Origin: Rhodothermales bacterium
Lineage (GTDB): Bacteria; Bacteroidota; Rhodothermia; Rhodothermales; Bin80
DNA: 64,000 nucleotides
Direction of reading: 5' to 3'
Assembly (NCBI GenBank): GCA_965262785.1
Contig: OZ253559.1
Coordinates: forward strand, 2,158,597-2,222,596
Shown here piece after piece: positions 1 to 64,000 of the stretch (its first letter is position 1; every line of letters starts with the position of its first letter). The translations under genes were made by a program, and so were the position numbers. The notes under the pieces were generated by a model, which was given only the letters and a program-made list of their open reading frames with translations, had not been told where the DNA came from and did no database searches.

Positions 1-2
1 GA

Positions 3-599
3 GCCCGTCATGCTAAGCAGTACCACATGGAATACGGGTACAGCACGATGGGCTACGAGATCGCTGGGGGACTTGGCATCAAGATGTCCGATCCTAGTCG
101 CGAGGTATACGTCTTAGTAGGGGATGGCAGCTACCTTATGTTGGCTACGGACCTTGTGACAAGTGTGCAGGAAGGGTACAAGTTGACTATTGTTCTTTTG
201 GATAACCATGGGTTTAAGAGCATAGGTGGACTGAGTCGTTCACTGGGACAGGACGGCTTTGGGACCCGGTACACGTACCCGCAGAATGGCGTGCTGACGG
301 GTGATTCAGATTCCGGTGCGCAAACCCTGCCTGTGGACTTGGCCGCCAACGCAGAGTCACTGGGGGCACATGTCTTCCGGTGCCGCACGCACGAGGACGT
401 GAAGGCGGCCCTTGAGGAGTCGAAGCGCGCGATGACTACGTGTGTGATACACGTTCAGACGGATCGCTATGTGGATGTCCCGGGCTACGAGGCCTGGTGG
501 GATGTACCGGTCGCTGAAACCAGCCAAATGTCGGCGGTGCAAGCTGCGCGGCTCGACTGGGAGGAGCAGCGAAGCAAAGAGCGCTTTTACCTTGGATAG
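3..599 (+). CDS. iolD: IolD (3D-(3,5/4)-trihydroxycyclohexane-1,2-dione acylhydrolase), C-terminal part; 5' end lies outside the window
   Basis: Frame is open from the window edge. It has the TPP-enzyme C-terminal module ([25 protein letters not shown]) and an IolD-type tail (WWDVPVAE). iolA lies in the same cluster. Confidence 0.85.
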
Positions 600-1587
600 A
601 ATAGCCCAGTCTCCTCATCCATTCTGGTGCACGTGGCCGTGGGCTTTGGCACTAATCTGTACGCTGACCATCGGTGGATGCGTAAACGGCGAAGAACCAG
701 CCCAGTCTTCCCGGTTGCGTTTCGTTTTTGTTACGCATGGTCAGGCGTCCGATCCCTTCTGGTCGGTTGTACAAAACGGCGCCACAGCTGCGGCGCGTGA
801 GGTAGGTGTACGCGTAGAGTACCAGGCACCTGATTCATTTGACTTGGTCACCATGGCGCAGCTTATTGATGCGGCAGTGGCGTCCAGGCCCGATGGCCTC
901 GTTGTGAGCATTCCCGATGCAGAAGCGCTGCGGCCCGCGCTTGAGTCTGCTGTCTCGGCCGGGATTCCCATTATCAGCATAAACTCGGGTGGCGATGTAG
1001 CCAGGAGCCTGGGTATGCTACTCCACGTGGGGCAGTCGGAGTACGAGGCAGGCTACGCCGGCGGCGTGCGCATGGCGGAAGCCGGCGTTACGCGGGCATT
1101 GTGTATCAACCAGGAAGTTGGCAACCTGGCACTCGACAGCCGCTGCGCAGGATTTGCAGAAGCCTTGGCAGAGGCTGACGGTGCCGCCGTACTGCTGGCA
1201 ACGGAACTTGCCGATCCCACAGAGTCTCAGCAGCGAATTCAGGCGGCGCTTCGGGCGGATCCCACCATTGATGGACTATTGTCGTTAGGTCCTACCGGGG
1301 CGCTGCCCGCGCTGCGTGCGTTGCAGGACATGGATCTGGTCGGGAGCGTACGTCTGGCAACCTTTGACACATCACCAGAAATCCTGCAGGCTATAGATGA
1401 GGGCGCGATAGCGTTCGCCCTGGATCAGCAGCAATACATGCAAGGCTACCTTCCGGTGGTGCTGTTGGCCCTTCGGATTCGAAATGAGAATGCACTTGCC
1501 AACGAAGTCATCCGTACGGGACCTGGCTTTATCACACGAGGCAACCTGGCCCGTCTGCGAGAGCTTGCGCGGCAGGGCACGCGATAG
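469..1587 (+). CDS. Periplasmic sugar-binding protein of an ABC transporter (lipoprotein-type)
   Basis: Type I periplasmic binding protein fold motifs and a lipobox-like LTIGGC near the N-terminus. The first ~45 codons of the ORF overlap iolD and are probably not translated. The true start is likely around 600-650 (an in-frame TTG lies at 646). Confidence 0.75.
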
Positions 1588-1589
1588 CG

Positions 1590-2621
1590 ATGGCAGTCGC
1601 AATAGATGAACGCCTGCGCACAAGAGGCCCGCTGCTCCGCTTGCTGTCGCGGTCGGAGTTTGGCGCATTGGGCGGCGCCTTCGTCGTTTGGGCGTTTTTT
1701 GCCGTTGTAGCGGGTGACAGTGGCTTCTTAAGCCTTCGCGGCACTGCAACATACCTGGAAGTAGCAGCCGAGCTTGGAATTGTTGCCATCGCGGTGGCGC
1801 TGCTCATGATAGGCGGGGAATTCGACCTTTCGGTGGGTTCTCTGATGGGTGCCTCCGGGATGCTTCTTACGATACTGGCGGTGCAGTATGGCTGGAACTT
1901 CTGGGCAGCAATTGTAGCCGTTGTCGCCTTTGCGATCTTGGCCGGGCTCTTTAATGGATACTTGGTAATCCGGACCGGGCTGCCGTCGTTTATCGTCACG
2001 CTTGCAACCCTGTTTATCTTCAGGGGCGGCACCATCGGCCTGACCCGAATGGTCACCGGGCGCACGCAGGTCGGTGGCTTGCAGGAAGTTGCCGGCTATG
2101 GCGTGGCCCATACCCTGTTCTCCAGCGACATCACGATTGCGGGCGTGGGGTTTCCGGTGAGCATTGTTTGGTGGCTGGCCCTGGCGGCACTGGCGACTTG
2201 GGTGCTGTTTCGAACTCCGTTCGGAAACTGGATCTTTGGCACGGGAGGGGATGCCAAAGCTGCAAGCAGTGTAGGGGTCCCGACGGGGCGCGTGAAGGTT
2301 AGTCTGTTTGTAGCAACGGCACTGGCTGCTGCGCTAGTTGGAGTTATACAGGCTGTCACGTTTAGTGGAGCGGATGTTTTGCGTGGCGAGTTGCGCGAAT
2401 TCTATGCGATCATCGTCGTGGTAATAGGCGGCACGCTCCTGACAGGTGGTTACGGCTCCGCCATCGGGGCGGCCGTTGGCGCGCTCATTTTTGGCATGGT
2501 CCGGCAGGGTATCGTGTTCACAGGTGTGGATGCGGACTGGTTCAAGGTGTTTCTGGGGGGCTTGCTCCTTATTGCGGTATTGGTCAACCACTGGGTGCGC
2601 CGACGCGCGATAAATGCATGA
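1590..2621 (+). CDS. Sugar ABC transporter permease (RbsC/AraH-like)
   Basis: 343-aa multi-pass hydrophobic protein. It starts 3 nt after the binding-protein stop and overlaps the ATPase gene by ATGA. Confidence 0.8.
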
Positions 2622-3367
2622 CCATGGATTCGGCTATACCGCTTCTAGAGACGATAGGCCTAGGCAAGTTCTTCGGGCGTGTTATTGCGCTCAAGGACAT
2701 TGCCATGCGTCTACATGAAGGTGAAGTAGTGGCTCTCTTGGGAGACAATGGTGCAGGCAAGTCTACGTTGATTAAGTGCCTGAGCGGCGTCCACGCGCCT
2801 GACGAAGGGGCTATGCTGCTGCGAGGCGCGCCGGTTCGATTCAAAGAGCCGCGCGACGCGCTGCGGCACGGCATAGCCACGGTATACCAGGACCTGGCAA
2901 TGATTCCGCAACTTGGCATCGCACGTAACTTTGTGCTGGGCGCGGAGCCAACCAAGGGCTGGGGGCCCTTTAGGCGGCTTGACCTGGATGCGGCTACCCG
3001 TACTACGCGAGAAGGGCTGAAGAGGCTGGGCATTGATTTGCGGGATGCGGCAGAGCCCGTAGGTACGCTATCGGGCGGCGAACGGCAATCCGTTGCCATT
3101 GCTCGTGCATTGCATTTTGGTGCGCGCGTGCTCATCCTTGATGAGCCGACCTCGGCACTGGGCGTGGCGGAGTCCGAGCGTGTATTGCAGGACATTGACC
3201 GTGCACGGCACAGAGGCGTAGGCATTATCTTGATTACGCACAATGTGCATCACGCGTATCCTGTCGCCGACACGTTTACGATCCTTAGGCGCGGGCGCAG
3301 CTACGGCACGTTTGCCAAGGGTGCGGTGACTCGCGAAGAAGTACTGGCTATGATGGCAGGACAATAA
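2618..3367 (+). CDS. ABC transporter ATP-binding protein (single nucleotide-binding domain)
   Basis: Walker [10 protein letters not shown], signature LSGGERQ, Walker [12 protein letters not shown]-loop ITHN. Confidence 0.88.
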
Positions 3368-3379
3368 ATACATCGAATC

Positions 3380-4858
3380 ATGACGCCTACTGTGCTGCTT
3401 CCCAACTTCATCGGCGGTGGATGGCAGAAGTCCATTGCCTCTGAGTACCTCCACGTAACCAATCCGGCTACCGGAGAGGTTATGTCTGAAGTGCCGCTCA
3501 GCCCTGTTGAAGAGGTTGGCAGGGCGGTAGAGATTGGGGCAGAGGCTTTCAAGTCCTGGCGGCGCGTGCCGTCTACAGACCGCATTCAATTCCTTTTTCG
3601 ATTCAAGAATCTTCTTGAAAAGCATTTTGAGGAAATTGCCCGGACCATGACCGAGGAATGCGGCAAGACGGTCGGTGAGAGCCGTGGCGAGTTACGTCGA
3701 GGCATCGAAAACGTGGAAGTCGCCTGCGGCATTCCCAGTCTTATGCAGGGCTACAACAACGAGGACATAGCGCGAGGCATTGACGAGCATATGGTGCGTC
3801 AGCCGTTAGGGGTCGTGGCTTGCATCACGCCATTTAATTTCCCGGGCATGATTCCGCTATGGTTCTTGCCCTATGCTATTGCGACCGGTAACTGCTTCTT
3901 GCACAAACCGAGCGAAAAAGTCCCAATGACCAGCCAGTGGCTAATGCGCCTGCTTGGCGAAACCGGGCTCCCTGGTGGCGTGGTCCAGATGGTGCACGGG
4001 GGCAAGGCCGCCGTGGATGCGCTATGCGATCATGCTGGCGTGCAAGCTGTCAGCTTTGTAGGCTCAACGGCCGTAGCGCGGTATGTGTACTCCCGGGCTA
4101 CCAGGAGCGGCAAGCGTGCCCAGTGCCAAGGAGGTGCCAAGAACATGGCAATCGTCCTTGACGATGCTGACATGGAGATGACTGCACAGATCGTCGCTGA
4201 TTCCGCCTACGGCTGTGCCGGTCAGCGGTGCTTGGCAAACTCGCTGGCGGTCATGGTGGGGAATGCCCGCGGCCCGTTTACGGAAGTCATGCAAGAGGCT
4301 ACCAAGTCGCGTCGCGTGGGGTATGGACTGGATGAGATGTCCCAAATGGGTCCGGTCATTACGTCCGAGAGTCAAAGCCGCATAGAAGGCCTGATTGGAG
4401 CAGCCGAGCAGGAAGGTGCAAGCGTGCTGGTGGACGGGCGTGGTAGCGTGGTGGACGGGTTTGAAAATGGCAACTGGGTGTTTCCGACGCTGCTGGACGG
4501 CGTGCCCCGTGGGGGATTGATTGCTACGACTGAAATTTTTGGCCCCGTTTTTGGGCTCATGCACGCTGACAGCCTGGAAGAGGCAATCAGGCTAGTCAAT
4601 GAGCAAGCATTCGGCAACATGGCGTGTTTGTTTACAAGTAGTGGAGCCGCGGCGCGACAGTTCAGGACGGAGGCTGAGGCCGGCAACATCGGCATCAACC
4701 TCGGTGTTGCCGCGCCGATGGCATTCTACCCGTTTAGCGGGTGGAAAGACAGTTTTTTTGGCACGCTTCATGCCCAGGGTCGGCACGGCGTAGAGTTCTA
4801 TACGCAGACGAAGGTCGTCATTGAGCGCTGGCCTAGTGCGTGGACACGAAAGTTCTAG
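3380..4858 (+). CDS. iolA: Methylmalonate-semialdehyde dehydrogenase (CoA-acylating), IolA/MmsA
   Basis: ALDH superfamily with MmsA-type motifs (FNFPGMIPLWF, HKPSEKVP, catalytic GQRCLA), next to iolD. Confidence 0.85.
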   Translation: MTPTVLLPNFIGGGWQKSIASEYLHVTNPATGEVMSEVPLSPVEEVGRAVEIGAEAFKSWRRVPSTDRIQFLFRFKNLLEKHFEEIARTMTEECGKTVGESRGELRRGIENVEVACGIPSLMQGYNNEDIARGIDEHMVRQPLGVVACITPFNFPGMIPLWFLPYAIATGNCFLHKPSEKVPMTSQWLMRLLGETGLPGGVVQMVHGGKAAVDALCDHAGVQAVSFVGSTAVARYVYSRATRSGKRAQCQGGAKNMAIVLDDADMEMTAQIVADSAYGCAGQRCLANSLAVMVGNARGPFTEVMQEATKSRRVGYGLDEMSQMGPVITSESQSRIEGLIGAAEQEGASVLVDGRGSVVDGFENGNWVFPTLLDGVPRGGLIATTEIFGPVFGLMHADSLEEAIRLVNEQAFGNMACLFTSSGAAARQFRTEAEAGNIGINLGVAAPMAFYPFSGWKDSFFGTLHAQGRHGVEFYTQTKVVIERWPSAWTRKF

Positions 4859-5686
4859 GTATCGGGGCATCCAACCGCGCGCGCGGAAAATATCTTCGCA
4901 CCGCAAGTCGGTACCCAAAGCTTACCCGAGCGGCGGATGCGCTGTAGGATAGTGGGTCTCAGCTGATTCCCACTCGCAAGGCCTCAGTCAGGCCGTGTGC
5001 GCTAGTCGACCGGAGTTGCTTCAACCAATGGTTCCCATTGGGCCCTAGCCGTACTCGCCCGTGGTTCTATTGACCTCTAGCCAGGTGTTCTCCAGGTCGC
5101 TTCGGTAGCATTCTGTCAACATTCCGCCACCCACCTTACACTGCAGTGTAAAGGTGAGCTTTTTGCCAGGGGCGGGCATTTTGGACTCTTCGTATGCAAT
5201 TGTCACGGCATGTTGCCCCCGGTCTGAGCTGCCGAAGTCTGCAGGATCGAATCTGCCATAAAATCATGCTGGTCCAGTCCCTCTGCGGACGCCACCCACT
5301 CTGCATACGGAAGCACCGCGCGCTGCAGGCGGAGGCCAGATTCAGTCCGCTGCCACGTTTGAAAACTCTATCTCTTCGAAGGCTTGCCGCTGCTAACTCG
5401 ACCCGCGAGGGTTTGCCGAGTCCGCAGTTCGGGCGCGGGGCAGGCCGGGCTTTGGCATTGGTGGAGGGCGGTTGTATGCCCGCAGGCCTGGCAGTCTCAA
5501 TCCGCAGGACACGTCTAGGGTTTTGGGCTGCGCACAAGTGATACCAGATAGAACTACGTCCTTGTAACACGCCAACTCAGATACTTGTAGTCAGGGCATG
5601 ACCGCAAGTATTGGAGTAGGCTACATGCGCAGAGAGTTCGTAAATTGTACGAGACGCCTTTCGAGATTTCGCTGCAGAGCACGAGA

Positions 5687-6238
5687 ATGACGGTAGAACG
5701 ACTAAAGAAGACGTGTCCTGACTGTGGCACCTCCGATGTTCCCTGGGATGGTGCCAGGTGCAGACCATGTTATTCCAAGTACAGACGGCAATCTGCTAAT
5801 GGAAGTGGGCAACGCTCATCTGAGAGCTTTGAGTGTCGCGGGTGCGGATCTAGTGAAGCACCTTGGCAAGGGGCGCTTTGCCGCACATGTTTCAAAGAGG
5901 AAAGGCAGCGCTCATCGGACAGTTTTAAATGCCCGGACTGCGGAGAGGAGAATGCACCATGGCAAGGCGCGCGGTGCAGCGAGTGCTTCGCTGAAACCAA
6001 ACAGGAGGGCACCGCCAAATTTCCGTGTCCCGAGTGTGGTCGCAGTGAGGCGCCTTGGAAGGGTGCACAGTGTGGAGACTGTTATTCCAAAGGTAGCCAG
6101 GCGCCACTGGGCGCAGCTCCTTGTCCAGAGTGTGGAAGCAGCGAAGTGCCGCAGGAAGGGGGCATGTGTAGCCAGTGCCGTGACAGAGAAGCCCAAGGAG
6201 CAAATGGCGAGTCATTTCCCGATGATTTACCGTTCTAG
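5687..6238 (+). CDS. Orphan Cys-rich protein with five tandem ~32-aa CxxC-x12-CxxC zinc-ribbon-like repeats
   Basis: The unit C-P-x-C-G-x-(S/E)-(E/D/N)-x-P-W-x-G-A-x-C-x-x-C recurs five times. The ORF track starts it at TTG 5645; the ATG at 5687 (MTVERLKK) is the more likely start. Confidence 0.6.
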   Translation: MTVERLKKTCPDCGTSDVPWDGARCRPCYSKYRRQSANGSGQRSSESFECRGCGSSEAPWQGALCRTCFKEERQRSSDSFKCPDCGEENAPWQGARCSECFAETKQEGTAKFPCPECGRSEAPWKGAQCGDCYSKGSQAPLGAAPCPECGSSEVPQEGGMCSQCRDREAQGANGESFPDDLPF

Positions 6239-6381
6239 AGGCGGCAGCGCTACAAGTGACCGGTACCACGGCGCGTGAGGAGTCATTCTCGGTTTTCACG
6301 TGGCTGAAAAGCCGGGATACTGGTTGAGAGCCGCCTCAATGGCTGGGTGATTTCGCGTGCTGTACACTAATTTCAGCGGAC

Positions 6382-7476
6382 GTGAGCGACAACAGATCGC
6401 AGGCGCTGGCCGTGCCTAAACCGACCAACCGAACACCGGGCGTGCAGACCTCAATTGCGGTATTGGGCGCTGGCAGCTGGGGTACTGCCCTGGTTGTCAG
6501 TCTGGCATCAGAGGGTCACGACACCACACTCTGGGTGCGCCGCTCCGAAGTAGCTGCAACCATTGAGCAGGAGCGCCACAACCCACACTACCTTCCGGAG
6601 GTGCGCATCCCGAGGTCGGTACGGATTACCGCCAACTTCGGGGCTGCCGCGCGAACAGGGAGGATATGGCTGGTCGCCACCCCTTCCCATGTCGTTCGAA
6701 GCATTGCCGAGCAACTGCGTCCGTTTGCTGATGGGGGACGGACGGTCGTCTCCGTTGCAAAGGGTATTGAAAATGATACACTCCTGACGACGACGCAGGT
6801 GCTGGAAAGCGTCCTGTCGCCTGCAATCTCTGCAGACTCTATCGGGGTACTGTCTGGTCCCAGCCATGCAGAAGAGGTGGGGCAGGGTAAACCAACCACG
6901 CTTGTCGCAGCAGCCAGGAATCTGCGTGTTGCGGAGCACATTCAGCAGGTGTTCATGTCGCGGCGCTTGCGTGTGTACGTCAATGAGGATGTGCTGGGGG
7001 TAGAAATAGGGGGATCTGTGAAGAATGTGATTTCCATAGCCGCAGGCATCAGCGATGGCATTGGGTACGGAGACAACGCCAAGGCGGCCTTGATTGCCCG
7101 CGGAATGGCGGAGGTGCAACGTCTGGGCGTGGCTATGGGCGCACGTGCAGAAACGTTCGCCGGTCTAGCTGGGATAGGGGACCTGGTGGTAACCTGTACA
7201 AGTAAGCATAGCCGCAATCGCTACCTTGGCGAACAGATCGGTCGCGGATTTGCGTGGCAAAAGGCACATGCGAACATGCAGATGGTTGCGGAAGGCGTTC
7301 GCACCACGGCATCGGTTCGTGCACTGGCGCGCCGCTATGGTATAGAGATGCCAATTACGGAGGCCGTATACGCCATACTGTTTGACGGAAAGCAGCCGGT
7401 TGATGCGGTGCAAGAGCTGATGACCCGCTCTGCAAAACACGAAGACTGGCTACCTGGACTACAGACGGACAGATGA
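6382..7476 (+). CDS. gpsA: NAD(P)H-dependent glycerol-3-phosphate dehydrogenase
   Basis: N-terminal GAGSWGTAL Rossmann motif, HNPHYLP, and collinear GpsA motifs throughout. GTG start. Confidence 0.9.
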   Translation: MSDNRSQALAVPKPTNRTPGVQTSIAVLGAGSWGTALVVSLASEGHDTTLWVRRSEVAATIEQERHNPHYLPEVRIPRSVRITANFGAAARTGRIWLVATPSHVVRSIAEQLRPFADGGRTVVSVAKGIENDTLLTTTQVLESVLSPAISADSIGVLSGPSHAEEVGQGKPTTLVAAARNLRVAEHIQQVFMSRRLRVYVNEDVLGVEIGGSVKNVISIAAGISDGIGYGDNAKAALIARGMAEVQRLGVAMGARAETFAGLAGIGDLVVTCTSKHSRNRYLGEQIGRGFAWQKAHANMQMVAEGVRTTASVRALARRYGIEMPITEAVYAILFDGKQPVDAVQELMTRSAKHEDWLPGLQTDR

Positions 7477-8129
7477 TGTTGCAGCAATTGACAGACCGAA
7501 TTGCTCAGGGAGAAGGGCCGCACCTCGAATTCAAGCAGCGTGTGCCTGCACCCGAACGTATGGCCAAAGAGGTAACTGCCTTTGCGAACACTCGTGGCGG
7601 CCAATTGCTCATCGGCATTGGCGACGACGGAACGGCGACAGGCGTGAAGGACGCCGCCGAGGAAGAATATGCGCTGTTGAGGGCCCTGGCACAATATGCA
7701 GATCCACCGGTGGCGCTCGAAACCACCCGCGTGCGTGTAAGCAGAAAGCGAGACATAATCATGGTCACCATTCGCGAAAGTCCGAACAAGCCGCACTATG
7801 TGACCAACCCTGTTACTGCCCGCCGCACTGCTTACATCAGGCTTGAGGACAAGAGTATCCAGGCCAGCCGGGAAGCCAAGAGGCTGATGCGCCGGAGCCA
7901 TGATCGAAACATCCTCATCAAAATCGGAGAAAAGGAACACATCCTGTTGCGGCATCTTGAGCAGCATGGGCGCATCACGGTTAGGGAGCTTGCGCGTCTG
8001 GCAGGCATTTCGAAGTCAATGGCCTCGCAGACGCTGGTTCACCTAACCAGGGCCCACATGCTGCGCCACCATGCGGACCTGCACGAAGACTACTTCACGC
8101 AGGGCAGGGAACTGCTTTCACCAAAATAG
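7473..8129 (+). CDS. AlbA_2 (divergent AAA/Schlafen-like) domain protein with a C-terminal winged-helix; putative transcriptional regulator
   Basis: N-terminal E..HLEFK ... AFANT.GG.L.IGI.DDG..GV motif set, and a C-terminal HTH-like ITVRELARLAGISKSMASQTL. Overlaps the gpsA stop by ATGA. Confidence 0.6.
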   Translation: MMLQQLTDRIAQGEGPHLEFKQRVPAPERMAKEVTAFANTRGGQLLIGIGDDGTATGVKDAAEEEYALLRALAQYADPPVALETTRVRVSRKRDIIMVTIRESPNKPHYVTNPVTARRTAYIRLEDKSIQASREAKRLMRRSHDRNILIKIGEKEHILLRHLEQHGRITVRELARLAGISKSMASQTLVHLTRAHMLRHHADLHEDYFTQGRELLSPK

Positions 8130-8230
8130 GCGTGTGGACAAGAGTCAAACAAGGCTGGCCACTGGCAATGGTTTAATCGTCATCCCATTTGTATCCTTTG
8201 CGCAGATTTGCCGTGAACATACCATAGCGC

Positions 8231-10558
8231 ATGGCGCCTGTTAGCTCCATACCTCTGCATGAAACAGCGCGGTCGCGGTATCTCAACTATGCACTATCTG
8301 TCATCACCAGCCGGGCGCTGCCTGACATCAGGGACGGGCTGAAGCCCGTTCAACGACGGATCCTGTACACCATGTTCGCGAGTCTGCGGCTGTTTCCAGA
8401 CGCGCGGTATCGCAAGAGCGCCACCATCGTGGGCGACGCCATGGGCAAGTACCATCCCCACGGCGATTCGGCAATCTACGATGCTATGGCACGCATGGCC
8501 CAGGACTTTTCCCTTCGCGATCCTCTGGTAGATGGTCATGGCAACTTCGGGTCGGTAGACGGGGACCGCCCGGCGGCTATGCGATATACGGAAGCCAAGC
8601 TGCGCCCACTGGCGATGGAGATGCTGCAGGAATTGCGGCAAGCCACTGTACCCTTCCGGCCCAACTTTGACGGCACGCTTTCCGAGCCGGTAGTCCTGCC
8701 TTCCAAAGTGCCCAACCTCCTTGTTAACGGCGCAACCGGGATTGCCGTCGGAATGGCTACTAATATTCCACCACACAACCTGGGTGAGGTGATCAGCGCT
8801 GCCATGTACATGGTTGACGGAAAGCTCAAGTCTGGGGGCGGCGAGTGGCCCAGTGTGAGAATCCGAACCCTGGTCAAACGCTTCATCAAGGGTCCGGACT
8901 TTCCAACAGGAGGGCGCATCCTCAACACGGAGGACGAACTGGTAGCGATTTACACGAAGGGAGAAGGGCCAATCAGCCTCCGGGGCGAGTACCGAATGGA
9001 GGGCAAGAGTCGCGTCACTATCAACTCGATTCCGTACGCGATCAACAAAGGTGATCTCGTAGAAAAAATTGCAGAGAACATCGCGTCGGAAAAGGTGCCG
9101 CAGATCACTGATGTACGAGACGAGTCGACCAGCGATGTCCGCATTGTTTTGGAGCTCAAGCGGGGGGCCAGCGCAGACGCCGCACTCGGATACCTTTTCA
9201 GGCGCACGCAACTGGGCACGCGGTTTCATGTGAACCTCACTGCGCTTGTGCCGACCGAGAATGAACAGATAAGCGCGCCACGGAAGTTCGACCTGTGGAC
9301 GGCGCTAAGGCTATTCTTGGATTTCCGGCTGGACGTGGTCACGCGCAGGCTTCGTCACGAGTTGGAACAGCTTGAAAAGCGGATTCACATTCTAGAGGGA
9401 TTCGAAGTAGTCTTCGACGCATTGGATGAGGCAATCAAGATCATACGATCCTCAAGGAACCGCGCAGACGCGGGACAGCGCCTCCGTCATCGGTTCACGT
9501 TGACGGAGATCCAGTCGGATGCCATCTTGGATACGCGGCTATACAAGCTGTCGCAGATGGAAATTGTTGCCATTCGGGAGGAGCTGAAGGCCAAGCGGAA
9601 GCGTGTGGCTGAGATCGTAGCCCTTCTGGCGGACGAGCATGCCCGGTGGCGCATTGTTCGCGCAGAGCTCAAGGGAATAAAGGACAAGTATGCCACGCCA
9701 CGGCGCACCACTATAGGCGGGCCAGATGAAGACACGTACAGCTACTCGGAAGCGGATTTCATAGTAGACGAGTCGACCATCATCGTGGTAACGCGCGATG
9801 GCTGGGTCAAGCGGCAACGCTCGTACACCAATATAGGCAGTATTCGAATTCGCGAAGGGGACCAAATCGGCTGGATCGTGACGAGTCGGACGCGCAAGAC
9901 GGTAACTTTCTGGACAAACTTTGGTCGTGCTTACACCGCGCGTGTCAATACGATTCCGATGTCGTCGGGATACGGCATCCCGATGCAGAAGCTGTTCGAC
10001 TTTACAGACAGGGAGCGAGTAGTCGGAGTGGCGTCAAATTACATTAAAGCATTGCCGACGGTTACTTTCGGCAAAGAGCAGCAGCCAGTTGAGGAGAGCG
10101 GCGCTGGTCCGATCGGATATGTGCTGGCGTTTTCACGTGCGGGCTTCTGCATAAGACTTGGGCTGGATGCCTTTGCGGAGCCCTCAACCAAGTCTGGCCG
10201 GTACTACATGCGCGTCCCAGACGGGGACGAGGTCCTAGGCGCTTGGCCGGTCGGCGGCAAAGAATATGCGTGCCTCGCGTCCCATAACGGAAGGGGGCTT
10301 GCATTTGCCGTCTCAGATGTGCCGCTACGCAAGAGTGCCGGCAGGGGTGTACAATCTATTAAGCTGGACGATGGCGACTTTGTGTTCGGCGTGACCGTTA
10401 GCAAGAAAAAATCCGAAGGCTTGGTCGTCAAGACCAAGCGCGGCCGCATGGTGACTATTCGGGCAACGAAGTCGTATCACGGTCGCCGGGCCGCGAAGGG
10501 ACGCGCGATCATAAATAGCGGCAGCCTTGCCCAAGTTGTTGAAACTCCGTTGGAGTAG
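8231..10558 (+). CDS. parC: Type IIA topoisomerase subunit A, ParC-like (topoisomerase IV subunit A)
   Basis: GyrA/ParC N-terminal motifs ([26 protein letters not shown], catalytic AAMRYTE). 775 aa, with no GyrA-box (QRRGGKG) in the C-terminal beta-pinwheel. Confidence 0.75.
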
Positions 10559-10580
10559 TGCCACCAGCAACGCGTACCGC

Positions 10581-12518
10581 ATGGACTCATCCAATACATA
10601 TACCGGCAAGGACATTCAGGTCTTGGAAGGCCTTGCACCGGTGCGCAAGCGTCCTGGAATGTACATCGGTGGTACTGGGAAGCCAGGGCTTCATCACCTG
10701 CTGTGGGAGCTGGTTGACAATGGAGTGGACGAGGCCACCAATGGCTATGCTTCGCAAATTGACGTGACTCTGCACAGCAATGGTAGAAGTGTTACGGTAA
10801 GTGACAACGGCCGCGGCATTCCAGTAGATAGTCATCCCACCAAGAAGGTGTCGGCGCTCCAGGTCATTCTCACCACTCTGCATTCAGGCGGAAAGTTTGA
10901 CGGAATGCAGTATAAGACGGCCGGCGGTCTTCACGGCGTAGGGGCTTCGGTGGTTAATGCGCTCTCGGAGCGACTGATAGCGACCATCAAGCGTGATGGA
11001 AAGATGTACGAGCAGCGTTACAAGCGCGGCAAGCCGACCACCAAACTCAAAGTCATCAAGGACTCCGTGCGTGGAACCGGTACGACCATATACTTCGAAC
11101 CGGACGCGGACATTTTCGAGTCAGTTGCCTTCGATGCGGCGTGGATTGCCGAGCAGCTGGAGATCAAGACTTACCTCAACCGCGACCTGCGCATCACCTT
11201 CAATGATCAAGTTAGCAACACGAGCCATGAGTACTTCCACGAGGGAGGTGTAGTCGAGTATCTGACCCACCTGATCAATTTGGCCGGTGCTACCCCGGTT
11301 CATTCGGACATTTTCCGCGTGATTCAGGAAGAGGTGGAGGACGGGGCGCGCCTCGAAATAGCCCTTCAGTGGACCGAGGCGCCTACCGAAACCGTCAAAT
11401 CGTTTGTCAATGGCATTCCGACACGAAGTGGGGGGACACATGAGCAGGGGTTTCGGGATGCGGTTCGTATGGCCGTGCGCGCCTTTATGGAGACGCACAA
11501 CCTCTTGCCGCGCAGCCTGAATGTGACCAGTGACGACATCCGAGAGGGGATTTTTGCCGTTGTCAACATGTTTATGGAGGACCCGCAGTTTCAGGGTCAG
11601 ACCAAGGAAAAGCTCAACAACCCGTCCGCGCGCTCGCTATTGGTCAGTGCAGTACGTCTGGCGCTAGAGCAGTTTCTGAATGCACACCCGACTGCCAGTG
11701 ACACCATTGCGGCGCGCGTCATTCAGTCTGCCAAGGCGCGCCAAGCCAGCCGCTCGGCGGAGCTTTTGGTTCGGAAAAAGTCAAAGGCACGCCGCCGCCT
11801 GAATTTACCTGGGAAGTTGGCGGACTGCTCTTCTACGGACCCGGCCGAGGGCGAGCTCTTCATCGTGGAAGGTGACTCGGCCGGTGGTTCGGCCAAGCAG
11901 GGACGTGATCGAAAATTTCAGGCGGTCCTGCCGCTTCGCGGCAAGGTCCTAAATGCGGAGCAGGCATCGCTGAAGCGAGTCTTGGCCAACAACGAGCTGT
12001 CTAATGTCACGCAGGCCCTTGGATGTGGGCTCGGTGACCGGCTGGACTTGGAGCAGCTTAGGTATCACAAGGTCATCCTGCTCATGGACGCAGATTCCGA
12101 TGGCCACCACATTGCAACCCTTTTACTGACTTTTCTATATCGGCATATGCGCCCGCTCATTGATGCCGGGCACGTATTCGTGGCAGAGCCACCACTGTAT
12201 CGCCTGGATGCAGGGAAAGAGACCTACTGGGCCTTGGACGATGCCGATAAGGCGCGCATCACTCGTCGCCTCAAGAGGAAGCGCCCCAACATTAGAATTG
12301 AAGTGCAACGGTTTAAGGGATTGGGAGAGATGATGCCTGCAACGCTCAGGGACACTACGCTTGACCCGGCCAAGCGGCGGCTCCTGCGTGTGGAGATACC
12401 CGCCGGAGAGAGGGTCGAAACCGACAATACGATTGCCGGCCTGATGGGGAAAGATGCGTCTATCCGGTACAAGTTCATTATGGAAAACGCTGCGACAATT
12501 GAGGACTTGGACGTATAG
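10581..12518 (+). CDS. parE: Type IIA topoisomerase subunit B, ParE-like
   Basis: GHKL ATPase (VDNGVDEA, GLHGVG), Toprim (EGDSAGG, PLRGK, DADSDGHHI), and tail (QRFKGLGEM). I take the start as ATG 10581 (MDSSNTY); the ORF track's 10527 overlaps parC. Confidence 0.8.
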   Translation: MDSSNTYTGKDIQVLEGLAPVRKRPGMYIGGTGKPGLHHLLWELVDNGVDEATNGYASQIDVTLHSNGRSVTVSDNGRGIPVDSHPTKKVSALQVILTTLHSGGKFDGMQYKTAGGLHGVGASVVNALSERLIATIKRDGKMYEQRYKRGKPTTKLKVIKDSVRGTGTTIYFEPDADIFESVAFDAAWIAEQLEIKTYLNRDLRITFNDQVSNTSHEYFHEGGVVEYLTHLINLAGATPVHSDIFRVIQEEVEDGARLEIALQWTEAPTETVKSFVNGIPTRSGGTHEQGFRDAVRMAVRAFMETHNLLPRSLNVTSDDIREGIFAVVNMFMEDPQFQGQTKEKLNNPSARSLLVSAVRLALEQFLNAHPTASDTIAARVIQSAKARQASRSAELLVRKKSKARRRLNLPGKLADCSSTDPAEGELFIVEGDSAGGSAKQGRDRKFQAVLPLRGKVLNAEQASLKRVLANNELSNVTQALGCGLGDRLDLEQLRYHKVILLMDADSDGHHIATLLLTFLYRHMRPLIDAGHVFVAEPPLYRLDAGKETYWALDDADKARITRRLKRKRPNIRIEVQRFKGLGEMMPATLRDTTLDPAKRRLLRVEIPAGERVETDNTIAGLMGKDASIRYKFIMENAATIEDLDV

Positions 12519-12623
12519 TCAGCAATGTATTGCGGTTTGAGCGGCAGCACGGCAGTCTAGCACCGAATTCGCTGTAGCTTACGAACGCCGGACGTCTTCG
12601 AGGCCGCTTCCAGGGTCTTAGCG

Positions 12624-12664
12624 CAAGTTTACCGTGCGCCTTACCACGGCGCACGGTAAACTTG
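12624..12664 (+). terminator. Perfect 17-bp stem with a 7-nt loop, 105 nt downstream of the parE stop; candidate terminator lacking a U-tract
   Basis: CAAGTTTACCGTGCGCC-ttaccac-GGCGCACGGTAAACTTG. The arms are exact reverse complements. Confidence 0.45.
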
Positions 12665-12670
12665 GGCTAA

Positions 12671-14467
12671 CCCGCATCGCTCACCAAGCTCTTGAATCGC
12701 CAAAGTTCGAGGCGTCCGTAGCCAATGGGTCATGGTCTGGGCATGTGAATGCTGATTCCAGCCTTCTGGGGCATTTAGTTGGCGGCAGTAAGCGCTGTTT
12801 TGGGCGCGCTTCGAGCGGGAATCAGCCCTTTTGTTCGTGCACCGGTGCTTCTTGGATACACGTATCCAGCAACCACCATGTGGAGTCTGCCAATTTCTGG
12901 GACAAGTCGGATCAGGAAGTGCCTATGAAGGTGAGGCGCGCGCGCCGACCGTGGTGGCGTGCACAGTGCCGCGCAGGTTGCTTAGTACGCGCGCGAACAG
13001 TTGCTGCCACGGATACGCCTTGGGAAAGAACAAGCGGACTCGGCGCACGCTTACCACGACCAGTGCGGCGATCTTGAGCAACCGCACTCGGATGGTACCG
13101 CACTGTGCCTGCGCCATCGAAGTGCCCTGCAAGCCAAAGGTCTTGATGATGGTCATCAGGGTGTTGGCGACCGTAGAGAAGTACAGGCGCAGCTGGTTGC
13201 TCTGCATCATGGACGTAGAGGTGCGGTCAGCGAACAGGGTCTGCTGCTGCTCCTTGAGCCGGTTCTCCATGTCTCCACGCGCACAGTACAAATCCTCGTA
13301 TAGCGTGCGCGCATCGTACGCGTCTTCGCTGAAATTGGTGACCACGAATCGTGCGTTGTAGCCGCGCGGTCCAGGCAGTCATTCCGCCTTGGCTATCACG
13401 CGCCGCGCACAGCTCCAGCTGTCCTTCGTTCGGTACTCGAAGCTGCGGAAGCGCCGCGAAGGCTGCCCGCTGGCCTCGCAGGTGGCCTGACTCTGCTGCA
13501 TAGCCCCCTCAACGATGCGTTGCAGCCGCGCATTGCGCGGCATACCAATGATGTAGTGCAGGCCCTGTGCTTCGCACCATGCCATGATATCATCGCGGCA
13601 GAATCCTGCATCTGCACGAATCCAGATGGGCACCTGTGGCCACCGCGCTCGGATACGCGCTACCACGGGCGCCAACTCCTCTATCGTGCCCGCTGATGCG
13701 TCCATGTTGGAGGGGCGCAGACGAGCGGCCAGCACATGTTTGCCGCTAACGATGTACAGCGGCAGGTAGCAATAGTGGCCATAGTAACCATGAAAGAAGC
13801 GCCCCTCTTGCTGGCCGTGAATCGCGTCATCGGTAGCATCGAGATCCAACACGATGTTCTCTGGCTCCTCGCCCGTTACATCCATGAACAAGTCCGCGAG
13901 CATGGTGTCGATCTTTTCAGGGTCCGCTACGATGCGCTTGTACCTGTGCGATGCGGCCCCTTCTTTTGAGCCGAGCTCCAGTCGGTTCAGTGTGCTGGAA
14001 CTCGCCAGCGGATGTCCCTGGTCGCGTTCCCGTACCCGGTGCACCCCTGTTACATCCTCGCAGCCCACGCCCATGGCCAACACGGGATCGTCCCGCAGGC
14101 GGTCATGGTCGTTCACGTCTTCGTGGCCCAAGCATATCGCGTAGATTCGGTGCCTGAGCATCGCCTCCACGGTATGCTCTACTCTGCCGGGATCACGGTG
14201 GTCGGTGAAGCAGGCGGCCAAGCGGCCTATGACGTCGAACATCCGGTCGGCCTCCCGTAGCAGCAGCGCACCTGCGTCCGAGGACATGGGGCCGCCGTCG
14301 AACTTTCCGACCACTTTACGCCGTCCCAAACCCTCGAAACGAAGCGCTTCAGTATGACAGTCTGTTTTATTCACGCGCAATGCAAAAGATGGTTATAACC
14401 AATTGCATATCAAACACTTACGTGGGATTTGGGTTCCAATTCTTGGCACCCTGGTGAGTTTTCCGGG
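12671..14467 (-). mobile_element. IS1380-family insertion sequence (~1.8 kb)
   Basis: Terminal IRs start with CCCG (left CCCGCATCGCTCACCAAGCTC versus the reverse complement of the right end, CCCGGAAAACTCACCAGGGTG; 14/21 match). A 4-bp direct repeat CTAA flanks the element (12667-12670 and 14468-14471). It contains the IS1380-type transposase. Confidence 0.55.
12923..14380 (-). pseudogene. IS1380-family DDE transposase interrupted by one in-frame TGA (13379-13381)
   Basis: The 333-aa ORF (FEGLGRRKV..FDGG..SSDAG.LLLRE, FFHGYYGHYCYLPLY) and the 140-aa ORF (YCARGDMENRLKEQ, LLKIAALV) are in the same frame and separated only by the TGA. Together they are collinear with full-length family members. 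Confidence 0.8.
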
Positions 14468-15266
14468 CTAAGCTGATCGCCACGCATCGGAATCACCGCT
14501 CGGCTTGTCGGAATCGGTAGTCGGCTTCGTCGGAATACGCCGAGGGAACGTGCGACCATCTGGACCTTCTCGCTTTCGTTCTCTTCGGCCGTGCGCGGCT
14601 CGGGAAGATGTGTGCCGAGTTCGGCGATCCGCTTCTCCCTGTCGTCCTGCTGGTAAGCGTCGCCGCCGGGAGGTCGATAGGTTCTGATGAAGGGCTGGCT
14701 CAGGACCCGTTACTGGTCCTAAGCCAGCCGACGCCACGTTGAACGTAGCGGTCTGGCAAGGGGGCGTTCCGGCCCCCTTAGACCCTCGGCATTTTGCGGC
14801 GGCTGACGGTTGCATGGTCGATCTCCGCGCAATGGAGAAGGAACACCGTAGGGTCCTCCGCCGTATATCCGACCGAGAGGAGGGATGCTACTGGTGCTAC
14901 TACTGTGCCCTGCGTCCCAGCTGAACAGCTGGACATCCGACCCGAGGCCAGTCGAAACGCGGCGCGGACACGGCTTCAGCCCTTGTCGTTACCTCCATGA
15001 ACCGCTCTGCCCGCTACTAGCCGGAGCGACAGTTGCTGGGTGGGGATTCGCACCCAAGGGAACCGTGGACCCACGAGGTTGGGCTAGGCCTGAAGCAGCT
15101 CCATGCCCCTCCGCGAATCCACCTCTACTCCTCGCTCTGGAAGAGCTGCGACGAATTGCGCGGCGGTATGGGCGCATCCCATGGACAGACTGACCAGCCC
15201 TTGACTGCATGTGGATCACCGTACCTTATTCTTGGATCGGATCCTGCCTTCTAGTCCCCTTGAGAG

Positions 15267-16394
15267 ATGAAGCGACCTCGACCGTCACCCACCCGTCGCA
15301 TTCAACGAATCCTCTGGTCCGAGTCCATGGGCCGTTGTATGAATCCCGCCTGCCACCAGGATCTCTTCCAAAACGGTGCATACATCGGAGAGTTTGCACA
15401 CATTATACCGCACGCCAATGGCGGCGACGTGACATCGAATAACCTGATTGTCCTCTGTTGCAATTGCCACACCGACATTGATTCCGAAGCCGGGCGAACC
15501 CAAGCGATAATTCGCATGCTTCGAAACTGGAAGTCCGAGAGAAATAGGGACATCCGTGCTAGGTTCTCCCAGCAAATTGAGACGTTTGTTGATCTTAGAC
15601 AAGCCGTACTGCCTGCTCTACGACGCAATCGCGCCATCTTCAAGAGCTATGGTCCGCAACATTCGCGGGATGACGAACAGTTACATCCGCTATGGTTGAC
15701 ATTTGAGCCCGAGCTGATTGCGAACAACGAGAAGCTCGTCTTGTTATTCGAGAGGAATCGCGATCTATTTCATCCAGAGAACGCCAACGTTGTAGATCAA
15801 TTCTCTGCTCACGCAAGAGAATTTGCCCAAACCAGAGGTAAGGCCGGTTTTGTCCGTGTCAATCTGTTCCCCGACAAGCTGCATTCGATTTTTGGCCTCA
15901 CCGCTGTGCGGTCATCGCCTCCTTCTAATCTCTCAGCTCTTCAGAATCTTGTGTCCAATCTGATTTCAACAGGGCGATTCATTGCATTGGAGCTAGTGCC
16001 CGATCCAATTCTCACATATCGCCATGGCAAGGATATAGTTGAGTTGCACCTTGCAGATCGCCCGAGAATTCTCCAAATCTACTGGGCTAATAGGTTCTAT
16101 CACCCTCAGACTACCGATCTCCGGCTTAGACAGCTAGTGTTCTTTCTGGGGTGGCTGTACCGGAATGGGGTCGAGTTCGCGTTCCGTGACTACCGCAAGC
16201 TGACCGAAATCAAGATAGCCGACAAGCACCATGCTTTATTAGGCTATAAATACTGCCTGTCGTTGGCCGATCTCCACGACCAACTGACTCCAGACGTCGA
16301 TGTTGTCATCAACCTCCACCACTGGGGCGGCGGTCGGGCTAGCGCTGCCGTTTACCCAAGTTTTCCCCTTGACATTCTGATTTATGCCGCATAG
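15267..16394 (+). pseudogene. HNH endonuclease-domain protein gene whose 3' end is displaced by an IS insertion (ancestral ORF = 15267..16344 joined to 18978..19072, 390 aa)
   Basis: N-terminal HNH motif (C..PAC ... EFAHIIPHANGG ... NLIVLCCNCH). About 300 aa of unassigned C-terminal sequence follow. The last 16 codons before the stop at 16394 are read from the IS terminal repeat. Confidence 0.75.
16345..16362 (+). repeat. Left terminal inverted repeat of the Tn5-like IS
   Basis: Exact reverse complement of 18952-18969. Begins CTG, as Tn5 ends do. Confidence 0.9.
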
Positions 16395-16403
16395 ATTGGC
16401 GGC

Positions 16404-18686
16404 ATGTTCCAGCAGAACCAGATTCTTCGTACGCTGAGCGAGGCGCAATCCCAGGCGCGTCTGGACGGCATCTTGGCTGATGAGGGTCTGAAGAACCGTG
16501 CCGCCATCGCCCGGCGTGTGTGTGCGGCATTCGATTTTTTCGACGCACGCGGGCAGTCGCAAGTAGCCAGTTGCGCCAAGGCGCTCTCGAAGCTGTCCGA
16601 CCGCGGCTGTATAGCACTGCCGGCGCCGATGAACGACCACGCTGCCGGCGCGTCCCCCCGGCTGCTGAAGGAGGGCGTGCCCATGCCGAGTGCCCTTCCT
16701 CGCTCCGTCCGCGAAGTGGATGACCTGTCGCTGATCGTGGTCACGGACGACGACCAGCGCGCCGTATGGAACACCCTATTGGACCAGGAACATCCGCGGG
16801 GCACGACGACGTTCTTCGGCGCGCAGGTGCGCTACCTGGTGCATAGCGCGCAGGGCTATCTGGGCGTGCTGGGCTTTTCGGCCTCGGCCCTGCGTCTGGC
16901 CGCACGGGAGCGATGGATGGCCTGGAGCGATGCGCAGCGCCAGGCCCACCTGCATCATGTGGTGTGTTTGAGCCGCTTTTTGATCCGGGGACCCTGCACG
17001 CACCTGGCGAGCCATGTCCTGGGCCTTGCGCTCAGGCAGCTGCCCGATGATTTTGAAGAGCGTTACAGGTACCGCCCTTGGGTGGTGGAGACCTATGTGG
17101 ATCCGAACTGGAAGGGTACATGCTTCCAGGCGGCAAACTTTCTGCACATTGGTTATACTGCCGGCGGCAAACGACAGTCCGACGATGAACCCGAGCCGCC
17201 CAAGGCGCTGTATGTGTACGAACTGGACCGCGGGTGGCGCCAGGCACTCGGCGTGCCGGCGGTGGAGCTCCATCCTGTGAGAGCACCCCACGAGGCGTTG
17301 GACCGTGACCAATGGGCGGAAGCCGAGTTCGGGGACGCTCCACTGGGCAATCGGCTGCGCTCCACGCGCCTGGTACGGAGTGCGTCGATGCTGGCTTCGG
17401 TGATGGGCCAGTCCATTACGGGCAATACGGACTACGATCGTGCGGCGGTCAAGGCGCATTACCGGTTGCTGGAGAGCGACCCGGCGTCCAAGGTCACTCC
17501 GGAAAACATATTGGCGCCGCATCGTGCGCGCACGATCGAGCGCATGCGCAGCCAGAAGGTGGTGCTCTGCATCCAGGATGGCAGCCGGCTGCGCTATGCC
17601 ACGCGTCCGGCCTGCACGGATCTGCAGGTCACCGGCCGCAACCAGACCACGGCGCAAACGCGTGGGATGCATGTACATGCGACGCTGGCGACCACCTCCG
17701 ATGGTCTGCCGCTGGGCGTGTTGCGCTGCAGCTACCGGGATCCTTCGCACGGTCCCCTGAAGCCGAAGGCCCAACGATGGCTGGACGCCTACCTGGACAT
17801 CTGTGCGGCGGCCGATCAGATCTCCCGCAAGATTCGCGTGATCTGCGTTATGGACCGGGAGGGCGACAGTTTTGCGCTCTTTGACGCCCAGCGTCGTCAG
17901 GGCCGCGTGGAGATGCTGGTCAGGGCGCGGATAGATCGCCGGCTGGCCAACGGCAGGAAGCTGTTTGAGACCCTCGCGGGCGGCCCGGCGGCCGGCAGCG
18001 TGCGGATCGAGATCAAGAAAGTCACCGCACGCCCGAAGTCACGGGGCAAGCCCGCACGCCCCGGGCGCAGCTATCGCATAGCGGACGCCGAGGTGCGGTT
18101 CCACCGGGTGACGCTGCCGGCCACGACCCAGGAGGCAGATCCGGTGACGATGTACGGGGTTCACATCCGGGAGCAGGCCCCGCCGGAAGGCGAAGAGGCC
18201 ATAGAATGGTATCTGCTTACCAGTGTGGCGGTGCACACGCTGGAGGAGGCCCTGCAGGTGCTGGACCACTACGTGAAGCGGTGGCGCGTTGAGGACTTCT
18301 TCCGGGTGCTTAAGAGCGGCTGCAAGGTGGAGCGTCTGGCGCTGCGCACGGCGCTGCGTCTGGAGCGGGCGATCGCGATCTACTGCGTTATTGCCTGGCG
18401 CCTGATGGTGCTGACGCTATTGGGGCGAACCGTGCCAGAGTTGGACTCGGAGGTCTTCTTCACGGAGTTGGAGCTTCGTTTTTTGACGAGCTATGCCAGC
18501 CGTGTGAAGCTGCCTCGGCCCGGCACGCTGCAAGAGGCCATCCTGCTGCTGGCGGTACTCGGGGGGTACCAGAATCGCACTCGCGACGGGCCGCCCGGTC
18601 ACCAGATCATGTGGCGCGGGCTGGAACGATTGGCGCTGGCCACACTGGGATACGAGCTGGGATACGAGGTCCGTGACGCTGAGTAA
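16404..18686 (+). CDS. Tn5-like DDE transposase fused to a ~300-aa N-terminal DUF4338/DruA-like domain
   Basis: C-terminal two-thirds: Tn5-type DNA-binding region (LGN.RL..RLVRSA..LA), DDE residues in IQDGS / MDREGD / YVKRWRVEDFFRVLKSGCKVE. N-terminal third: FGAQVRYLV ... RPWVVETYVDPNWKGTCFQAANF, which I recall as DUF4338-type. Confidence 0.8.
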   Translation: MFQQNQILRTLSEAQSQARLDGILADEGLKNRAAIARRVCAAFDFFDARGQSQVASCAKALSKLSDRGCIALPAPMNDHAAGASPRLLKEGVPMPSALPRSVREVDDLSLIVVTDDDQRAVWNTLLDQEHPRGTTTFFGAQVRYLVHSAQGYLGVLGFSASALRLAARERWMAWSDAQRQAHLHHVVCLSRFLIRGPCTHLASHVLGLALRQLPDDFEERYRYRPWVVETYVDPNWKGTCFQAANFLHIGYTAGGKRQSDDEPEPPKALYVYELDRGWRQALGVPAVELHPVRAPHEALDRDQWAEAEFGDAPLGNRLRSTRLVRSASMLASVMGQSITGNTDYDRAAVKAHYRLLESDPASKVTPENILAPHRARTIERMRSQKVVLCIQDGSRLRYATRPACTDLQVTGRNQTTAQTRGMHVHATLATTSDGLPLGVLRCSYRDPSHGPLKPKAQRWLDAYLDICAAADQISRKIRVICVMDREGDSFALFDAQRRQGRVEMLVRARIDRRLANGRKLFETLAGGPAAGSVRIEIKKVTARPKSRGKPARPGRSYRIADAEVRFHRVTLPATTQEADPVTMYGVHIREQAPPEGEEAIEWYLLTSVAVHTLEEALQVLDHYVKRWRVEDFFRVLKSGCKVERLALRTALRLERAIAIYCVIAWRLMVLTLLGRTVPELDSEVFFTELELRFLTSYASRVKLPRPGTLQEAILLLAVLGGYQNRTRDGPPGHQIMWRGLERLALATLGYELGYEVRDAE

Positions 18687-18951
18687 GGGCGGCACTGCGC
18701 TGCGATAACCCGTGGACTGTGATCCTGTCACAAGGCAGGATCCCTATACCCTGCCGGGGCTGTATGTCCACGGTAAGCAAGGCCTCCGCCCGCAAAGCAG
18801 GCGTAGACCGCGTTGAGCTGAACGAAGCGTCCCTGCACGACCAAGCCTTGAGTCCACAGCCAAGACCCCTGTGCCACATGGACACACCCCGTGTCGCTCG
18901 GCAACGACTGGACATGCTTCTGATACCCTCAAATGCGTAAGTCTGCCAGGT

Positions 18952-18969
18952 AACTTGGGTAAACGGCAG
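18952..18969 (+). repeat. Right terminal inverted repeat of the Tn5-like IS
   Basis: Exact reverse complement of 16345-16362, followed by the target duplication GGCTAGCG. Confidence 0.9.
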
Positions 18970-18977
18970 GGCTAGCG

Positions 18978-19072
18978 AGCAGGCTGTGGACCACGCCTCT
19001 CAGAGAAAGGTAAAGCTAATGAGTCAAAGAGAGTTTTTTGTCTATGCACACAACGAGCTGATATGCCTTTGA
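18978..19072 (+). pseudogene. Displaced 3' end of the HNH-domain gene
   Basis: Removing the IS and one target-repeat copy continues the 15267 frame as ...GGGRAS-EQAVDHASQRKVKLMSQREFFVYAHNELICL-stop. That stop overlaps the next gene's ATG by 10 nt. Confidence 0.7.
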
Positions 19073-19377
19073 TTCTCGACATCCTGGAGCAAGACGGGTC
19101 ATCGCTTTTCAAAGGCTTTACTGGCGTGTATGTCATTGGATCGGTATTGCAGGACGCGGCGCCTAATGACATCGATCTGGTTCTCATCTACGACAATGAA
19201 ACGACGCTTGCGAAGATCAATTCCGCAAGATCAAGGGTTGTTGACACGCTTCTCCGTCGATTCAAGGGCCTCATCACGATTCACCTCACTGTGCTCAGTG
19301 ACGAAGAGCTGTCGGAGACCCAGTTCTTGAAACAAGTACGGCATCACCGAATTCTCGACGGAAGAAGGCGCTTCTGA
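19063..19377 (+). CDS. Minimal nucleotidyltransferase (MNT / Pol-beta superfamily) domain protein, 104 aa
   Basis: G-S-x8-D-I-D motif (VIGSVLQDAAPNDIDLVLIY). Small size is typical of MNT-type proteins. Lower GC than the flanks, by eye. Confidence 0.65.
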   Translation: MPLILDILEQDGSSLFKGFTGVYVIGSVLQDAAPNDIDLVLIYDNETTLAKINSARSRVVDTLLRRFKGLITIHLTVLSDEELSETQFLKQVRHHRILDGRRRF

Positions 19378-19821
19378 GCCAATAAGAGACAATGGTGCCG
19401 GGTAAGGCGGATTGTAACATTGGAAGTGTACCGGTCCTGGCTTTGTGGATAGGTGGGCGGCTTACACATCAGGCCGCGTGGTATCCGACACACCCGGCAC
19501 CTCAAGGTGATTGTGCCGCACCAAGTCCCGTTGCACCCACTCCCAGTCAGGCTCCGCGCGCGACACCTGCGACGGCTACAACGCCTCCTCCAGGCGCTAG
19601 TCGCCCAGATCCACCGGCAACGGCCGGACACCCCGGCATCGAGCACCCGCCGGACATGCTGCCGACTTGACTGCACTTAACGGGCTCCGACCACCTTTCG
19701 GTGGCCGGCACACCTGTACCGAGGCAACCGACTCTCAATACGGTGGAGACCACCGGGATGACTGATCAACGTCAATACATGATGGGGCCGGCGATAATTA
19801 AAATTGGATTAAGAGAGAGGC

Positions 19822-19865
19822 CGAGCTTCGAGGCGGAGCAGCGAGCTGCGGAGCCTCGAAGCTCG
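19822..19865. repeat. 44-nt imperfect hairpin (13-bp perfect outer stem) 11 nt from the IS1595 insertion site
   Basis: CGAGCTTCGAGGC ... GCCTCGAAGCTCG, with an inner GCAG/CTGC pairing. Confidence 0.5.
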
Positions 19866-19884
19866 AAGTCGAACAGATTGTTTT

Positions 19885-19906
19885 GGGAATTATGTACTAT
19901 AGTTGA
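19885..19906. repeat. Terminal inverted repeat (cargo-distal end) of the IS1595-family transposon
   Basis: Reverse complement of 23225-23246 except for the outermost base. Preceded by the ATTGTTTT target repeat. Confidence 0.9.
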
Positions 19907-19918
19907 TGCCTAGGCAGG

Positions 19919-20080
19919 TTACTTCGCCGCCTTGGGCATCTTCTTGGTGGGGCGCATTAGCGCACGTGCTATCTCCAGCGGGGTCTTGCCACCGTAGCGC
20001 GGGTTTGGGCTGGGGGTGTTACTGATACGGTCGAACTCGGCCTTCAACTCTTCTTGCGTGGCTTCTTGTGGGTCAGACAT
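19919..20080 (-). CDS. Hypothetical 53-aa protein (last gene inside the transposon)
   Basis: ATG at 20080 (MSDPQEATQEELKAEFDRISN...KKMPKAAK). The ORF ends 12 nt inside the IR. I recognise no family. Confidence 0.35.
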   Translation of the reverse strand: MSDPQEATQEELKAEFDRISNTPSPNPRYGGKTPLEIARALMRPTKKMPKAAK

Positions 20081-20157
20081 GATGTGTGATGGTGTGTGGC
20101 CTTGCTGTGCAGAGCGAAATGTACGAAACGCATAGCGCATCTGCTTTACTCATTGCC

Positions 20158-21240
20158 CTACTTCGCTCCCTTCCTTCTGTTGTCATCCCGGCAAAGCATC
20201 TGGCAATTCTCCACCACCGTCGCGCCACCTTTGGCCCACGGCGTGATATGGTCCGCCTCCATTTGCGACAAATCGAACTCATCACCGCACTTTGCGCACT
20301 TGCCGTTCTGACCCTCGTACACGCGCCGTTTCATCGTATCAGTAAACGCCCGAATGTCCAGATGCGATTCTTCGCGTGTGAGAATGTACGCGTAGATGCC
20401 CGACTGCTTTTTTACGTCATCGTCGGTTAGCAAGCGCTGTGTTTCTTCTTCAACGGCTTCACGGTCAACCGGCTTGTCGCGGTGCTCGTCGTAAAGCAAG
20501 CCCCAGTCCACGCCACGCATCAGTCCCGGACGGGTGTTGAAGCACGACTCCGCCCACTCAATCACCTCTCGAAAATGTTCCCACAGTGGCGTTGCGCTGT
20601 CGTCGTGCTGGTGCCTGCCCATGTAGTCTTCGATGTCGCCGCCGCTTATCCACTTGATCGCCGTCTCCAAATAGTCCTGCCGTATCGCCTTGCCTTTTAG
20701 GTGGCCGTTGCCTATCTGATACGCCGCACCGCCCACCCTGCTGAAATACCGCTTGGCGTCCGATATCCACGGACCCGAAAAGACGGCGTTGCGCAACTCC
20801 TGATCCGTCAGCTTCTCCCCGGCGATGTTGACCGTCCTGAACCACTCCAGCTTCTCGCTGTCCTTCCCTGTGCAAGCGTAGACCATCAACTCGTAGTCCA
20901 GTACGCACCTCTTCTTGTCGGCGGGGAGATTGTGATAATACAAGCCGTCAATCGAAAAATCGCCCTCGACGTATTGCGCAATGGATATCGTCCGCTGCTG
21001 GCCGTCGATAACCTCGTACTCGTCGCCGCCCTTATCCGCCCAATACATGACATTCAGAGGAAAGCCCCTGTTGATCGTGCGGATCACGGCGTCCCGCTGC
21101 TTGTCCTTATACACGAACTCGCGCTGAAACGCGGGGCGGATATCCAACCGTCCGCCATAGCCCACAACGCCGCCCTCGCCGTCATCCTGGTAGTCCGCCA
21201 CCAACTTCCTCACTGTGACACTGCGCAACTCGATTTTCAT
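20158..21240 (-). CDS. DUF262 (ParB/GmrSD-N-like) domain protein with a C-terminal HNH nuclease
   Basis: N-terminal RPAFQREFVY ... VIDGQQRTISI (DGQQR motif). C-terminal HNH: KCAKCGDEF...ADHITPWAKGG...NCQMLCRDDNRRKG. Its start overlaps the methyltransferase stop by ATGA. Confidence 0.8.
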   Translation of the reverse strand: MKIELRSVTVRKLVADYQDDGEGGVVGYGGRLDIRPAFQREFVYKDKQRDAVIRTINRGFPLNVMYWADKGGDEYEVIDGQQRTISIAQYVEGDFSIDGLYYHNLPADKKRCVLDYELMVYACTGKDSEKLEWFRTVNIAGEKLTDQELRNAVFSGPWISDAKRYFSRVGGAAYQIGNGHLKGKAIRQDYLETAIKWISGGDIEDYMGRHQHDDSATPLWEHFREVIEWAESCFNTRPGLMRGVDWGLLYDEHRDKPVDREAVEEETQRLLTDDDVKKQSGIYAYILTREESHLDIRAFTDTMKRRVYEGQNGKCAKCGDEFDLSQMEADHITPWAKGGATVVENCQMLCRDDNRRKGAK

Positions 21241-22214
21241 TGACGAGCCTTCTTGTGGCGAATGACGATACGAGCATACAATTCCTTGCCTTTGATTCTA
21301 AACCTGCTCTGCTTACCGGTTAGTTCCTTAACTAATGAGCGATCCATACCAAGCACTTCGAACTGATCGGGATTGTGTTTGTCCAGAAAACTGATTGGCA
21401 CACCCATCGCGCCATCGCAGTCGGACGGGATGTGCGCCGTCTTGTTCACGTTGATCGCGTCATAATTGTCGTATTTCGGGTATTCTTTCGGCGAATACCT
21501 CTTGTACAGCACCAATTCCTCGTGACGCTTTGCGTGGTCAAGATTGGTGAACCAACATGCATTTCCCAATCTGCCCTTAATGACACCATCTACTGCTTTG
21601 TAAGCACTGCCTTCTTTCTTTGTTTTAACCAACTCCCGCGCATAGTCTTCCGGTACGTCAAAAAGCATATCGCGGCCAGCAGGACCGCGACCAAGCCACA
21701 ATTGATTGTCCCTAATCAGCGGGAATATCTCCCGGTATGTTATCGCGTTCATGTTCCCGATCACCAGAAACTTCTTGTCGTGTTCGACCAGTTGCGCGAT
21801 ATACTCCCTGAACAACGAAAACGGTGGGTTCGTAACCACAATGTCGGCTAATTTCAGCAACGCGACGCATTCTTGACTCCGAAAATCGCCATCTCGTTCA
21901 AGTTGAAACACATGCTCATTGTCACCTGCATACTCAACCCCGACAGCCGACTCCGTGTCATGCTGGCTGAACAGATCGGGCCGCTGATTCCTGTAACAGG
22001 TCGTAATCAGCTTCCCGAGTCCGAGCTTGTCGAAGTTCAGGTGGAAGTAGCGGTAAAAATTGCTGATCGTTGGATCGTCGCAGTTGCAGTAGACGACTTT
22101 ACCGGCAAAGTGATGCCTGTAGTACCGTAGCTCCTTCTCAATGTCCGAAAGCTGGGTGTAGAACTCGTCCTGCTTCGCCCGGTTCGCGGCGTGTAGCGAC
22201 CTGTTACCCGACAT
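21237..22214 (-). CDS. N6-adenine DNA methyltransferase, M.EcoRI-like family
   Basis: Collinear with M.EcoRI as I recall it: DEFYTQ, KVVYCNCDDP, DIVVTNPPFSLFREY, DKKFLVIGN, YPKYDNYDAINVNKT, GVPISFLDKHNPDQFE. I take the start as ATG 22214 (MSGNRSL), which overlaps the transposase 3' end by 11 nt. Confidence 0.85.
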   Translation of the reverse strand: MSGNRSLHAANRAKQDEFYTQLSDIEKELRYYRHHFAGKVVYCNCDDPTISNFYRYFHLNFDKLGLGKLITTCYRNQRPDLFSQHDTESAVGVEYAGDNEHVFQLERDGDFRSQECVALLKLADIVVTNPPFSLFREYIAQLVEHDKKFLVIGNMNAITYREIFPLIRDNQLWLGRGPAGRDMLFDVPEDYARELVKTKKEGSAYKAVDGVIKGRLGNACWFTNLDHAKRHEELVLYKRYSPKEYPKYDNYDAINVNKTAHIPSDCDGAMGVPISFLDKHNPDQFEVLGMDRSLVKELTGKQSRFRIKGKELYARIVIRHKKARQ

Positions 22215-23169
22215 GAGCCATAGCCTCCTGCGGGTTCCCCACCAACTCCCGATACAGCACCCGCCGCCCAACCATGCCTGCCACCACGTGCTGCATCTGG
22301 GCCTCCGTATCCATCGGGCGCATATTGTGTTTGCCTGCGAATTGAGCAATGTAGCGATTCAGGTGCTTCTTGCTGATCTGGTGGTAGGTGCCGTGGTACG
22401 CACGCTTCAGCACAGCCCAGAATGATTCTATGCCGTTCGTATGCGCCATACCGTTGACGTATTCCGAAACACTGTGCTTGACCGCCTCATGCTTCACGCC
22501 TGCCATGCCCTTGTAGGCACGAGCTTCGTCCGTGTACACCATTGAGCCTTCGGCTGCGACATCCGCGACAAAGCCTTGCAATGTGGCCGCATCCGTACGA
22601 TCAACGACCTGCGCCATAATTTTGCCCGTAGCACGATCTCTTGCGCCAACTACCGCTGCCTTAGCCACAGGTCCGCGCCCAAGGTTCGCCTTCTTGTGCG
22701 CGTGCTTGTTCTTCTCCAGCCCGCCGAAGTACGCCTCGTCAACCTCTACCGGACCCTTGAAGGCGGCTGCCAACTCTCCCTTCAATGCCTCGCGGATGCG
22801 CTGTAGCATGAACCAAGCTGTTCTTTGCGTTACACCAACATCGCGGTAGAGCTTCATAGAAGCCACGCCCTTAAGGCTGGTACTTTCAAGATAAATCGCC
22901 AACACCCACTTGCGCAAAGGCAAATTGCTGGATTCTATCGCGGTGCCAGTCTTGACCGAGAAATACTTTCGACAATCACTGCAACGGTACGGCATCGTCC
23001 GGTGCTTGCAGCAGTATACTTTGGTACTACCACAACGCAGACAAAACTTCTCTCCGTCCGGCCAAACTACTCCTTCAAACCATTTGCGCGCCGCCGCTTC
23101 ATCCGGTATCATGTCCATCAGTTCGATCAGCGTCATGCCCTCGCGATATGCTTTTCCCGGTTCAGCCAT
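22204..23169 (-). CDS. IS1595-family transposase (N-terminal zinc ribbon plus ISXO2-like DDE domain)
   Basis: CLRCGS...YRCSDCRKYFS zinc ribbon, DEAYFGG, YTDEARAY, NGIESFWAVLKR. 321 aa, as expected for the family. Confidence 0.85.
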   Translation of the reverse strand: MAEPGKAYREGMTLIELMDMIPDEAAARKWFEGVVWPDGEKFCLRCGSTKVYCCKHRTMPYRCSDCRKYFSVKTGTAIESSNLPLRKWVLAIYLESTSLKGVASMKLYRDVGVTQRTAWFMLQRIREALKGELAAAFKGPVEVDEAYFGGLEKNKHAHKKANLGRGPVAKAAVVGARDRATGKIMAQVVDRTDAATLQGFVADVAAEGSMVYTDEARAYKGMAGVKHEAVKHSVSEYVNGMAHTNGIESFWAVLKRAYHGTYHQISKKHLNRYIAQFAGKHNMRPMDTEAQMQHVVAGMVGRRVLYRELVGNPQEAMAHVG

Positions 23170-23224
23170 TCCTCTCGTTTCGTTTATTTGATTACCCTAA
23201 ACGTACGAATTTCCGAGGACAATG

Positions 23225-23246
23225 TCAACTATAGTACATAATTCCG
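23225..23246. repeat. Terminal inverted repeat (transposase-proximal end) of the IS1595-family transposon
   Basis: See 19885-19906. Followed by the ATTGTTTT target repeat. Confidence 0.9.
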
Positions 23247-23511
23247 ATTGTTTTTGGCCCTATTCCGCAGTGCGTGACGGCGGACGTGACAGGTTAATCC
23301 AGTAGGCCGCCCCCGGACGTACAATTGTACGGATAAGGCCGCGAAGTCGCCGCTTGAGGCGCCTTTGTCCGGCCAAGAAGGGCTCTTGCGTCGACATTGG
23401 CACGGATGCCCGAGTGTGCCACGTGTCCCGAACTGACGCCAGGCGCTCACCTCGCGCCTTCCTGTAAGCGCTTGGACCACATCCCAGGGCAGGACCGCGC
23501 ACGCTGCCTAC

Positions 23512-24279
23512 TCAGGGCGCAGGTTCACCCACGGCCTGGGCCTCTTGGCGCCGCTTGGAGGCCTCCAGACGGTAACTCGGCACATTCAGCTCCAGGATCG
23601 CGCTGTGATGTACCAAACGGTCTATGGCCGCGGCCGTCGTCATCGGGTCCTTGAAGATGCGCTCCCACTGGCTGAAGGCCAGATTGCTCGTAAGCAACAC
23701 GCTGCCCCGCTCGTAGCGCTGCGACAGCAGCAGGAACAGCACCTCCATCTCCTGGCGGCTGTGCTGCACGTAACCGATGTCGTCGATAATGAGCGCCTCA
23801 AAGCGCGCGAGCCGCTTCAGGAGCTTGGGCAGGCGCAGCTGCTGTTTGGCCCATAGTAGCTCCTGCACCAGTGTGCTGCAGTTGTAAAAGATCACGCGAC
23901 GCCGCTGAAAGATCAGCTCCCGGCCCAGGGCACACACCAGGTGCGTCTTGCCGCTGCCGGGAGGGCCGAAGGCCAGAACGTTCTCCTTGCGGTCCAGGAA
24001 GCCTCCCTCCAGGAGCACACGCAGGTGGTGATCTATCCGCAGGGGCAACCGGCCACGATCGAACGTGTCCAGCGTCTTCTCCAGCGGCAGCCGAGACGCA
24101 CGCAGCCAACGCTGGATGCGGTTGCTGTGGCGCTCCTGCTGCTCCTATTCCACCAGCCCAGGTTTACCATGCACTTTTTCAAGTCGTTTATGCTCACGGA
24201 CTTACGACCTTGGCAAACGCTCCGAGAAAAGGTACAGTTCTCTGTGCTCCCGCAAACAAGGCGCCGCTGTCTGATTCAT
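23512..24279 (-). pseudogene. istB: IS21-family istB (AAA+ helper) remnant with two in-frame stops and no istA
   Basis: Walker A GPPGSGKTHL, Walker B LIIDDIGY, and a C-terminal IDRLVHH. The upstream continuation is IstB-like but has TAG at 24145-24147 and TAA at 24202-24204. The position where istA should sit is occupied by the decarboxylase gene. Confidence 0.7.
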
Positions 24280-24333
24280 TCCCGCTTCTATAGTCCAAAG
24301 CCTTCATTCGGAATGACCGAAGCACCTGTCCTA

Positions 24334-25848
24334 TTAGTCTTGCCGTTTTGCGCCTTGCACTGCCTCCTTCGGCAGCGCCTCTTCCCCGAAGATCTCGACG
24401 GCCTCCAGTGTCTCACGGACATCGCCCCAAGTCGTGGTGTGGTTGACGATGCACATCCTGAGCGCGAATATCCTGTGCAGCAGCGTCGATGACATGAATG
24501 CGCGGTTTTCCCAGAATATGCGAGCAAGGACGGCCCGGTTGACCTCATCCAGCAACTCCTCGTCCAACCCGTCGCCAATAGAATGGACGCGGAAGCATAC
24601 GATCCCAAGTGACGCGCCACTAAGGAGTTCCAGTATCGGACTAGCGCGGACATAGTTCTCCGCCCGGGCAGAAAGCTCCATCCCCTTCGCTACCGCCCGC
24701 CGGAACGCAGCCAGCCCGAAGGTTTGAACCGACATCCAGACCTTCAGGGCGCGAGCCGAACGGCTCAGTTGCAAGCCTAGATCTGAGAAGTTTGGATGGT
24801 CCTTGCCCCATACTGTGTCTTGAAGAATGTCAGGCCGAATCGCAAAGGCTTTCTTGAGCGTGTTTGTGTCCTTCACTAGGAGACAGCCGGCCTCGTAAGG
24901 CTGGAAAAACCACTTGTGTGCGTCAATCCCGATCGAATCGGCGCGCTCAATGCCGCGCAGCAGTTGCTTGCCGCGTTCGGTCACGGCTGCGAAGCCACCA
25001 TAGGCGGCGTCGACATGCAGCCACAGTCCCTCAGCAGCGCAAAAATCAGCTATCTCATTCAGAGGGTCAATGGTTCCCGTAGAGCTTGTTCCGGCGTTGG
25101 CGGTGACCGATATGGGGGCGAGTCCGGCAGCACGGTCTTGGGCCACGGCATGAGCAAGCTCCTTCATGTCCATACGGAAGCTGGCGTCGCTCGGGATCTT
25201 TCGTATACCGTTGCGCCGTATGCCGGTGATAAGCGCCGCACGGTGGTGCGCGCTGTGACTCTGGTCGCTCATGTAAACGGTGGCGTGCTCGGGGTGACCC
25301 GCCGCTTCCCGCGCCGCAACAAAGGCATTGAGGCTGGCCGCCGAGCCACCGCTCGTAAAAAGCCCACCCGCGCCGTCAGGATATCCGAGCCAGCGTCGAA
25401 ACCAGTCTATCACAACTAATTCCAACTGGCTCGGGCCGCTCGCAACTAGCCAGGTACACTGATTGATGTGGAACCCGGCGGCCATGAAGTCGGCCAGCAC
25501 GCCGGGCCAAGTGGGTGATGAAGGGATGAATCCGATGAAACGTGGGTGATCATTGCGCGCCGTAAGTGGAAGGATTTCCCGCGCGGCCCTTTCCGCAACC
25601 GCGGCAGCTGGTCGGCCTTCCTCGGGCGGGTCCTCGACCAAATCATCTTCGAGAATCTGCCGGAACTCCCCCTCCCAGGCATTCTCGTTAGGCAGGTTCT
25701 TGATCCGCTCTACCACGAGTTGGAGCACCCTCTGGCCGAGCTCGAGCATCTGTGCACGCGGCATGCGCAGGCCATTGGCCTCCTTAGTGCCAACGTGCAC
25801 GTCGCCACTTGGTCCCCCGTGACACAGGCCCTCATCAGACATAGCCAA
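24334..25848 (-). CDS. PLP-dependent group II (aromatic-L-amino-acid type) decarboxylase
   Basis: HVDAAYGG and the PLP-lysine motif DAHKW. About 500 aa, collinear with DDC-type enzymes. Confidence 0.8.
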   Translation of the reverse strand: MAMSDEGLCHGGPSGDVHVGTKEANGLRMPRAQMLELGQRVLQLVVERIKNLPNENAWEGEFRQILEDDLVEDPPEEGRPAAAVAERAAREILPLTARNDHPRFIGFIPSSPTWPGVLADFMAAGFHINQCTWLVASGPSQLELVVIDWFRRWLGYPDGAGGLFTSGGSAASLNAFVAAREAAGHPEHATVYMSDQSHSAHHRAALITGIRRNGIRKIPSDASFRMDMKELAHAVAQDRAAGLAPISVTANAGTSSTGTIDPLNEIADFCAAEGLWLHVDAAYGGFAAVTERGKQLLRGIERADSIGIDAHKWFFQPYEAGCLLVKDTNTLKKAFAIRPDILQDTVWGKDHPNFSDLGLQLSRSARALKVWMSVQTFGLAAFRRAVAKGMELSARAENYVRASPILELLSGASLGIVCFRVHSIGDGLDEELLDEVNRAVLARIFWENRAFMSSTLLHRIFALRMCIVNHTTTWGDVRETLEAVEIFGEEALPKEAVQGAKRQD

Positions 25849-26345
25849 GGCTTTCGATTAAGTTTAGCTGCACGGCCATGCGGCAAGCCGGACGTGCGAT
25901 GACGCCGTGAAAACGAAACAAAAGGCCGGCACCAAGCTGGAGACGGCCACGAGCTGCACGGGGAGCGGCGCATGCGCGACATGCCTACAAGCCCAAGCAA
26001 ATGCTCTCTGTGAAAACCTGAGTGGGTTATGGTGATTCGGATGGTGTGCCAGGTAGGCATGCCAGATGCTCCCCCAACGTACATTCACCTAGACTATTCT
26101 CGACTTGCTAGCTTCTCGGTACAATCGACCCAAGTACACAGCAAAGCCGCGACATAGCAATCATACCACATGAATCAACATGAAGCCACTTCTCATCAAA
26201 CCAATAGCCTCGAGCCGTGAATCAGGACATCCGCAAATCCACGTTTGACCTCACTCTGCACAAGTGAGAGGTGCGGCGCCACCAGAATACAAAGTAGTGG
26301 GGCATTGAGCGTTCCCAGCATACGCTGGCGTCGGCGCATGCGGCC

Positions 26346-27227
26346 TTACGAGCTACGCGTCGCTACCAGGGTGCCGGCGACAATCATGAGGGCACCCAGT
26401 ATGCAAAGACCATTGGGAATCTCTCCCAAGAACATGAATCCCCACTGCGCGGCAAACAGGATCTGCACGTAGCTGACGGACATGGCCCGACTAGCCTTTT
26501 CGAGGTTAAGCGACTTGGTTAGGTAGATCTGCGCGATCTGGGTGAAAACCCCAATGCCGATTAGAAGAAGCCATTCAGTGGGTGTGGGGACAAGCATGCC
26601 CGGAATGACCATCGGTGCGCAAGCCACTACAGACACCAGCGGGAAGTAGAACACCACTACCAGGTGGTGCTCTGTTTCCCGCAGCTTGCGTACCGTTACA
26701 TAGGCACAAGCGCCCAAGACAGCTCCCAGGATACCCACCGCGACAGCGACGATGTCGTGCCCGTGCGAAGCGCCACCAAACAAGAACTCGGGCTGCGCCA
26801 CAAGCGCAACGCCCACAAAGCTTATGACAATGCCTACGATCTCCAAAAGGCGCAGACGTTCTCGCAAAAAGATGGCTGCGAGGACCGCCGTAAACACGGG
26901 CGACATATAAAACAACACGGTGGCTTCTGCCAGTGGTAAGCGCGCCAGTGCCCAGAAAAAACAAAGCAGCGCACCGGTGCCCGCGAGGCCGCGAAAGATC
27001 AGCAGTCCCCTGCGTTGTCCCCAAAGTCCGATTCCTGCCGCTCGCAGCATCCAGTAGCCGATCACTACCCCTACGACGCTGCGTCCCATCACGAGCTCTG
27101 TGGCAGGCAGGCGGCTCCCGGCATACTTAACCAGGAGCGTCATAACGCTGAAAAAGAATGCAGCAAGCACCATGAACTGCAATCCCTTCGGGATCGCACG
27201 AGGGCGTGCCTGGGTACGTGGAGTCAT
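26346..27227 (-). CDS. EamA/DMT-family transporter
   Basis: 293-aa protein with about 10 hydrophobic segments in a duplicated EamA arrangement. Confidence 0.75.
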   Translation of the reverse strand: MTPRTQARPRAIPKGLQFMVLAAFFFSVMTLLVKYAGSRLPATELVMGRSVVGVVIGYWMLRAAGIGLWGQRRGLLIFRGLAGTGALLCFFWALARLPLAEATVLFYMSPVFTAVLAAIFLRERLRLLEIVGIVISFVGVALVAQPEFLFGGASHGHDIVAVAVGILGAVLGACAYVTVRKLRETEHHLVVVFYFPLVSVVACAPMVIPGMLVPTPTEWLLLIGIGVFTQIAQIYLTKSLNLEKASRAMSVSYVQILFAAQWGFMFLGEIPNGLCILGALMIVAGTLVATRSS

Positions 27228-27465
27228 GTGCGGAGGCGGCCTTACAGACTAATCCGCACAGAGGTCTATGGTCTATGCGGTTGCCGCGCTAAAGCTACGC
27301 TGGCTCGTACGAGTCAGCTTACTCAGGATGCACGCGAACTATGCGGATCGTGAGAAATAGCAGCACAGCTGAATGATTCCCAAACACGTATGCCGGGCGT
27401 CTAACGTGAGGTGCCAACGTGCTGGGCAGGGGACGGCCTGCGGCGCTTCCTGGACGGGGCGCCCG

Positions 27466-28464
27466 TCAGGTACTGGCGGCCATGAGCCGCTCAATAAGGT
27501 CGACACGGCTTACGTCGTCGGCCTCCGCATTAAAGTTCTGGATGATCCGGTGTCGCAAAACGGGGATAGCCATGGCACGGACATCGCTGATAAGCGGCGT
27601 CAGCCGGCCATCCAATGTGGCTAGCGCCTTAGCGCCTAGGATGAGATACTGCGACGCACGTGGGCCGGCGCCATAGGAAACGTAGTTGTTGACGAAATCG
27701 GGTGCAGCGTCGCTACCCGGACGTGTCTTGGTTACTAGCGATACAGCGTACTCAATTACATTGTCGGCAACAGGTATCTGGCGCACTAAGGACTGAAACG
27801 TCAGGAGTTCCTGCCGGCTCATGGCCGGGCGCACTTCCGCAGCCTGCGAACTGGTGGTACTTCTTACGATTGCAATCTCCTGTTCGTACGTTGGGTAGTC
27901 AAGCCAGAGGTTGAGCATGAACCGATCCAGCTGAGCCTCCGGCAACGGATACGTGCCTTCCTGTTCAATGGGGTTCTGCGTGGCGAGAACAAAAAACGGC
28001 TCTTCCAACATAAATGTCTGCCCCGCAGTGGTTACGTGGTGCTCCTGCATGGCCTCAAGCAGGGCGGCCTGCGTCTTGGGAGGCGTGCGGTTAACCTCGT
28101 CGGCGAGTACGACATTGGCGAAGATGGGGCCGCGTACGAATCGAAAGCCGCGCCGGCCCGTCGCATGATCTTCTTCGATAATGTCTGTACCGGTGATGTC
28201 ACTGGGCATGAGGTCCGGCGTAAACTGGATCCGGCTAAAATTCAGGTCCAGTGCTTCGGCCAGCGTACGTATCAGAAGTGTCTTTGCCAGTCCAGGTACC
28301 CCTACCAAGAGTGCATGCCCCTGTGCCATGAGGCATACCATTACCTGCGTAATGATGTCGTCCTGACCAATGATGACCTTGGCGATCTCTCCACGCAGAC
28401 GTGCTTGGGCCTCTACCAACTCTTGGACTGTTGAGGGACTTGCGTCAGGCAAGACGAGTGGCAT
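27466..28464 (-). CDS. MoxR-family AAA+ ATPase
   Basis: GVPGLAKT Walker A, ADEVNR Walker B region, TQNPIEQEGTYPLPEAQLDRF. Confidence 0.88.
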   Translation of the reverse strand: MPLVLPDASPSTVQELVEAQARLRGEIAKVIIGQDDIITQVMVCLMAQGHALLVGVPGLAKTLLIRTLAEALDLNFSRIQFTPDLMPSDITGTDIIEEDHATGRRGFRFVRGPIFANVVLADEVNRTPPKTQAALLEAMQEHHVTTAGQTFMLEEPFFVLATQNPIEQEGTYPLPEAQLDRFMLNLWLDYPTYEQEIAIVRSTTSSQAAEVRPAMSRQELLTFQSLVRQIPVADNVIEYAVSLVTKTRPGSDAAPDFVNNYVSYGAGPRASQYLILGAKALATLDGRLTPLISDVRAMAIPVLRHRIIQNFNAEADDVSRVDLIERLMAAST

Positions 28465-28505
28465 AAATCAATAGTTGACGGGTGTCTGTGAAGCGCGCAT
28501 ACTGA

Positions 28506-29879
28506 TCAGTTACTCGCGCTATGTTGCGTCGTGCTGAAAAGCTCCAACCCCCTGCCACGGAGCTCGACATAGACTTCTTCCCGAAGTGAGTCAAGCCACT
28601 TGCGCATCTCAATGCTGCGCTTATCGTTCAGCGCAAGCTGTTCGATGCGGGCGCCGTCGGTATCGATGTCGACGCGGTGTTCAGGGATAAGCCGCTGCAG
28701 CAGCACGATATGGTATCCCAAGGTGCCATCCAGCAGTGCTACCTGCCCGGGGAGGCTTATCTCCCCAATATCCAGCGTATCGGCAAGGTTTTGCCACGTC
28801 TCGCCGAGTGCCTCCAGGAACAGGTCGCGCTCACCGGTTTGCGGGTCCACTATACGGCCACCGATTTCCGAAGTGGATTCTTCTTCAGAATGTCGCCGCG
28901 CCAACAACTCGAAGGGAACCTCAGTAGTGAGCAACGAATCCCGCAGGACATTCAACATCTCAATTGCTTCACTCGGGTCCGATTTGCTCTTATCAATGAC
29001 TATTAGGACGTGACTGAAGTCTACCTGATCTCCAACACGTGAATTAACACGCAGGATGTGAAATCCAAACGGGGACTTGAAGGGCGCCGAAAGCTCGCCC
29101 GGTGTAGCCCGTGCTGCGACTGCCGCAAATTCAGGCACCAAGTCTGCGAGTGCCATTGCCTCATAACGTCCGCCATTACCCGCAGAACCCACATCTTCCG
29201 AATACCTTCGTGCCATCTCTTCCAGCGTACTGCGCCCCGCCTCAATGGAGTCGCGGATGGCGCCGACAATCTCCAGCGCTTCTTCTTCTGCCTCCTTCGA
29301 CACCTCTGGATACCGTACGATATGGGAGGCGCGTATCACCTTGGGCAGGGTAGGTAGGGAGTCGGTAGGGAACTGTGCAAACCACTCCCGGACTTCGGAC
29401 GGCGTGACGGTGATAGTCTTGAGTTTTGTGTTCTGAAATTGCTCGGCCATCAAGCGCTCACGGAAGCTCTCCCGCAAGTCCTCGCGGATCTCTTCCACAC
29501 TTTGCCCATAGATCTCCTCAAGGCGGGTTATGCTGCCAACCTGGTCGGTCAGTACGGAGATGCGCTGATCAATTGCTTGGTCAACCTGATCGTCAGTGAC
29601 GGTGATGTTCGTGTCTCGACGGGCATGTTCAGCCAAGACGCCCTGATCAATGAGCTGGTTTAGCGATTCCACCCACAATTGGTCGGAGTACGAAGCGCGC
29701 TGCTGCTGCAAGATGCCCAGGACAAGCGCGTCGACGTCCGAGCGGAGGATAATCTTGTCGGCTACGACGGCAATGATTTCATCAATGACCTGTTCTTGGG
29801 CATTCGCTGGGCTGACCAAAAGAAGCGGCAGAAGAACAATTGCACAAAAGGACTTCCGCACAATGAAAAGCAGACTCAT
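28506..29879 (-). CDS. SurA-like periplasmic chaperone / PpiC-type peptidyl-prolyl isomerase
   Basis: Signal peptide (…PANAQ), SurA N-domain-like region, parvulin domains (FGFHILRV, GYHIVLL). Confidence 0.75.
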   Translation of the reverse strand: MSLLFIVRKSFCAIVLLPLLLVSPANAQEQVIDEIIAVVADKIILRSDVDALVLGILQQQRASYSDQLWVESLNQLIDQGVLAEHARRDTNITVTDDQVDQAIDQRISVLTDQVGSITRLEEIYGQSVEEIREDLRESFRERLMAEQFQNTKLKTITVTPSEVREWFAQFPTDSLPTLPKVIRASHIVRYPEVSKEAEEEALEIVGAIRDSIEAGRSTLEEMARRYSEDVGSAGNGGRYEAMALADLVPEFAAVAARATPGELSAPFKSPFGFHILRVNSRVGDQVDFSHVLIVIDKSKSDPSEAIEMLNVLRDSLLTTEVPFELLARRHSEEESTSEIGGRIVDPQTGERDLFLEALGETWQNLADTLDIGEISLPGQVALLDGTLGYHIVLLQRLIPEHRVDIDTDGARIEQLALNDKRSIEMRKWLDSLREEVYVELRGRGLELFSTTQHSASN

Positions 29880-29952
29880 ACACGCGTGTTAGTGGCTTGC
29901 TGCTTTAAACGTCGCAGCCTGCGGATTATTGGATCATGCGCCGCAGCTATAG

Positions 29953-30798
29953 TCACTTTCTGATCACAAGTACTTCTCGCGCGAGCGCTTCCGTCCTCAA
30001 CTGTTGAACCTGCTGATCATACAGCTGTTTCCGGAGATCAATGGCGCAGTGTGTACGCACCTGCTCCTTAATCCATTCAAATTTTGGCACAGTCCCTATC
30101 GGGACGCGGTCTACAACCTCGACGTAGTAATGCAGGCTGTCGACCACAAATACCCTAGCGGTTGATGGCGAGAGTTCTTGCACAACCTGTCGAATCTGCG
30201 GCTGGCCTGCAAACAGACGGCTTTCAGGCCAGTAATTGGAAGCCAGCGAATGCGAGAGTGCCGGGTCCGTGGAGTACCGAAGTGCCAGACGATCAAATAA
30301 CAGATCCGCTTCGTCCTTTGGAGCACCGCGCATCTGGTTGTGGACAGCCCGGGCCGAATCGCGTCTTGGCGTTTCCAAGTATCGTATCAAGACGAAGGGC
30401 TCGATTGTCCGTAGGCGCTCCTTGTGCGTTTCATAGTATGAAATGAGGTCCGTGTCCGTAAGGCTGGCGGCCGATTCGTCGAAGAGGGGTGCAATAAGCG
30501 CGTCAATAAGCACGGCGCGTTCGGCGTCTCTTAGTTGCTGCCGGACGGATTCGTTGGATCTCAGGTTAAGGCGCAGGGCTTCTTGGTACAAGAGCTCGTT
30601 TTCAACCCATTGGTCAATGACCTGCGCGTGCGCGTCCGAGGTATCCACGTCGCCGTAAAAGCCTTCCAGTGCTGCGTCCAGATCGGACTGCATGAGAAAT
30701 GCATCACCTACACGGGCCACGAACTCTATGGGCTTGCTCCGCTCCTGGCATGCCGGAAGGAGCACGCTGGCCAGGACAATCCAAATGGCTTGACGCAT
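29953..30798 (-). CDS. SurA N-terminal-domain-like lipoprotein (chaperone-like, no clear parvulin domain)
   Basis: I take the start as ATG 30798 (MRQAIWIVLASVLLPAC, lipobox). The longer ORF overlaps the upstream gene. Confidence 0.55.
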   Translation of the reverse strand: MRQAIWIVLASVLLPACQERSKPIEFVARVGDAFLMQSDLDAALEGFYGDVDTSDAHAQVIDQWVENELLYQEALRLNLRSNESVRQQLRDAERAVLIDALIAPLFDESAASLTDTDLISYYETHKERLRTIEPFVLIRYLETPRRDSARAVHNQMRGAPKDEADLLFDRLALRYSTDPALSHSLASNYWPESRLFAGQPQIRQVVQELSPSTARVFVVDSLHYYVEVVDRVPIGTVPKFEWIKEQVRTHCAIDLRKQLYDQQVQQLRTEALAREVLVIRK

Positions 30799-30805
30799 GA
30801 CGGGT

Positions 30806-32830
30806 CTAAGGAGAGCGCATGGCTTGCACGGCCCGCTTGGGATACGTTCTAACTTTATACTTGGCACGCAACCGCTCAATAAGCTTTTCCTCCCGAATCG
30901 TCTGATACTCGCTGAGGACCTCGGAACGGGCCTCGTCAAACGTCTTTTCCCGGGCTGGTTCAATGCCGTCATTGAAGAGCGTCAAGAATCCGTTTCGGTA
31001 AGGGATGATATCCGACCGAGTCCCGTGCTCCAATCCCAGTGCACGATCGTATACGCTGCGCGTTGGACCCTCCACCAGGACTGTGTCAAATCGGACCATT
31101 GCGACCGAGTCTTTTCGCACATAGTCGTAGAAGTCGGGCCACGACATCCCGCCATCCAGTTGTAGGACCGCTGCTTCATGCAAGGAATCATCGTATGCGA
31201 ACACCTCCATAATGCGGTGGCGGTCCTTGAACCAGAAACGGTCCCTGCCGGCCTCATAGTGTGCTTGCAGGCCGACGGAATCTTCAGATGCGGCGGCCCA
31301 CACTGAGTCCTCCATCAGCTTAAACAGCAAGAGGCCGTCCTTGAAGTTTTTCATGATCCATGCAAACTCTTCGTCCTCATGCTCCAAGTCCAGCGCGGTA
31401 TGGGTAATGGCAGCGTAGTCCAGAAACGCGTCTCCTGTGCTGACGGCCTGTTCATTGCTGGTTTGTCCGTTACGGATGCGGTTATTACGATCAGCAGTAA
31501 ACCTGCCCAGTTGCCGCACCGTGTAGACGGAGTCTGCCACTCGACCTATGACCACTTTGGCAAGCGAGTCATCATCGGCAATCAAGCTGAAATAGGCACG
31601 AACAGAATCTCGGGAAATGCTGGCGACCAGGGAAGTCAAGGCCGCAGTATCTAACGATGCGGAGTAACGGTCTCGTGCGTCTTGCGCCAAGGCGTCCTCT
31701 GCCTTCAGCATGCGAGGTAGGTACTGTATCTCGCGCTTTAACGCATCGAATTCAGATTCGTAGGTGCCGAGCGTGTCGCGCCCGGTGAGCTTCAGGATCT
31801 GGAAACCGTAGCCCGTCTCTACGATGTCGGTGACATCGCCCACCGCCGGAATTTTGAAGGCGATCTCTCTAAAGGTGCTGTCAATGTCACGGCGCAGGTA
31901 GTTGATGGAGCCTACGTCGCCCCCTTTGATGCGGCTGGCAGCCTCCTCGGACAGCTCACCGGCGACAAAAGCGAAGTTTTGCCCGGCATCGAGGCGCGCC
32001 TTTGCGCTCTCGATTTTCTCCCGTGCAACGGCCACACTATCCGGGGAAGAACCATTAATTCTCACTAGAATCTGGGACAACTGGATGCTCGGCACCGATG
32101 GCCTGCGGTCATGAATCAATATCACGTGATAGCCATAGTCGGAACGAAATACCTCGGACGGCTGACCTATAGGCTCGGCGTAGGCACGGTCTTCAAAGGG
32201 CTTGATCATCATGCCTGCGGCAAACCACCCCAAATCACCCCGATACCCCCGCTGGGCCGCCGCGTTTGCCGCCGAAGGGTCCTCCGAGTACCGCATGGCT
32301 ACCTCACCGAACTGCATCCCCTTCAGCACCGAGTCTCGTAGCGCCTGCGCACGGTTGAAGGTGTGCAACGTGTCAGCCGGAGGCATATCCGGCGTCAGGC
32401 GCGTGAAGATGTGGCTGGCGTGCACGTTCTGCTTCTTTTTTTCGTAGTAGTCCAGCAGAATCGGGGCCAGCACTACGCGATCGACCAGATACGGCCGGGC
32501 AAAGGCCGCGCGGTACGAATGGATCTCATTGACGACGGAAGGATCCTTGTCATATCCGGCATTCTCGGCAGCCAGCACCTTCAGCTTATAGTTGATATAT
32601 CGCTCCAGGAATTCTTCGTGCGAATCTGTCGAACCGGGGGCTGCGAGATTGGAGTTCCGGCGATACTCACGCCTGAAATCATCCTGGTGCAACACCTGGT
32701 CTCCGTAGATCGCTACGATCGTCGTGTCCGACTCGCCGATAAGCAGCGGCGCACTACCGCCACACTTGGCGAGCATTAGTACGGCGAAGCCAGCCAATCC
32801 AAGTCCCAGTCGCAGAGTCATAAATGGCAT
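30806..32830 (-). CDS. Large PpiC/parvulin-domain peptidyl-prolyl isomerase (PpiD/SurA-like)
   Basis: N-terminal lipoprotein-type signal, and parvulin motifs (HASHIF, GYHVILIHD, GFQILKL). Confidence 0.7.
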   Translation of the reverse strand: MPFMTLRLGLGLAGFAVLMLAKCGGSAPLLIGESDTTIVAIYGDQVLHQDDFRREYRRNSNLAAPGSTDSHEEFLERYINYKLKVLAAENAGYDKDPSVVNEIHSYRAAFARPYLVDRVVLAPILLDYYEKKKQNVHASHIFTRLTPDMPPADTLHTFNRAQALRDSVLKGMQFGEVAMRYSEDPSAANAAAQRGYRGDLGWFAAGMMIKPFEDRAYAEPIGQPSEVFRSDYGYHVILIHDRRPSVPSIQLSQILVRINGSSPDSVAVAREKIESAKARLDAGQNFAFVAGELSEEAASRIKGGDVGSINYLRRDIDSTFREIAFKIPAVGDVTDIVETGYGFQILKLTGRDTLGTYESEFDALKREIQYLPRMLKAEDALAQDARDRYSASLDTAALTSLVASISRDSVRAYFSLIADDDSLAKVVIGRVADSVYTVRQLGRFTADRNNRIRNGQTSNEQAVSTGDAFLDYAAITHTALDLEHEDEEFAWIMKNFKDGLLLFKLMEDSVWAAASEDSVGLQAHYEAGRDRFWFKDRHRIMEVFAYDDSLHEAAVLQLDGGMSWPDFYDYVRKDSVAMVRFDTVLVEGPTRSVYDRALGLEHGTRSDIIPYRNGFLTLFNDGIEPAREKTFDEARSEVLSEYQTIREEKLIERLRAKYKVRTYPKRAVQAMRSP

Positions 32831-32944
32831 GCTGTTGCATTAGACAGCCTCTAAAAACCCTGGGTCTGCCATGCTGTTCCAATCTGACAGGGGAGGCAAC
32901 CATTTGGCCTTTGACGTGTCCATATAGCACTAACCCAGATTGCT

Positions 32945-33520
32945 ATGGAAATGATGGCGCACGAACTCGAGCTGATCGAGGCATTCCAGAATGGCGATGA
33001 CTTCGCATTCGTGTCTCTTTACAACCGGTATAAGGGATCAGTCTACTCGTTCGCCGTGCGGATGCTGCTGGACCGTGATGCTGCGAAAGATGCCATGCAG
33101 GAAACCTTTCTACGCATCTATGAAAACCGGGACCGCCTGCTGAAGACTCATGCTTTTAGGGCGTGGCTCTTCTCAGTTGCGCGAAACCAGTGCCTGAACA
33201 TGCTTCGGCAGGGAAATCGGCGTGTTCGACTCGATGAAGATCTGAAGGCACGCCTTCAGCAGCCAGCAAGCGGGACACTAGAGAAAGCAGAACAAATCGC
33301 GATAGTGAATCACTTTCTCGGTCTGCTGAAGCCCGAGTATCGCGAAGTGATTGTTCTTCGCGAATTTCAAAACATGTCGTATGCAGAGATCGCTGCAGTG
33401 ACCAAAAGCACTTTAGCTGCTGTCAAGTCGCGCCTATTCAAAGCGCGCCGAAAGCTAGCGAAAAGCATGCTGCCGGTTATGGAACGCGAAGCGCAACGAC
33501 TAGCCGCGCTGCAGTCATGA
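32945..33520 (+). CDS. ECF-type RNA polymerase sigma-70 factor
   Basis: Region 2 (FVSLYNRYKGSVYSFA, ETFLRIY) and region 4 (REFQNMSYAEIAAVTKSTLAAVKSRLFKAR). Confidence 0.85.
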   Translation: MEMMAHELELIEAFQNGDDFAFVSLYNRYKGSVYSFAVRMLLDRDAAKDAMQETFLRIYENRDRLLKTHAFRAWLFSVARNQCLNMLRQGNRRVRLDEDLKARLQQPASGTLEKAEQIAIVNHFLGLLKPEYREVIVLREFQNMSYAEIAAVTKSTLAAVKSRLFKARRKLAKSMLPVMEREAQRLAALQS

Positions 33521-34017
33521 AGGCACCGTGCATCCAAGAAGAGTCCGTCCACCTGTTTTTGGACGGTGAGCTCTCGCAAGGCTTCCAGCCAGAACTCTTT
33601 GCACACTTGGCGGCGTGCGAGATGTGCCGTGAGGTTATGAACACGATGATGGAATTTAGGCGAATGAGCCGCCAGGAGGTAATCCATGTGCCGCCGTTAG
33701 CAGATGAGGCGGTATTGACTACGCTCGAACGGTCCAAGAAGCGCAGATTCCAGAGGGACCGGTACTATGAACGCCGTCCTCTTTGGCAGGCGCGTGCGAC
33801 GCTTTCGCTACGGATGTGCGCGGTGCTGGCCGTCCTATTCTTTGCTTCGGGGATAAAGGTAGCGCATGATGTGGGCGTTTCGCGGTCGCTGGAGCCGCTT
33901 ATGGAACAGGAGCCCGAACAAGGGCTATTAGGCCCTCGGTTAGAATTCCTATATGTTGTGTCCCCGGGACTCCTTGTTGAAGCGTCGCGCGCCCCGGAGT
34001 CCGTAGATAGACAGTAA
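33517..34017 (+). CDS. Putative anti-sigma factor (zf-HC2-like N-terminus, one TM segment)
   Basis: Overlaps the sigma gene stop by ATGA. H-x3-C-x2-C (HLAACEMC) and a hydrophobic segment MCAVLAVLFFASGI. Confidence 0.6.
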   Translation: MKAPCIQEESVHLFLDGELSQGFQPELFAHLAACEMCREVMNTMMEFRRMSRQEVIHVPPLADEAVLTTLERSKKRRFQRDRYYERRPLWQARATLSLRMCAVLAVLFFASGIKVAHDVGVSRSLEPLMEQEPEQGLLGPRLEFLYVVSPGLLVEASRAPESVDRQ

Positions 34018-34052
34018 CAAAGGGCTGCACCCTGAGCGGCCACACGTCTGAC

Positions 34053-35501
34053 ATGGCCGTTCGCGTCCGCTTTGCACCGAGTCCGACTGGTTTCCTCCAT
34101 ATCGGAGGTTTGCGCACTGCGCTATTCTGTTATCTCTTCGCACGTGCTCAGGGCGGTACTTTTGTGTTGCGTATTGAGGACACGGATCGCTCACGCTTCG
34201 TAACCGACGCTGAAGAGGACATTGTGACTTGCCTTGCCTGGGCTGGCCTTACCATTGACGAGGGTCCGCATCTAGGTCCGGGATATCGTCAGAGCGAGCG
34301 TACCGCTTTGTACCACCGATACGCGCAAGAGCTGCTAGTATCTGGCCATGCGTACCACGCCTTTGACGCTCCCGAGGCGTTACAGGCGATGCGCGATCAA
34401 GGCGCGGCTTACGACAGAGCGACCCGGTACGAGATGGACAACGCCTTTACCCAGTCGCAGGAAGAGGTTCAGCGCAGGATAGAACGAGGAGAGCCGCATG
34501 TCCTGCGGCTGTGCGTGCCCAAGAGTGGCCGCGTAGTGTTTGCGGATCTCATAAAAGGAGCCGTGGAGTTTTCCGTAGACAGCTTGGACGACCAGGTCTT
34601 GCTGAAATCGGACCGGCAGCCAACGTATCACCTGGCCAACGTTGTTGATGATCACCTGATGGGGATCACCCATGTGATTCGGGGTGAGGAGTGGTTGTCT
34701 TCGACGCCAAAGCACGTGCTGCTGTATGAGGCCCTTGGATGGGAACCGCCGCAAATGGCGCACCTGCCGCTCATCCTGGACCCCAATGGGGGCAAGCTGT
34801 CGAAGCGCAGTGCCTCGCGCCTGGGGATTCCCGTTAGCGTGCGTGACTACCAACGGCATGGATACGAACCGGAAGCATTGGTGAACTTTCTGGCACTTCT
34901 TGGCTGGCACCCAAGTACAGAACAGGAGGTGTTTACGGCAGCGGAGCTGACTGAAGCCTTTTCCTTAGGTCGCGTGACGTCGTCTCCCGCCAAATTCGAT
35001 CTGGACAAGCTCCGCTGGTTCAACCAGCAGCACCTGCGGCGACAGGGGCCAGCCGCGATTTGCGCTCGCGTCAAAGCCTCTGTGGGCAAGGCTTTTGGTT
35101 ACGTGGACCAAGCTTACCTGCAGCGTGTCCTCGCAGTAGTAGGGGACCGCATTGTGCTGCGCGAGGACCTGCTTTCGACGTTTGCCTACTTTTTTGAAGA
35201 CCCTGAGGCGTACGATGAGCGCGGCGTCAAGAGGCGCTGGAAGTTCGACTCTGCGGAGCTAGTGTGCGCTTACGCTGATCTCCTGGACGTCCTTGCCCCG
35301 TTTGATGCTACTAACCTGGAGCATGCTTTGCGTGGCCTTGCTGAAGATCGCGGCGTTGGAGCCGGCCGCGTCATTCATCCGGTGCGTCTGGCCACCAGCG
35401 GCACCACTGCAGGTCCCAGCCTGTTTGAGATGCTCGCAGCATTTGGGCGCGCGAGATGCGTCCGTCGCCTGCGACGCGCAGCACACGTACTGGGGCAATG
35501 A
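34053..35501 (+). CDS. gltX: Glutamyl-tRNA synthetase
   Basis: RFAPSPTGFLHIGG (HIGH) and KLSKR (KMSKS). 482 aa. Confidence 0.92.
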   Translation: MAVRVRFAPSPTGFLHIGGLRTALFCYLFARAQGGTFVLRIEDTDRSRFVTDAEEDIVTCLAWAGLTIDEGPHLGPGYRQSERTALYHRYAQELLVSGHAYHAFDAPEALQAMRDQGAAYDRATRYEMDNAFTQSQEEVQRRIERGEPHVLRLCVPKSGRVVFADLIKGAVEFSVDSLDDQVLLKSDRQPTYHLANVVDDHLMGITHVIRGEEWLSSTPKHVLLYEALGWEPPQMAHLPLILDPNGGKLSKRSASRLGIPVSVRDYQRHGYEPEALVNFLALLGWHPSTEQEVFTAAELTEAFSLGRVTSSPAKFDLDKLRWFNQQHLRRQGPAAICARVKASVGKAFGYVDQAYLQRVLAVVGDRIVLREDLLSTFAYFFEDPEAYDERGVKRRWKFDSAELVCAYADLLDVLAPFDATNLEHALRGLAEDRGVGAGRVIHPVRLATSGTTAGPSLFEMLAAFGRARCVRRLRRAAHVLGQ

Positions 35502-35869
35502 CCTACAATTTGCGGGTCCTTAAGGGACGCTTTGCGGTATGCCGCGTACCAGAAGCAGCCGAGGTACCTTCATGGGCGACCTTAGGTTTGTTCTGGCAGG
35601 TAATGCGTGCCCCCGGCGAGTTAACCATTGTATGCGCTGAGCATGTTGTGCCAACGGATGTACCTTCCGAGTCGGGATGGTACGCGCTGGAGGTGGGCGG
35701 ACCGCTCAGCTTTGACCTAAGTGGGGTGCTCCACGAACTCTTGACGCCGCTCGCTGACAGCGGCGTCGTAGTTTTTGCCATCTCTGGTTACAGTACTGAC
35801 TATTTATTGGTACGAGACTTGAAGGAGGCCCTGCGGGCACTTCGGAATGCGGGTTACGTCGTGTGCTGA
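35498..35869 (+). CDS. ACT-domain-containing protein (CASTOR/ACT_7-like)
   Basis: I take the start as ATG 35498 (MTYNL), overlapping the gltX stop by ATGA. The pattern is that of small ACT proteins (FAISGYSTDYLLV). Confidence 0.55.
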   Translation: MTYNLRVLKGRFAVCRVPEAAEVPSWATLGLFWQVMRAPGELTIVCAEHVVPTDVPSESGWYALEVGGPLSFDLSGVLHELLTPLADSGVVVFAISGYSTDYLLVRDLKEALRALRNAGYVVC

Positions 35870-38145
35870 TCCAGCTGCTCCTGCAACAGTGCGCGCACTA
35901 ATCTGGGTGGTGCGGCGCCACATGTTGTCTTGACTACCTGGCCGATAAAGAAACCCAGCAAACCCTTCTTGCCCTCCCGATACAGGCTAACCTTGTCCGG
36001 GTATCTCGATAGCAATTCATCTATTATTGCGCGTAGAGTGAATTCATCGTCCAGCGTGCTGGCCTGCTTGGCTTCAAGTAGATTGTCGGGGTCTCCGCCC
36101 GCAAGGACCATCTCGGCAAGAATTTCACGCGCCTGATGTGAGGATGCCTGCTTCCTAGCCACGAGTGCCACAAGGCGTCCAAACGCACGAGCCTCGAACG
36201 GCAGCGAGGTCAGCTTCTTGCCCTTGGCTGCAGGTAGCAGCTGGTTTACCAGCCAGCTTGCCAGTGGCTGCGGCGGAGCAGCACCGAGTGCGTCCTCAAA
36301 GAATCCTCTTGCGCCGGGTGCACGCAGCAGCGCACGGCCGATGGGATCAGAGAGTCCATACTGAGCAAGCCACGCTTGGTCCTCTACTGACAAGGCTGGG
36401 GGTTCGCCGTACGGGGGGGAGGGGGCGACGCGCTCACGCAACACATGGGCACCAGTCTGCACGGATGTGCTGCCGCTGCGGACATCCTGGGTCAATCTTG
36501 TCCAGCTGTCACGTAGCGGCGCGATGCGGTTGAACACCAGCGGGCCATTTGCGGGGTGTCCCGGGTCACGCCAGAAGTACCCAAGCCGGGTGAATTGGTA
36601 GCGCACGCCGGCCGGATCGTCCAGGACGCTGGGCTCCACCCGGCTGTCTTGCATCACCAATTTGGAGGTAGGGTTTAGTTGCGTCATGAAGTCCTCACCC
36701 GGGACCTCAACGGAAAAGAGGCGCTCGTAGAGTCGCACCTCTGCCGGGAGCGATGCTGATGCATCAACCCAATGAATGGTGCCGCGCGCCTTTGGACCAT
36801 GGCCAACGCCGCCGCTTCTGGACTCTTGAAACCACGTACACAGGACTTCGACCACCTCCCCGGCCTCATCCCTGGTAACGCTGTCACAGCGGATGACGTA
36901 GGCATACCTCAACCTCACGTACGCGCCGGGTGACAGGCGCCGGAAGCCCTTTTTGGGATTCTCGCTAAAGTCGCTCCGATCGATGAATAGCGAAGCGGAG
37001 AACGGCACAGGCCTAGTGCCTTCGCGGCCTATGTCGCGTGGCCAATACGGCGCGTGGAGTATTTCCCGGCGGTCCGAAGGATAGTTGGTCAGCGTGACCC
37101 TGAGTGGTTCCAACACGCACATTACTCTCGGGGCCTGGCGGTTCAGATCATCGCGAACGTGGTGATCCAAAAGGCTCGGATCACTGATGCTATCTACTTT
37201 GGTGGTTCCCACGGCATTGCAGAGCGAGCGAATGGCCGCGGGCGTTACGCCCCTACGCTGTGCACCGGCGAGCGTGGGCATCCGGGGGTCATCCCATCCG
37301 TCAACATGCCCTTCGGCTACCAAGCGCAAGAGCTTGCGTTTGGAGGTGATGGTATAGCCGAGGTTGAGCCGCGCGAATTCATACTGGAAGGGGCGCGGGT
37401 TGATGCCGAGAGCGTCCAGGTACCAGTCATAGAGCACGCGGTTGGGCGTGAACTCCAGCGTACAGATTGAGTGCGTGATGCCTTCGATGGCGTCACTCTG
37501 GCCGTGCGCCCAGTCATAGAATGGGTATATGCACCAGGCATTCCCTTGCCGGTAGTGATGCGCATGCCGAATGCGGTACATCAGCGGGTCGCGCATCTTC
37601 ATGTTATGGTGCGCCATATCGATCTTGGCGCGCAGTACTCGCGTGCCATCCCCGAATTCGCCTGCACGCATGCGCGCAAACAGCTCCAGGTTCTCTTCTA
37701 CCTCACGCTCGCGGTAGGGGCTCTTGCGGCCCGGCTCTGTCACGGTGCCTCGATACGCACGAATCTCTTCTTCTGGCAAGTCATCTACGTAGGCCAGCCG
37801 TTTGCGAATAAGCTGGCAGGCCCACTGGTATAGCTGCTCGAAATAGTCTGATGCGTAGAATTCTTTGCCACTCCAGTTGTACCCAAGCCAGATAAGAGCG
37901 CTCTTGATCGCTTCTACGTATCGGACGTCCTCTGTTGTGGGATTGGTGTCGTCAAAGCGCAGGTGGCACGAGCCGCCGTATTCAAGGGCTAACCCAAAGT
38001 TCAGGGCGATGCTCTTAGCATGTCCGATGTGCGGAAATCCGTTGGGCTCCGGCGGGAACCGAGTGATGATCTTACTGCACCTTCCGGATCGAAGATCTTT
38101 GTCGATTACTGCGCGAATAAAGTCCCGCACATTCTTTTCAGCCAT
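35854..38145 (-). CDS. glnS: Glutaminyl-tRNA synthetase with a ~200-aa C-terminal GatB/YqeY-like domain
   Basis: TRFPPEPNGFPHIGHAKS, LRFDDTNP, and a class I core collinear with GlnRS. C-terminus: ...YREGKKGLLGFFIGQVVKTTCGAAPPRLVRALLQEQL matches the GatB_Yqey signature. Confidence 0.9.
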   Translation of the reverse strand: MAEKNVRDFIRAVIDKDLRSGRCSKIITRFPPEPNGFPHIGHAKSIALNFGLALEYGGSCHLRFDDTNPTTEDVRYVEAIKSALIWLGYNWSGKEFYASDYFEQLYQWACQLIRKRLAYVDDLPEEEIRAYRGTVTEPGRKSPYREREVEENLELFARMRAGEFGDGTRVLRAKIDMAHHNMKMRDPLMYRIRHAHHYRQGNAWCIYPFYDWAHGQSDAIEGITHSICTLEFTPNRVLYDWYLDALGINPRPFQYEFARLNLGYTITSKRKLLRLVAEGHVDGWDDPRMPTLAGAQRRGVTPAAIRSLCNAVGTTKVDSISDPSLLDHHVRDDLNRQAPRVMCVLEPLRVTLTNYPSDRREILHAPYWPRDIGREGTRPVPFSASLFIDRSDFSENPKKGFRRLSPGAYVRLRYAYVIRCDSVTRDEAGEVVEVLCTWFQESRSGGVGHGPKARGTIHWVDASASLPAEVRLYERLFSVEVPGEDFMTQLNPTSKLVMQDSRVEPSVLDDPAGVRYQFTRLGYFWRDPGHPANGPLVFNRIAPLRDSWTRLTQDVRSGSTSVQTGAHVLRERVAPSPPYGEPPALSVEDQAWLAQYGLSDPIGRALLRAPGARGFFEDALGAAPPQPLASWLVNQLLPAAKGKKLTSLPFEARAFGRLVALVARKQASSHQAREILAEMVLAGGDPDNLLEAKQASTLDDEFTLRAIIDELLSRYPDKVSLYREGKKGLLGFFIGQVVKTTCGAAPPRLVRALLQEQLDQHTT

Positions 38146-38196
38146 GCTATCAAAAATGGTTAGAGCTTGTGCGCCAATCGACAGGGTACAGCTCCG

Positions 38197-39228
38197 TCAG
38201 GATGAACGATACAGTCGCAAGAGTTCGTCAGTAGCAGCCCATGCGGTCTGCTCACCGGTGGCAACTTCCTCTTGCAGTGCCCGCAGCCTTGCAGACACCT
38301 CCGGGTGCGCAAGGAAGTCGGCGCGCAGCGCTTCCTCTGCGGCACGCTTTACATCAAGCCTTGCCTGGACTGCGCGATTTCTCTCAAAGTATCCGCTGCG
38401 CTTTGTTGCCTCTGCATGTGCCACGACGGCCTCCCACAACCCATCGATGCCGTCACCGGTGACGGCGGAGCAGCTCAGCACACTCGGGCGAATACCTGAA
38501 GGCCCGGCTGGGAAAAGCTTTAGCGAGCGCTTGTACTGACGCTGCGCCTCTTGAGCTTCTGCCATTGCCGGGCCATCGGTCTTGGCTACGGCAATGATGT
38601 CGGCTGCCTCCACGATGCCGCGCTTCACGGCCTGCAGTTCGTCCCCAGCCTGAGCTAGGACAAGAAGCAGTACTACGTCCACAATGCTGCGCACGGCCAC
38701 CTCGGATTGGCCGACGCCTACAGTTTCGACGAGGACGATTTCATAGCCTGCTGCCTCTACCAGGAGTATTGTCTGGCGCGCCGCCTGCGTTACGCCACCC
38801 AGGGTCCCGGCGGAGGGTGACGGTCGTATGAACGTTTGGTCGCTGGCTGCCAGCATGGGCATACGCGTCTTGTCTCCGAGGATACTGCCGCCCGTGAGCA
38901 CGCTCGTCGGATCCGTTGCCAGAACCGCCACGCGTCTGCCGAGGGCCACGAGCCGGCAGCCAAGGGTCTCTATCAGTGAGCTCTTGCCGACGCCAGGGGC
39001 GCCGGTTACTGCAATACGTAGTGCACCCCCGGCATGTGGCTGGCATTGAGTCAAAACCTCGCGTGCCAGCGCCTTGTCCGCCAGCCGGGTGCTTTCCAAG
39101 AGTGTGATCGCGCGTGCCAATAGGACATGATCGGCGGCTAGGACGCCATGTACGTAGTCAGACGCTGCCAGCCTCGGTCGGGCCTGAGCTTGCGTCAAGG
39201 AGGGGTTGATTTCCGGCACGTCTGCCAT
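38197..39228 (-). CDS. meaB: Methylmalonyl-CoA mutase-associated GTPase MeaB/ArgK
   Basis: GAPGVGKSSLIE P-loop, LVETVGVGQSE, and position directly after the mutase genes. Confidence 0.88.
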   Translation of the reverse strand: MADVPEINPSLTQAQARPRLAASDYVHGVLAADHVLLARAITLLESTRLADKALAREVLTQCQPHAGGALRIAVTGAPGVGKSSLIETLGCRLVALGRRVAVLATDPTSVLTGGSILGDKTRMPMLAASDQTFIRPSPSAGTLGGVTQAARQTILLVEAAGYEIVLVETVGVGQSEVAVRSIVDVVLLLVLAQAGDELQAVKRGIVEAADIIAVAKTDGPAMAEAQEAQRQYKRSLKLFPAGPSGIRPSVLSCSAVTGDGIDGLWEAVVAHAEATKRSGYFERNRAVQARLDVKRAAEEALRADFLAHPEVSARLRALQEEVATGEQTAWAATDELLRLYRSS

Positions 39229-39230
39229 GC

Positions 39231-41399
39231 CTACGACTTGCTTGACTCCCGATTGATTAGCAGGCGAAGGATCTCGGCGGCAGCCTCTGCGATCACCGTG
39301 CCCGGTCCGAAGATCCCCATGACGCCTGCCTGGTGCAACGAATCATAGTCTCGTGCGGGAACGATGCCCCCGACTATGACCATGATGTCCGGCCGGCCGA
39401 GCAGCTGGAGCTCGTGAATCAGCTGTGGCACCAGGACCATGTGCGCACCGGCAAGGCTGGAAACCCCCACCGCATGCACGTCATTCTCCATGGCCTGGCG
39501 TGCAGCTTCTGGCGGGGTCTGGAAGAGTGGGCCGACGTCCACGTCAAAGCCCAGGTCAGCAAATGATGTGGCTATGACCCGCGCGCCTCGGTCATGGCCA
39601 TCCTGGCCCAGCTTGGTTACAAGTATCCGGGCACGGCGACCCTCCAAGGCGGCGAAGCGGTTCGACAGGGCTAGGGTTTCCTGTGATGTGGCCGGGCCTT
39701 CAGACAAGTACACGCCAGGTGCTGTGGGTAGATTCGCCTGATGCCGTCCGTAGACGTCTTCCAGTGCGAGAGAGATTTCTCCCAAGGTAGCGCGAGTACG
39801 CACCGCGCGCACGGCGTACTCAAGAAGGTTACCCCTCCCAGAATGCGCTACGCGGCGGAGTGCCGCCAGCGCTGCGCAGGTCGATTCGCTATTGCGGCGC
39901 GCCTTAACGCGCACAAGGCGCCGGAGCTGCCGCTCCAGCACAGCGCTGTGCGCGACCTGCAGCAGATCAAATTCGGCCGGGTTGCCCGAACGGTACTGGT
40001 TGACACCGACCACGATGTCCTTTCGGCTGTCTATGCGTGCCTGCTTGCGGGCGGCCGCTTCGTCGATGCGAATCTTCGGAAGGCCCTTGGCGATCGCCCG
40101 CGTCATACCGCCGGCGTCTTCAATCTCCTGCAGGTGGGCCCAAGCCCTCTGCATGAGACGGTCTGTAAGGGTTTCCACATAGTAAGAGCCTGCCCACGGG
40201 TCAATCGATCGCGTGACATGCGATTCCTCTGCCAGGAAAAGCTGTGTGTTACGCGCTATGCGAGCTGAGAATTCAGACGGCAGGGCGAGCGCCTCGTCCA
40301 ATGCATTGGTGTGAAGAGACTGCGTCTGGCCAAAAACGGCCGAGAGTGCTTCGGACGTCGTGCGGGCGACATTGTTGTAGGGGTCTTGGGCGGTCAGGCT
40401 GTATCCAGAAGTCTGGCAGTGCATGCGTAGCGCCAAGGACTTCGGCTTTTCCGGCTTAAATGGCTTCATAAGACGAGCCCATAGCACGCGTGCGGCGCGC
40501 AGCTTGGCAATTTCCATGAAGTGGTGCATCCCAATGCCGAAGAAGAACGACAGTCGCGGCGCAAAGGAATCGATATCCAGTCCGGCCTTGAGACCGGTTC
40601 GCACGTACTCCAGCCCATTGGCCAGCGTGTATGCAAGTTCCAGGTCCGCGGGTGCCCCAGCCTCGTGCATATGGTAGCCGCTCACCGAAATGGAGTTAAA
40701 GCGTGGCATGTGTGCGGCCACGAAGGCAATGACATCGCTGGCGATTCGTAAGGACGCATCCGGCGGATAGATGTACGTGTTGCGCACCATGAATTCCTTC
40801 AGGATGTCATTCTGGATAGTCCCGTTGAGCGCATGGGGTGGCGTGCCCTGCTCCTCGGCGGCGACGATATAGAATGCCATGACCGGAAGGACCGCCCCGT
40901 TCATGGTCATGGATACCGAGTGGTCTGCCAAAGGAATGCCGTCAAAGAGGATCTTCATGTCCTCTACGGTATCCACGGCCACACCGGCTTTGCCGACATC
41001 ACCTGCAACCCGCTCATGATCGGAGTCGTACCCGCGATGCGTTGGAAGGTCGAAGGCAACCGATAGCCCGCGCTGGCCGGACGCGAGTGCCTTGTGATAG
41101 AAGGCGTTCGACTCTTCAGCCGTAGAGAAGCCGGCATACTGGCGAATCGTCCAAGGCTTGCCGACATACATCGTGCTGTATGGGCCACCCAAAAAAGGCG
41201 GGAGGCCGGGCACACACCGAGGTAGTTGGGCCTTGCGCAGGTCTTCCGCGCTATAGGTAGCCTGGATGGGAATGCGCTCGGGCGTCATCCAAGGCGCCTG
41301 GCGCGGGCCTGGCCAAGGAGTGGCTCCGATTCGCCGATACGGTATGGACGCCAGATCAACTCGCATTCTCTGCTGTATGGCGTTCGTTAAGGTTGTCAA
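39231..41399 (-). CDS. mutB: Methylmalonyl-CoA mutase large (alpha) subunit with a C-terminal B12-binding domain
   Basis: FTMRQYAG-type core ([16 protein letters not shown]) and B12 domain ([13 protein letters not shown]..., [12 protein letters not shown]). Confidence 0.9.
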
Positions 41400-42990
41400 G
41401 CAGACTGTCCAGCACGCAGGTTATGCGGCACCCTGGATAGATATTAAGTTCAGTACCGTCCGGCTCCTCCGTGGTAGTGACGATTACCTGCAAAGAACGA
41501 GGCTGGGGCGTGGGACTCGATGCTGCGCGGCCAACCTGCACCAGGATCTGGGCATTATCAGTGTGCGCTTCACTCACCACGAATCCGCCAATGTTCAGGA
41601 CCCTTTTTGCCAGTGCTTTCAGAGACCGTAGTGCATTGTCCGTGCTGACCAGGTGCGCCACAGGGGGGTGCCCAAGGAGCGAAGTGAGCTCCTCCGTCCT
41701 GCGACGGACACGCTCAATGCTCGCCGCCGCGCGAAATGGCTCCTGATCAAAAAGGCCTGGGCCATTCGTATGAAATGGGATCGAAGGTGCATTAGTGGGT
41801 GCCGGGTATGCATTGACTCCCACCAAGGCTTCCTTACCAGAGTCTATGGCTGTAGCCTTGCGGTGCCGCTCTCCTTGAAGCATCCGGCCGATGGACCCGT
41901 CGCGGAGTAGCGCTTCAAAGCCGCCCTGCTTTTCGAATTCTTGGAGCATATCCCATGCTCTTCGTCCCAGCTCATCCGTAAGTGCTTCAATGTAGTAGGC
42001 CCCCGCACCAGGATCGCCTACGCTATCAAGGTGTGCTTCATGCTTAAGGATGAGCTGCATGCGGCATGCAAGCTCCGGATCTCCCAACTCCACGGTCAGC
42101 GCGTCACATCCGCCAACTATGGCGCTCATGGCCTGGCTGCTCGCGCGCACGATGTTCGTCGTGGGGTCAATGCCACTGTGGGATCGCTGCGAGGTTTCGG
42201 CGTGAATGAAGGCGGGTGCCCCCGTTGAACCATAAGCCTGGAATAGCTGGGCCGCGAGATGTCGCAGGGCGCGTAGCTTGGCAACTTCTGGCAGGTAGCT
42301 GGTCCCTACGTTGACATCATAGTATAGTCGATTTGCGATCTCGTTGGCATGCAGGCCTTGGTTTGTCAGCTTGGCAAGCAACGAAACGGTAGCACCAGCT
42401 GCGAAAGCGAGTTCCTGCACAATGGTGGCGCCGCTTCGGTGAAACGGGCGCACATCCACGCGAATGGTGCGCCAATGTGTCCCGTTGGCTGCCCTTGTCA
42501 GTGCAGCGATTTCGTGCAACGCCTCTGGTACCAGCGTGGCATCGCTGCCCATCGTGCCGCGAAGCGAGGTCGCATCAAAGCCTGACTTTTCTGCGTTTTC
42601 CCGCAGCCGGTGCAGAAGGGTGGCATTCCCGGCGGTCCAGTGAAGCGGAATCCGATCCAGCGGGACTGACTGCAGCAGTGCTGCCAAGTCAATTCCTTTG
42701 CTGCTATCGAGTCCTAGCGCGGTGGCGCCGCTCCTCAGCGCGGCTAACACAGTCTTGTTAGTCCCCTCGGCGCCTAAGTTGACGCGGTACTGCCAAGCTC
42801 CTCGGGACCACATCGGGCCCGTGTACTGTTGCACATCTTCATGTGTGTACAGCGGCTTGGCAACGAATCCGTCTGGAGAATGCCACGCCAGTTGCTCCAG
42901 GCTTTTACCCTGGTTGTGTATCTGCTGCGCCCATGCCGTCGCGCCGACAGGCGGGAAATACTCTTGAAGGTCCAGTGGACCGATCGACAT
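41356..42990 (-). CDS. mutA: Methylmalonyl-CoA mutase small (beta) subunit
   Basis: Mutase-fold paralogue lacking the canonical B12 DxHxxG. Immediately upstream of the alpha subunit and overlapping it. Confidence 0.75.
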
Positions 42991-43078
42991 GGCTAGTTAC
43001 GACGATGAATTTGGGAAATAATTGAACGCCCACGCCGCTTTATGGGTGCATTCAGGGCCAAGGTTGGGCGACCGGCAC

Positions 43079-43624
43079 CTATGATCCCTGCCCCAAAGTC
43101 CTCCGGTATCCCCGTACAATGTCGAAGATGGCAATGCCATACGCCACAGCGACATTTAGTGACTGTTTGGCACCATAGAGCGGGATTTCCAGCGCATGGT
43201 CGGCCAGCGCCAGCAATTCGTCTTGCACGCCACTTAGCTCGTTGCCCACTATAAGGCACAGCGGAAACATCGAAGGCCCAACTCTGGTGGTCAGCGTAGG
43301 GTTGGTTGTGATTTCCAGTGCAGCGATGGTGTAGCCATTTTGTTTAAGAGCCTTAACCGATGCTAGGCCGTCTTTTTTGTAGACCCACGGCACGGTATCC
43401 TGTGAGCCCAGCGCGGTCTTGTGAAGTCCACGGTTTTCCGGCGTGCCAGTGATGCCGGTCAGGACAAGCCGCTCTACTAACGCTGCGTCACTGGTGCGAA
43501 AGATCGCGCCAACGTTGTAAAGCGAACGAACATTGTCAACGAGAACTGTCACCGGATGCCGTGCCGTTCCACGAACATCTGTCGGACTCAGGCGTGGGAT
43601 CTCGTCGTGTCTGAGTTTTCTCAA
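43079..43624 (-). CDS. SpoU/TrmH-family RNA 2'-O-methyltransferase
   Basis: SpoU motifs (NVGAIFRTSDA, LIVGNELSGV, IPLYGAKQSLNVAVA). TTG start. Confidence 0.8.
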   Translation of the reverse strand: MRKLRHDEIPRLSPTDVRGTARHPVTVLVDNVRSLYNVGAIFRTSDAALVERLVLTGITGTPENRGLHKTALGSQDTVPWVYKKDGLASVKALKQNGYTIAALEITTNPTLTTRVGPSMFPLCLIVGNELSGVQDELLALADHALEIPLYGAKQSLNVAVAYGIAIFDIVRGYRRTLGQGS

Positions 43625-43668
43625 GCTACACTCCTATATTTCTCCGTCCTAATCTGTCTGGGGCCCTA

Positions 43669-44343
43669 TTGATTGTAGCCATTGATGGACCGGCAGGATC
43701 CGGCAAGAGTACTACGGCACGGCACGTAGCGAATGCTGTGGGCTTTTTCCACCTGAATTCAGGCTTGATGTACCGGGGGGTGGCGCTCGCATTCTTGAGA
43801 AATCAGGCGCTACCTACGGGATCGGAGGTTGCGCACTTTTTAGGCACGCAACCGCTGACGGCCGCCTACGAGAAAGGAGCACTCTGCCTCCGTCTGACTG
43901 GTGAAGATATCCTTCCACTGCTCAGGGATCCAGAGGTGTCCGCCATGGCGAGCAAGGTTGCTGTGCTCCAACCCGTACGTTGGGCCCTGGTAGCCATGCA
44001 GCGAGCGCTAGGCAGAGAGTACGGTGTCACGCCGGGTCTGGTCGTGGAAGGTCGGGACATAGGAACGGAGGTCTTCCCAGATGCTGAAGTGAAGATATTC
44101 ATGACGGCCTCGCTCGGGGTACGCGCGCGCCGTCGACATGCTGAACTCCTAGCCAGGGGGCAAGTAATGGCTCTTGATGCCATAGAATCGGCCATCGCGC
44201 TACGCGACCGGCAGGATGCGCGGCGCAAGCATTCTCCCTTGCGCCAGGCGCGCGACGCGATCGTGCTGGATACGGATTCCTACTCCATGGAAGAACAGGT
44301 CGAGTTTATCCTGGCACGCATCCGGGAACATACGGTGCGTTAA
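43669..44343 (+). CDS. cmk: Cytidylate kinase
   Basis: IVAIDGPAGSGKST P-loop and a Cmk-collinear sequence. TTG start. Followed by rpsA, as in many bacteria. Confidence 0.88.
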   Translation: MIVAIDGPAGSGKSTTARHVANAVGFFHLNSGLMYRGVALAFLRNQALPTGSEVAHFLGTQPLTAAYEKGALCLRLTGEDILPLLRDPEVSAMASKVAVLQPVRWALVAMQRALGREYGVTPGLVVEGRDIGTEVFPDAEVKIFMTASLGVRARRRHAELLARGQVMALDAIESAIALRDRQDARRKHSPLRQARDAIVLDTDSYSMEEQVEFILARIREHTVR

Positions 44344-44445
44344 GGCGGTATACTGTGTCTTTGTACTCGCGGCAGAGCGCATTGCTCTGCCTTTTTTTGC
44401 CACCCAAAACCGGAAATAGCAAGCTCCGGAATTTACCTCTCGTAC

Positions 44446-46692
44446 ATGTCAACTAACCCAGGAGCTAGTGAAACGGCCTCCGACGAGGCAGAGGCCACCA
44501 CGGAAGGAACAGTAGACACCACCCAGACATCAGACATTGATGCGGCAGATGTCGCATCAGAACCGGTATCCACGGCCGCGGCTGCAACGATTACCGTGCC
44601 GAATGGAGCACCATTGCCAGAAGAAGACACTGAAATCTTTGACTCTGAGGTTGTGGCTAGCGACGCGCCCAGTGATGAAGGCCACCCACCCGAACAGGGC
44701 GTAGAGGTGCCTGCTGCCCCGGAGGCAGCGGCGTTAGCGACTGCCGTAGCCGAGTCCCCCGAGTCCCCCGAGCCCGCCGAGTCCGCCGAGCCCCCCGATG
44801 TGCCTGAGCCCATGGTCATGCACATGTTTGGCCATACCGGCAAGATTGTAGGACCAGTATTTCGACTGGAGGAGCTAGAGGGAACCGCCGAAGACAAGCA
44901 GCGCGAAGCACTTGACCGTGCGGACCTCCTGGCCCTGATCGAGCCTACACTGACCAAGGTTTCCAAGAACGAAATCGTCGGCGGCCGCATCGTTGGAATT
45001 GGCGACAAGGAGGTAGTCATCGACATTGGGTTCAAGAGCGATGGCGTCGTGTCCAAGAGCGAGTTCGCCAATGACATTGAGGTCGGTGCCGCAGTAGAGG
45101 TCTTTCTTGAGCGCATTGAGGACTATCACGGGCAGCTCGTCCTCTCAAAGACGAAGGCCGACAAAGTACGGCGCTGGCAGGCCGTCGTCAGTGCATTCGA
45201 AAACGGCACCGTACTTGAAGGTACCGTTAAGCGGCGCATAAAGGGCGGCATGATTGTCGAGCTGCTCAACGGTCTGGATGCATTCTTGCCCGGATCTCAG
45301 ATCGATGTTCGGCCCGTGCGCGATTTCGATGCGTACCTCGAGCGTCGGATGGAGTTTAAGATAGTCAAGATCAACGAGGCCAATGAGAACGTAGTGGTTT
45401 CGCACAAGGCGCTGATTGAGAAAGAGCTGGCTGCTCAGCGCAGGCTTATCCTTGACACGATGGAGGCGGGCCAGATCCTGGAGGGATCCGTTAAGAATAT
45501 CACCGACTTTGGCGTGTTTGTAGACTTGGGCGGCGTTGACGGACTGTTACATATCACAGACCTTTCCTGGGGTCGCGTATCGCATCCTTCCGAGGTCGTG
45601 AACTTGGACCAGGACCTCAAAGTGGTGGTCCTGGACTATGACAAAGAGCGCCAGCGCATCTCGTTGGGATATAAGCAGTTGCAGCCGCACCCGTGGGATG
45701 ATGTATTCCAGCGGATCAAGCCGCAGGACACCGTTGAAGGCAAGGTCGTGTCAATCACGGACTACGGTGCCTTTGTGGAGATCGAAAAGGGCATAGAAGG
45801 ACTGGTCCACATCTCCGAGATGAGCTGGACCGACCACATTCGGCATCCTTCGCAGAAGGTGTCCCTTGGCCAGATGGTCAAGGTCGTGGTTCTCAGCATG
45901 GACAATGAGAACAAGAAGATTTCCCTGGGAATGAAGCAATTCGAGAAGAATCCTTGGGAAGGAATTGCAGTGCGCTACGCGCCGGGTACGGTGCTCAGTG
46001 GTTCTGTTCGCAACATCACCAACTTTGGTGTTTTTGTAGAAATTGAACCAGGGATTGACGGTCTCGTACACATCTCGGATTTGTCATGGACGAAGAAGAT
46101 CCGCCATCCTGGGGAGCTGGTCCGGAAGCGGCAGGAGCTGTCTGTCGTGGTGCTTGATGTAGATGAGCACCGCCGCCGAATTTCGCTCGGGCACAAGCAG
46201 ATTGAAACAAACCCGTGGACCGGGTTGGCCACCGTCTACGAGGAAGGGTCGGATCATACCGCGAAAATTTTGCGCGTCGATAACAAGGGGGTGGTAGTTG
46301 AGCTACCGCTCGAAGTCGAAGCGTATGTGCCTGCGCGCGAACTCAAGAATACTGAGCAGAGCATCTTCAGCTCGTACCATGAGGGGGAGGAGCTTGAATT
46401 GCGCGTCATCCGAATGGATGTCGGTGCGAAAGAGATTATCATGAGTGAATCCGCGCGCGAGCGACAGCAGGCGCGCAAGCAGCGTGATGACGAGGCGAGA
46501 GAGAAGCGAGTCGAGCGTCAGCGTGAAGAGCGCGTGGTACGCAAGTACACGAAACGCCAGAAGGCAGCCTCGGGCCCCACGACACTTGGAGAACTGAGCG
46601 GCTTGAAGGGTCTGCAAAAGAAAATGGCGGCATCGGAGAAACAGGAGCTAAAAGCCGCAACCAAAGAAGAGCCGGTCGAGAACGTACAATAG
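44446..46692 (+). CDS. rpsA: 30S ribosomal protein S1 with a ~135-aa acidic N-terminal extension and a basic C-terminal tail
   Basis: Six S1 OB-fold repeats (G.V..I..FG.FV.L.G..GL.H.S). 748 aa, against about 560 aa in typical S1. Confidence 0.9.
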   Translation: MSTNPGASETASDEAEATTEGTVDTTQTSDIDAADVASEPVSTAAAATITVPNGAPLPEEDTEIFDSEVVASDAPSDEGHPPEQGVEVPAAPEAAALATAVAESPESPEPAESAEPPDVPEPMVMHMFGHTGKIVGPVFRLEELEGTAEDKQREALDRADLLALIEPTLTKVSKNEIVGGRIVGIGDKEVVIDIGFKSDGVVSKSEFANDIEVGAAVEVFLERIEDYHGQLVLSKTKADKVRRWQAVVSAFENGTVLEGTVKRRIKGGMIVELLNGLDAFLPGSQIDVRPVRDFDAYLERRMEFKIVKINEANENVVVSHKALIEKELAAQRRLILDTMEAGQILEGSVKNITDFGVFVDLGGVDGLLHITDLSWGRVSHPSEVVNLDQDLKVVVLDYDKERQRISLGYKQLQPHPWDDVFQRIKPQDTVEGKVVSITDYGAFVEIEKGIEGLVHISEMSWTDHIRHPSQKVSLGQMVKVVVLSMDNENKKISLGMKQFEKNPWEGIAVRYAPGTVLSGSVRNITNFGVFVEIEPGIDGLVHISDLSWTKKIRHPGELVRKRQELSVVVLDVDEHRRRISLGHKQIETNPWTGLATVYEEGSDHTAKILRVDNKGVVVELPLEVEAYVPARELKNTEQSIFSSYHEGEELELRVIRMDVGAKEIIMSESARERQQARKQRDDEAREKRVERQREERVVRKYTKRQKAASGPTTLGELSGLKGLQKKMAASEKQELKAATKEEPVENVQ
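44752..44796 (+). repeat. In-frame 9-bp tandem repeat (5 units, GAG-YCC-SCC) inside the rpsA N-terminal extension
   Basis: gagtccccc gagtccccc gagcccgcc gagtccgcc gagcccccc, encoding ESPESPEPAESAEPP. Confidence 0.85.
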
Positions 46693-46745
46693 AGCCTCGC
46701 GCACATAGCCTTGATTGTACAATTCAGACGACCCCTTTTCTCGGC

Positions 46746-48272
46746 ATGACAGGGAATGAAATCCTAGCTTCGCTCGGCATCGCTAGCAGGCCCTTAGGCT
46801 TGGCCATCGGAAGCAGCTATGCTACCGGTAGCGGACCGGTTATTCCTACCTACAGCCCTATCGACGGAACCCTCATAGCCGAGGTGGGGTCGGCGGCGCC
46901 GGTAGATGTCGGGCATGCCACCAAGGCGGCCCTCCAGGCGTTTGCGGCGTGGCGCATCGTTCCCGCGCCAGCCCGCGGCGAGCTAGTACGGCGCTATGCT
47001 GCCGTGCTGCGAGAAAACAAGGTCGCACTTGGTGCGCTCTTGACGCTGGAGGTCGGCAAGATCCGGGAAGAGGCCGAAGGTGAAGTCCAGGAGATGATTG
47101 ACATCTGTGACTTTGCCGTAGGCCTAAGCCGTCAGCTCTACGGCAGGACTATTCAAAGCGAGCGCCCGGCTCACCGCCTCATGGAGCAATGGCACCCCTT
47201 GGGGCCGGTCGGGGTGATCTCGGCATTCAACTTTCCTGTAGCCGTGTGGGCCTGGAATGCTGCACTCGCGCTGGTGTGCGGAGATCCAGTTGTATGGAAA
47301 CCCTCAGAGAAGGCTCCTCTGTGCGCCTTCGCATGCCACCGACTGTTACAGGAGGTGGTCCAAGACTATGAGCTGGCGCCGGATCCCTTGAGCATCGTAA
47401 TCAACGGTGGCCGCGAGGTAGGCCAGGCAGTTGCGGCCAGTCCGGACTTGCCGCTGATATCGGCGACGGGATCCGTTCCCATGGGATGCAGCGTCGGCCA
47501 GGTAGTTGCGGCTAGACTGGGACGTTCACTGCTGGAGCTGGGTGGAAACAACGCACTGGTGGTCACTCCTTCGGCTGACTTGGACCTGGCACTGAAGGCC
47601 ATCACCTTCGCCGCCGTGGGCACGACAGGGCAAAGGTGTACGACGCTGCGTCGACTTATAGTACACCGAACCATAAAGGAAGGCCTGGTTCGGCGGTTGC
47701 TGAGAGCATTTGGCACCATCAGGATCGGGGATCCTCGTGAACCGGGCGTCCTAGTCGGTCCACTGATAGATCAGCAGGCAGTCGCCAGCATGAATCAGGC
47801 ACTGGCGCAAGCACGTGTGCAAGGCGGCATCGTACACGGAGGCGGACGCGCAGAAGAAGGAGTTGCCGGTGGCGCCTATGTGCGTCCGGCCATCGTGGAG
47901 ATCGCCCATGATGCGCCGATCGTCCAGAGGGAGACGTTTGCCCCAATCCTGTACGTGATGGGCTACGACTCTCTTGAGGAGGCGGTAGCTTATCAGAACG
48001 AAGTACCGCAGGGCCTCTCCAGCGCAATCTTTACTGGGGACGTCCGCGAGGCGGAGCGGTTCTGCTCGGCTGAGGGGAGCGACTGCGGCATTGCAAACGT
48101 AAACATCGGCACCAGTGGCGCCGAGATAGGCGGTGCGTTTGGTGGCGAAAAAGAGACCGGCGGCGGCCGCGAAAGCGGGTCCGACGCTTGGAAGAGCTAT
48201 ATGCGTCGCGCCACCAACACTATTAACTACGGTCGGTCTCTGCCTCTGGCACAGGGCATTCAATTCGAGTAG
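46746..48272 (+). CDS. ALDH7-type aldehyde dehydrogenase (piperideine-6-carboxylate / alpha-aminoadipic semialdehyde dehydrogenase-like)
   Basis: EAEGEVQEMIDICDFAVGLSRQLYG, FNFPVAVWAWN, KPSEKAPL, ELGGNN, GQRCT. These are typical of the ALDH7 branch. Confidence 0.75.
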   Translation: MTGNEILASLGIASRPLGLAIGSSYATGSGPVIPTYSPIDGTLIAEVGSAAPVDVGHATKAALQAFAAWRIVPAPARGELVRRYAAVLRENKVALGALLTLEVGKIREEAEGEVQEMIDICDFAVGLSRQLYGRTIQSERPAHRLMEQWHPLGPVGVISAFNFPVAVWAWNAALALVCGDPVVWKPSEKAPLCAFACHRLLQEVVQDYELAPDPLSIVINGGREVGQAVAASPDLPLISATGSVPMGCSVGQVVAARLGRSLLELGGNNALVVTPSADLDLALKAITFAAVGTTGQRCTTLRRLIVHRTIKEGLVRRLLRAFGTIRIGDPREPGVLVGPLIDQQAVASMNQALAQARVQGGIVHGGGRAEEGVAGGAYVRPAIVEIAHDAPIVQRETFAPILYVMGYDSLEEAVAYQNEVPQGLSSAIFTGDVREAERFCSAEGSDCGIANVNIGTSGAEIGGAFGGEKETGGGRESGSDAWKSYMRRATNTINYGRSLPLAQGIQFE

Positions 48273-48277
48273 TTCAT

Positions 48278-49450
48278 ATGTCTCGTTCGATCGCAGCTCG
48301 CGCACGCTCGGTGCAGCCGAGCGGCATCCGCCGCTTTTTTGAGATAGCGGCTTCAATGGATGATGTTATTTCGCTGGGCATTGGGGAGCCCGACTTTGTC
48401 ACGCCCCAGCCGGTGATTGAAGCTGCAAAGGCCTCCTTGGCGCGGGGCCAGACTGGATATACTTCAAATGCAGGCCTGCTTGAGTTGCGTGAGCTTATTG
48501 CCGCTATGGTAAATCGGCGGTACGGCTTGGATTACGAGCCCGATAACATCCTGGTGACCGTGGGGGTAAGCGAGGCCCTTCAGTTGGCAATGCTGGCGCT
48601 GTTGGACCCGGCAGATGAAATTCTGATACCGGAGCCGTGTTTTGTTTCGTATGGACCCGCCGCATCATTTGCGGGTGCAAAGGTCGTGTACGTACCTACA
48701 TCCGCAGCGCGCAACTTTGAGGTTTCTGCCGAAGACATCGCACGCCACATCACGCCGCGGTCGAAAATGCTGTTTCTCTCCTACCCCAGCAACCCGACCG
48801 GAGCGGTGTTGCGTCGGGAGACTATGGAAGAGATTGCTGAGCTTGTAGTGCAACACGACCTTTGGGTGCTTTCGGATGAGATTTACGACCTGCTGATTTA
48901 CGGCGAGGCCCGTGAAGCCGGTCACACGTGCGTGGCCGCTATAGATGGCCTGCGTGAGCGGACGGTGCTTCTAAACGGGTTTTCCAAGGGGTACGCCATG
49001 ACCGGCTGGCGCCTGGGTTACGCTTGTGCGAAAGAGCCGGCGTACAACGCTATGTACAAGATTCACCAGTATATGGTGATGAGTGCGCCCACTATGGCGC
49101 AGTATGGTGCCTTGGCTGCGCTCACAGAATGTGATGATGACGTGGAGCGCATGCGGCGGGCGTACGCAAAGCGGAGACGCCTGATCGTCGACGGGCTGCG
49201 CGGGGCAGGGCTGCCGACATTCGAACCGGGCGGGGCCTTTTACTGCTTTCCGGACATTCGCTCCACCGGCTTGACATCGGAGAAATTTGCGCAGGCACTC
49301 ATTCAAGAGGAGCGCGTTGCAGCGGTGCCGGGCGATGCCTTCGGACCGAGCGGTGCCGGATTTCTGCGATGCAGCTACGCTACGGCGTACGACAAGATTG
49401 AAGAAGCCGTGCGCCGCATTCAATCACTAGCTGCGCGTGTTCGGGCATGA
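48278..49450 (+). CDS. Class I/II PLP-dependent aminotransferase (AspC-like)
   Basis: GEPDF, YPSNPTG, and SFSKGYAMTGWRLGY (PLP lysine). Confidence 0.82.
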   Translation: MSRSIAARARSVQPSGIRRFFEIAASMDDVISLGIGEPDFVTPQPVIEAAKASLARGQTGYTSNAGLLELRELIAAMVNRRYGLDYEPDNILVTVGVSEALQLAMLALLDPADEILIPEPCFVSYGPAASFAGAKVVYVPTSAARNFEVSAEDIARHITPRSKMLFLSYPSNPTGAVLRRETMEEIAELVVQHDLWVLSDEIYDLLIYGEAREAGHTCVAAIDGLRERTVLLNGFSKGYAMTGWRLGYACAKEPAYNAMYKIHQYMVMSAPTMAQYGALAALTECDDDVERMRRAYAKRRRLIVDGLRGAGLPTFEPGGAFYCFPDIRSTGLTSEKFAQALIQEERVAAVPGDAFGPSGAGFLRCSYATAYDKIEEAVRRIQSLAARVRA

Positions 49451-49794
49451 AAGGCGCGTGCCTTAGGGCGGCGTGCGGCGTGGCCGCTGCACTGGCCGTC
49501 CACCTGGTGATAGGCTGGGCTTGGACGCTAGTGGTCGCCATTGGCGTAGGGTTTTGGCACGGACGGGGCGGTTGGCTCGTAGGCGCGGCGAGTGTGGGTC
49601 TGAGTTTCGTAATTTTGATCGCCTACAACTTTGTCGTGGCGCCCGCGCCGGTAGGACGTATGGGAGAGGTGATGGGAGGCATCCTTGGTGGCTTACCGGC
49701 CCCAGCCATCTTCATAGGAACAGGCCTCATAGGATTCTTGATTGGAACCGCAGGTGGCGGCCTAGGATCAGGTGCGCGCCTAATGATAGCGTAG
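49447..49794 (+). CDS. Small hypothetical membrane protein (3 TM segments)
   Basis: ATGA overlap with the aminotransferase stop. Gly/Ala/Val-rich hydrophobic segments. I recognise no family. Confidence 0.45.
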   Translation: MKGACLRAACGVAAALAVHLVIGWAWTLVVAIGVGFWHGRGGWLVGAASVGLSFVILIAYNFVVAPAPVGRMGEVMGGILGGLPAPAIFIGTGLIGFLIGTAGGGLGSGARLMIA

Positions 49795-49797
49795 GTC

Positions 49798-50905
49798 ATG
49801 GCTAAAGAAGAGATACATCGCCTTCTAGAGCGCGCTCACGCGCTCGGAGGGTACCTTTGACGTTGCGGGGCGAACGGAACGTATCAAAGCACTAAGCCGA
49901 CAGCGACTGGCGGCCGGCTACTGGGATGACCCACTGTCGGCGCAGCGTACGGAAAAGGAGATTGCGGCAGAGCAGGATTGGGTGGACAGCTACGCGCGCG
50001 TGGTGCAGCTGGCGGATGACGTCGAAACCCTTGTGATTCTGGCCGAGGAAGAAGACGACGAGAGCCTTGAGCCCGAAATTGATTCGACGGTGCAGGCGCT
50101 CAGAAAAAGCCTGGACGGGCTGGAGCTGCGGAGCATGCTTTCCGGTCCAGATGATCACCGTGGTGCTATTGTTACAATAAACCCGGGCGCCGGCGGCACC
50201 GAGAGCCAGGACTGGGCCGAGTTGTTACTGCGCATGTACGTGCGGTGGGCAGAGCGCCAAGGATACAAGCATGCCCTGCTGGGGTACCAGTCTGGCGACG
50301 TGGCGGGCATCAAAAGCGCATCGCTGGGCGTGAGCGGGCGGTTTGCCTACGGTTTCCTTCGCAGTGAGTCCGGCGTGCACCGGTTGGTACGGATTTCTCC
50401 CTTTGACGCCAGTGGGCGTCGTCACACATCTTTTGCCAGCGTATTTGTCTATCCCGAGGTTGATGACACGATCGAAGTCAACCTTCGTGCAGCAGACATC
50501 GAGCTTCAGACCTTCAGGTGCGGGGGCCGCGGAGGCCAAAATGTGAACAAGCTGGATACGGGCGTGCGTCTTATATGGACCGGTGCGCTATCAAATGGTG
50601 ACAACGTGCGCGTAGCTGCAGAATGCACCGAAGAACGAAGCCAGCTTCAGAATCGCGAACGTGCCCTCAAGATGCTCAAGGGTCGAGTTTACCGCATGGA
50701 GCAGGACATCCAAGATGAGGAGAAGAACAAGCGCGAAGCTCAGAAAAAGAAGATTGAGTGGGGTAGCCAGATTCGGTCATATGTGCTTCAGCCATACACC
50801 ATGGTCAGTGATCATCGGACAGAAGTAAAGACGACCAACGCCCAGGCAGTCTTGAATGGGGACTTGGAGCAGTTTATCAAGACATACCTCTTGGGTCAGT
50901 CATGA
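49798..50905 (+). CDS. prfB: Peptide chain release factor 2, expressed through a programmed +1 frameshift at 49855-49861
   Basis: Frame 0 reads MAKEEIHRLLERAHALGGYL, then TGA (49858-49860). The +1 frame from GAC 49859 continues as RF2 (SPF motif RISPFDASGRRHTSF, GGQ motif, GSQIRSYV). Confidence 0.92.
49846..49861 (+). promoter_or_regulatory. RF2 autoregulatory frameshift cassette: SD-like GGAGGG, spacer, CTT TGA C
   Basis: ggagggtacCTTTGAC. The E. coli site is AGGGGGTATCTTTGAC. Confidence 0.9.
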
Positions 50906-52512
50906 CCGGGGACCGCTACGAGTTTGACTTTCTTGTCATCGGCAGTGGTGTCGCCGGGCTTTGGTTTGCGCTGCACGTAGCGGACCACGGCCATGTAGCG
51001 ATCGTGACGAAAAAGGAGCAGGCGGAATCGAATACCAATTACGCACAAGGAGGCATCGCCGCGGTTCTGACGGCGGCCGACTCGTACGCTAGCCACATTG
51101 AGGACACCCTCGTGGCTGGCGCTGGACTTAGCGACCCGGACGTAACCCGAATCGTTGTTACCGAAGGCCCAGAGCAGGTCAAGGCACTGGTGGCACTTGG
51201 TGCGTCATTTACGCACGAGGGCGGCGTGCCGCACCTGGGGCGCGAAGGTGGACATTCCGTGCCGCGGATTGTACATGCGCGCGACGCCACCGGCTACGAG
51301 GTTGAACGGGCACTCTTGGCGGCCATTCAGGTGCATCCGAGTATCAAGGTGTTTGAATACCACTGCGCGGTAGACCTGATTACAGAGCACCACCTAGGGC
51401 AGATTGTAACGAAGTTGCGGCCCGATGTGAACAGTTTTGGGGCGTACATCTATGATGAGCAGGCCGATGCTGTGCACACTTTTTTAGCCAAGGTGACGAT
51501 GCTCGCCACAGGTGGGTCCAGTGCAGTCTACCTGCACACCACCAACCCACCTATTGCCACGGGCGACGGTGTCGCGATGGCGTACCGCGCCAAGGCGCGC
51601 ATCTCGAACATGGAGTTTGTTCAGTTTCATCCAACGGCCTTGTACCAGGCTGAAACGGCGCGTGCAGGCGGCAAGTCTTTCCTGGTGTCTGAGGCCGTCC
51701 GGGGCCATGGTGCGTTCTTGCTCAATCAAGCCGGAGAGCGTTTCATGCCCACATACGATGCGCGTGCAGAGCTGGCTCCCCGCGACATCGTAGCACGCGC
51801 TATTGACGACCAGCTCAAGCAGCGTGGCGACGACTATGTGCTGCTTGACATTTCGCACAAGCCCAGAAAGGAAATTGAAACGCACTTTCCGACCATTGCG
51901 GAAGCGTGTCGAGCGCACGGCTATGACATGGCAGTGGAGCCTGTTCCGGTCGTTCCGTCTGCACACTACCAGTGCGGGGGCGTAATGGCAGATCACCAGG
52001 CGCGAACCAGCATCACGGGGCTCTTGGCCACCGGTGAGACGGCATGTACCGGCCTGCACGGGGCAAACCGCCTTGCAAGCAATTCTTTACTGGAAGCGCT
52101 GGTGTTCAGCCGTCGCGCAGCAGGTACGGCGCTGAATCTTGCCACGGGTCGAAACATCAATCAGTCAGTGCCTGATTGGGATGCCACGGGTACGCTGCGT
52201 CCTCAAGAAGGGGTGCTGGTGTCACACAACAGGGACGAGCTTCAACGCGTGATGTGGGACTATGTCGGTATTGTGCGGTCCACATTCCGCCTGGGCCGGG
52301 CGTTTCGGCGCACGAGGCTTCTATATGAAGAGGTGGAGGAGTTTTACCAGCATACGCGCCTTTCCAGCGGGCTTTGTGAGCTCAGGAACATGATAGCGGT
52401 CGCCTATCTCATCATTCAAAGCGCGCAGATGCGGCGCGAGAGCCGGGGCCTCCACTACACTGTTGACTATCCAGATCCGGTTGACGCAGAGTGTAGGCCT
52501 AGCATTGTCTAG
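50902..52512 (+). CDS. nadB: L-aspartate oxidase
   Basis: FDFLVIGSGVAGL FAD motif, HYQCGGV, and GLHGANRLASNSLLE. ATGA overlap with prfB. Confidence 0.9.
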   Translation: MTGDRYEFDFLVIGSGVAGLWFALHVADHGHVAIVTKKEQAESNTNYAQGGIAAVLTAADSYASHIEDTLVAGAGLSDPDVTRIVVTEGPEQVKALVALGASFTHEGGVPHLGREGGHSVPRIVHARDATGYEVERALLAAIQVHPSIKVFEYHCAVDLITEHHLGQIVTKLRPDVNSFGAYIYDEQADAVHTFLAKVTMLATGGSSAVYLHTTNPPIATGDGVAMAYRAKARISNMEFVQFHPTALYQAETARAGGKSFLVSEAVRGHGAFLLNQAGERFMPTYDARAELAPRDIVARAIDDQLKQRGDDYVLLDISHKPRKEIETHFPTIAEACRAHGYDMAVEPVPVVPSAHYQCGGVMADHQARTSITGLLATGETACTGLHGANRLASNSLLEALVFSRRAAGTALNLATGRNINQSVPDWDATGTLRPQEGVLVSHNRDELQRVMWDYVGIVRSTFRLGRAFRRTRLLYEEVEEFYQHTRLSSGLCELRNMIAVAYLIIQSAQMRRESRGLHYTVDYPDPVDAECRPSIV

Positions 52513-52740
52513 GAGGCAAACAATCTCTCTTCAGTGAGTAGACAGGAATCGGTATCTGGTAGAATTGTGACCCATCGACGGCCGTACCGTGCATCAGCGT
52601 GCCGCAGATAGTGTGTAGCAGTTGTCGCGTGACCGCTACGATTACCACCACTGGTTTTTGTTTTCGGCGATCAGCTTTTCGCGGGATGCGGGTACAGGCG
52701 GATCGCAGTGCATGGCCACATGGGTGAGCCTGCACAGCTC
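52499..52740 (-). pseudogene. IS110-family transposase remnant, C-terminal piece (frameshifted)
   Basis: ...PVVVIVAVTRQLLHTICGTLMHGTAVD matches the family C-terminus (K.A.vAvaRKLl.i...l..g). The adjacent frames read ...AMHCDPPVPASREKLIAENKNQ. Confidence 0.55.
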
Positions 52741-52851
52741 TACTTCGCCATTTTATGACTCAAACAGTATAGGTGGACACATTCTCCACATATAAGAAAA
52801 GGGTGTACTCCCGCCTGGCTGGCACTACTTTTCTAACGCCGTGCGCCTGCC

Positions 52852-54666
52852 TTAGTCCTGGCGCACGTAGCGTTGCCGATGCAGGCTGGGCGTGACGCCG
52901 CAGATGCGCGCTATCTGAGCCAGCTCTGCCCTTGGGCGCTCGTCCTGCACGTTGACAATCACCTGGCCCTGGGTGTCCTTTACGGTTGTCATCACCCGTT
53001 GCCAGGCGCTCAGCTTCTGGCGAAGCGTCTTCCAGCTGGTGTGGATGTCTTGCGCCTTCAATCGGGTCCGGATCAGGTGCACGGCGTGATAGGCATACAC
53101 AGCTATACTGATGTGCGCTGCGATGCGTGCGTCCTTGCTGTGGTATAGCGGCCGCATCCCCAGTTCCGACTTCAACGAGCGGAAGGTGGCCTCCACCTCG
53201 GACAGCCGCCAATACGTGGCTACAATGTGCTTAAGGTCCCATCCCGTCTGACTGGTGCGCAGCACGTAGCCCCCCAGGGCCTCATCGGCCTCTTCCCACT
53301 GCGTCTTGCGTGCAAACTTCACGGCCTTGGCGTTGGGGCCACTCCCTTCTACAACCGTCACTTCGTACTGATGAGATACGCGGGCATATCGCTCTTTTAT
53401 GCGTCCGACCTGCTCTACGACCTTCTTGAGCCGCTTGGTATGGTAGGGCTTCTGCAGCCCTTCGTGCAGCGAGGTGAGGGCTGCTTCCAGTAGCGTGCGC
53501 CGGCGCTGGAGGATCTGCTCTTCCTTGTGCTTTCTGGCTTCGCTGACGGCATAGAGCAGCATCTCCTGCTTCTTTTGCTGCAACTGCCACACGCGTACGG
53601 CGTGTCCAGCCTGCGTGGTCAGCGTACTGTCGGGCTCCCGCTCTGGCGGCAGGGGCCGCTTACCCCGGTGTACGCAGATCCAGTCGTAGCCCTGTTCTGC
53701 CAGCCAGGACACGTTTGCTTCCGTAGCGATCCCTGCATCCATGACCACCGTCGGCTTCTGGCCGTCCACGCTGGCGTTCAGACGCTCGATAGCGTCCTGC
53801 AGCGTGCCGGGCTCCGAGACGTTGCCGGGCAAGATCTCGCAGGTGCGCGGGAAGCCCGCGCCATCGAGCACCAGCCCGAGCGTCACCAGCGGACAATCGG
53901 AACGCTTTTGCTTCGAACGTCCATAGGCCAGGTACTCGCCGTGCTGTCGGCCATGGTAATGGGTGTTGGTCAGGTCATAAAAAACAACGGTCTCCGGCAG
54001 GCTCAAGAGCGTCCGCTCCTTTTGGAAGAGCGCTTGCTGAATCGCTTGGTTGTGCTCCCAGAGCAGGTCCCCAATGCGATACAGCTTCGCTAACGACACT
54101 TTCCTGCCGGGGCGCAGCCCCAGCAGGTCCAGCGTCGTCGACCTGCTTTGCAACCACTGAAGCGTAGCCCGTTCGCTGTTGGGATGCAGCATGCGTGCGA
54201 CCACCAGGGCTACGGCCAGACGCGCGTCGCGCTCCTTGGCGCCGGCCTGGATCAGCGTGTCTTTCAGTCCCAGATCCTCGAGCGCCTGAAGGCAGACACG
54301 CTCTGCGCCCACGCTGCGGGCATGCTCCGGGTGCTCAAGGGAGTCCATGTCCACCGTCATGACGCTGTCAGGCTCACCCTCCGGCTTCGCGTGTGCACCT
54401 ATGCCGCGTGCGCGCAGCTGCGCGACAATGGCTTCGGCCGTGTGCTGCAGGTCGGGATCGAACACGAGTGTCGGCTGCCCCTGCAACAAATTCTCTATGT
54501 GAAGCACCAAGGTCCCCCACTGCTCACGGGGCGTGTCAAAGTGGACGCCCAGGTTCAGCAGGGTAGACTGGCGCACCTTCCCGCCGATGCGGTCGCTGCG
54601 TACCAGGCGGTAGCTGTGTCGCGCTTCGCCTTTCATTGCGTGGGTCTTGGTCGCCCGTATGTACAT
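52852..54666 (-). CDS. IS1634-family (IS4-related) DDE transposase, 604 aa, intact
   Basis: Family-typical N-terminus (MYIRATKTH...YRLVRSDRIGGKVRQSTLLNLG) and a DDE region (VVMDAGIATE, YWRLSEVEATFRSLKSELGMRPLYH). Confidence 0.75.
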   Translation of the reverse strand: MYIRATKTHAMKGEARHSYRLVRSDRIGGKVRQSTLLNLGVHFDTPREQWGTLVLHIENLLQGQPTLVFDPDLQHTAEAIVAQLRARGIGAHAKPEGEPDSVMTVDMDSLEHPEHARSVGAERVCLQALEDLGLKDTLIQAGAKERDARLAVALVVARMLHPNSERATLQWLQSRSTTLDLLGLRPGRKVSLAKLYRIGDLLWEHNQAIQQALFQKERTLLSLPETVVFYDLTNTHYHGRQHGEYLAYGRSKQKRSDCPLVTLGLVLDGAGFPRTCEILPGNVSEPGTLQDAIERLNASVDGQKPTVVMDAGIATEANVSWLAEQGYDWICVHRGKRPLPPEREPDSTLTTQAGHAVRVWQLQQKKQEMLLYAVSEARKHKEEQILQRRRTLLEAALTSLHEGLQKPYHTKRLKKVVEQVGRIKERYARVSHQYEVTVVEGSGPNAKAVKFARKTQWEEADEALGGYVLRTSQTGWDLKHIVATYWRLSEVEATFRSLKSELGMRPLYHSKDARIAAHISIAVYAYHAVHLIRTRLKAQDIHTSWKTLRQKLSAWQRVMTTVKDTQGQVIVNVQDERPRAELAQIARICGVTPSLHRQRYVRQD

Positions 54667-54811
54667 GGTGTCTGCAGTTCAATGCCGACTCCAAGATAGT
54701 GCATGGGCGCACCTGTAGCAAGTCCCCACCAATAATCCTGGCACTACAATGGCCTTTTTCAGCCGAATACGCTAAACTTCACGCATTCTTCACCATATAG
54801 CCGAGAAATAC

Positions 54812-54844
54812 GGCTGAAAAGGGGCTGAAAAGGGCGAAAAGTGG
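54812..54844. repeat. Subterminal 11-bp tandem repeat (GGCTGAAAAGG x2 plus one degenerate copy) in the IS1634 right arm
   Basis: ggctgaaaagg ggctgaaaagg gcgaaaagtgg. An inverted copy, ttttcagccg, lies at about 54757. Confidence 0.7.
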
Positions 54845-54903
54845 GCTGGGAGTACCTGGTTTAGCCCCCCTTCGGCCACGGTTGGTTCCCAAAATGGCGA
54901 AGT

Positions 54904-55199
54904 CGGGACAGGATGCGTCTCAGGCGTGCGTGGCTGGCGCGAGAGATTCGCCGGGGCCGGTTCACACCGATGCCCGACTCGTATGTGCGCACAACTGGCT
55001 CGGATAAATCACCTGGCTGTCGGCAGCCTGCCAAACGCGTCTGTAGGTCATTGTGTGTCCATTGGCCAATTGGCTTGGACGCATCTGGTATGCCCCAGAG
55101 GTGCCCCATAGTTGTTACCGGCGTCCAGCAACCCCGGCCAGCGTCCATCGCGATCCAGCTTGGCGGAGCCATCGTTTCGGTCCCCCGGGTTGCCAGCAA
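54904..55199 (-). pseudogene. IS110-family transposase remnant, internal (Transposase_20-like) piece
   Basis: ...YESGIGVNRPRRISRASHARLRRILSR fits the family motif SG...g.IsKrG...LRr.L. The N-terminal DEDD domain is absent. Confidence 0.5.
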
Positions 55200-55229
55200 C
55201 TCGGGGACGGGGATCGGTCAGGCATTCGC

Positions 55230-55537
55230 CTATACCACCGCATGCCGGGGCGTCGCCTGCTCGGAGATCTCGCGACCCGCCTCAATCTCCACCCGGCGAA
55301 GCTCCCACGTCTTTTGAGGGTTCAATCAAAGCTGCGTCGTCGAACCGCAGTACTGGGCCAGGTGGAGCGCCGTGTTCGCGGTCACGCCCCGCTGGCCGTT
55401 GAGAATCATCGTCACCTGGTTGACCGGCACGCCAAGCGCCTTTGACACCACATTGGCCGACAGCCCGAGCTCTTGTCGATTTCCTCGCGCAGGATTGTGC
55501 CTGGACGTACCGGCCTCATGCCACTCTTCGCGTTCAT
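55230..55537 (-). pseudogene. higA: higA-type (XRE-HTH) antitoxin gene, decayed
   Basis: MRPVRPGTILREEI ... (frameshift near 55470) ... ELGLSANVVSKALGVPVNQVTMILNGQRGVTANTALHLAQYCGSTTQL-TGA-LNPQKTWELRRVEIEAG. The TGA at 55326-55328 sits where the family has a conserved Trp. Confidence 0.7.
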
Positions 55538-55760
55538 GTCACATGCCTCCCAATGACAGATCTCGATCTCGCACGGCCCGTCGTCGGTCCAAATGAAGCA
55601 GATGCGCCACTGTGCTTTGATCCGAAAGCTGTGCTGCCGGGCCCGGTCGCCCCACAGCGCGCCCAGCAGGGTCAGCCAGCGTGCCGCTTGATTCGAGCAG
55701 CCGTGAAAGCCGACCCTCGAAGAAACGTCTCATTCTCCGGTCCCTGATGCTTTGTATCAT
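55538..55760 (-). pseudogene. higB: higB-type (RelE-superfamily) toxin gene, decayed
   Basis: MIQSIRDRRMRRFFEG in one frame, then GDRARQHSFRIKAQWRICFIWTDDGPCEIEI in another (frameshift/deletion near 55705-55718). No stop separates it from higA. Confidence 0.65.
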
Positions 55761-55924
55761 GTGACTCCAATGTAAGCCATGTTTTCGGTCTCTGTACAGG
55801 GATCTCACCGCCCGTCTGCGGCTGCACATATGGACCCGTTCTGGGTACGCGCACGCTCAGCCATGCCGCCGAGCCTTCGACGCTGGCGGCGACCCGCAGT
55901 CGTCGCCACGCCGACAGAACCCTG

Positions 55925-57842
55925 CTAGTTTGTGCTTGCCCGAAAAATGCCTGATCGGCTCTGCAGACCGGCAGTCTTGGGCGCATAGGGCAGATGTACG
56001 GGCCCGTGCGGCGGAAAATCGGGCATTTTGGAGTGTCGGGCGGCTGTTTTCGGGGCAGTTTCCCCAACGGCTGCCTGCGTTGTTTTAGCGAATGTTGCGC
56101 CGTTTTCCGATCTTAGTACCGTTATTGGCGTGATTAGTACGCTTCTGCCCCAACATTCGCCCGATTTACTGCCATGCGCGCGATCTTCGAGTCACAGTTT
56201 GAGCTTGGGCACACGCCCATTGGAGAGATCAGCTTTGACGCTCGGTCCAGAGACGATATTCCGGCTGCGCTCCGTGGACTGCAGGACATCTTCACGCACC
56301 GTGCGACACGCGAGCGGGTGTTCGCGATCCTGCGGGAGCAGTTAGGCGCGAAGGTCAATTTGCGGCGTGGTCGCCCGGGACTGTGTCTGTGGCGGATCTT
56401 CGTTTTAGGCACGCTGCAGAAGGCGCTCGACTGCGATTTCGACCGTCTGGTAGAATTGGCGAACTTTCACACGGCGCTGCGCCAGATGCTGGGGCATGCA
56501 GATTTTGGAGATAAGCACCAGTATCGCCTGCAGACCGTTATTGACAACGTGAGTCTGCTTACCGAGGAAGCGCTGCAGCAGATCAATGCGGTGGTGGTGG
56601 CCCGTGGGCATCAGCTGTTGAAGCACAAGAGCTCTGATCCGCTTCACTGCCGGGCCGACTCAGCGGTTGCGAAGACCCATGTGGAGTGGCCCACTGATGT
56701 CCGTTTGCTGTGGGATGCGCTGCGCCGTCTGATCAGGAAGCTGGCGCGTCTGTGCCAGCAGCATGCGATAGCGGGCTGGCGCAAGTCGCAGGCCTGGATC
56801 AAGAAAATAGAGCGCGCCTTTTATCGCGTGCGCACTTCCCGGCAGTGTCGTAGTGCATCGAAAGTGGCAGACTACCTTGCACTTTGCCGCACTATCGTGT
56901 CGAAGGCAGCGGCTACGCAAGCGATATTGAGGCAAAACGATGTTGAAAGCGCGGAGGTGTCGTGGTATTTGCGGACTGGAGGCAAGCTGATAGACCAGGT
57001 ATCGCGCCGTTTGATCAAGGGCGAGAAGATTCCGCACGGCCAGAAGCTCTTCTCCGTGCATGAGCCCCACACGCGCTGGATCAACAAAGGGAAGGCGGGC
57101 GTGATGGCAGAGTTGGGCGTACCGGTCTGCGTGTTGGAGGATCAGCACCAATTCATTCTGCGCCACCATGTGCAGCACGAAGGCGGCGACCAAGACATGA
57201 TCGTACCATTCCTTGCAGAGGCGAAGCGGCGCTACCCGGCGCTGGCATCATGCAGTATGGACAAGGGGTTTTACACGCCAGAGAATCGCGAGCAGCTTGA
57301 CAAGTTGTTGGACCTGAACGTGATGCCTCGAAAGGGGCGGCTCCGTAAAGCGGACCGCGAACGAGAGACCCATCCGGACTTCGTGGCAGCCCGGCGTCAA
57401 CATCCGGCCATAGAGTCGGCGATCAATAATCTCGATCACCGGGGGATGTCACTAGTGCGCACCCATGGCAAGGCCGGCTTCGACAGGACGCTGGCACTGG
57501 TAGTGGTGGCCACCAATGTGCACCGCATAGGTCAGGTTCTGAAGCAGAAGGAAGCGCGCCGACGAAAGTGGTACCAGGCACGCAGTAGGGCGCAGTAAGG
57601 CCCTACCAGCGCCGCCACGGGAGCAAGCCAGACTCCTTGCAATGGGGAGAGCGCAAACCTATATCGTGTTTGTAGTGCAATGGCATGAAAAGCTGGCTGA
57701 AGGCCGCGGCTTTGTGCCAAATCCACTCATATTCGGGGGCTGCGCGCCTTGCGCACACCCCTGACCGCGACTACAGGCTTACCGCCCACCCACAATCTTC
57801 CCGCAAATTGCTCCCAATAGGCCTTTTTCGGGCAATCACTAG
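55925..57842 (+). mobile_element. ISNCY-like insertion sequence (~1.9 kb); ends approximate
   Basis: Imperfect ~35-bp inverted repeats with a core TTGCCCGAAAAATGCCT (55936-55952) versus AGGCCTTTTTCGGGCAA (57819-57835), 16/17 match. CTAGT/ACTAG lies at the outer edges. No target duplication was identified. Confidence 0.55.
56174..57598 (+). CDS. ISNCY-family-like DDE transposase, 474 aa, intact
   Basis: The N-terminus (FE.QFELG.TPI.EI.FD.RSRDDIP..LRGLQ.I) and overall layout match proteins I recall as annotated ISNCY family. This assignment is from memory. Confidence 0.6.
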   Translation: MRAIFESQFELGHTPIGEISFDARSRDDIPAALRGLQDIFTHRATRERVFAILREQLGAKVNLRRGRPGLCLWRIFVLGTLQKALDCDFDRLVELANFHTALRQMLGHADFGDKHQYRLQTVIDNVSLLTEEALQQINAVVVARGHQLLKHKSSDPLHCRADSAVAKTHVEWPTDVRLLWDALRRLIRKLARLCQQHAIAGWRKSQAWIKKIERAFYRVRTSRQCRSASKVADYLALCRTIVSKAAATQAILRQNDVESAEVSWYLRTGGKLIDQVSRRLIKGEKIPHGQKLFSVHEPHTRWINKGKAGVMAELGVPVCVLEDQHQFILRHHVQHEGGDQDMIVPFLAEAKRRYPALASCSMDKGFYTPENREQLDKLLDLNVMPRKGRLRKADRERETHPDFVAARRQHPAIESAINNLDHRGMSLVRTHGKAGFDRTLALVVVATNVHRIGQVLKQKEARRRKWYQARSRAQ

Positions 57843-57881
57843 TTTATTCGGGCACACCGCGAATCGAAACCACGAAAGCCG

Positions 57882-58352
57882 ATGGGGCCGGACCCAAACA
57901 CCAACACCGCGACCAATGAAAGCACCCCAGTCGGCGTAGGAGGTTGGCTCGTGGTTTATCTCTTTGGCTCCATCCCTTTCCTGCTCTTCCATTCGGCGGG
58001 CCTGTCGGGATGGTTTCTCGAATACCCCCTCTGGCTGCTGGTCGCGATATTCCTTTTCCTCGCGTCCCCGCTTGCGCTCATCCTACTGAAGTCGCCGCGA
58101 GCCCCGCGGTGGAACGTCGTCGCGCTGTGGGTCGTCGCCCTCCTGATCACGCTGCGCGCGGCCTTCGTCCCTTTCAATCTAGAGACCGACGAAGCGGCGC
58201 AGAGGAGGAGCCCCGAGGAATGGGTGGCCGCGATCGCGATCCTGGCGGTCATCGCGGTCGGGTCGCTGGCGTGGGCGACGATCTGGACGGTCTACTTCCG
58301 GCGATCGCTCAGAGTTCGGAACACCTTCCCTCCACTGGCGGTCGATACCTAG
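57882..58352 (+). CDS. DUF2569-like membrane protein
   Basis: GVGGWL start of the first TM segment, four hydrophobic segments, and a C-terminal W..YFRRSLRVRNTF typical of the family. Confidence 0.6.
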   Translation: MGPDPNTNTATNESTPVGVGGWLVVYLFGSIPFLLFHSAGLSGWFLEYPLWLLVAIFLFLASPLALILLKSPRAPRWNVVALWVVALLITLRAAFVPFNLETDEAAQRRSPEEWVAAIAILAVIAVGSLAWATIWTVYFRRSLRVRNTFPPLAVDT

Positions 58353-58870
58353 CCCGGGCTTTGGCCGAGGTGCACCGCCCACCTTGAGGAAGCACCCCCT
58401 CCCCGGCCGCAGGCATTGCCCGGCCCGCCAGACGGAGCCCCCGACCTCCCTGCTCCGCGCCGCCCCTCGAAGAATTGCCGCAATCTCCGATCCTTGAAGC
58501 TTAATATTAGGAAATCCGATTCTATGCCCTGTTTCGGCTTGAGTAAGAGGTAGGTCGTCCACCTGGCCGCGAGGCCCGAACTCGGGTACCAACGGTAGCG
58601 GTCTACCCGACGCGGAGAGGACTCCTCAGGTTTGAATGTGATTTACATGCGAAAGTGGCAGGGGCCATGTTTCGAATCCCGCCGAAGGTGGCTTGCGGTT
58701 CTGATCTGCGTATCGTCAGGCAGTGCCGATGCCTTCCTTCGCGCGATGCTGATACAGGCAATTCGGAACCGGCTGGTAAATGGCGTGTTAACACGCGCGT
58801 GAGGATGATCCGTAGGGGTTGCGAACGCCGCGCCCTTAGGCGTAAATTCGTTGCCTACGGTATGTAAGGA

Positions 58871-58899
58871 AGGGGGGCTCGACGGGCCACCCTTTTTTG
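58871..58899 (+). terminator. Intrinsic terminator 1 in the rimP leader
   Basis: GC-rich bulged stem (GGGGGGCUCG / CGGGCCACCC) followed by TTTTTT (58894-58899). Confidence 0.6.
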
Positions 58900-58923
58900 T
58901 TGGGCTTATTGCAGGATGCACCA

Positions 58924-58957
58924 CGCCCGTCGCGCAAGTCGAGGCCGGGCGTTTTTT
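58924..58957 (+). terminator. Intrinsic terminator 2 in the rimP leader, 17 nt before the rimP ATG
   Basis: CGCCCG ... CGGGCG stem (plus an inner TCG/CGA pairing) followed by TTTTTT (58952-58957). Confidence 0.65.
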
Positions 58958-58973
58958 GACATCTACAGCTAGC

Positions 58974-59441
58974 ATGCCAATTGCGCTAGATACACTGCAG
59001 GACCGTGTGACTGCCTTGGTGCAGGGTGTCCTTGACGGAGGCCCGTGCTTTGCGGTCGAGATCGTCGTTCGAGGCAGTATGGGCTCGCACGCAATTGATG
59101 TCTTTGTTGAAAGCGATGCGGTGCTGGATGTGCAAACTTTGGCAAAGATCAGCCGTGAAATTGGCTTCGGACTAGGTTCGGAAGACGTCATGCCGGGTCC
59201 CTATACACTAAATGTGTCTTCGCCCGGTACAGACCGCCCGCTGCGCTTGCCCCGACAGTATCGCAAGATGGTCGGACGAGCATTGCGGGTGCACTACCGG
59301 TTGCCAGACAGCAAATACACTGAAGTGGTAGGCACGCTGGAGGAAGTAGATGTAGATGGGATCACCGTCGCGGCATGCAAATCGCCCCTTAGCATCCAAT
59401 TCAGCGATATTCTGTGGGCTAAGGTGCAGCTGCCGTGGTAA
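58974..59441 (+). CDS. rimP: Ribosome maturation factor RimP
   Basis: I take the start as ATG 58974 (MPIALDTLQDRV). RimP motifs (LNVSSPGTDRPL) and position ahead of nusA-infB. Confidence 0.85.
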   Translation: MPIALDTLQDRVTALVQGVLDGGPCFAVEIVVRGSMGSHAIDVFVESDAVLDVQTLAKISREIGFGLGSEDVMPGPYTLNVSSPGTDRPLRLPRQYRKMVGRALRVHYRLPDSKYTEVVGTLEEVDVDGITVAACKSPLSIQFSDILWAKVQLPW

Positions 59442-59463
59442 GCAGGTTGAATAGGTAGACGCT

Positions 59464-60735
59464 ATGCAAAGCACGGACCTTGTTTCCTCATTCGCGGCAA
59501 TCGCGCGCGACAAGGATATAGACCGGGACCGACTCCAGCTTATCGTGGAGGACGTGTTCCGCGCGATGATTCGCAAACGGTATGGATCCGATGAGGCCTT
59601 CGAGATAATTCTCAACCCGGACCATGGGGACATTCAGATCCTGCACATCAGGGAAGTGGTGGATGACTACGATTTGGAAGATCCGGTCACACAGATTGAA
59701 GTCAAAGAAGCTCTTTTGATCGATGAAGATGTCGAGGTGGAAGACGACGTGGCGGAAGAGATTTCTCTCAAAATGTTTGGGCGGCGGGCCGTCGCTATGG
59801 CGCGCCAGAATCTGCGTCAACGCATTCGGGACATCGAGAAGGAGAATATTTTTGAGGAATATTCAGATAGGATTGGCGAAATCGTAGTGGGCGAGGTGTA
59901 CCAGCATCGTCGGCGCGAGGTGTTGGTTATGCACAACCGTGTAGAGCTAATTCTACCACGTGAAGAGCAGATTCCGCGGGATCGCTACCGCAAGGGCGAC
60001 ATGCTCCGGGCCATCGTGAAAGACGTTCGCAGAGACGCAGGCAGTAACGTGCACGTCATCATCAGCCGGGCTGATCCGAATTTGATGGAGCGCCTTTTTG
60101 AGCTTGAGGTACCGGAGATAGACGAAGGGGAGGTGGAAATCAAGCGCATCCTTCGCGAGCCTGGGGATCGTGCCAAAGTCGCAGTGATTAGCCATGATGA
60201 TCGCATAGACCCCGTTGGTGCCTGCGTTGGGCTTAAGGGTAACCGCATTCACGCTGTGGTACGCGAACTCAGCAACGAGAACATTGATGTCCTGGAATGG
60301 GCAGACGATCCCTATACGCTGATAAAGCGGGCACTGTCTCCAGCCAACCCTATCTCGATCACTCTCAATGAGGATCTTGACCCGCCACGTGCGAAGGCGA
60401 TCGTAAGGGCGGACGAGGTGAGTCAAGCCATCGGCAAAGGCGGCATCAACATCCGGCTGGCCTCGCGAATGTCGGGTTATGAGATCGACGTCTACCGTGA
60501 GATTCCGCCGGATGAGGAAGACATCGAGATTGGCGAATTTGACGACGAATTCGATGAGGATACTCTTCGTAAGTTGAAGGATATTGGCTGCGACACCGCC
60601 AAGGCCGTGATGGAGCTTTCCAGTGACGAGCTGATTCGGCGAAGCGGCCTTGAACCCGAAGTTGCGCGGATGGTAATGACTGTCATCAAGGCGGAGTTTG
60701 AGGTCGAGGTTGAAGAGGAGGAAATCGAAGCTTAG
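59464..60735 (+). CDS. nusA: Transcription termination/antitermination factor NusA
   Basis: N-terminal domain, S1, KH1/KH2 (DPVGACVGLKGNRI, QAIGKGGINIRLA), and an acidic C-terminal tail. Confidence 0.92.
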   Translation: MQSTDLVSSFAAIARDKDIDRDRLQLIVEDVFRAMIRKRYGSDEAFEIILNPDHGDIQILHIREVVDDYDLEDPVTQIEVKEALLIDEDVEVEDDVAEEISLKMFGRRAVAMARQNLRQRIRDIEKENIFEEYSDRIGEIVVGEVYQHRRREVLVMHNRVELILPREEQIPRDRYRKGDMLRAIVKDVRRDAGSNVHVIISRADPNLMERLFELEVPEIDEGEVEIKRILREPGDRAKVAVISHDDRIDPVGACVGLKGNRIHAVVRELSNENIDVLEWADDPYTLIKRALSPANPISITLNEDLDPPRAKAIVRADEVSQAIGKGGINIRLASRMSGYEIDVYREIPPDEEDIEIGEFDDEFDEDTLRKLKDIGCDTAKAVMELSSDELIRRSGLEPEVARMVMTVIKAEFEVEVEEEEIEA

Positions 60736-60773
60736 CCCGTACGGCGCATCCAGTACCCACGACGACGGCGTTT

Positions 60774-63653
60774 ATGGCCACATCGGCAAAGTCATTCAAG
60801 AAGAAGCGGCTCTTCAAGGTAGCCAGAGAGCTGAATATCCAGACCGCTCACATTGAGTCCTTCCTCAATGAATGTGGGCATGGTGATGCGCTGACGGGCT
60901 CCGGGATTATGGCCTCCATCACTACCGAGGATGCGTACAATGCGTTGTTGGACCGATTCAGGAGTGACAAAGCCACTGCGGCACGTGTAGAGAAGCTTAG
61001 AGAAGAGCAGCAGGCACGCACGGCCGAACTTGCAGACACTACGGGCGACTCAGCACCTGTCGTGATTGCAGATGTGGAGCCGGTTGTGCCACCGGTTCAG
61101 CCGTCGCCAATCACAGTTGAGCCCGAAGATAAGCAGGCCGGGCCGACCTTGGAGGAAGTCATTCCCCCGCCACCTGACGAGGCGGAGCCGCCGGGCGCGC
61201 TGGATCAGCCACCTGAACCGGTGGAGGAGGTGGCGCCGGAAACTGCGGCTGACGTCGCGCACACCCCTTTGGCGGAGCCGCCGATTGAGGAGCCAGCAGA
61301 AACTGAGGCCGAGACACCAGAGATTACGCCGCTGGAGCCGGAGGCACAGGTATCTGCGAGCGAGGAGTCTTTAAGCAAGTTGCCTGACGCTGTACCACCT
61401 GCAGATGTACCGCCGACAGGTGAGCTACCGGCGTCAGGTGAGGAGCCGCATACGGAGGCATCCGAACAAGCTGAGATAGAGCGGGAAGAAGGTGTCGAAG
61501 CGCCCAAAGGCGAGGGAGTCATAAAGGCGGCGGATAGGGTTAAGCTCCAGGGCACGACGATCATCGGGAAGCTGGATCTGAAATCCGTAGAAGAGAATAA
61601 GCCTGCAGCTGCCGAACGACCCAAGCGCAAGCGCAAGCGTAAAGGGACCAAAGTGGCCGCGCCAGCAGCCGCGTCCGGATCGAAGACAAAAGCCGATGCC
61701 ACTCCCCAGCGCAAGAAGTCCAAAAAGCGCGGCAGGACTGCGGTCAAATCAGATGCTGTTGATCAGACCGTCCAGGATACGCTGCGTACGGTCGAACGTG
61801 GCTCATCGCGTGTCAGGCAGCGCCGACGGCGGGCGCGCCGCCAGCAGCGTGCCGATGAGCGCATGCACGAGCGCAAGGAAAGAGCAGAGCAGGAACAGAA
61901 GGTGCGCGTGACGGAATTCGTCTCTACCGGCGAGCTCGCGGACCTCATGGGCATCTCCGTCACTGACATCATCAGCATGCTCTTCAATGCAGGCATGATG
62001 GTATCGATCAACCAACGACTGGACGCGGACACGATTTCCTTTGTGGCTGATGAGTTCGAGTTTGAGGTTGAATTCATCACCGACTTCGGCACAGAAGACA
62101 TTGAGCTTGAGGAAGATGATGATCCGGCTGATCTCCTGCCGCGAGCGCCGGTCGTCACGGTTATGGGTCACGTCGACCACGGCAAGACGTCGCTATTGGA
62201 TTTCATCCGCCGCGCCAGCGTTGCGGTTGGAGAATCCGGGGGCATCACACAGCATATTGGTGCTTACAAGGTTAAGCTGGATGGGGGTCGCATAGTGACT
62301 TTCCTGGACACTCCGGGCCATGAAGCCTTTACTGCCATGCGTGCGCGTGGCGCTAAGGTGACCGATGTAGTCATCCTGGTAGTGGCGGCAGACGACGCGG
62401 TCATGCCGCAGACCATAGAAGCCATCAACCATGCGCGGGCCGCCGAGGTATCGATTATTGTGGCGGTCAACAAAATCGACTTGGTTGACGCCAACCCGCA
62501 GCGCGTGATGCAGCAGCTGTCGGAATATGGCGTATTGGTAGAGCAGTATGGCGGCCAAGTGCAGTGTGCGCACGTCTCTGCAAAGTCTGGCCAAGGCGTG
62601 GAAGACCTGCTGGAAAAAGTGCTCCTGGAGGCTGACATTCTTGAGCTGAAGGCGAATCCAGCTCGCCGTGCCCAAGGCATCGTGATAGAGAGTCGCCTTG
62701 ACCGCGGCCGAGGAAATATCGCTACCGTTCTGGTGCAGAATGGCACATTGCGCGTGGGGGATCCATTTGTTGCAGGGATCTACGGGGGGCGCGTTCGTGC
62801 GATGTTTAATGAGTTGGATGCCCGAATCACCGAGGTGGGGCCATCAGAACCGGCACTGGTGCTTGGTCTGCCAGGTCAGCCCACCGTCGGAGACCAATTC
62901 ATTGGTGTTGAAGATGCGGACGAAGCAAAAGAGATTGCCCAGAGACGGCAGCAGATCTGGAGGGAGCAGAAACTGCGTCAATACAAGCATGTGCGCCTGG
63001 AGGATATCGGGCGTCGCATGGCGCTGGGTGACTTCAGCGAGCTTAACCTCATCATCAAGGCTGATGTGGGCGGCTCAGTCGAAGCCATCAGCGACTCCCT
63101 GTTGAAACTCTCGACGGACGAGGTGGCGGTCAACATTATTCATTCGGGCGTGGGAGCCATCAACGAGAGCGACGTGATGCTGGCGTCCGCGTCAGATGCG
63201 GTCATCATTGGATTTCAGGTGCGTCCCACCCTTGGTGCGCGCAGCGCCAGCGAGCGAGAAGAGATCGACATCCATACGTATTCGATCATCTACGACGCCA
63301 TAGAAGATGTTCGCGACGCGCTTGAAGGGTTGCTGCAGCCTGAAGAGATCGAAAAGGTCACTGCCGTCGTTGAGGTGCGCGACCTCTTCAAAGTACCGAA
63401 AGTAGGTACGATAGCGGGCTGCTACGTCAGTGAGGGCAAGGTGCGGCGCAGTGGCACTTTGCGCATCCTACGGGAGAGTATCGTCATATACAACGGCAAA
63501 ATATCCTCTTTGCGTCGGTTCAAGGAGGATGTTCGCGAGGTAGCCAGCGGCTACGAGTGTGGCATCGGGATCGAGAACTACAATGACCTGAAGGTTGGTG
63601 ATCAGTTTGAGGTCTATGAAATCGTTGAAACGAAGCGGACTCTGGACTCATAG
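60774..63653 (+). CDS. infB: Translation initiation factor IF-2
   Basis: GTPase core (VTVMGHVDHGKTSLLD, DTPGHEAF, NKID), C-terminal domains, and a long Pro/Glu/Ala-rich N-terminal region. Confidence 0.93.
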   Translation: MATSAKSFKKKRLFKVARELNIQTAHIESFLNECGHGDALTGSGIMASITTEDAYNALLDRFRSDKATAARVEKLREEQQARTAELADTTGDSAPVVIADVEPVVPPVQPSPITVEPEDKQAGPTLEEVIPPPPDEAEPPGALDQPPEPVEEVAPETAADVAHTPLAEPPIEEPAETEAETPEITPLEPEAQVSASEESLSKLPDAVPPADVPPTGELPASGEEPHTEASEQAEIEREEGVEAPKGEGVIKAADRVKLQGTTIIGKLDLKSVEENKPAAAERPKRKRKRKGTKVAAPAAASGSKTKADATPQRKKSKKRGRTAVKSDAVDQTVQDTLRTVERGSSRVRQRRRRARRQQRADERMHERKERAEQEQKVRVTEFVSTGELADLMGISVTDIISMLFNAGMMVSINQRLDADTISFVADEFEFEVEFITDFGTEDIELEEDDDPADLLPRAPVVTVMGHVDHGKTSLLDFIRRASVAVGESGGITQHIGAYKVKLDGGRIVTFLDTPGHEAFTAMRARGAKVTDVVILVVAADDAVMPQTIEAINHARAAEVSIIVAVNKIDLVDANPQRVMQQLSEYGVLVEQYGGQVQCAHVSAKSGQGVEDLLEKVLLEADILELKANPARRAQGIVIESRLDRGRGNIATVLVQNGTLRVGDPFVAGIYGGRVRAMFNELDARITEVGPSEPALVLGLPGQPTVGDQFIGVEDADEAKEIAQRRQQIWREQKLRQYKHVRLEDIGRRMALGDFSELNLIIKADVGGSVEAISDSLLKLSTDEVAVNIIHSGVGAINESDVMLASASDAVIIGFQVRPTLGARSASEREEIDIHTYSIIYDAIEDVRDALEGLLQPEEIEKVTAVVEVRDLFKVPKVGTIAGCYVSEGKVRRSGTLRILRESIVIYNGKISSLRRFKEDVREVASGYECGIGIENYNDLKVGDQFEVYEIVETKRTLDS

Positions 63654-63664
63654 TGAGCGTTCGT

Positions 63665-64000
63665 ATGCAGCGCGTTGCGAAACTATTGCAGCGCGAAATA
63701 GCCGTCATTCTTGCGCGTGAGTTGCCTCAGGAGCTCATGCTGACTGTCACCGGTGCACGCGTGACAAAGGACCTCAGCATTACCTATGTCTATGTAAGCG
63801 TGATGGGGGCCACGGCTGAGCAGCGTCAGGAGGCCTTGGCGAATCTTCAGGACCAGGTGCCAAGGATCAGGGAGGCGCTGGCACAGCGCATTCGGCATCA
63901 ATTGCGCAGAGTACCCGAGATCCAGTTTTTCTTGGATGAGTCGTTTCAGAATGCTTCAAAGATGGAGTCTATTTTTGAAACGATTCGAGAGGAGCGGGCG
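63665..64000 (+). CDS. rbfA: Ribosome-binding factor A (3' end beyond the window)
   Basis: MQRVAKLLQREIAVIL... and ...VPEIQFFLDES. Open to the window end. Not in the ORF track because it is unterminated. An alternative GTG start lies at 63653. Confidence 0.85.
   Translation, partial: MQRVAKLLQREIAVILARELPQELMLTVTGARVTKDLSITYVYVSVMGATAEQRQEALANLQDQVPRIREALAQRIRHQLRRVPEIQFFLDESFQNASKMESIFETIREERA

What the first reader, a model, noticed from the sequence alone, without database searches (positions are those of the whole stretch)
16337..18977. Tn5-like IS whose transposase carries a DUF4338/DruA-like N-terminal domain, with perfect 18-bp IRs and a target duplication
The 760-aa transposase is about 290 aa longer than Tn5 Tnp. 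Its C-terminal part has the Tn5 DNA-binding and DDE signatures (IQDGS, MDREGD, YVKRWRVEDFFRVLKSG).

The extra N-terminal domain (FGAQVRYLV..., RPWVVETYVDPNWKGTCFQAANF) resembles what I recall as DUF4338. That domain defines DruA of the Druantia anti-phage system, and its biochemical role is unknown.

The element is clearly bounded: CTGCCGTTTACCCAAGTT and its exact complement, flanked by GGCTAGCG, which becomes 9 bp if the shared G is counted. It has inserted into a candidate defence gene. A DruA-type domain fused to a working transposase could help show what that domain does, for example in DNA-end or target recognition.
Basis: partly seen in the sequence, partly recalled or inferred. Interest (0 to 1): 0.6.

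Follow-up and report, generated by a model that had tools for sequence, protein, structure and literature searches.

The report
Tn5-like insertion sequence with Mom/DruA-type GNAT domain
This is an intact jumping gene of the Tn5 type whose transposase carries an extra 300-residue front end related both to the defence protein DruA and to phage Mu's DNA-modifying enzyme Mom; the fusion is common in environmental bacteria but appears unstudied.

Summary
A 2,625-bp element (16345-18969) has perfect 18-bp inverted repeats, is flanked by the direct repeat GGCTAGCG, and encodes one 760-aa ORF.

- **Transposase core:** residues 303-745 align with Tn5 transposase. The catalytic residues D392, D484 and E630 and the YREK motif are intact.
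- **N-terminal domain:** residues ~100-290 pass Pfam's DruA (DUF4338) threshold.
- **Target duplication:** it is 8 bp, not 9. In 51 complete copies from five genomes the target is N-S-C-W-W-G-S-N, mostly CTAG-centred.
- **Not rare:** more than 1,000 proteins share the architecture. Near-identical multicopy bursts show that it transposes. The same domain is also fused to ISAs1-family transposases.
- **New lead:** the domain is a GNAT whose closest structural and profile relative is phage Mu Mom, a tRNA-dependent DNA-adenine modifying enzyme. Mom's H58, R111 and S124 have invariant counterparts, but R151 and Mom's essential helix-turn-helix-like insertion are missing.
- **Selection:** the domain is under purifying selection as strong as that on the Tn5 core.

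What the domain does in transposition is unresolved. The link to Druantia is homology of one domain only.

The parts
16337..16344 (.). Left copy of the 8-bp target-site duplication GGCTAGCG
   Evidence: Identical to 18970-18977. It fits the family target N-S-C-W-W-G-S-N seen at 43 unique insertion sites.
16345..16362 (+). Left terminal inverted repeat (IRL), CTGCCGTTTACCCAAGTT
   Evidence: Exact reverse complement of 18952-18969, with 0.05 matches expected by chance. The CTGCC start and the ACCCA core are conserved across subfamilies. It largely fits the IS50-subgroup end consensus CW------Y---CA (PMC2266710); consensus position 16 (A) is G here.
16369..16397 (+). Promoter-like site TTGACA-17-TAGATT inside the left end
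   Evidence: 10 of 12 matches. The TTGACA/TGGACA box and the fixed 59-60-bp leader are conserved in other subfamilies. The second hexamer ends 6 nt before the ATG, so a leaderless mRNA is possible; this is inference.
16404..18686 (+). Transposase gene, 760 aa, a single ORF including the stop codon
16404..16703 (+). Residues 1-100: N-terminal four-helix region plus linker, fold unassigned
   Evidence: AF2 models give pLDDT 83-87. Foldseek against PDB finds nothing significant (best E about 3; weak winged-helix regulators). dN/dS is 0.11-0.32. C40, G50 and C57 are invariant.
16704..17273 (+). Residues ~101-290: Mom/DruA-type GNAT domain
   Evidence: - Pfam DruA, E 4e-25.
- The top PDB fold match is phage Mu Mom, 8bv8. 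The top viral fold matches are Mom-like phage GNATs.
- hhalign against the Mom family gives 91.4% probability, E 8.9e-7, over 189 columns.
- H130, R191 and S203 are invariant and align to Mom H58, R111 and S124.
17310..17480 (+). Residues 303-359: Tn5-type end-binding domain (Tnp_DNA_bind)
   Evidence: Pfam PF14706, E 2e-7. Aligns to the Tn5 transposase N-terminus from residue 11.
17481..18386 (+). Residues 360-661: DDE catalytic core. D392 is at 17577-17579, D484 at 17853-17855 and E630 at 18291-18293, within the YREK motif Y623/R626/E630/K637.
   Evidence: Alignment to Tn5 transposase, E 5e-37. Motif positions. NCBIfam NF033590 IS4 family transposase, 294 bits against a cutoff of 160.
18387..18641 (+). 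Residues 662-746: Tn5 dimerisation domain
   Evidence: Pfam PF02281, E 2.5e-12.
18645..18668 (+). 12-bp tandem duplication CTGGGATACGAG x2 (LGYE-LGYE) near the ORF's 3' end
   Evidence: repeat family D18. It plausibly accounts for 760 aa and 2,625 bp here, against 756 aa and 2,613 bp in copies L001 and L003.
18687..18951 (+). 3' non-coding tail between the stop codon and IRR
   Evidence: No Rfam family and no tRNA. The stop-to-end tail, including the IR, is 216-283 bp in the Rhodothermales subfamilies. It is only 14-16 bp in Vicinamibacterales relatives, and its sequence is not conserved. It is probably dispensable.
18952..18969 (-). Right terminal inverted repeat (IRR)
18970..18977 (.). Right copy of the 8-bp target-site duplication GGCTAGCG
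15267..16344 (+). 5' part (codons 1 to ~360) of the interrupted host gene, an HNH-domain protein
   Evidence: The restored ORF is 390 aa. Pfam HNH/HNH_5 at residues 40-71. PADLOC gives weak hits to HNH effector models only.
18978..19072 (+). 3' part of the interrupted host gene. Its stop (19070-19072) overlaps the start of the next ORF at 19063.

Best explanation
The feature is an intact insertion sequence of the IS4 family, closest to the IS50/Tn5 subgroup, that inserted into the 3' end of an HNH-domain gene.

**Shown**
- It has perfect 18-bp ends beginning CTG and an 8-bp target duplication.
- One gene encodes a 760-aa protein. Its C-terminal 460 aa are a complete Tn5-type transposase: end-binding domain, DDE/YREK catalytic core and dimerisation domain.
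- Sister elements are present in many near-identical copies, so this type of protein transposes.
- Insertion is strongly targeted to a palindromic N-S-C-W-W-G-S-N site, usually GCTAG.
- The extra N-terminal 300 aa consist of a small helical region and a GNAT-fold domain. That domain belongs to Pfam DruA/DUF4338 and is specifically related to phage Mu Mom. It is under purifying selection and is also fused to ISAs1-family transposases.

**Inferred by homology with Tn5**
- Two transposase molecules bind the two ends and cut the element out through DNA hairpins.
- They insert it with an 8-bp stagger. Each monomer reads one half of the symmetric target, as proposed for Tn10's GCTNAGC.

**Inferred, weakest step**
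- The GNAT domain sits directly before the end-binding domain and keeps counterparts of Mom's His, Arg and Ser. Both it and Mom lack the usual CoA-binding glycine loop.
- It therefore most likely works on or next to nucleic acid within the transposition complex. It may be an acyl- or aminoacyl-transferase that marks DNA, or it may read the state of DNA. It is unlikely to be an ordinary metabolic acetyltransferase.
For: **Boundaries and insertion**
-.
- Homology to seven copies in MAG OZ244626.1 runs from a few bases outside IRL in five copies (from 16377, inside the element, in L002) and, in the four copies that reach the right end, stops a few bases past IRR; flanks are unrelated.

**Transposase identity**
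- Tn5 transposase alignment covers residues 11-458, E 5e-37.
- DDE and YREK positions.
- NF033590, 294 bits.

**Activity of the architecture**
- 19 copies, all with 761-aa ORFs, at a median 99.9% nucleotide identity in OZ219799/800.
- 13 full-length copies in OZ244975/6.
- 51 complete copies, 38 with exact 8-bp duplications.

**Target**
- Position 3 is C in 42 of 43 sites and position 6 is G in 43 of 43.
- The centre is CTAG in 26, CTTG in 9 and CAAG in 7.

**N-domain**
- Pfam DruA.
- AF2 model, pLDDT 86.9.
- Mom 8bv8 is the top PDB fold hit, E 1.5e-6, TM 0.62.
- Mom-like phage GNATs are the top BFVD hits.
- hhalign against the Mom family gives 91.4% probability.
- 6 of 67 relatives hit Pfam Mom, best E 4.6e-7.
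- H130, R191 and S203 are invariant and align to Mom H58, R111 and S124. R111 and S124 are essential in Mom (PMC13219725).

**Selection**
- dN/dS is 0.14-0.55 for the GNAT region, mostly below 0.3, against 0.11-0.32 for the core.

**Second fusion**
- ISAs1-type proteins carry the same GNAT: 3,814 hits and hhalign E 2e-52.
Against: - No experiment bears on the GNAT domain's activity.
- Mom's essential R151 has no counterpart in the Tn5-type domain.
- Mom's essential helix-turn-helix-like insertion (residues ~175-209) is absent.
- Y59 is replaced by proline, and Y159 is F241 in this copy.
- The Mom relationship is remote. The Pfam Mom hit to this protein is below threshold (E 0.19). The single-sequence hhalign is only local.
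- The symmetric target resembles Tn10's, where the catalytic core is enough. The target preference therefore need not involve the GNAT domain.
- This particular copy has not been shown to move. Its closest relatives differ from it by 3-4.5%, and four of the seven copies in that genome are truncated.
Confidence: 0.65

Rival explanations
1. The GNAT domain is a regulatory or protein-directed module. It would sense a metabolite such as an acyl-CoA or a charged tRNA, or acylate the transposase itself or a host nucleoid protein. Transposition would then be tuned to cell state, without any action on DNA.
For: - Ordinary protein and small-molecule GNATs (HP0935, SpeG, Naa60, AAC(6')-Ib) follow Mom closely in the fold ranking, at E 1.5e-5 to 1e-4.
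- Mom's DNA-associated insertion and R151 are missing.
- Fusion to two different transposase families would also fit a generic regulatory role.
Against: - The canonical CoA-binding Q/RxxGxG/A loop is absent from the sequence, as in Mom (read).
- The nearest relatives by profile and fold are Mom-type enzymes, many fused to endonuclease-like domains in phages.
- The other contexts recorded for this domain family are conflict systems that act on DNA: Druantia DruA, and DndF (PMC10853773).
Confidence: 0.25
2. The GNAT domain has lost catalysis. It serves only as a structural, oligomerisation or extra DNA- or RNA-binding module of the transposase.
For: - Several Mom catalytic or important residues are not kept: R151, Y59, and Y159 in this copy.
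- W122 aligns with Mom's dimerisation residue W48 (alignment read by eye).
- Transposases often gain non-catalytic accessory domains (general knowledge).
Against: Polar residues at Mom's active-site positions (H130, R191, S203) are invariant across 59 sequences down to about 50% identity. R191 and S203 remain nearly invariant in a wider set of 67. This is more than fold maintenance would need.
Confidence: 0.2
3. The long ORF is an artefact, or a chance fusion of a DruA-like defence gene with a neighbouring transposase gene. The element would then be a normal-sized Tn5-like IS carrying a passenger.
For: - Representatives of about 290-300 aa that cover only the N-domain exist in the protein library.
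- One plasmid shows a separate DUF4338 ORF and a separate IS4 transposase ORF.
Against: - That plasmid case is a copy split by an inserted IS91 element, flanked by the two halves of a DUF2235 gene.
- 67 of 74 metagenomic relatives of a 'standalone' protein have continuous ORFs of at least 700 aa.
- More than 100 listed homologues have the full four-domain architecture.
- The leader is a fixed 59-60 bp from the IR to the ATG.
- dN/dS is low across the junction.
Confidence: 0.02

Closest known systems
IS50/Tn5 (IS4 family, IS50 subgroup)
   Same: - The transposase core is collinear with Tn5 transposase residues 11-458, with DDE and YREK intact, the Tn5 end-binding domain and the dimerisation domain.
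- The ends begin CTG and end ...CAAGT, like the Tn5 outside end (recalled from memory). They largely fit the subgroup consensus.
- The direct repeat falls within the subgroup's 8-9 bp range.
   Different: - The element is 2.4-2.6 kb, against 1.35-1.55 kb for the subgroup.
- The transposase is 283 aa longer because of the N-terminal helical and GNAT module.
- The duplication is 8 bp, against Tn5's 9 bp.
- Target preference (SCWWGS) is much stronger than the weak Tn5 consensus.
- No Dam (GATC) control was examined.
IS10/Tn10 target recognition (nGCTnAGCn)
   Same: A symmetric target with GCT/AGC half-sites centred in the duplication (the Tn10 consensus is from established knowledge).
   Different: The duplication is 8 bp with no central spacer base (GCTAGC), against 9 bp. 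The subgroup and transposase length also differ.
Phage Mu Mom (PF25680; PDB 8bv8), a GNAT that uses Gly-tRNA(Gly) to modify adenine in dsDNA
   Same: - It is the best fold match and a profile-profile match over 189 columns.
- Shared motifs are QA[AS]NF..[IV]G, and NLAS aligned to NSES.
- Counterparts exist for H58, R111, S124 and D149.
- Both lack the classical CoA loop.
- Both are carried by a DDE-transposing mobile element.
   Different: - There is no counterpart of the essential R151.
- The essential helix-turn-helix-like insertion is absent.
- Here the domain is fused to a transposase rather than free-standing.
- The hit is below Pfam's Mom threshold for this protein (E 0.19).
- Donor, acceptor and activity are all unknown.
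DruA of type I Druantia (PF14236 / DUF4338)
   Same: The domain passes the Pfam family threshold (88.9 bits against 27). PADLOC DruA models weakly hit 40 of 67 close relatives. The Aravind laboratory calls DUF4338 a GNAT (PMC10853773).
   Different: - Only profile positions 46-179 of 297 are matched.
- PADLOC DruA models do not hit this protein.
- No DruB-E genes were seen among the ORFs scanned around the element.
- The context is a transposase, not a defence operon.
ISAs1-family transposases with an N-terminal DruA-type domain (e.g. WP_216644545.1 of Candidatus Thiodictyon syntrophicum)
   Same: The GNAT domain is the same (hhalign 100%, E 2e-52). It sits N-terminal to a DDE transposase, and the architecture is widespread (3,814 hits).
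   Different: - The transposase family differs (DDE_Tnp_1_assoc plus ISAs1 core).
- There is no N-terminal helical region.
- The proteins are about 443 aa.

Membership tests
IS4 family, IS50 subgroup (De Palmenaer et al. 2008, PMC2266710) | DDE triad with a complete Y-(2)-R-(3)-E-(6)-K motif | tested here: met
   D392, D484 and E630, with Y623, R626 and K637. They align to Tn5 D97, D188, E326 and YREK.
IS4 family, IS50 subgroup (De Palmenaer et al. 2008, PMC2266710) | Terminal inverted repeats with 5'-CT/CW ends and the subgroup consensus CW------Y---CA-A--W- | tested here: met
   In CTGCCGTTTACCCAAGTT, C1, T2, T9, C13 and A14 fit; position 16 is G, not A. The CTGCC start is conserved in all subfamilies.
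IS4 family, IS50 subgroup (De Palmenaer et al. 2008, PMC2266710) | Direct repeat of 8-9 bp | tested here: met
   An 8-bp repeat here, and exact in 38 of 51 other complete copies.
IS4 family, IS50 subgroup (De Palmenaer et al. 2008, PMC2266710) | Typical size 1350-1550 bp with a transposase of about 450-480 aa | tested here: not met
   The element is 2,625 bp with a 760-aa transposase. Relatives are 2,425-2,614 bp.
IS4 family, IS50 subgroup (De Palmenaer et al. 2008, PMC2266710) | A named ISfinder entry or subgroup for this element | not testable with these tools
   ISfinder is not available. NCBIfam NF033590 (an IS4 family transposase model) matches residues 351-750 only.
Pfam DruA / DUF4338 (PF14236) | Score above the family's gathering threshold | tested here: met
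   88.9 bits against 27 for the full protein, and 91.3 bits for residues 1-304 alone. Profile coverage is partial, 46-179 of 297.
Type I Druantia defence system | DruA recognised by system-specific models | tested here: not met
   PADLOC gives no hit at E <= 0.1. Relatives give only weak hits, best 5.6e-7.
Type I Druantia defence system | An operon with druB, druC, druD and the DruE helicase | tested here: not met
   Neighbours are an HNH gene, a small nucleotidyltransferase-like ORF, a Type II restriction-modification pair and other IS transposases. The domain lies inside a transposase ORF bounded by inverted repeats.
Mom family (PF25680) | Score above the Pfam gathering threshold | tested here: not met
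   E 0.19, 11.8 bits against 27.1. 6 of 67 relatives have E <= 0.001, best 4.6e-7.
Mom family (PF25680) | Catalytic and essential residues R111, S124 and R151, and the helix-turn-helix-like insertion 175-209 (PMC13219725) | tested here: inconclusive
   R191 and S203 are invariant counterparts, as is H130 for H58. R151 and the insertion have no counterpart.
Mom family (PF25680) | Gly-tRNA-dependent modification of adenine in dsDNA | not testable with these tools
   This needs biochemistry or modified-base detection.
GNAT superfamily fold | Mixed alpha/beta GNAT core recognised by structure comparison | tested here: met
   The AF2 model has pLDDT 86.9. 157 PDB chains match at E <= 0.001, all 50 listed being GNATs, with probability 1.00.
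GNAT superfamily fold | Canonical acetyl-CoA pyrophosphate loop Q/R-x-x-G-x-G/A after strand 4 | tested here: not met
   The loop after LSRFLI reads RGPCTHLAS here; the family consensus is RPxVxCxNLAS. No glycine motif is present. Mom likewise has DMPRNSES.

The most novel reading that the evidence does not exclude
The N-terminal domain is an active Mom-like transferase tethered to the transposase. It would covalently mark DNA at the element's ends or at the CTAG-type target. The element would then carry its own epigenetic switch, for example to time transposition to replication or to block re-insertion, much as Tn5 and Tn10 exploit host Dam methylation. By homology, Druantia DruA would then be a DNA-marking enzyme, filling the role that the methyltransferase DruM has in type II Druantia.
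Probability: 0.15. Interest if true: 0.85.

Novelty: new variant of a known kind. Interest (0 to 1): 0.55.

Why it matters
**Transposition.** Tn5 is the best-understood bacterial transposase and a major laboratory tool. A large, active and phylogenetically broad group of Tn5-like elements carries an enzyme-like domain in front of the end-binding domain. The same domain was recruited by ISAs1 transposases. This implies an unrecognised layer of transposition control or chemistry.

**Defence.** The biochemical role of DruA in type I Druantia is unknown. These fusions tie the domain family to Mom, the only GNAT known to modify DNA. They also offer a simple genetic read-out, transposition frequency and target choice, for testing what the domain does.

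**Target preference.** The sharp 8-bp CTAG-centred preference is of practical interest for predicting insertion sites.

**Literature.** No paper in the searchable library describes the fusion or links DruA to Mom. The architecture is, however, visible in Pfam annotations, and DUF4338 has been called a GNAT.

Tried and rejected
- **A 9-bp duplication, as in Tn5.** Rejected. Only 14 of 51 copies have the required G. The CWWG palindrome is centred in an 8-bp repeat, not a 9-bp one.
- **An RNA partner for a Mom-like, tRNA-using domain.** The window has no tRNA. The element has no Rfam family; one chance-level hit, E 0.71. The 3' tail is not conserved, and it is nearly absent in Vicinamibacterales relatives.
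- **Sequence search of PDB with the N-domain.** Nothing meaningful; best E 0.19.
- **Global hhalign of the N-domain against a single Mom sequence.** Failed. The local and profile-profile versions were informative.
- **Fold of residues 1-102 alone.** No significant match.
- **Empty-site search.** The restored HNH protein found no relative in metagenome contigs.
- **A bona fide Druantia DruA sequence for direct comparison.** Not obtained. tblastn of plasmids with two DUF4338 queries found only the Thiodictyon IS copies. The papers consulted gave no usable accession.
- **'Standalone' N-domain proteins as a two-gene version of the element.** Rejected as mostly fragments or disrupted copies.
- **Pfam census of all 149 nearest representatives.** It exceeded the size limit and was rerun on 67.

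Full report
**1. The observation**

CTGCCGTTTACCCAAGTT lies at 16345-16362, and its exact reverse complement lies at 18952-18969. Even with three mismatches allowed, these are the only two matches in the 64-kb window. Chance expectation is 0.05, and none of 100 shuffles gave two.

GGCTAGCG sits immediately outside both ends, at 16337-16344 and 18970-18977. The element is 2,625 bp at 64% G+C, against 56-58% in its flanks.

Removing 16345-18977 rejoins a host ORF into a 390-aa HNH-domain protein. Its stop overlaps the start of the next ORF. The insertion is therefore real and lies at about codon 360 of 390.

**2. The gene**

ORF 16404-18686 is a single 760-aa frame. Pfam finds four domains:

| Domain | Residues | Note |
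|---|---|---|
| DruA (PF14236) | 104-231 | E 4e-25; only profile positions 46-179 of 297 |
| Tnp_DNA_bind | 303-359 | |
| DDE_Tnp_1 | 477-663 | |
| Dimer_Tnp_Tn5 | 662-746 | |

- NCBIfam's IS4 model NF033590 scores 294 bits on residues 351-750.
- Residues 303-745 align with Tn5 transposase residues 11-458, E 5e-37.
- The catalytic D392, D484 and E630 and the YREK residues Y623, R626 and K637 are in place.
- A TTGACA-17-TAGATT promoter-like site lies inside the left end and finishes 6 nt before the ATG.
- The 59-60-bp leader and its TTGACA/TGGACA box are conserved in distant subfamilies.

**3. Other copies**

A scan of one genome per species returned 80 loci:

- seven copies at 95-97% protein identity in a Rhodothermales MAG;
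- about 20 copies at 69% in a second Rhodothermales MAG;
- about nine copies at 63% in a third;
- dozens at about 55% in Vicinamibacterales (Acidobacteriota) MAGs;
- further copies in Bryobacterales, Gammaproteobacteria and Bacteroidota.

DNA similarity between the window and most of the closest copies begins and ends within a few bases of the inverted repeats, and the flanks are unrelated.

In 51 copies with both ends, 38 have an exact 8-bp duplication and 43 have at most one mismatch. The 9-bp reading is not supported (14 of 51). The 43 unique sites give a sharp target, N-S-C-W-W-G-S-N. Position 3 is C in 42 of 43 and position 6 is G in 43 of 43. The centre is CTAG in 26, CTTG in 9 and CAAG in 7.

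This target is symmetric about the middle of the 8-bp repeat. It resembles Tn10's GCTnAGC half-sites.

Two genomes show recent bursts. One has 19 copies, all with 761-aa ORFs, at a median 99.9% nucleotide identity. The other has 13 full-length copies. Proteins of this architecture are therefore working transposases.

The window's own copy is intact, but it has not been shown to move.

**4. How common the fusion is**

- The protein search found 1,167 relatives among the scored candidates. All 120 listed carry the DruA domain together with Tn5-type transposase domains; most are about 740-800 aa with all four. Those that carry a name are called only 'IS4 family transposase'.
- The N-domain alone matches 4,703 representatives of 50%-identity clusters at E <= 0.001.
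- Apparent standalone proteins of 290-300 aa are mostly fragments. One plasmid example is a copy split by an IS91 insertion. In addition, 67 of 74 metagenomic relatives of one such protein have continuous ORFs of at least 700 aa.
- dN/dS is 0.11-0.32 for residues 1-100. It is 0.14-0.30 for the GNAT region, with one noisy close pair at 0.55. It is 0.11-0.32 for the Tn5 core. The extra module is therefore maintained by selection.

**5. What the extra domain is**

An AlphaFold2 model of residues 1-304 (pLDDT 86.9) shows a four-helix N-terminal region and a GNAT-type alpha/beta domain.

*Fold comparison*
- Foldseek against the PDB ranks phage Mu Mom (8bv8) first, with E 1.5e-6 and TM 0.62 over all 202 residues. 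Ordinary GNATs follow at E 1.5e-5 or weaker.
- Against predicted viral structures, the top hits are Mom-like phage GNATs. Several are fused to endonuclease-like domains.

*Sequence profiles*
- Pfam's Mom model gives a sub-threshold hit to this protein, E 0.19.
- It gives hits at E <= 0.001 to 6 of 67 close relatives, best 4.6e-7.
- A profile-profile alignment of 211 N-domains against about 115 Mom-family proteins gives 91.4% probability, E 8.9e-7, over 189 columns.

*Residue correspondence.* Mom was recently shown to be a GNAT that uses Gly-tRNA(Gly) to modify adenine in double-stranded DNA. R111, S124 and R151 are essential. H58, Y59, W48 and Y159 are important, and a helix-turn-helix-like insertion is required (PMC13219725). 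In the alignment:

| Mom residue | Counterpart here |
|---|---|
| H58 | H130 (invariant) |
| R111 | R191 (invariant) |
| S124 | S203 (invariant) |
| D149 | D233 |
| Y159 | F241 (Y in the family consensus) |
| R151 | none |
| HTH-like insertion | none |

Neither Mom nor this domain has the classical CoA-binding glycine loop.

*Other points*
- The Aravind laboratory has called DUF4338 a GNAT, as a variable N-terminal domain of DndF (PMC10853773).
- I found no paper linking DruA to Mom, or describing the transposase fusion.
- The N-terminal helical region gave no significant fold match.

**6. Relation to Druantia**

- The domain passes Pfam's DruA threshold. However, PADLOC's DruA models do not hit this protein, and they hit 40 of 67 relatives only weakly.
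- The ORFs scanned around the element include no Druantia genes. Neighbours are the HNH gene, a small nucleotidyltransferase-like ORF, a Type II restriction-modification pair and other IS transposases.
- The element is therefore not part of a Druantia system. It shares one domain family with DruA.

**7. A second transposase family with the same domain**

A Thiodictyon plasmid protein annotated as an ISAs1-family transposase has DruA + DDE_Tnp_1_assoc + DDE_Tnp_1. This architecture has 3,814 relatives, and the top 120 all carry both PF14236 and PF13808. Its GNAT domain is clearly the same one (hhalign E 2e-52). Recruitment by two transposase families argues that the domain does something useful for transposition in general.

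**8. Mechanism**

By homology with Tn5, two transposase molecules should bind the two ends through residues 303-359. They should then cut the element out through hairpins at the CTG/CAG termini and insert it with an 8-bp stagger. This step is inference.

The symmetric target suggests that each monomer reads one half-site, as in Tn10. Whether the GNAT domain contributes to this is untested.

For the GNAT domain I rank three readings:

| Reading | Probability |
|---|---|
| Acts on or reads nucleic acid inside the transposition complex, in a Mom-like way | 0.35-0.4 (active DNA marking itself about 0.15) |
| Protein-directed or metabolite-sensing regulator | about 0.25 |
| Non-catalytic scaffold | about 0.2 |

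None is demonstrated.

**9. Verdict**

- the duplication is 8 bp, not 9;
- the DruA match is partial;
- the element is not Druantia;
- the fusion is not rare.

The element is a new variant of a known kind. It fits the IS50 subgroup in its chemistry, ends and repeat length. It is about 1.1 kb too long for that subgroup because its transposase carries a Mom/DruA-type GNAT module. The Mom connection and the second fusion to ISAs1 transposases are the most useful new leads.

Noticed in passing
window 13379-14380 (- strand): A 333-aa ORF matches DDE_Tnp_1_4 (IS1380-like) over profile positions 4-298 of 435, so it appears truncated. Window 12663-14420 is 84% identical in DNA to a stretch beside an unrelated copy of the GNAT-IS in MAG OZ244148 (L028 6218-7962). 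It is therefore a second mobile element shared by these genomes.
   Followed up: partly
window 20158-22349 (- strand) and 22204-23169 (- strand): - A Type II restriction-modification pair lies here.
- The nuclease is a GmrSD_N/DUF262 + HNH protein (PADLOC REase_II, 440 bits).
- The methyltransferase is EcoRI-like and adenine-specific (Pfam 416 bits; PADLOC MTase_II, 400 bits).
- An IS1595-family transposase follows.
- Together with the HNH gene hit by the IS, this looks like a small defence and mobile-element island.
   Followed up: partly
window 19063-19377 (+ strand): A 104-aa ORF has a weak Polbeta nucleotidyltransferase match (E 0.005). Its ATG overlaps the stop of the restored HNH gene by 10 nt. 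The two may form an operon, which the IS insertion now separates from its promoter-proximal gene.
   Followed up: no
window 8231-12518 (+ strand): Overlapping genes encode a type IIA topoisomerase A subunit (775 aa) followed by a B subunit (663 aa). They lie directly upstream of the IS-rich region. The A-then-B order was noted but not examined.
   Followed up: no
window 18645-18668: A perfect 12-bp tandem duplication (CTGGGATACGAG x2) inside the transposase C-terminus adds LGYE. It plausibly explains why this copy is 2,625 bp and 760 aa, while sister copies L001 and L003 are 2,613-2,614 bp and 756 aa.
   Followed up: partly
L020 (OZ219800.1) and L022 (OZ219799.1): These two copies have swapped flanks. 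L020 has ACCAAGGT on the left and GGCTTGGC on the right; L022 has GGCTTGGC on the left and ACCAAGGT on the right. This is the signature of reciprocal recombination between two IS copies lying on the two replicons of that assembly. L013 and L024 also have unmatched flanks.
   Followed up: no
L043, L045, L047, L049, L052, L053, L080 (Vicinamibacterales MAGs): Several copies have ...GGGCAG just before the left duplication, or CTGCCC just after the right one. These are the ends of another copy. Elements therefore sit back-to-back across a shared GCTAGC-type site. This fits re-insertion into the preferred target that each insertion regenerates.
   Followed up: no
L083 3920-5681 (Thiodictyon plasmid pTs417) and proteins P0390-P0509: The ISAs1-type GNAT fusions have a very uniform length of about 442-444 aa that stops partway through the DDE domain. 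In the plasmid, the next ORF (131 aa) carries the remainder of DDE_Tnp_1. The break may be conserved (frameshifting or read-through) rather than decay.
   Followed up: no
BFVD hits to model m3a4fcf869424: Many of the best viral structural matches to the GNAT domain are long phage proteins annotated as endonuclease-like or homing endonuclease. Mom-type GNAT domains may therefore be fused to nucleases in phages.
   Followed up: no

Follow-up and report, generated by a model that had tools for sequence, protein, structure and literature searches.

An IS1595-family element that probably transports a two-gene restriction-modification cassette

Insertion sequences (ISs) of the IS1595 family have inverted repeats of about 25 bp, generate 8-bp duplications and can harbour passenger genes (PMC5704250, PMC3129680). 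Elements of the family with passenger genes, called transporter ISs (tISs), are an established category (PMC3129680, PMC5704250); according to the citations in these two articles, the category of 'IS with passenger genes' was defined with the IS1595 family by Siguier et al. in 2009. Transposon-like restriction-modification (R-M) units were described by Furuta, Abe and Kobayashi in 2010 (PMC2853133). The unit of N. gonorrhoeae is bounded by 26-bp inverted repeats and has an 8-bp duplication; besides the remnant of a transposase-like gene of the IS1/IS1595 type (COG3677), it contains a Type IIG R-M homologue and an S-subunit homologue; the XorKII unit of X. oryzae has 65-bp repeats and an 8-bp duplication (PMC2853133). 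As for DUF262 nucleases, those that have been characterised are modification-dependent (GmrSD, BrxU) or modification-sensing (SspE), not classical Type II enzymes (PMC12707154).

The element described here comes from a Rhodothermales bacterium. The window, i.e. the whole stretch of 64,000 nucleotides that was analysed (GCA_965262785.1 OZ253559.1:2158597-2222596), contains one copy of it, a unit of 3362 bp (window positions 19885-23246, between the duplication copies). Its four genes are all uninterrupted and all on the minus strand. The features are the following:

19877..19884, no strand, target-site duplication, copy 1, ATTGTTTT, same as 23247-23254
19885..19906, no strand, IRR (relative to tnp), at the small-ORF end, GGGAATTATGTACTATAGTTGA, with 21 nt perfectly complementary to 23225-23245
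19919..20080, minus, small ORF of 53 aa, an IS-backbone gene by its homologues and its position after the transposase in cargo-free relatives
20158..21240, minus, nuclease of 360 aa, DUF262/GmrSD_N plus C-terminal HNH (Pfam, PADLOC REase_II)
20179-20298, minus, C-terminal zinc-finger HNH of the nuclease (Pfam HNH)
20992-21006, minus, DGQQR of the nuclease (ParB-like DUF262/GmrSD_N), aa 79-83, catalytic motif
21237..22214, minus, EcoRI-family N6-adenine DNA methyltransferase of 325 aa (Pfam PF13651, PADLOC MTase_II)
21819-21830, minus, NPPF of the methyltransferase, aa 129-132, catalytic motif
22204..23169, minus, IS1595-family DDE transposase (tnp) of 321 aa (DDE_Tnp_IS1595, Zn_ribbon_IS1595, NCBIfam transpos_IS1595)
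22972-23043, minus, N-terminal zinc ribbon of the transposase (Zn_ribbon_IS1595)
23225..23246, no strand, IRL, at the transposase end, reverse complement CGGAATTATGTACTATAGTTGA, 21/22 match to the other repeat
23247..23254, no strand, target-site duplication, copy 2, ATTGTTTT, same as 19877-19884

The sequence GGAATTATGTACTATAGTTGA forms a perfect 21-nt inverted repeat at 19886-19906 and 23225-23245, and one base further out yields a 22-bp repeat with a single mismatch (G vs C) at the outermost base. A third copy of the 21-nt repeat was not found in the window, and a control of 100 shuffles gave 0 expected at up to three mismatches. The 8-bp identity of the ATTGTTTT copies would arise by chance at fixed positions with a probability of about 1.5e-5. 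The 22-bp repeats and perfect 8-bp duplication proposed by an earlier, sequence-only reading are therefore borne out, with the repeat confined to the two ends. A 9-bp duplication, GATTGTTTT, is formally possible; we rejected it because six related elements (L002, L089, L116, L132, L160 and L192) have duplications of 8 bp, which are A/T-rich, with GGGRATTAT termini. This terminus is common to L002, L007, L054, L089, L132, L160 and L176. The G+C content of the element (0.541) is only slightly lower than that of its flanks (0.58).

The transposase matches PF12762 (DDE_Tnp_IS1595, 1.5e-37) and PF12760 (Zn_ribbon_IS1595, 5e-6) in Pfam as well as the entire NCBIfam profile NF033547 (transpos_IS1595; 7e-55, positions 1-215 of 215, above cutoff), and the nearest transposases, 66-76% identical, are located in cargo-free ISs. 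By its transposase type, its short terminal repeats and its 8-bp duplication, the element belongs to the IS1595 family. Its ends suggest the ISNwi1-type subgroup, an assignment that we presume from the ISfinder table. It qualifies as a transporter IS, because tnp and the small backbone gene enclose two genes unrelated to transposition, those for the methylase and the nuclease. Like tISCpe8 and MTnSag1, it has a zinc-ribbon/DDE transposase of the IS1595 type, repeats of about 22-25 bp, an 8-bp duplication and passenger genes inside the repeats, downstream of tnp. Unlike those tISs, which carry a lincosamide-resistance gene with mobilisation functions, it harbours a predicted R-M pair. It also differs from them in the conserved backbone gene of about 50 aa that its subgroup has at the far end, and in the overlap between the tnp stop and the cargo start.

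The small gene was initially read as part of the cargo, which it is not, since cargo-free relatives retain it. It follows the transposase in L191 (E 6.5e-22), L189 (4e-15) and L192, the last of which is a complete 1.26-kb IS made up of tnp and the small ORF, with the duplication TAATACTT. The 53-aa product found no match in Pfam, NCBIfam or PADLOC searches; its relatives among 1.84 billion proteins amount to 26 cluster representatives (E<=1e-3), with the consensus ...AEFDRI.NTPSPNPRY.G.TP.E.AR.LLRP.KK. A 73-aa reading from 20140 is likewise open. The backbone of the element is thus IRL, tnp, 53-aa gene and IRR, as in the 1.26-kb cargo-free relatives, and the R-M cassette fills the slot that separates its two genes.

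It had been set as a condition beforehand that the cargo be present within the same repeats in other genomes. The same cassette was indeed found within matching GGGRATTAT repeats in three of them, L002 (duplication TTTTCAAT), L007 (26-bp repeat, duplication of about TTGTTTT) and a Paracoccaceae metagenome-assembled genome (MAG), and these repeats and duplications bear out the earlier description of the element as an intact member of the IS1595 family that carries passenger genes. In the MAG, 3478-bp units with a perfect 23-bp repeat (L054/55/58/60) are 99.9% identical at no fewer than three sites. Clean duplications are absent from most of these copies, which points to later recombination or MAG assembly problems, and the methylase gene is frameshifted in two of them. 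An independent metagenome assembly (L001) shows the same insertion as the window. In related elements the same slot harbours cargo unrelated to this cassette, including several other R-M systems: MT-A70 and BglII-like genes in L089 and L116, at two sites with different duplications, a methyltransferase and an Eco29kI-like gene in L132, Dam-like and REase_II genes in L160, Type III mod and res in L176, and Panacea toxin-antitoxin (TA)-like genes in L125 and L007. Between the window and L002 the nucleases are 83% identical and the transposases only 54%, whereas L089 and L160 have transposases that are 88% identical and unrelated cargo. The cargo tree and the backbone tree disagree, and across the IS clade the cargo in this slot is swapped.

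The element shares with the Furuta units the location of an R-M system within terminal inverted repeats flanked by an 8-bp duplication and, with that of N. gonorrhoeae, the presence of an IS1/IS1595-type transposase gene. Those units are decayed (truncated R-M genes, 'likely inactivated' transposase) or transposase-free, whereas here the transposase, methylase and nuclease genes are intact, and the sister elements are multi-copy and have several cargo types. Given the known tISs (PMC3129680, PMC5704250) and R-M unit (PMC2853133), the novelty first attributed to R-M carriage by an IS1595 element was too strong a claim: an R-M gene pair on such an element does not amount to a novel type of system.

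Regarding the cargo, the ATG of the methyltransferase gene is found 11 nt inside the 3' end of tnp. In keeping with the proposed likeness to M.EcoRI, the protein matches PF13651 (EcoRI_methylase) over its whole length (1e-124, profile 2-345 of 345; 416.8 bits for a Pfam gathering cutoff of 26.4), and PADLOC MTase_II PDLC03297 end to end (2.2e-120). A relative was not found in the PDB, nor was a solved or characterised close relative. This EcoRI_methylase member with its NPPF motif resembles that of the EcoRI system, but R.EcoRI and the partner nuclease are unrelated proteins, and GAATTC cannot be presumed as the recognition sequence here.

The ATG of the nuclease gene overlaps the methylase stop (ATGA). 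The DUF262 (DGQQR) plus C-terminal HNH architecture initially assigned to its product holds: Pfam returned PF03235 GmrSD_N/DUF262 (3.5e-20, aa 34-154) and PF01844 HNH (4.8e-13), the C terminus also scores as PF14279 HNH, and the catalytic motifs are present, with CxxC...DH...N...CxxxC...N at aa 315-354. Homologues of similar length (about 360 aa) number more than 8000, and the motif residues, including the HNH zinc ligands, are invariant in the homologue alignment. It matches PADLOC REase_II PDLC03418 over its whole length (1.7e-132), and a DUF1524 domain was not detected in Pfam at E<=0.01. PDB searches gave no relatives beyond the HNH motif, comparison with the solved GmrSD, BrxU and SspE chains gave no sequence-level match, and a literature search on the family yielded no paper and no characterised enzyme.

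The pairing of an M.EcoRI-like methylase with a DUF262-HNH nuclease, initially considered unusual, is in fact the rule for this nuclease family: an EcoRI-family methylase gene is directly upstream in 77 of 80 genome loci, and in the remaining three the contig begins at the nuclease gene, with no upstream sequence. The pair is also present on many plasmids of cultured bacteria, some of them small, without any IS. As an adjacent, co-oriented, recurring gene pair with catalytic motifs, it has the gene-level features of a putative Type II R-M system, and standard defence-finding tools would class it as such. Both cargo proteins match PADLOC Type II profiles end to end (REase_II PDLC03418 and MTase_II PDLC03297), the labels being annotations behind which we traced no biochemically characterised enzyme or recognition site. 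A k-mer avoidance test on 0.96 Mb of host loci did not yield a recognition site. The presence of a DUF262 domain hints at nucleotide binding, a property that one would not expect of a typical Type II enzyme.

Altogether, we consider it probable that the element is an IS1595-family transporter IS carrying a two-gene R-M cassette. An alternative, which we regard as quite unlikely, is that the DUF262-HNH protein is a modification-sensing or modification-dependent nuclease of the GmrSD/BrxU or SspE kind rather than a restriction enzyme blocked by methylation; the self mark of the methylase would then be read by the DUF262 NTPase domain and license or direct the nuclease, instead of simply protecting sites. 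The N-terminal GmrSD_N match, PADLOC matches to NsnA and PD-T4-2_A, and the fact that characterised DUF262 nucleases are Type IV or partnered with a host modification module, as for SspE (PMC12707154), argue for it, and our literature search yielded no characterised Type II enzyme of DUF262-HNH architecture. The protein shares with GmrSD, BrxU and SspE an N-terminal DUF262 domain (ParB/Srx-like) with DGQQR and a C-terminal His-Me-finger nuclease. However, the latter is a PF01844/PF14279 HNH with CxxC/CxxxC zinc ligands, not DUF1524, and the gene has an m6A methylase as its obligate partner; of the traits of GmrSD-family Type IV enzymes, DUF262 is thus present, while DUF1524 and a stand-alone gene with no cognate methylase are not. 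A methylase-then-nuclease operon with overlapping stop and start, found in the 77 loci and on small plasmids, is the hallmark of a methylase with a protective role, attack on the mark of its own neighbour would be suicidal, and the whole-length profile match is to one labelled Type II REase. The Type IV-like partner of the sequence-only reading is less likely because the pair is the rule, is found on IS-free plasmids and matches Type II profiles with both proteins. Also very unlikely is a role of the HNH nuclease as an accessory of the transposon, for homing or for cutting the target in the manner of IscB or TnpB with IS200/605 elements, instead of as a restriction enzyme. Homing enzymes occur in many HNH families (PMC2441816), and the HNH region has weak NCBIfam matches to IscB (1e-5) and Cas9d (1e-8), but these span only the HNH motif of about 60 aa. 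The family is IS-linked in only 8 of the 80 loci, three transposase fragments and four loci of the single Paracoccaceae genome included, yet it is always methylase-linked. Furthermore, the slot of sister elements holds classical PD-(D/E)XK, GIY-YIG and Type III enzymes, and cargo-free relatives transpose without such a nuclease, the L192 duplication being intact.

As for the mobility of the unit, mobile-element debris is found nearby (truncated IstB at 23512-24048, transposases at 13379-14380 and 16404-18686), and the window holds one copy only, as might be the case if an IS1595 copy had landed beside a resident R-M pair, with a solo or fortuitous outer repeat and no joint movement. Such a chance juxtaposition is barely conceivable. 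It is effectively refuted by the duplication around the entire 3362-bp unit and by recurrence of the unit in three other genomes with its own repeats and duplications, including as 99.9%-identical multi-copy units; the restriction of the repeat to the two ends and the small backbone gene beyond the cargo, beside IRR as in cargo-free relatives, also argue against it. There is a modest chance that the element looks intact and is functionally dead: fixed as a single copy, it would no longer express its transposase and/or R-M pair and would persist only because decay has not had enough time. Its single copy, the mismatched terminal base, the frameshifted methylase genes in two Paracoccaceae copies and a simple scan that found no sigma-70-like promoter upstream of tnp are consistent with this. 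Nevertheless, that scan is a crude consensus match, the four ORFs are whole-length with catalytic motifs, the duplication is perfect, and the same insertion is present in the independent assembly. Recent activity, of which the sequence-only reading saw a hint in the intact repeats and duplication, is no more than suggested, and we infer that the transposase is active. Evidence for transposition is indirect and comes from sister elements, namely the 99.9%-identical copies at several sites of the Paracoccaceae MAG and the two sites, with different duplications, of the L089/L116 element.

If the element is a transporter IS with an R-M cassette, its zinc-ribbon/DDE transposase would recognise the GGGRATTAT... 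ends of about 22 bp, and the whole 3.36-kb unit would enter A/T-rich 8-bp targets and duplicate them. The cargo would be read as a single operon with tnp; the tnp stop/methylase start and methylase stop/nuclease start overlap, and therefore the methylase would be produced before the nuclease and in coupling with it. The EcoRI-family methylase, with its NPPF motif, would mark host adenines, and the nuclease, with a ParB-like, probably nucleotide-binding DUF262 domain and an HNH domain, would cut unmarked DNA, its cleavage presumably being methylation-sensitive. The IS would thereby confer phage and plasmid restriction on any replicon that it reaches, and post-segregational killing by the R-M pair might punish loss of the IS, as an addiction effect. 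It would carry the pair between replicons and phyla. The idea of an IS as the vehicle that mobilises a methylase/nuclease cassette is supported and can be extended to other cargo types: we have here a real case of a defence or addiction module riding on an insertion sequence, and one of a broader set of elements of this sort.

The element occupies positions 19885-23246 of the window (3362 bp) and is bounded by a perfect 21-nt inverted repeat, GGAATTATGTACTATAGTTGA, at 19886-19906 and 23225-23245. One outer base per side extends the repeat to 22 bp, this outermost position being mismatched (G vs C). No further copy of the 21-nt repeat was found elsewhere in the 64-kb window with up to three mismatches, and 100 shuffles gave 0. 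The same eight bases, ATTGTTTT, lie directly outside each end, and the predicted empty target site is GTCGAACAGATTGTTTTTGGCCCTATTC. Four uninterrupted ORFs share the minus strand:

23169..22204, minus: transposase (tnp), 321 aa
22214..21237, minus: methyltransferase, 325 aa; its ATG is 11 nt inside the transposase 3' end
21240..20158, minus: nuclease, 360 aa; ATGA overlap with the methylase stop
20080..19919, minus: small ORF, 53 aa

The repeats, duplication and four genes described in a sequence-only reading were thus all recovered when the window sequence was re-examined. At the level of profile matches, the family assignments of transposase, methylase and nuclease are unambiguous. The transposase matches DDE_Tnp_IS1595 and Zn_ribbon_IS1595 (NCBIfam IS1595 at 7e-55), the methylase covers the entire EcoRI_methylase profile (1e-124) and has the NPPF motif, and the nuclease matches GmrSD_N/DUF262 (3.5e-20) and HNH (4.8e-13). 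Checked for lost catalytic residues, the 360-aa protein was found to have both DGQQR and the zinc-finger HNH motif CxxC...DH...N...CxxxC...N, which are invariant among its homologues, confirming the DUF262/HNH families first proposed for it. The element has a G+C content of 0.541 vs 0.58 for its flanks, and is present once in the window. An Rfam scan of the window gave no match, and a promoter/terminator scan nothing above shuffled expectation. An independent assembly, L001 (L numbers denote loci in other genomes or metagenomes), holds the same insertion.

The surroundings are a chromosomal core region (topoisomerase subunits, GltX/GlnS-type synthetases, methylmalonyl-CoA mutase, S1, NusA, IF-2) broken up by several transposase genes, and the element sits within a 13-24 kb stretch of debris from mobile elements. 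At 266 bp from its transposase end lies IstB, an IS21 helper gene in truncated form (23512-24048, minus; profile 80-236 of 238); therefore, the IS landed in or beside older debris. A strong hairpin at 19822-19865, 12 bp from the insertion point (arms CGAGCTTCGAGGCGGAGCAGC/GCTGCGGAGCCTCGAAGCTCG, 21 nt, 86% complementary, 2-nt loop), could act as a terminator or represent a REP-like feature close to the target. A 760-aa ORF at 16404-18686 (plus) fuses an N-terminal DruA domain (Druantia; PF14236, 4e-25) to a Tn5/IS4-type transposase with Tnp_DNA_bind, DDE_Tnp_1 and Dimer_Tnp_Tn5 domains. A gene of the same architecture is found at 1-2165 of L002, about 450 bp from the R-M-carrying IS of that locus. 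No long repeats connecting the following three genes were found in the window:

13379-14380, minus: DDE_Tnp_1_4 transposase, 333 aa, partial profile match
15267-16394, plus: protein with an N-terminal HNH motif, 375 aa
52852-54666, minus: DDE_Tnp_1 transposase, 604 aa

The pairing of methylase and nuclease had seemed strange from the sequence alone, but it is the norm for this nuclease. The 360-aa family is very large and unusually uniform, with more than 8000 matches, nearly all of 360-373 aa; the best 120 matches listed come from several phyla and are 63-83% identical to the window nuclease. In 77 of 80 nuclease loci drawn from species-representative genomes of bacteria and archaea, a co-oriented EcoRI-family methylase gene lies upstream; the remaining three are on contigs whose first gene is the nuclease. 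The tblastn alignments of the two proteins are at most 40 nt apart in 44 loci. IS-free pairs are carried by plasmids of cultured bacteria (Sulfitobacter indolifex DSM 14862 with plasmid pDSM14862_g, Aeromonas caviae Aero21, Mammaliicoccus, Enterococcus, lactobacilli). The nuclease corresponds to PADLOC Type II REase PDLC03418 over residues 1-359 of 360 (1.7e-132) and the methylase to Type II MTase PDLC03297 (2.2e-120). Because of this linkage, the IS-free plasmid pairs and the PADLOC matches, we regard the pairing as normal for the nuclease and already catalogued as Type II R-M by standard tools. Relatives of the DUF262-HNH nuclease, 35-55% identical and full-length or nearly so, are also encoded by phages, namely Flavobacterium phage vB_FspS_laban6-1 and human-gut phage contigs (records H26-H29).

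How the nuclease operates is less readily deduced from comparisons. PDB sequence searches with the nuclease protein and profile gave matches confined to the HNH motif, and a search with the methylase found no matching solved structure. In an AlphaFold2 model of the nuclease (18-sequence alignment), mean pLDDT is 66, and most of the DUF262 domain stays under 50. The 2008 REase classification has no HNH subfamily matching the nuclease, the DUF262+HNH/methylase architecture is absent from the GmrSD phylogenomics paper, and a text search for DUF262 and 'methyltransferase EcoRI' found no paper on it. LcaA2P is I-HmuI-like. Comparison of Markov-expected vs observed 4-mer and 6-mer palindromes in 0.96 Mb of host loci revealed only generic avoidance of CTAG, GATC and GGCC; with no shared signal, this route to the recognition site was dropped.

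Judging from its gene partner and profile matches, the nuclease is probably blocked by cognate methylation. DUF262 is otherwise known from the Type IV systems GmrSD and BrxU and from SspE, the partner of a host modification module (PMC12707154), and we therefore keep in mind a non-classical mechanism, nucleotide-dependent or mark-sensing, unlikely as we consider it. By analogy with SspE, the DUF262-HNH nuclease may read the m6A mark rather than be blocked by it. Two points speak against a GmrSD-like mode of action: the domain search showed no DUF1524 domain, and attack on the mark of its own neighbour would be suicidal. Whether blocked by the mark, as we favour, or reading it, DUF262+HNH always paired with an EcoRI-family methylase is a very common, apparently uncharacterised architecture, whose mechanism may differ from that of classical Type II enzymes.

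That an IS serves as vehicle for the pair, as the sequence-only reading had proposed, is borne out by three other genomes in which the methylase-nuclease cassette lies within matching repeats. In L002, the nuclease is 83% identical to that of the window, the repeat is GGGRATTATATACGATAGTAGCCA and the duplication TTTTCAAT, and two additional unknown genes separate the terminal repeat at the transposase end (IRL) from tnp. In L007, from a Longimicrobiales MAG, the repeat measures 26 bp and the duplication reads approximately TTGTTTT. In a Paracoccaceae MAG, the unit is 3478 bp long, its 23-bp repeat, GGGAATTATATCGCAAAGTAACA, is perfect, and 99.9%-identical copies occupy no fewer than three sites. 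Clean duplications were sought for these copies, of which only L054 comes close (7/8 positions) and most have none; assuming a flank swap between L058 and L060 by inversion did not restore them. At ~6360-6369, L058 and L060 are 1 bp shorter than L054 and L055, which splits the methylase gene into two frames and leaves the nuclease intact, reflecting either a real frameshift, for which the other copies would compensate in trans, or a homopolymer error of long-read sequencing. Neighbour-joining analysis of the nucleases places every IS-linked copy in one clade, which also includes three loci with transposase fragments and consists almost entirely of uncultured MAGs, some of them Poribacteria and Poriferihabitaceae. 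Among R-M pairs of this clade that lack tnp, a search for inverted-repeat remnants yielded one possible right-end remnant (L004) and no others. The window element is most likely a transporter IS of the IS1595 family with an R-M pair as its cargo. It would presumably fit the ISNwi1 subgroup of ISfinder, whose ends we take to be 'ggnnatTAT', as well as the 'ISNwi1+' class, in our understanding elements of 1.75-4.75 kb with passenger genes.

The 53-aa ORF, initially listed with the cargo, turned out to be a backbone gene. A search of 1.84 billion proteins at E<=1e-3 gave 26 cluster representatives for it, each of about 50-70 aa, with the consensus AEFDRI.NTPSPNPRY.G.TP.E.AR.LLRP.KK; going by this conservation, the ORF stands for a genuine gene family. 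The window transposase has more than 7,600 matches at E<=1e-40, and its closest relatives (66-76% identity) reside in cargo-free elements that retain the 53-aa ORF after tnp. One of them, L192, is a complete 1.26-kb IS with tnp and the small ORF, repeats GGTGATTATATAGTTAACTGAAAC / GGCGATT... and duplication TAATACTT. In L191, tnp is followed by the small ORF (HMM E 6.5e-22) and then by the repeat at the small-ORF end (IRR), and in L189 by the small ORF (E 4e-15). The ORF directly follows the nuclease in the short contigs L083 and L087, but these cargo-free ISs rule it out as R-M cargo. From gene order, the architecture is IRL - tnp - cargo slot - small ORF - IRR; what lies in the window is that IS plus a 2.05-kb R-M insert.

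A second small-ORF family occupies the right ends of L089 (12062-12298), L132, L160 and L176 (7144-7320), whatever their cargo. Its members are 46-53% identical, share the pattern ...YQPTKADM..DVSVPVSPERLAKAV..GGA.RRE and belong to elements with GGGRATTATATACGATAGTGCCC ends. Homology with the 53-aa ORF is not claimed: hhalign gave a probability of 53%, but the alignments had common rows, and after their removal it was 0.3-7.5%, leaving only position and a TPExxAxAxL..KK motif in common. We therefore base the backbone assignment on L189, L191 and L192 and not on this second family. A homologue of the 53-aa ORF (P0123) also occurs at L084 5001-5204, L085 and L086, where neither a transposase nor an R-M gene is seen, flanked by unannotated 153-aa and 137-aa genes (Logan-assembled genome). 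Two tandem Mrr_N/Mrr_cat genes, Type IV restriction-like, at 2378-4341 (minus) of L189 lie directly beside the cargo-free IS of that locus.

The slot accommodates other modules. Scanning metagenomes for the degenerate end GGRATTATRTACKATAGT gave 101 stretches, roughly the number expected by chance, but five contain two inverted copies 2.6-2.9 kb apart. All five are complete elements with an 8-bp A/T-rich duplication and the order tnp, methylase, nuclease:

Complete elements found by the end scan
L089 / L116: 2622 bp, same element at two sites, duplications AAAAATTT and TTAAATTT; MT-A70 methylase and BglII-like nuclease
L132 / L165: 2611 bp, duplication TTTTATTT; methylase and Eco29kI-like GIY-YIG nuclease
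L160: 2898 bp, duplication AAAAGATT; Dam-like methylase and PADLOC REase_II

Between the same ends, L176 has Type III mod and res genes. The cargo of L125 includes a Panacea-domain gene (8161-9061; Panacea/SocA match, 1.8e-14). In L007, a gene with a Panacea/SocA domain (1.4e-14) is found at 4111-4883 (minus), between IRL and tnp, accompanied by a 97-aa ORF for which a membrane helix is predicted; the two resemble a toxin-antitoxin pair of PanA type that shares the IS with the R-M pair. In most of these sister elements, the tnp stop and the cargo start overlap by 4 nt. L089 and L160 have transposases with 88% identity but unrelated R-M pairs, whereas between the window and L002 the nucleases are 83% and the methylases 75% identical but the transposases only 54%. 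These conflicting histories of backbone and cargo indicate that cassettes were repeatedly exchanged or captured at a single slot.

Elements of the subgroup thus end in GGGRATTAT, have 8-bp A/T-rich targets and consist, as backbone, of tnp and a conserved gene of roughly 50 aa; their fixed slot has taken up Panacea TA-like modules, one Type III R-M system and Type II R-M pairs of at least four unrelated kinds. It is tempting to speculate, if only tentatively, that it is a dedicated shuttle for interchangeable addiction/defence cassettes, in which the overlap of tnp stop and cargo start would couple IS expression to the module and the module would stabilise the IS. In the window element, the transposase would bind the GGGRATTAT ends and insert the 3.36-kb unit at A/T-rich octamers. 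Transposase, methylase and nuclease might be expressed as a single coupled operon, in which case the methylase would precede the nuclease. The methylase would then shield host DNA and the nuclease cut unmarked DNA, such that the pair would defend the host and penalise loss of the IS, while the IS would spread the pair.

Parts of this picture are established, and the novelty suggested by the sequence-only reading has to be narrowed accordingly. Passenger genes within repeats of about 25 bp and duplications of 8 bp are known from IS1595-family elements such as tISCpe8 and MTnSag1, which the window element resembles in duplication, terminal repeats and passenger genes, and the 'transporter IS' concept is traced to this very family (PMC5704250; PMC3129680). 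Furuta et al. 2010 reported R-M units of transposon-like form, bounded by inverted repeats and an 8-bp duplication, the N. gonorrhoeae unit having a COG3677 transposase-like gene (PMC2853133). The IS1595 paper is cited by them for IS-associated R-M or methylase genes (PMC2853133; PMC3467074). What may be new is the clade-level pattern, namely one slot for many unrelated R-M/TA modules, coupling of the cargo to tnp and a small backbone gene that is conserved.

The view that R-M systems act as selfish mobile elements has a long history. To our knowledge, the evidence is mostly indirect, from phylogeny and flanking repeats, and the transposon-like R-M units so far described are decayed or have no transposase. 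The window element is an intact natural example, with transposase, methylase, nuclease and ends complete; sister elements are present in several copies in one genome and at different sites in different samples, and unrelated R-M cargo beside 88%-identical transposases points to cassette exchange on an IS platform. It thus provides a tractable model to ask whether R-M pairs stabilise the IS, whether the IS spreads them between phyla and by which route cargo is swapped. If the slot pattern and the coupling are new, they would offer a concrete and testable explanation of how R-M systems move, a matter of long discussion.
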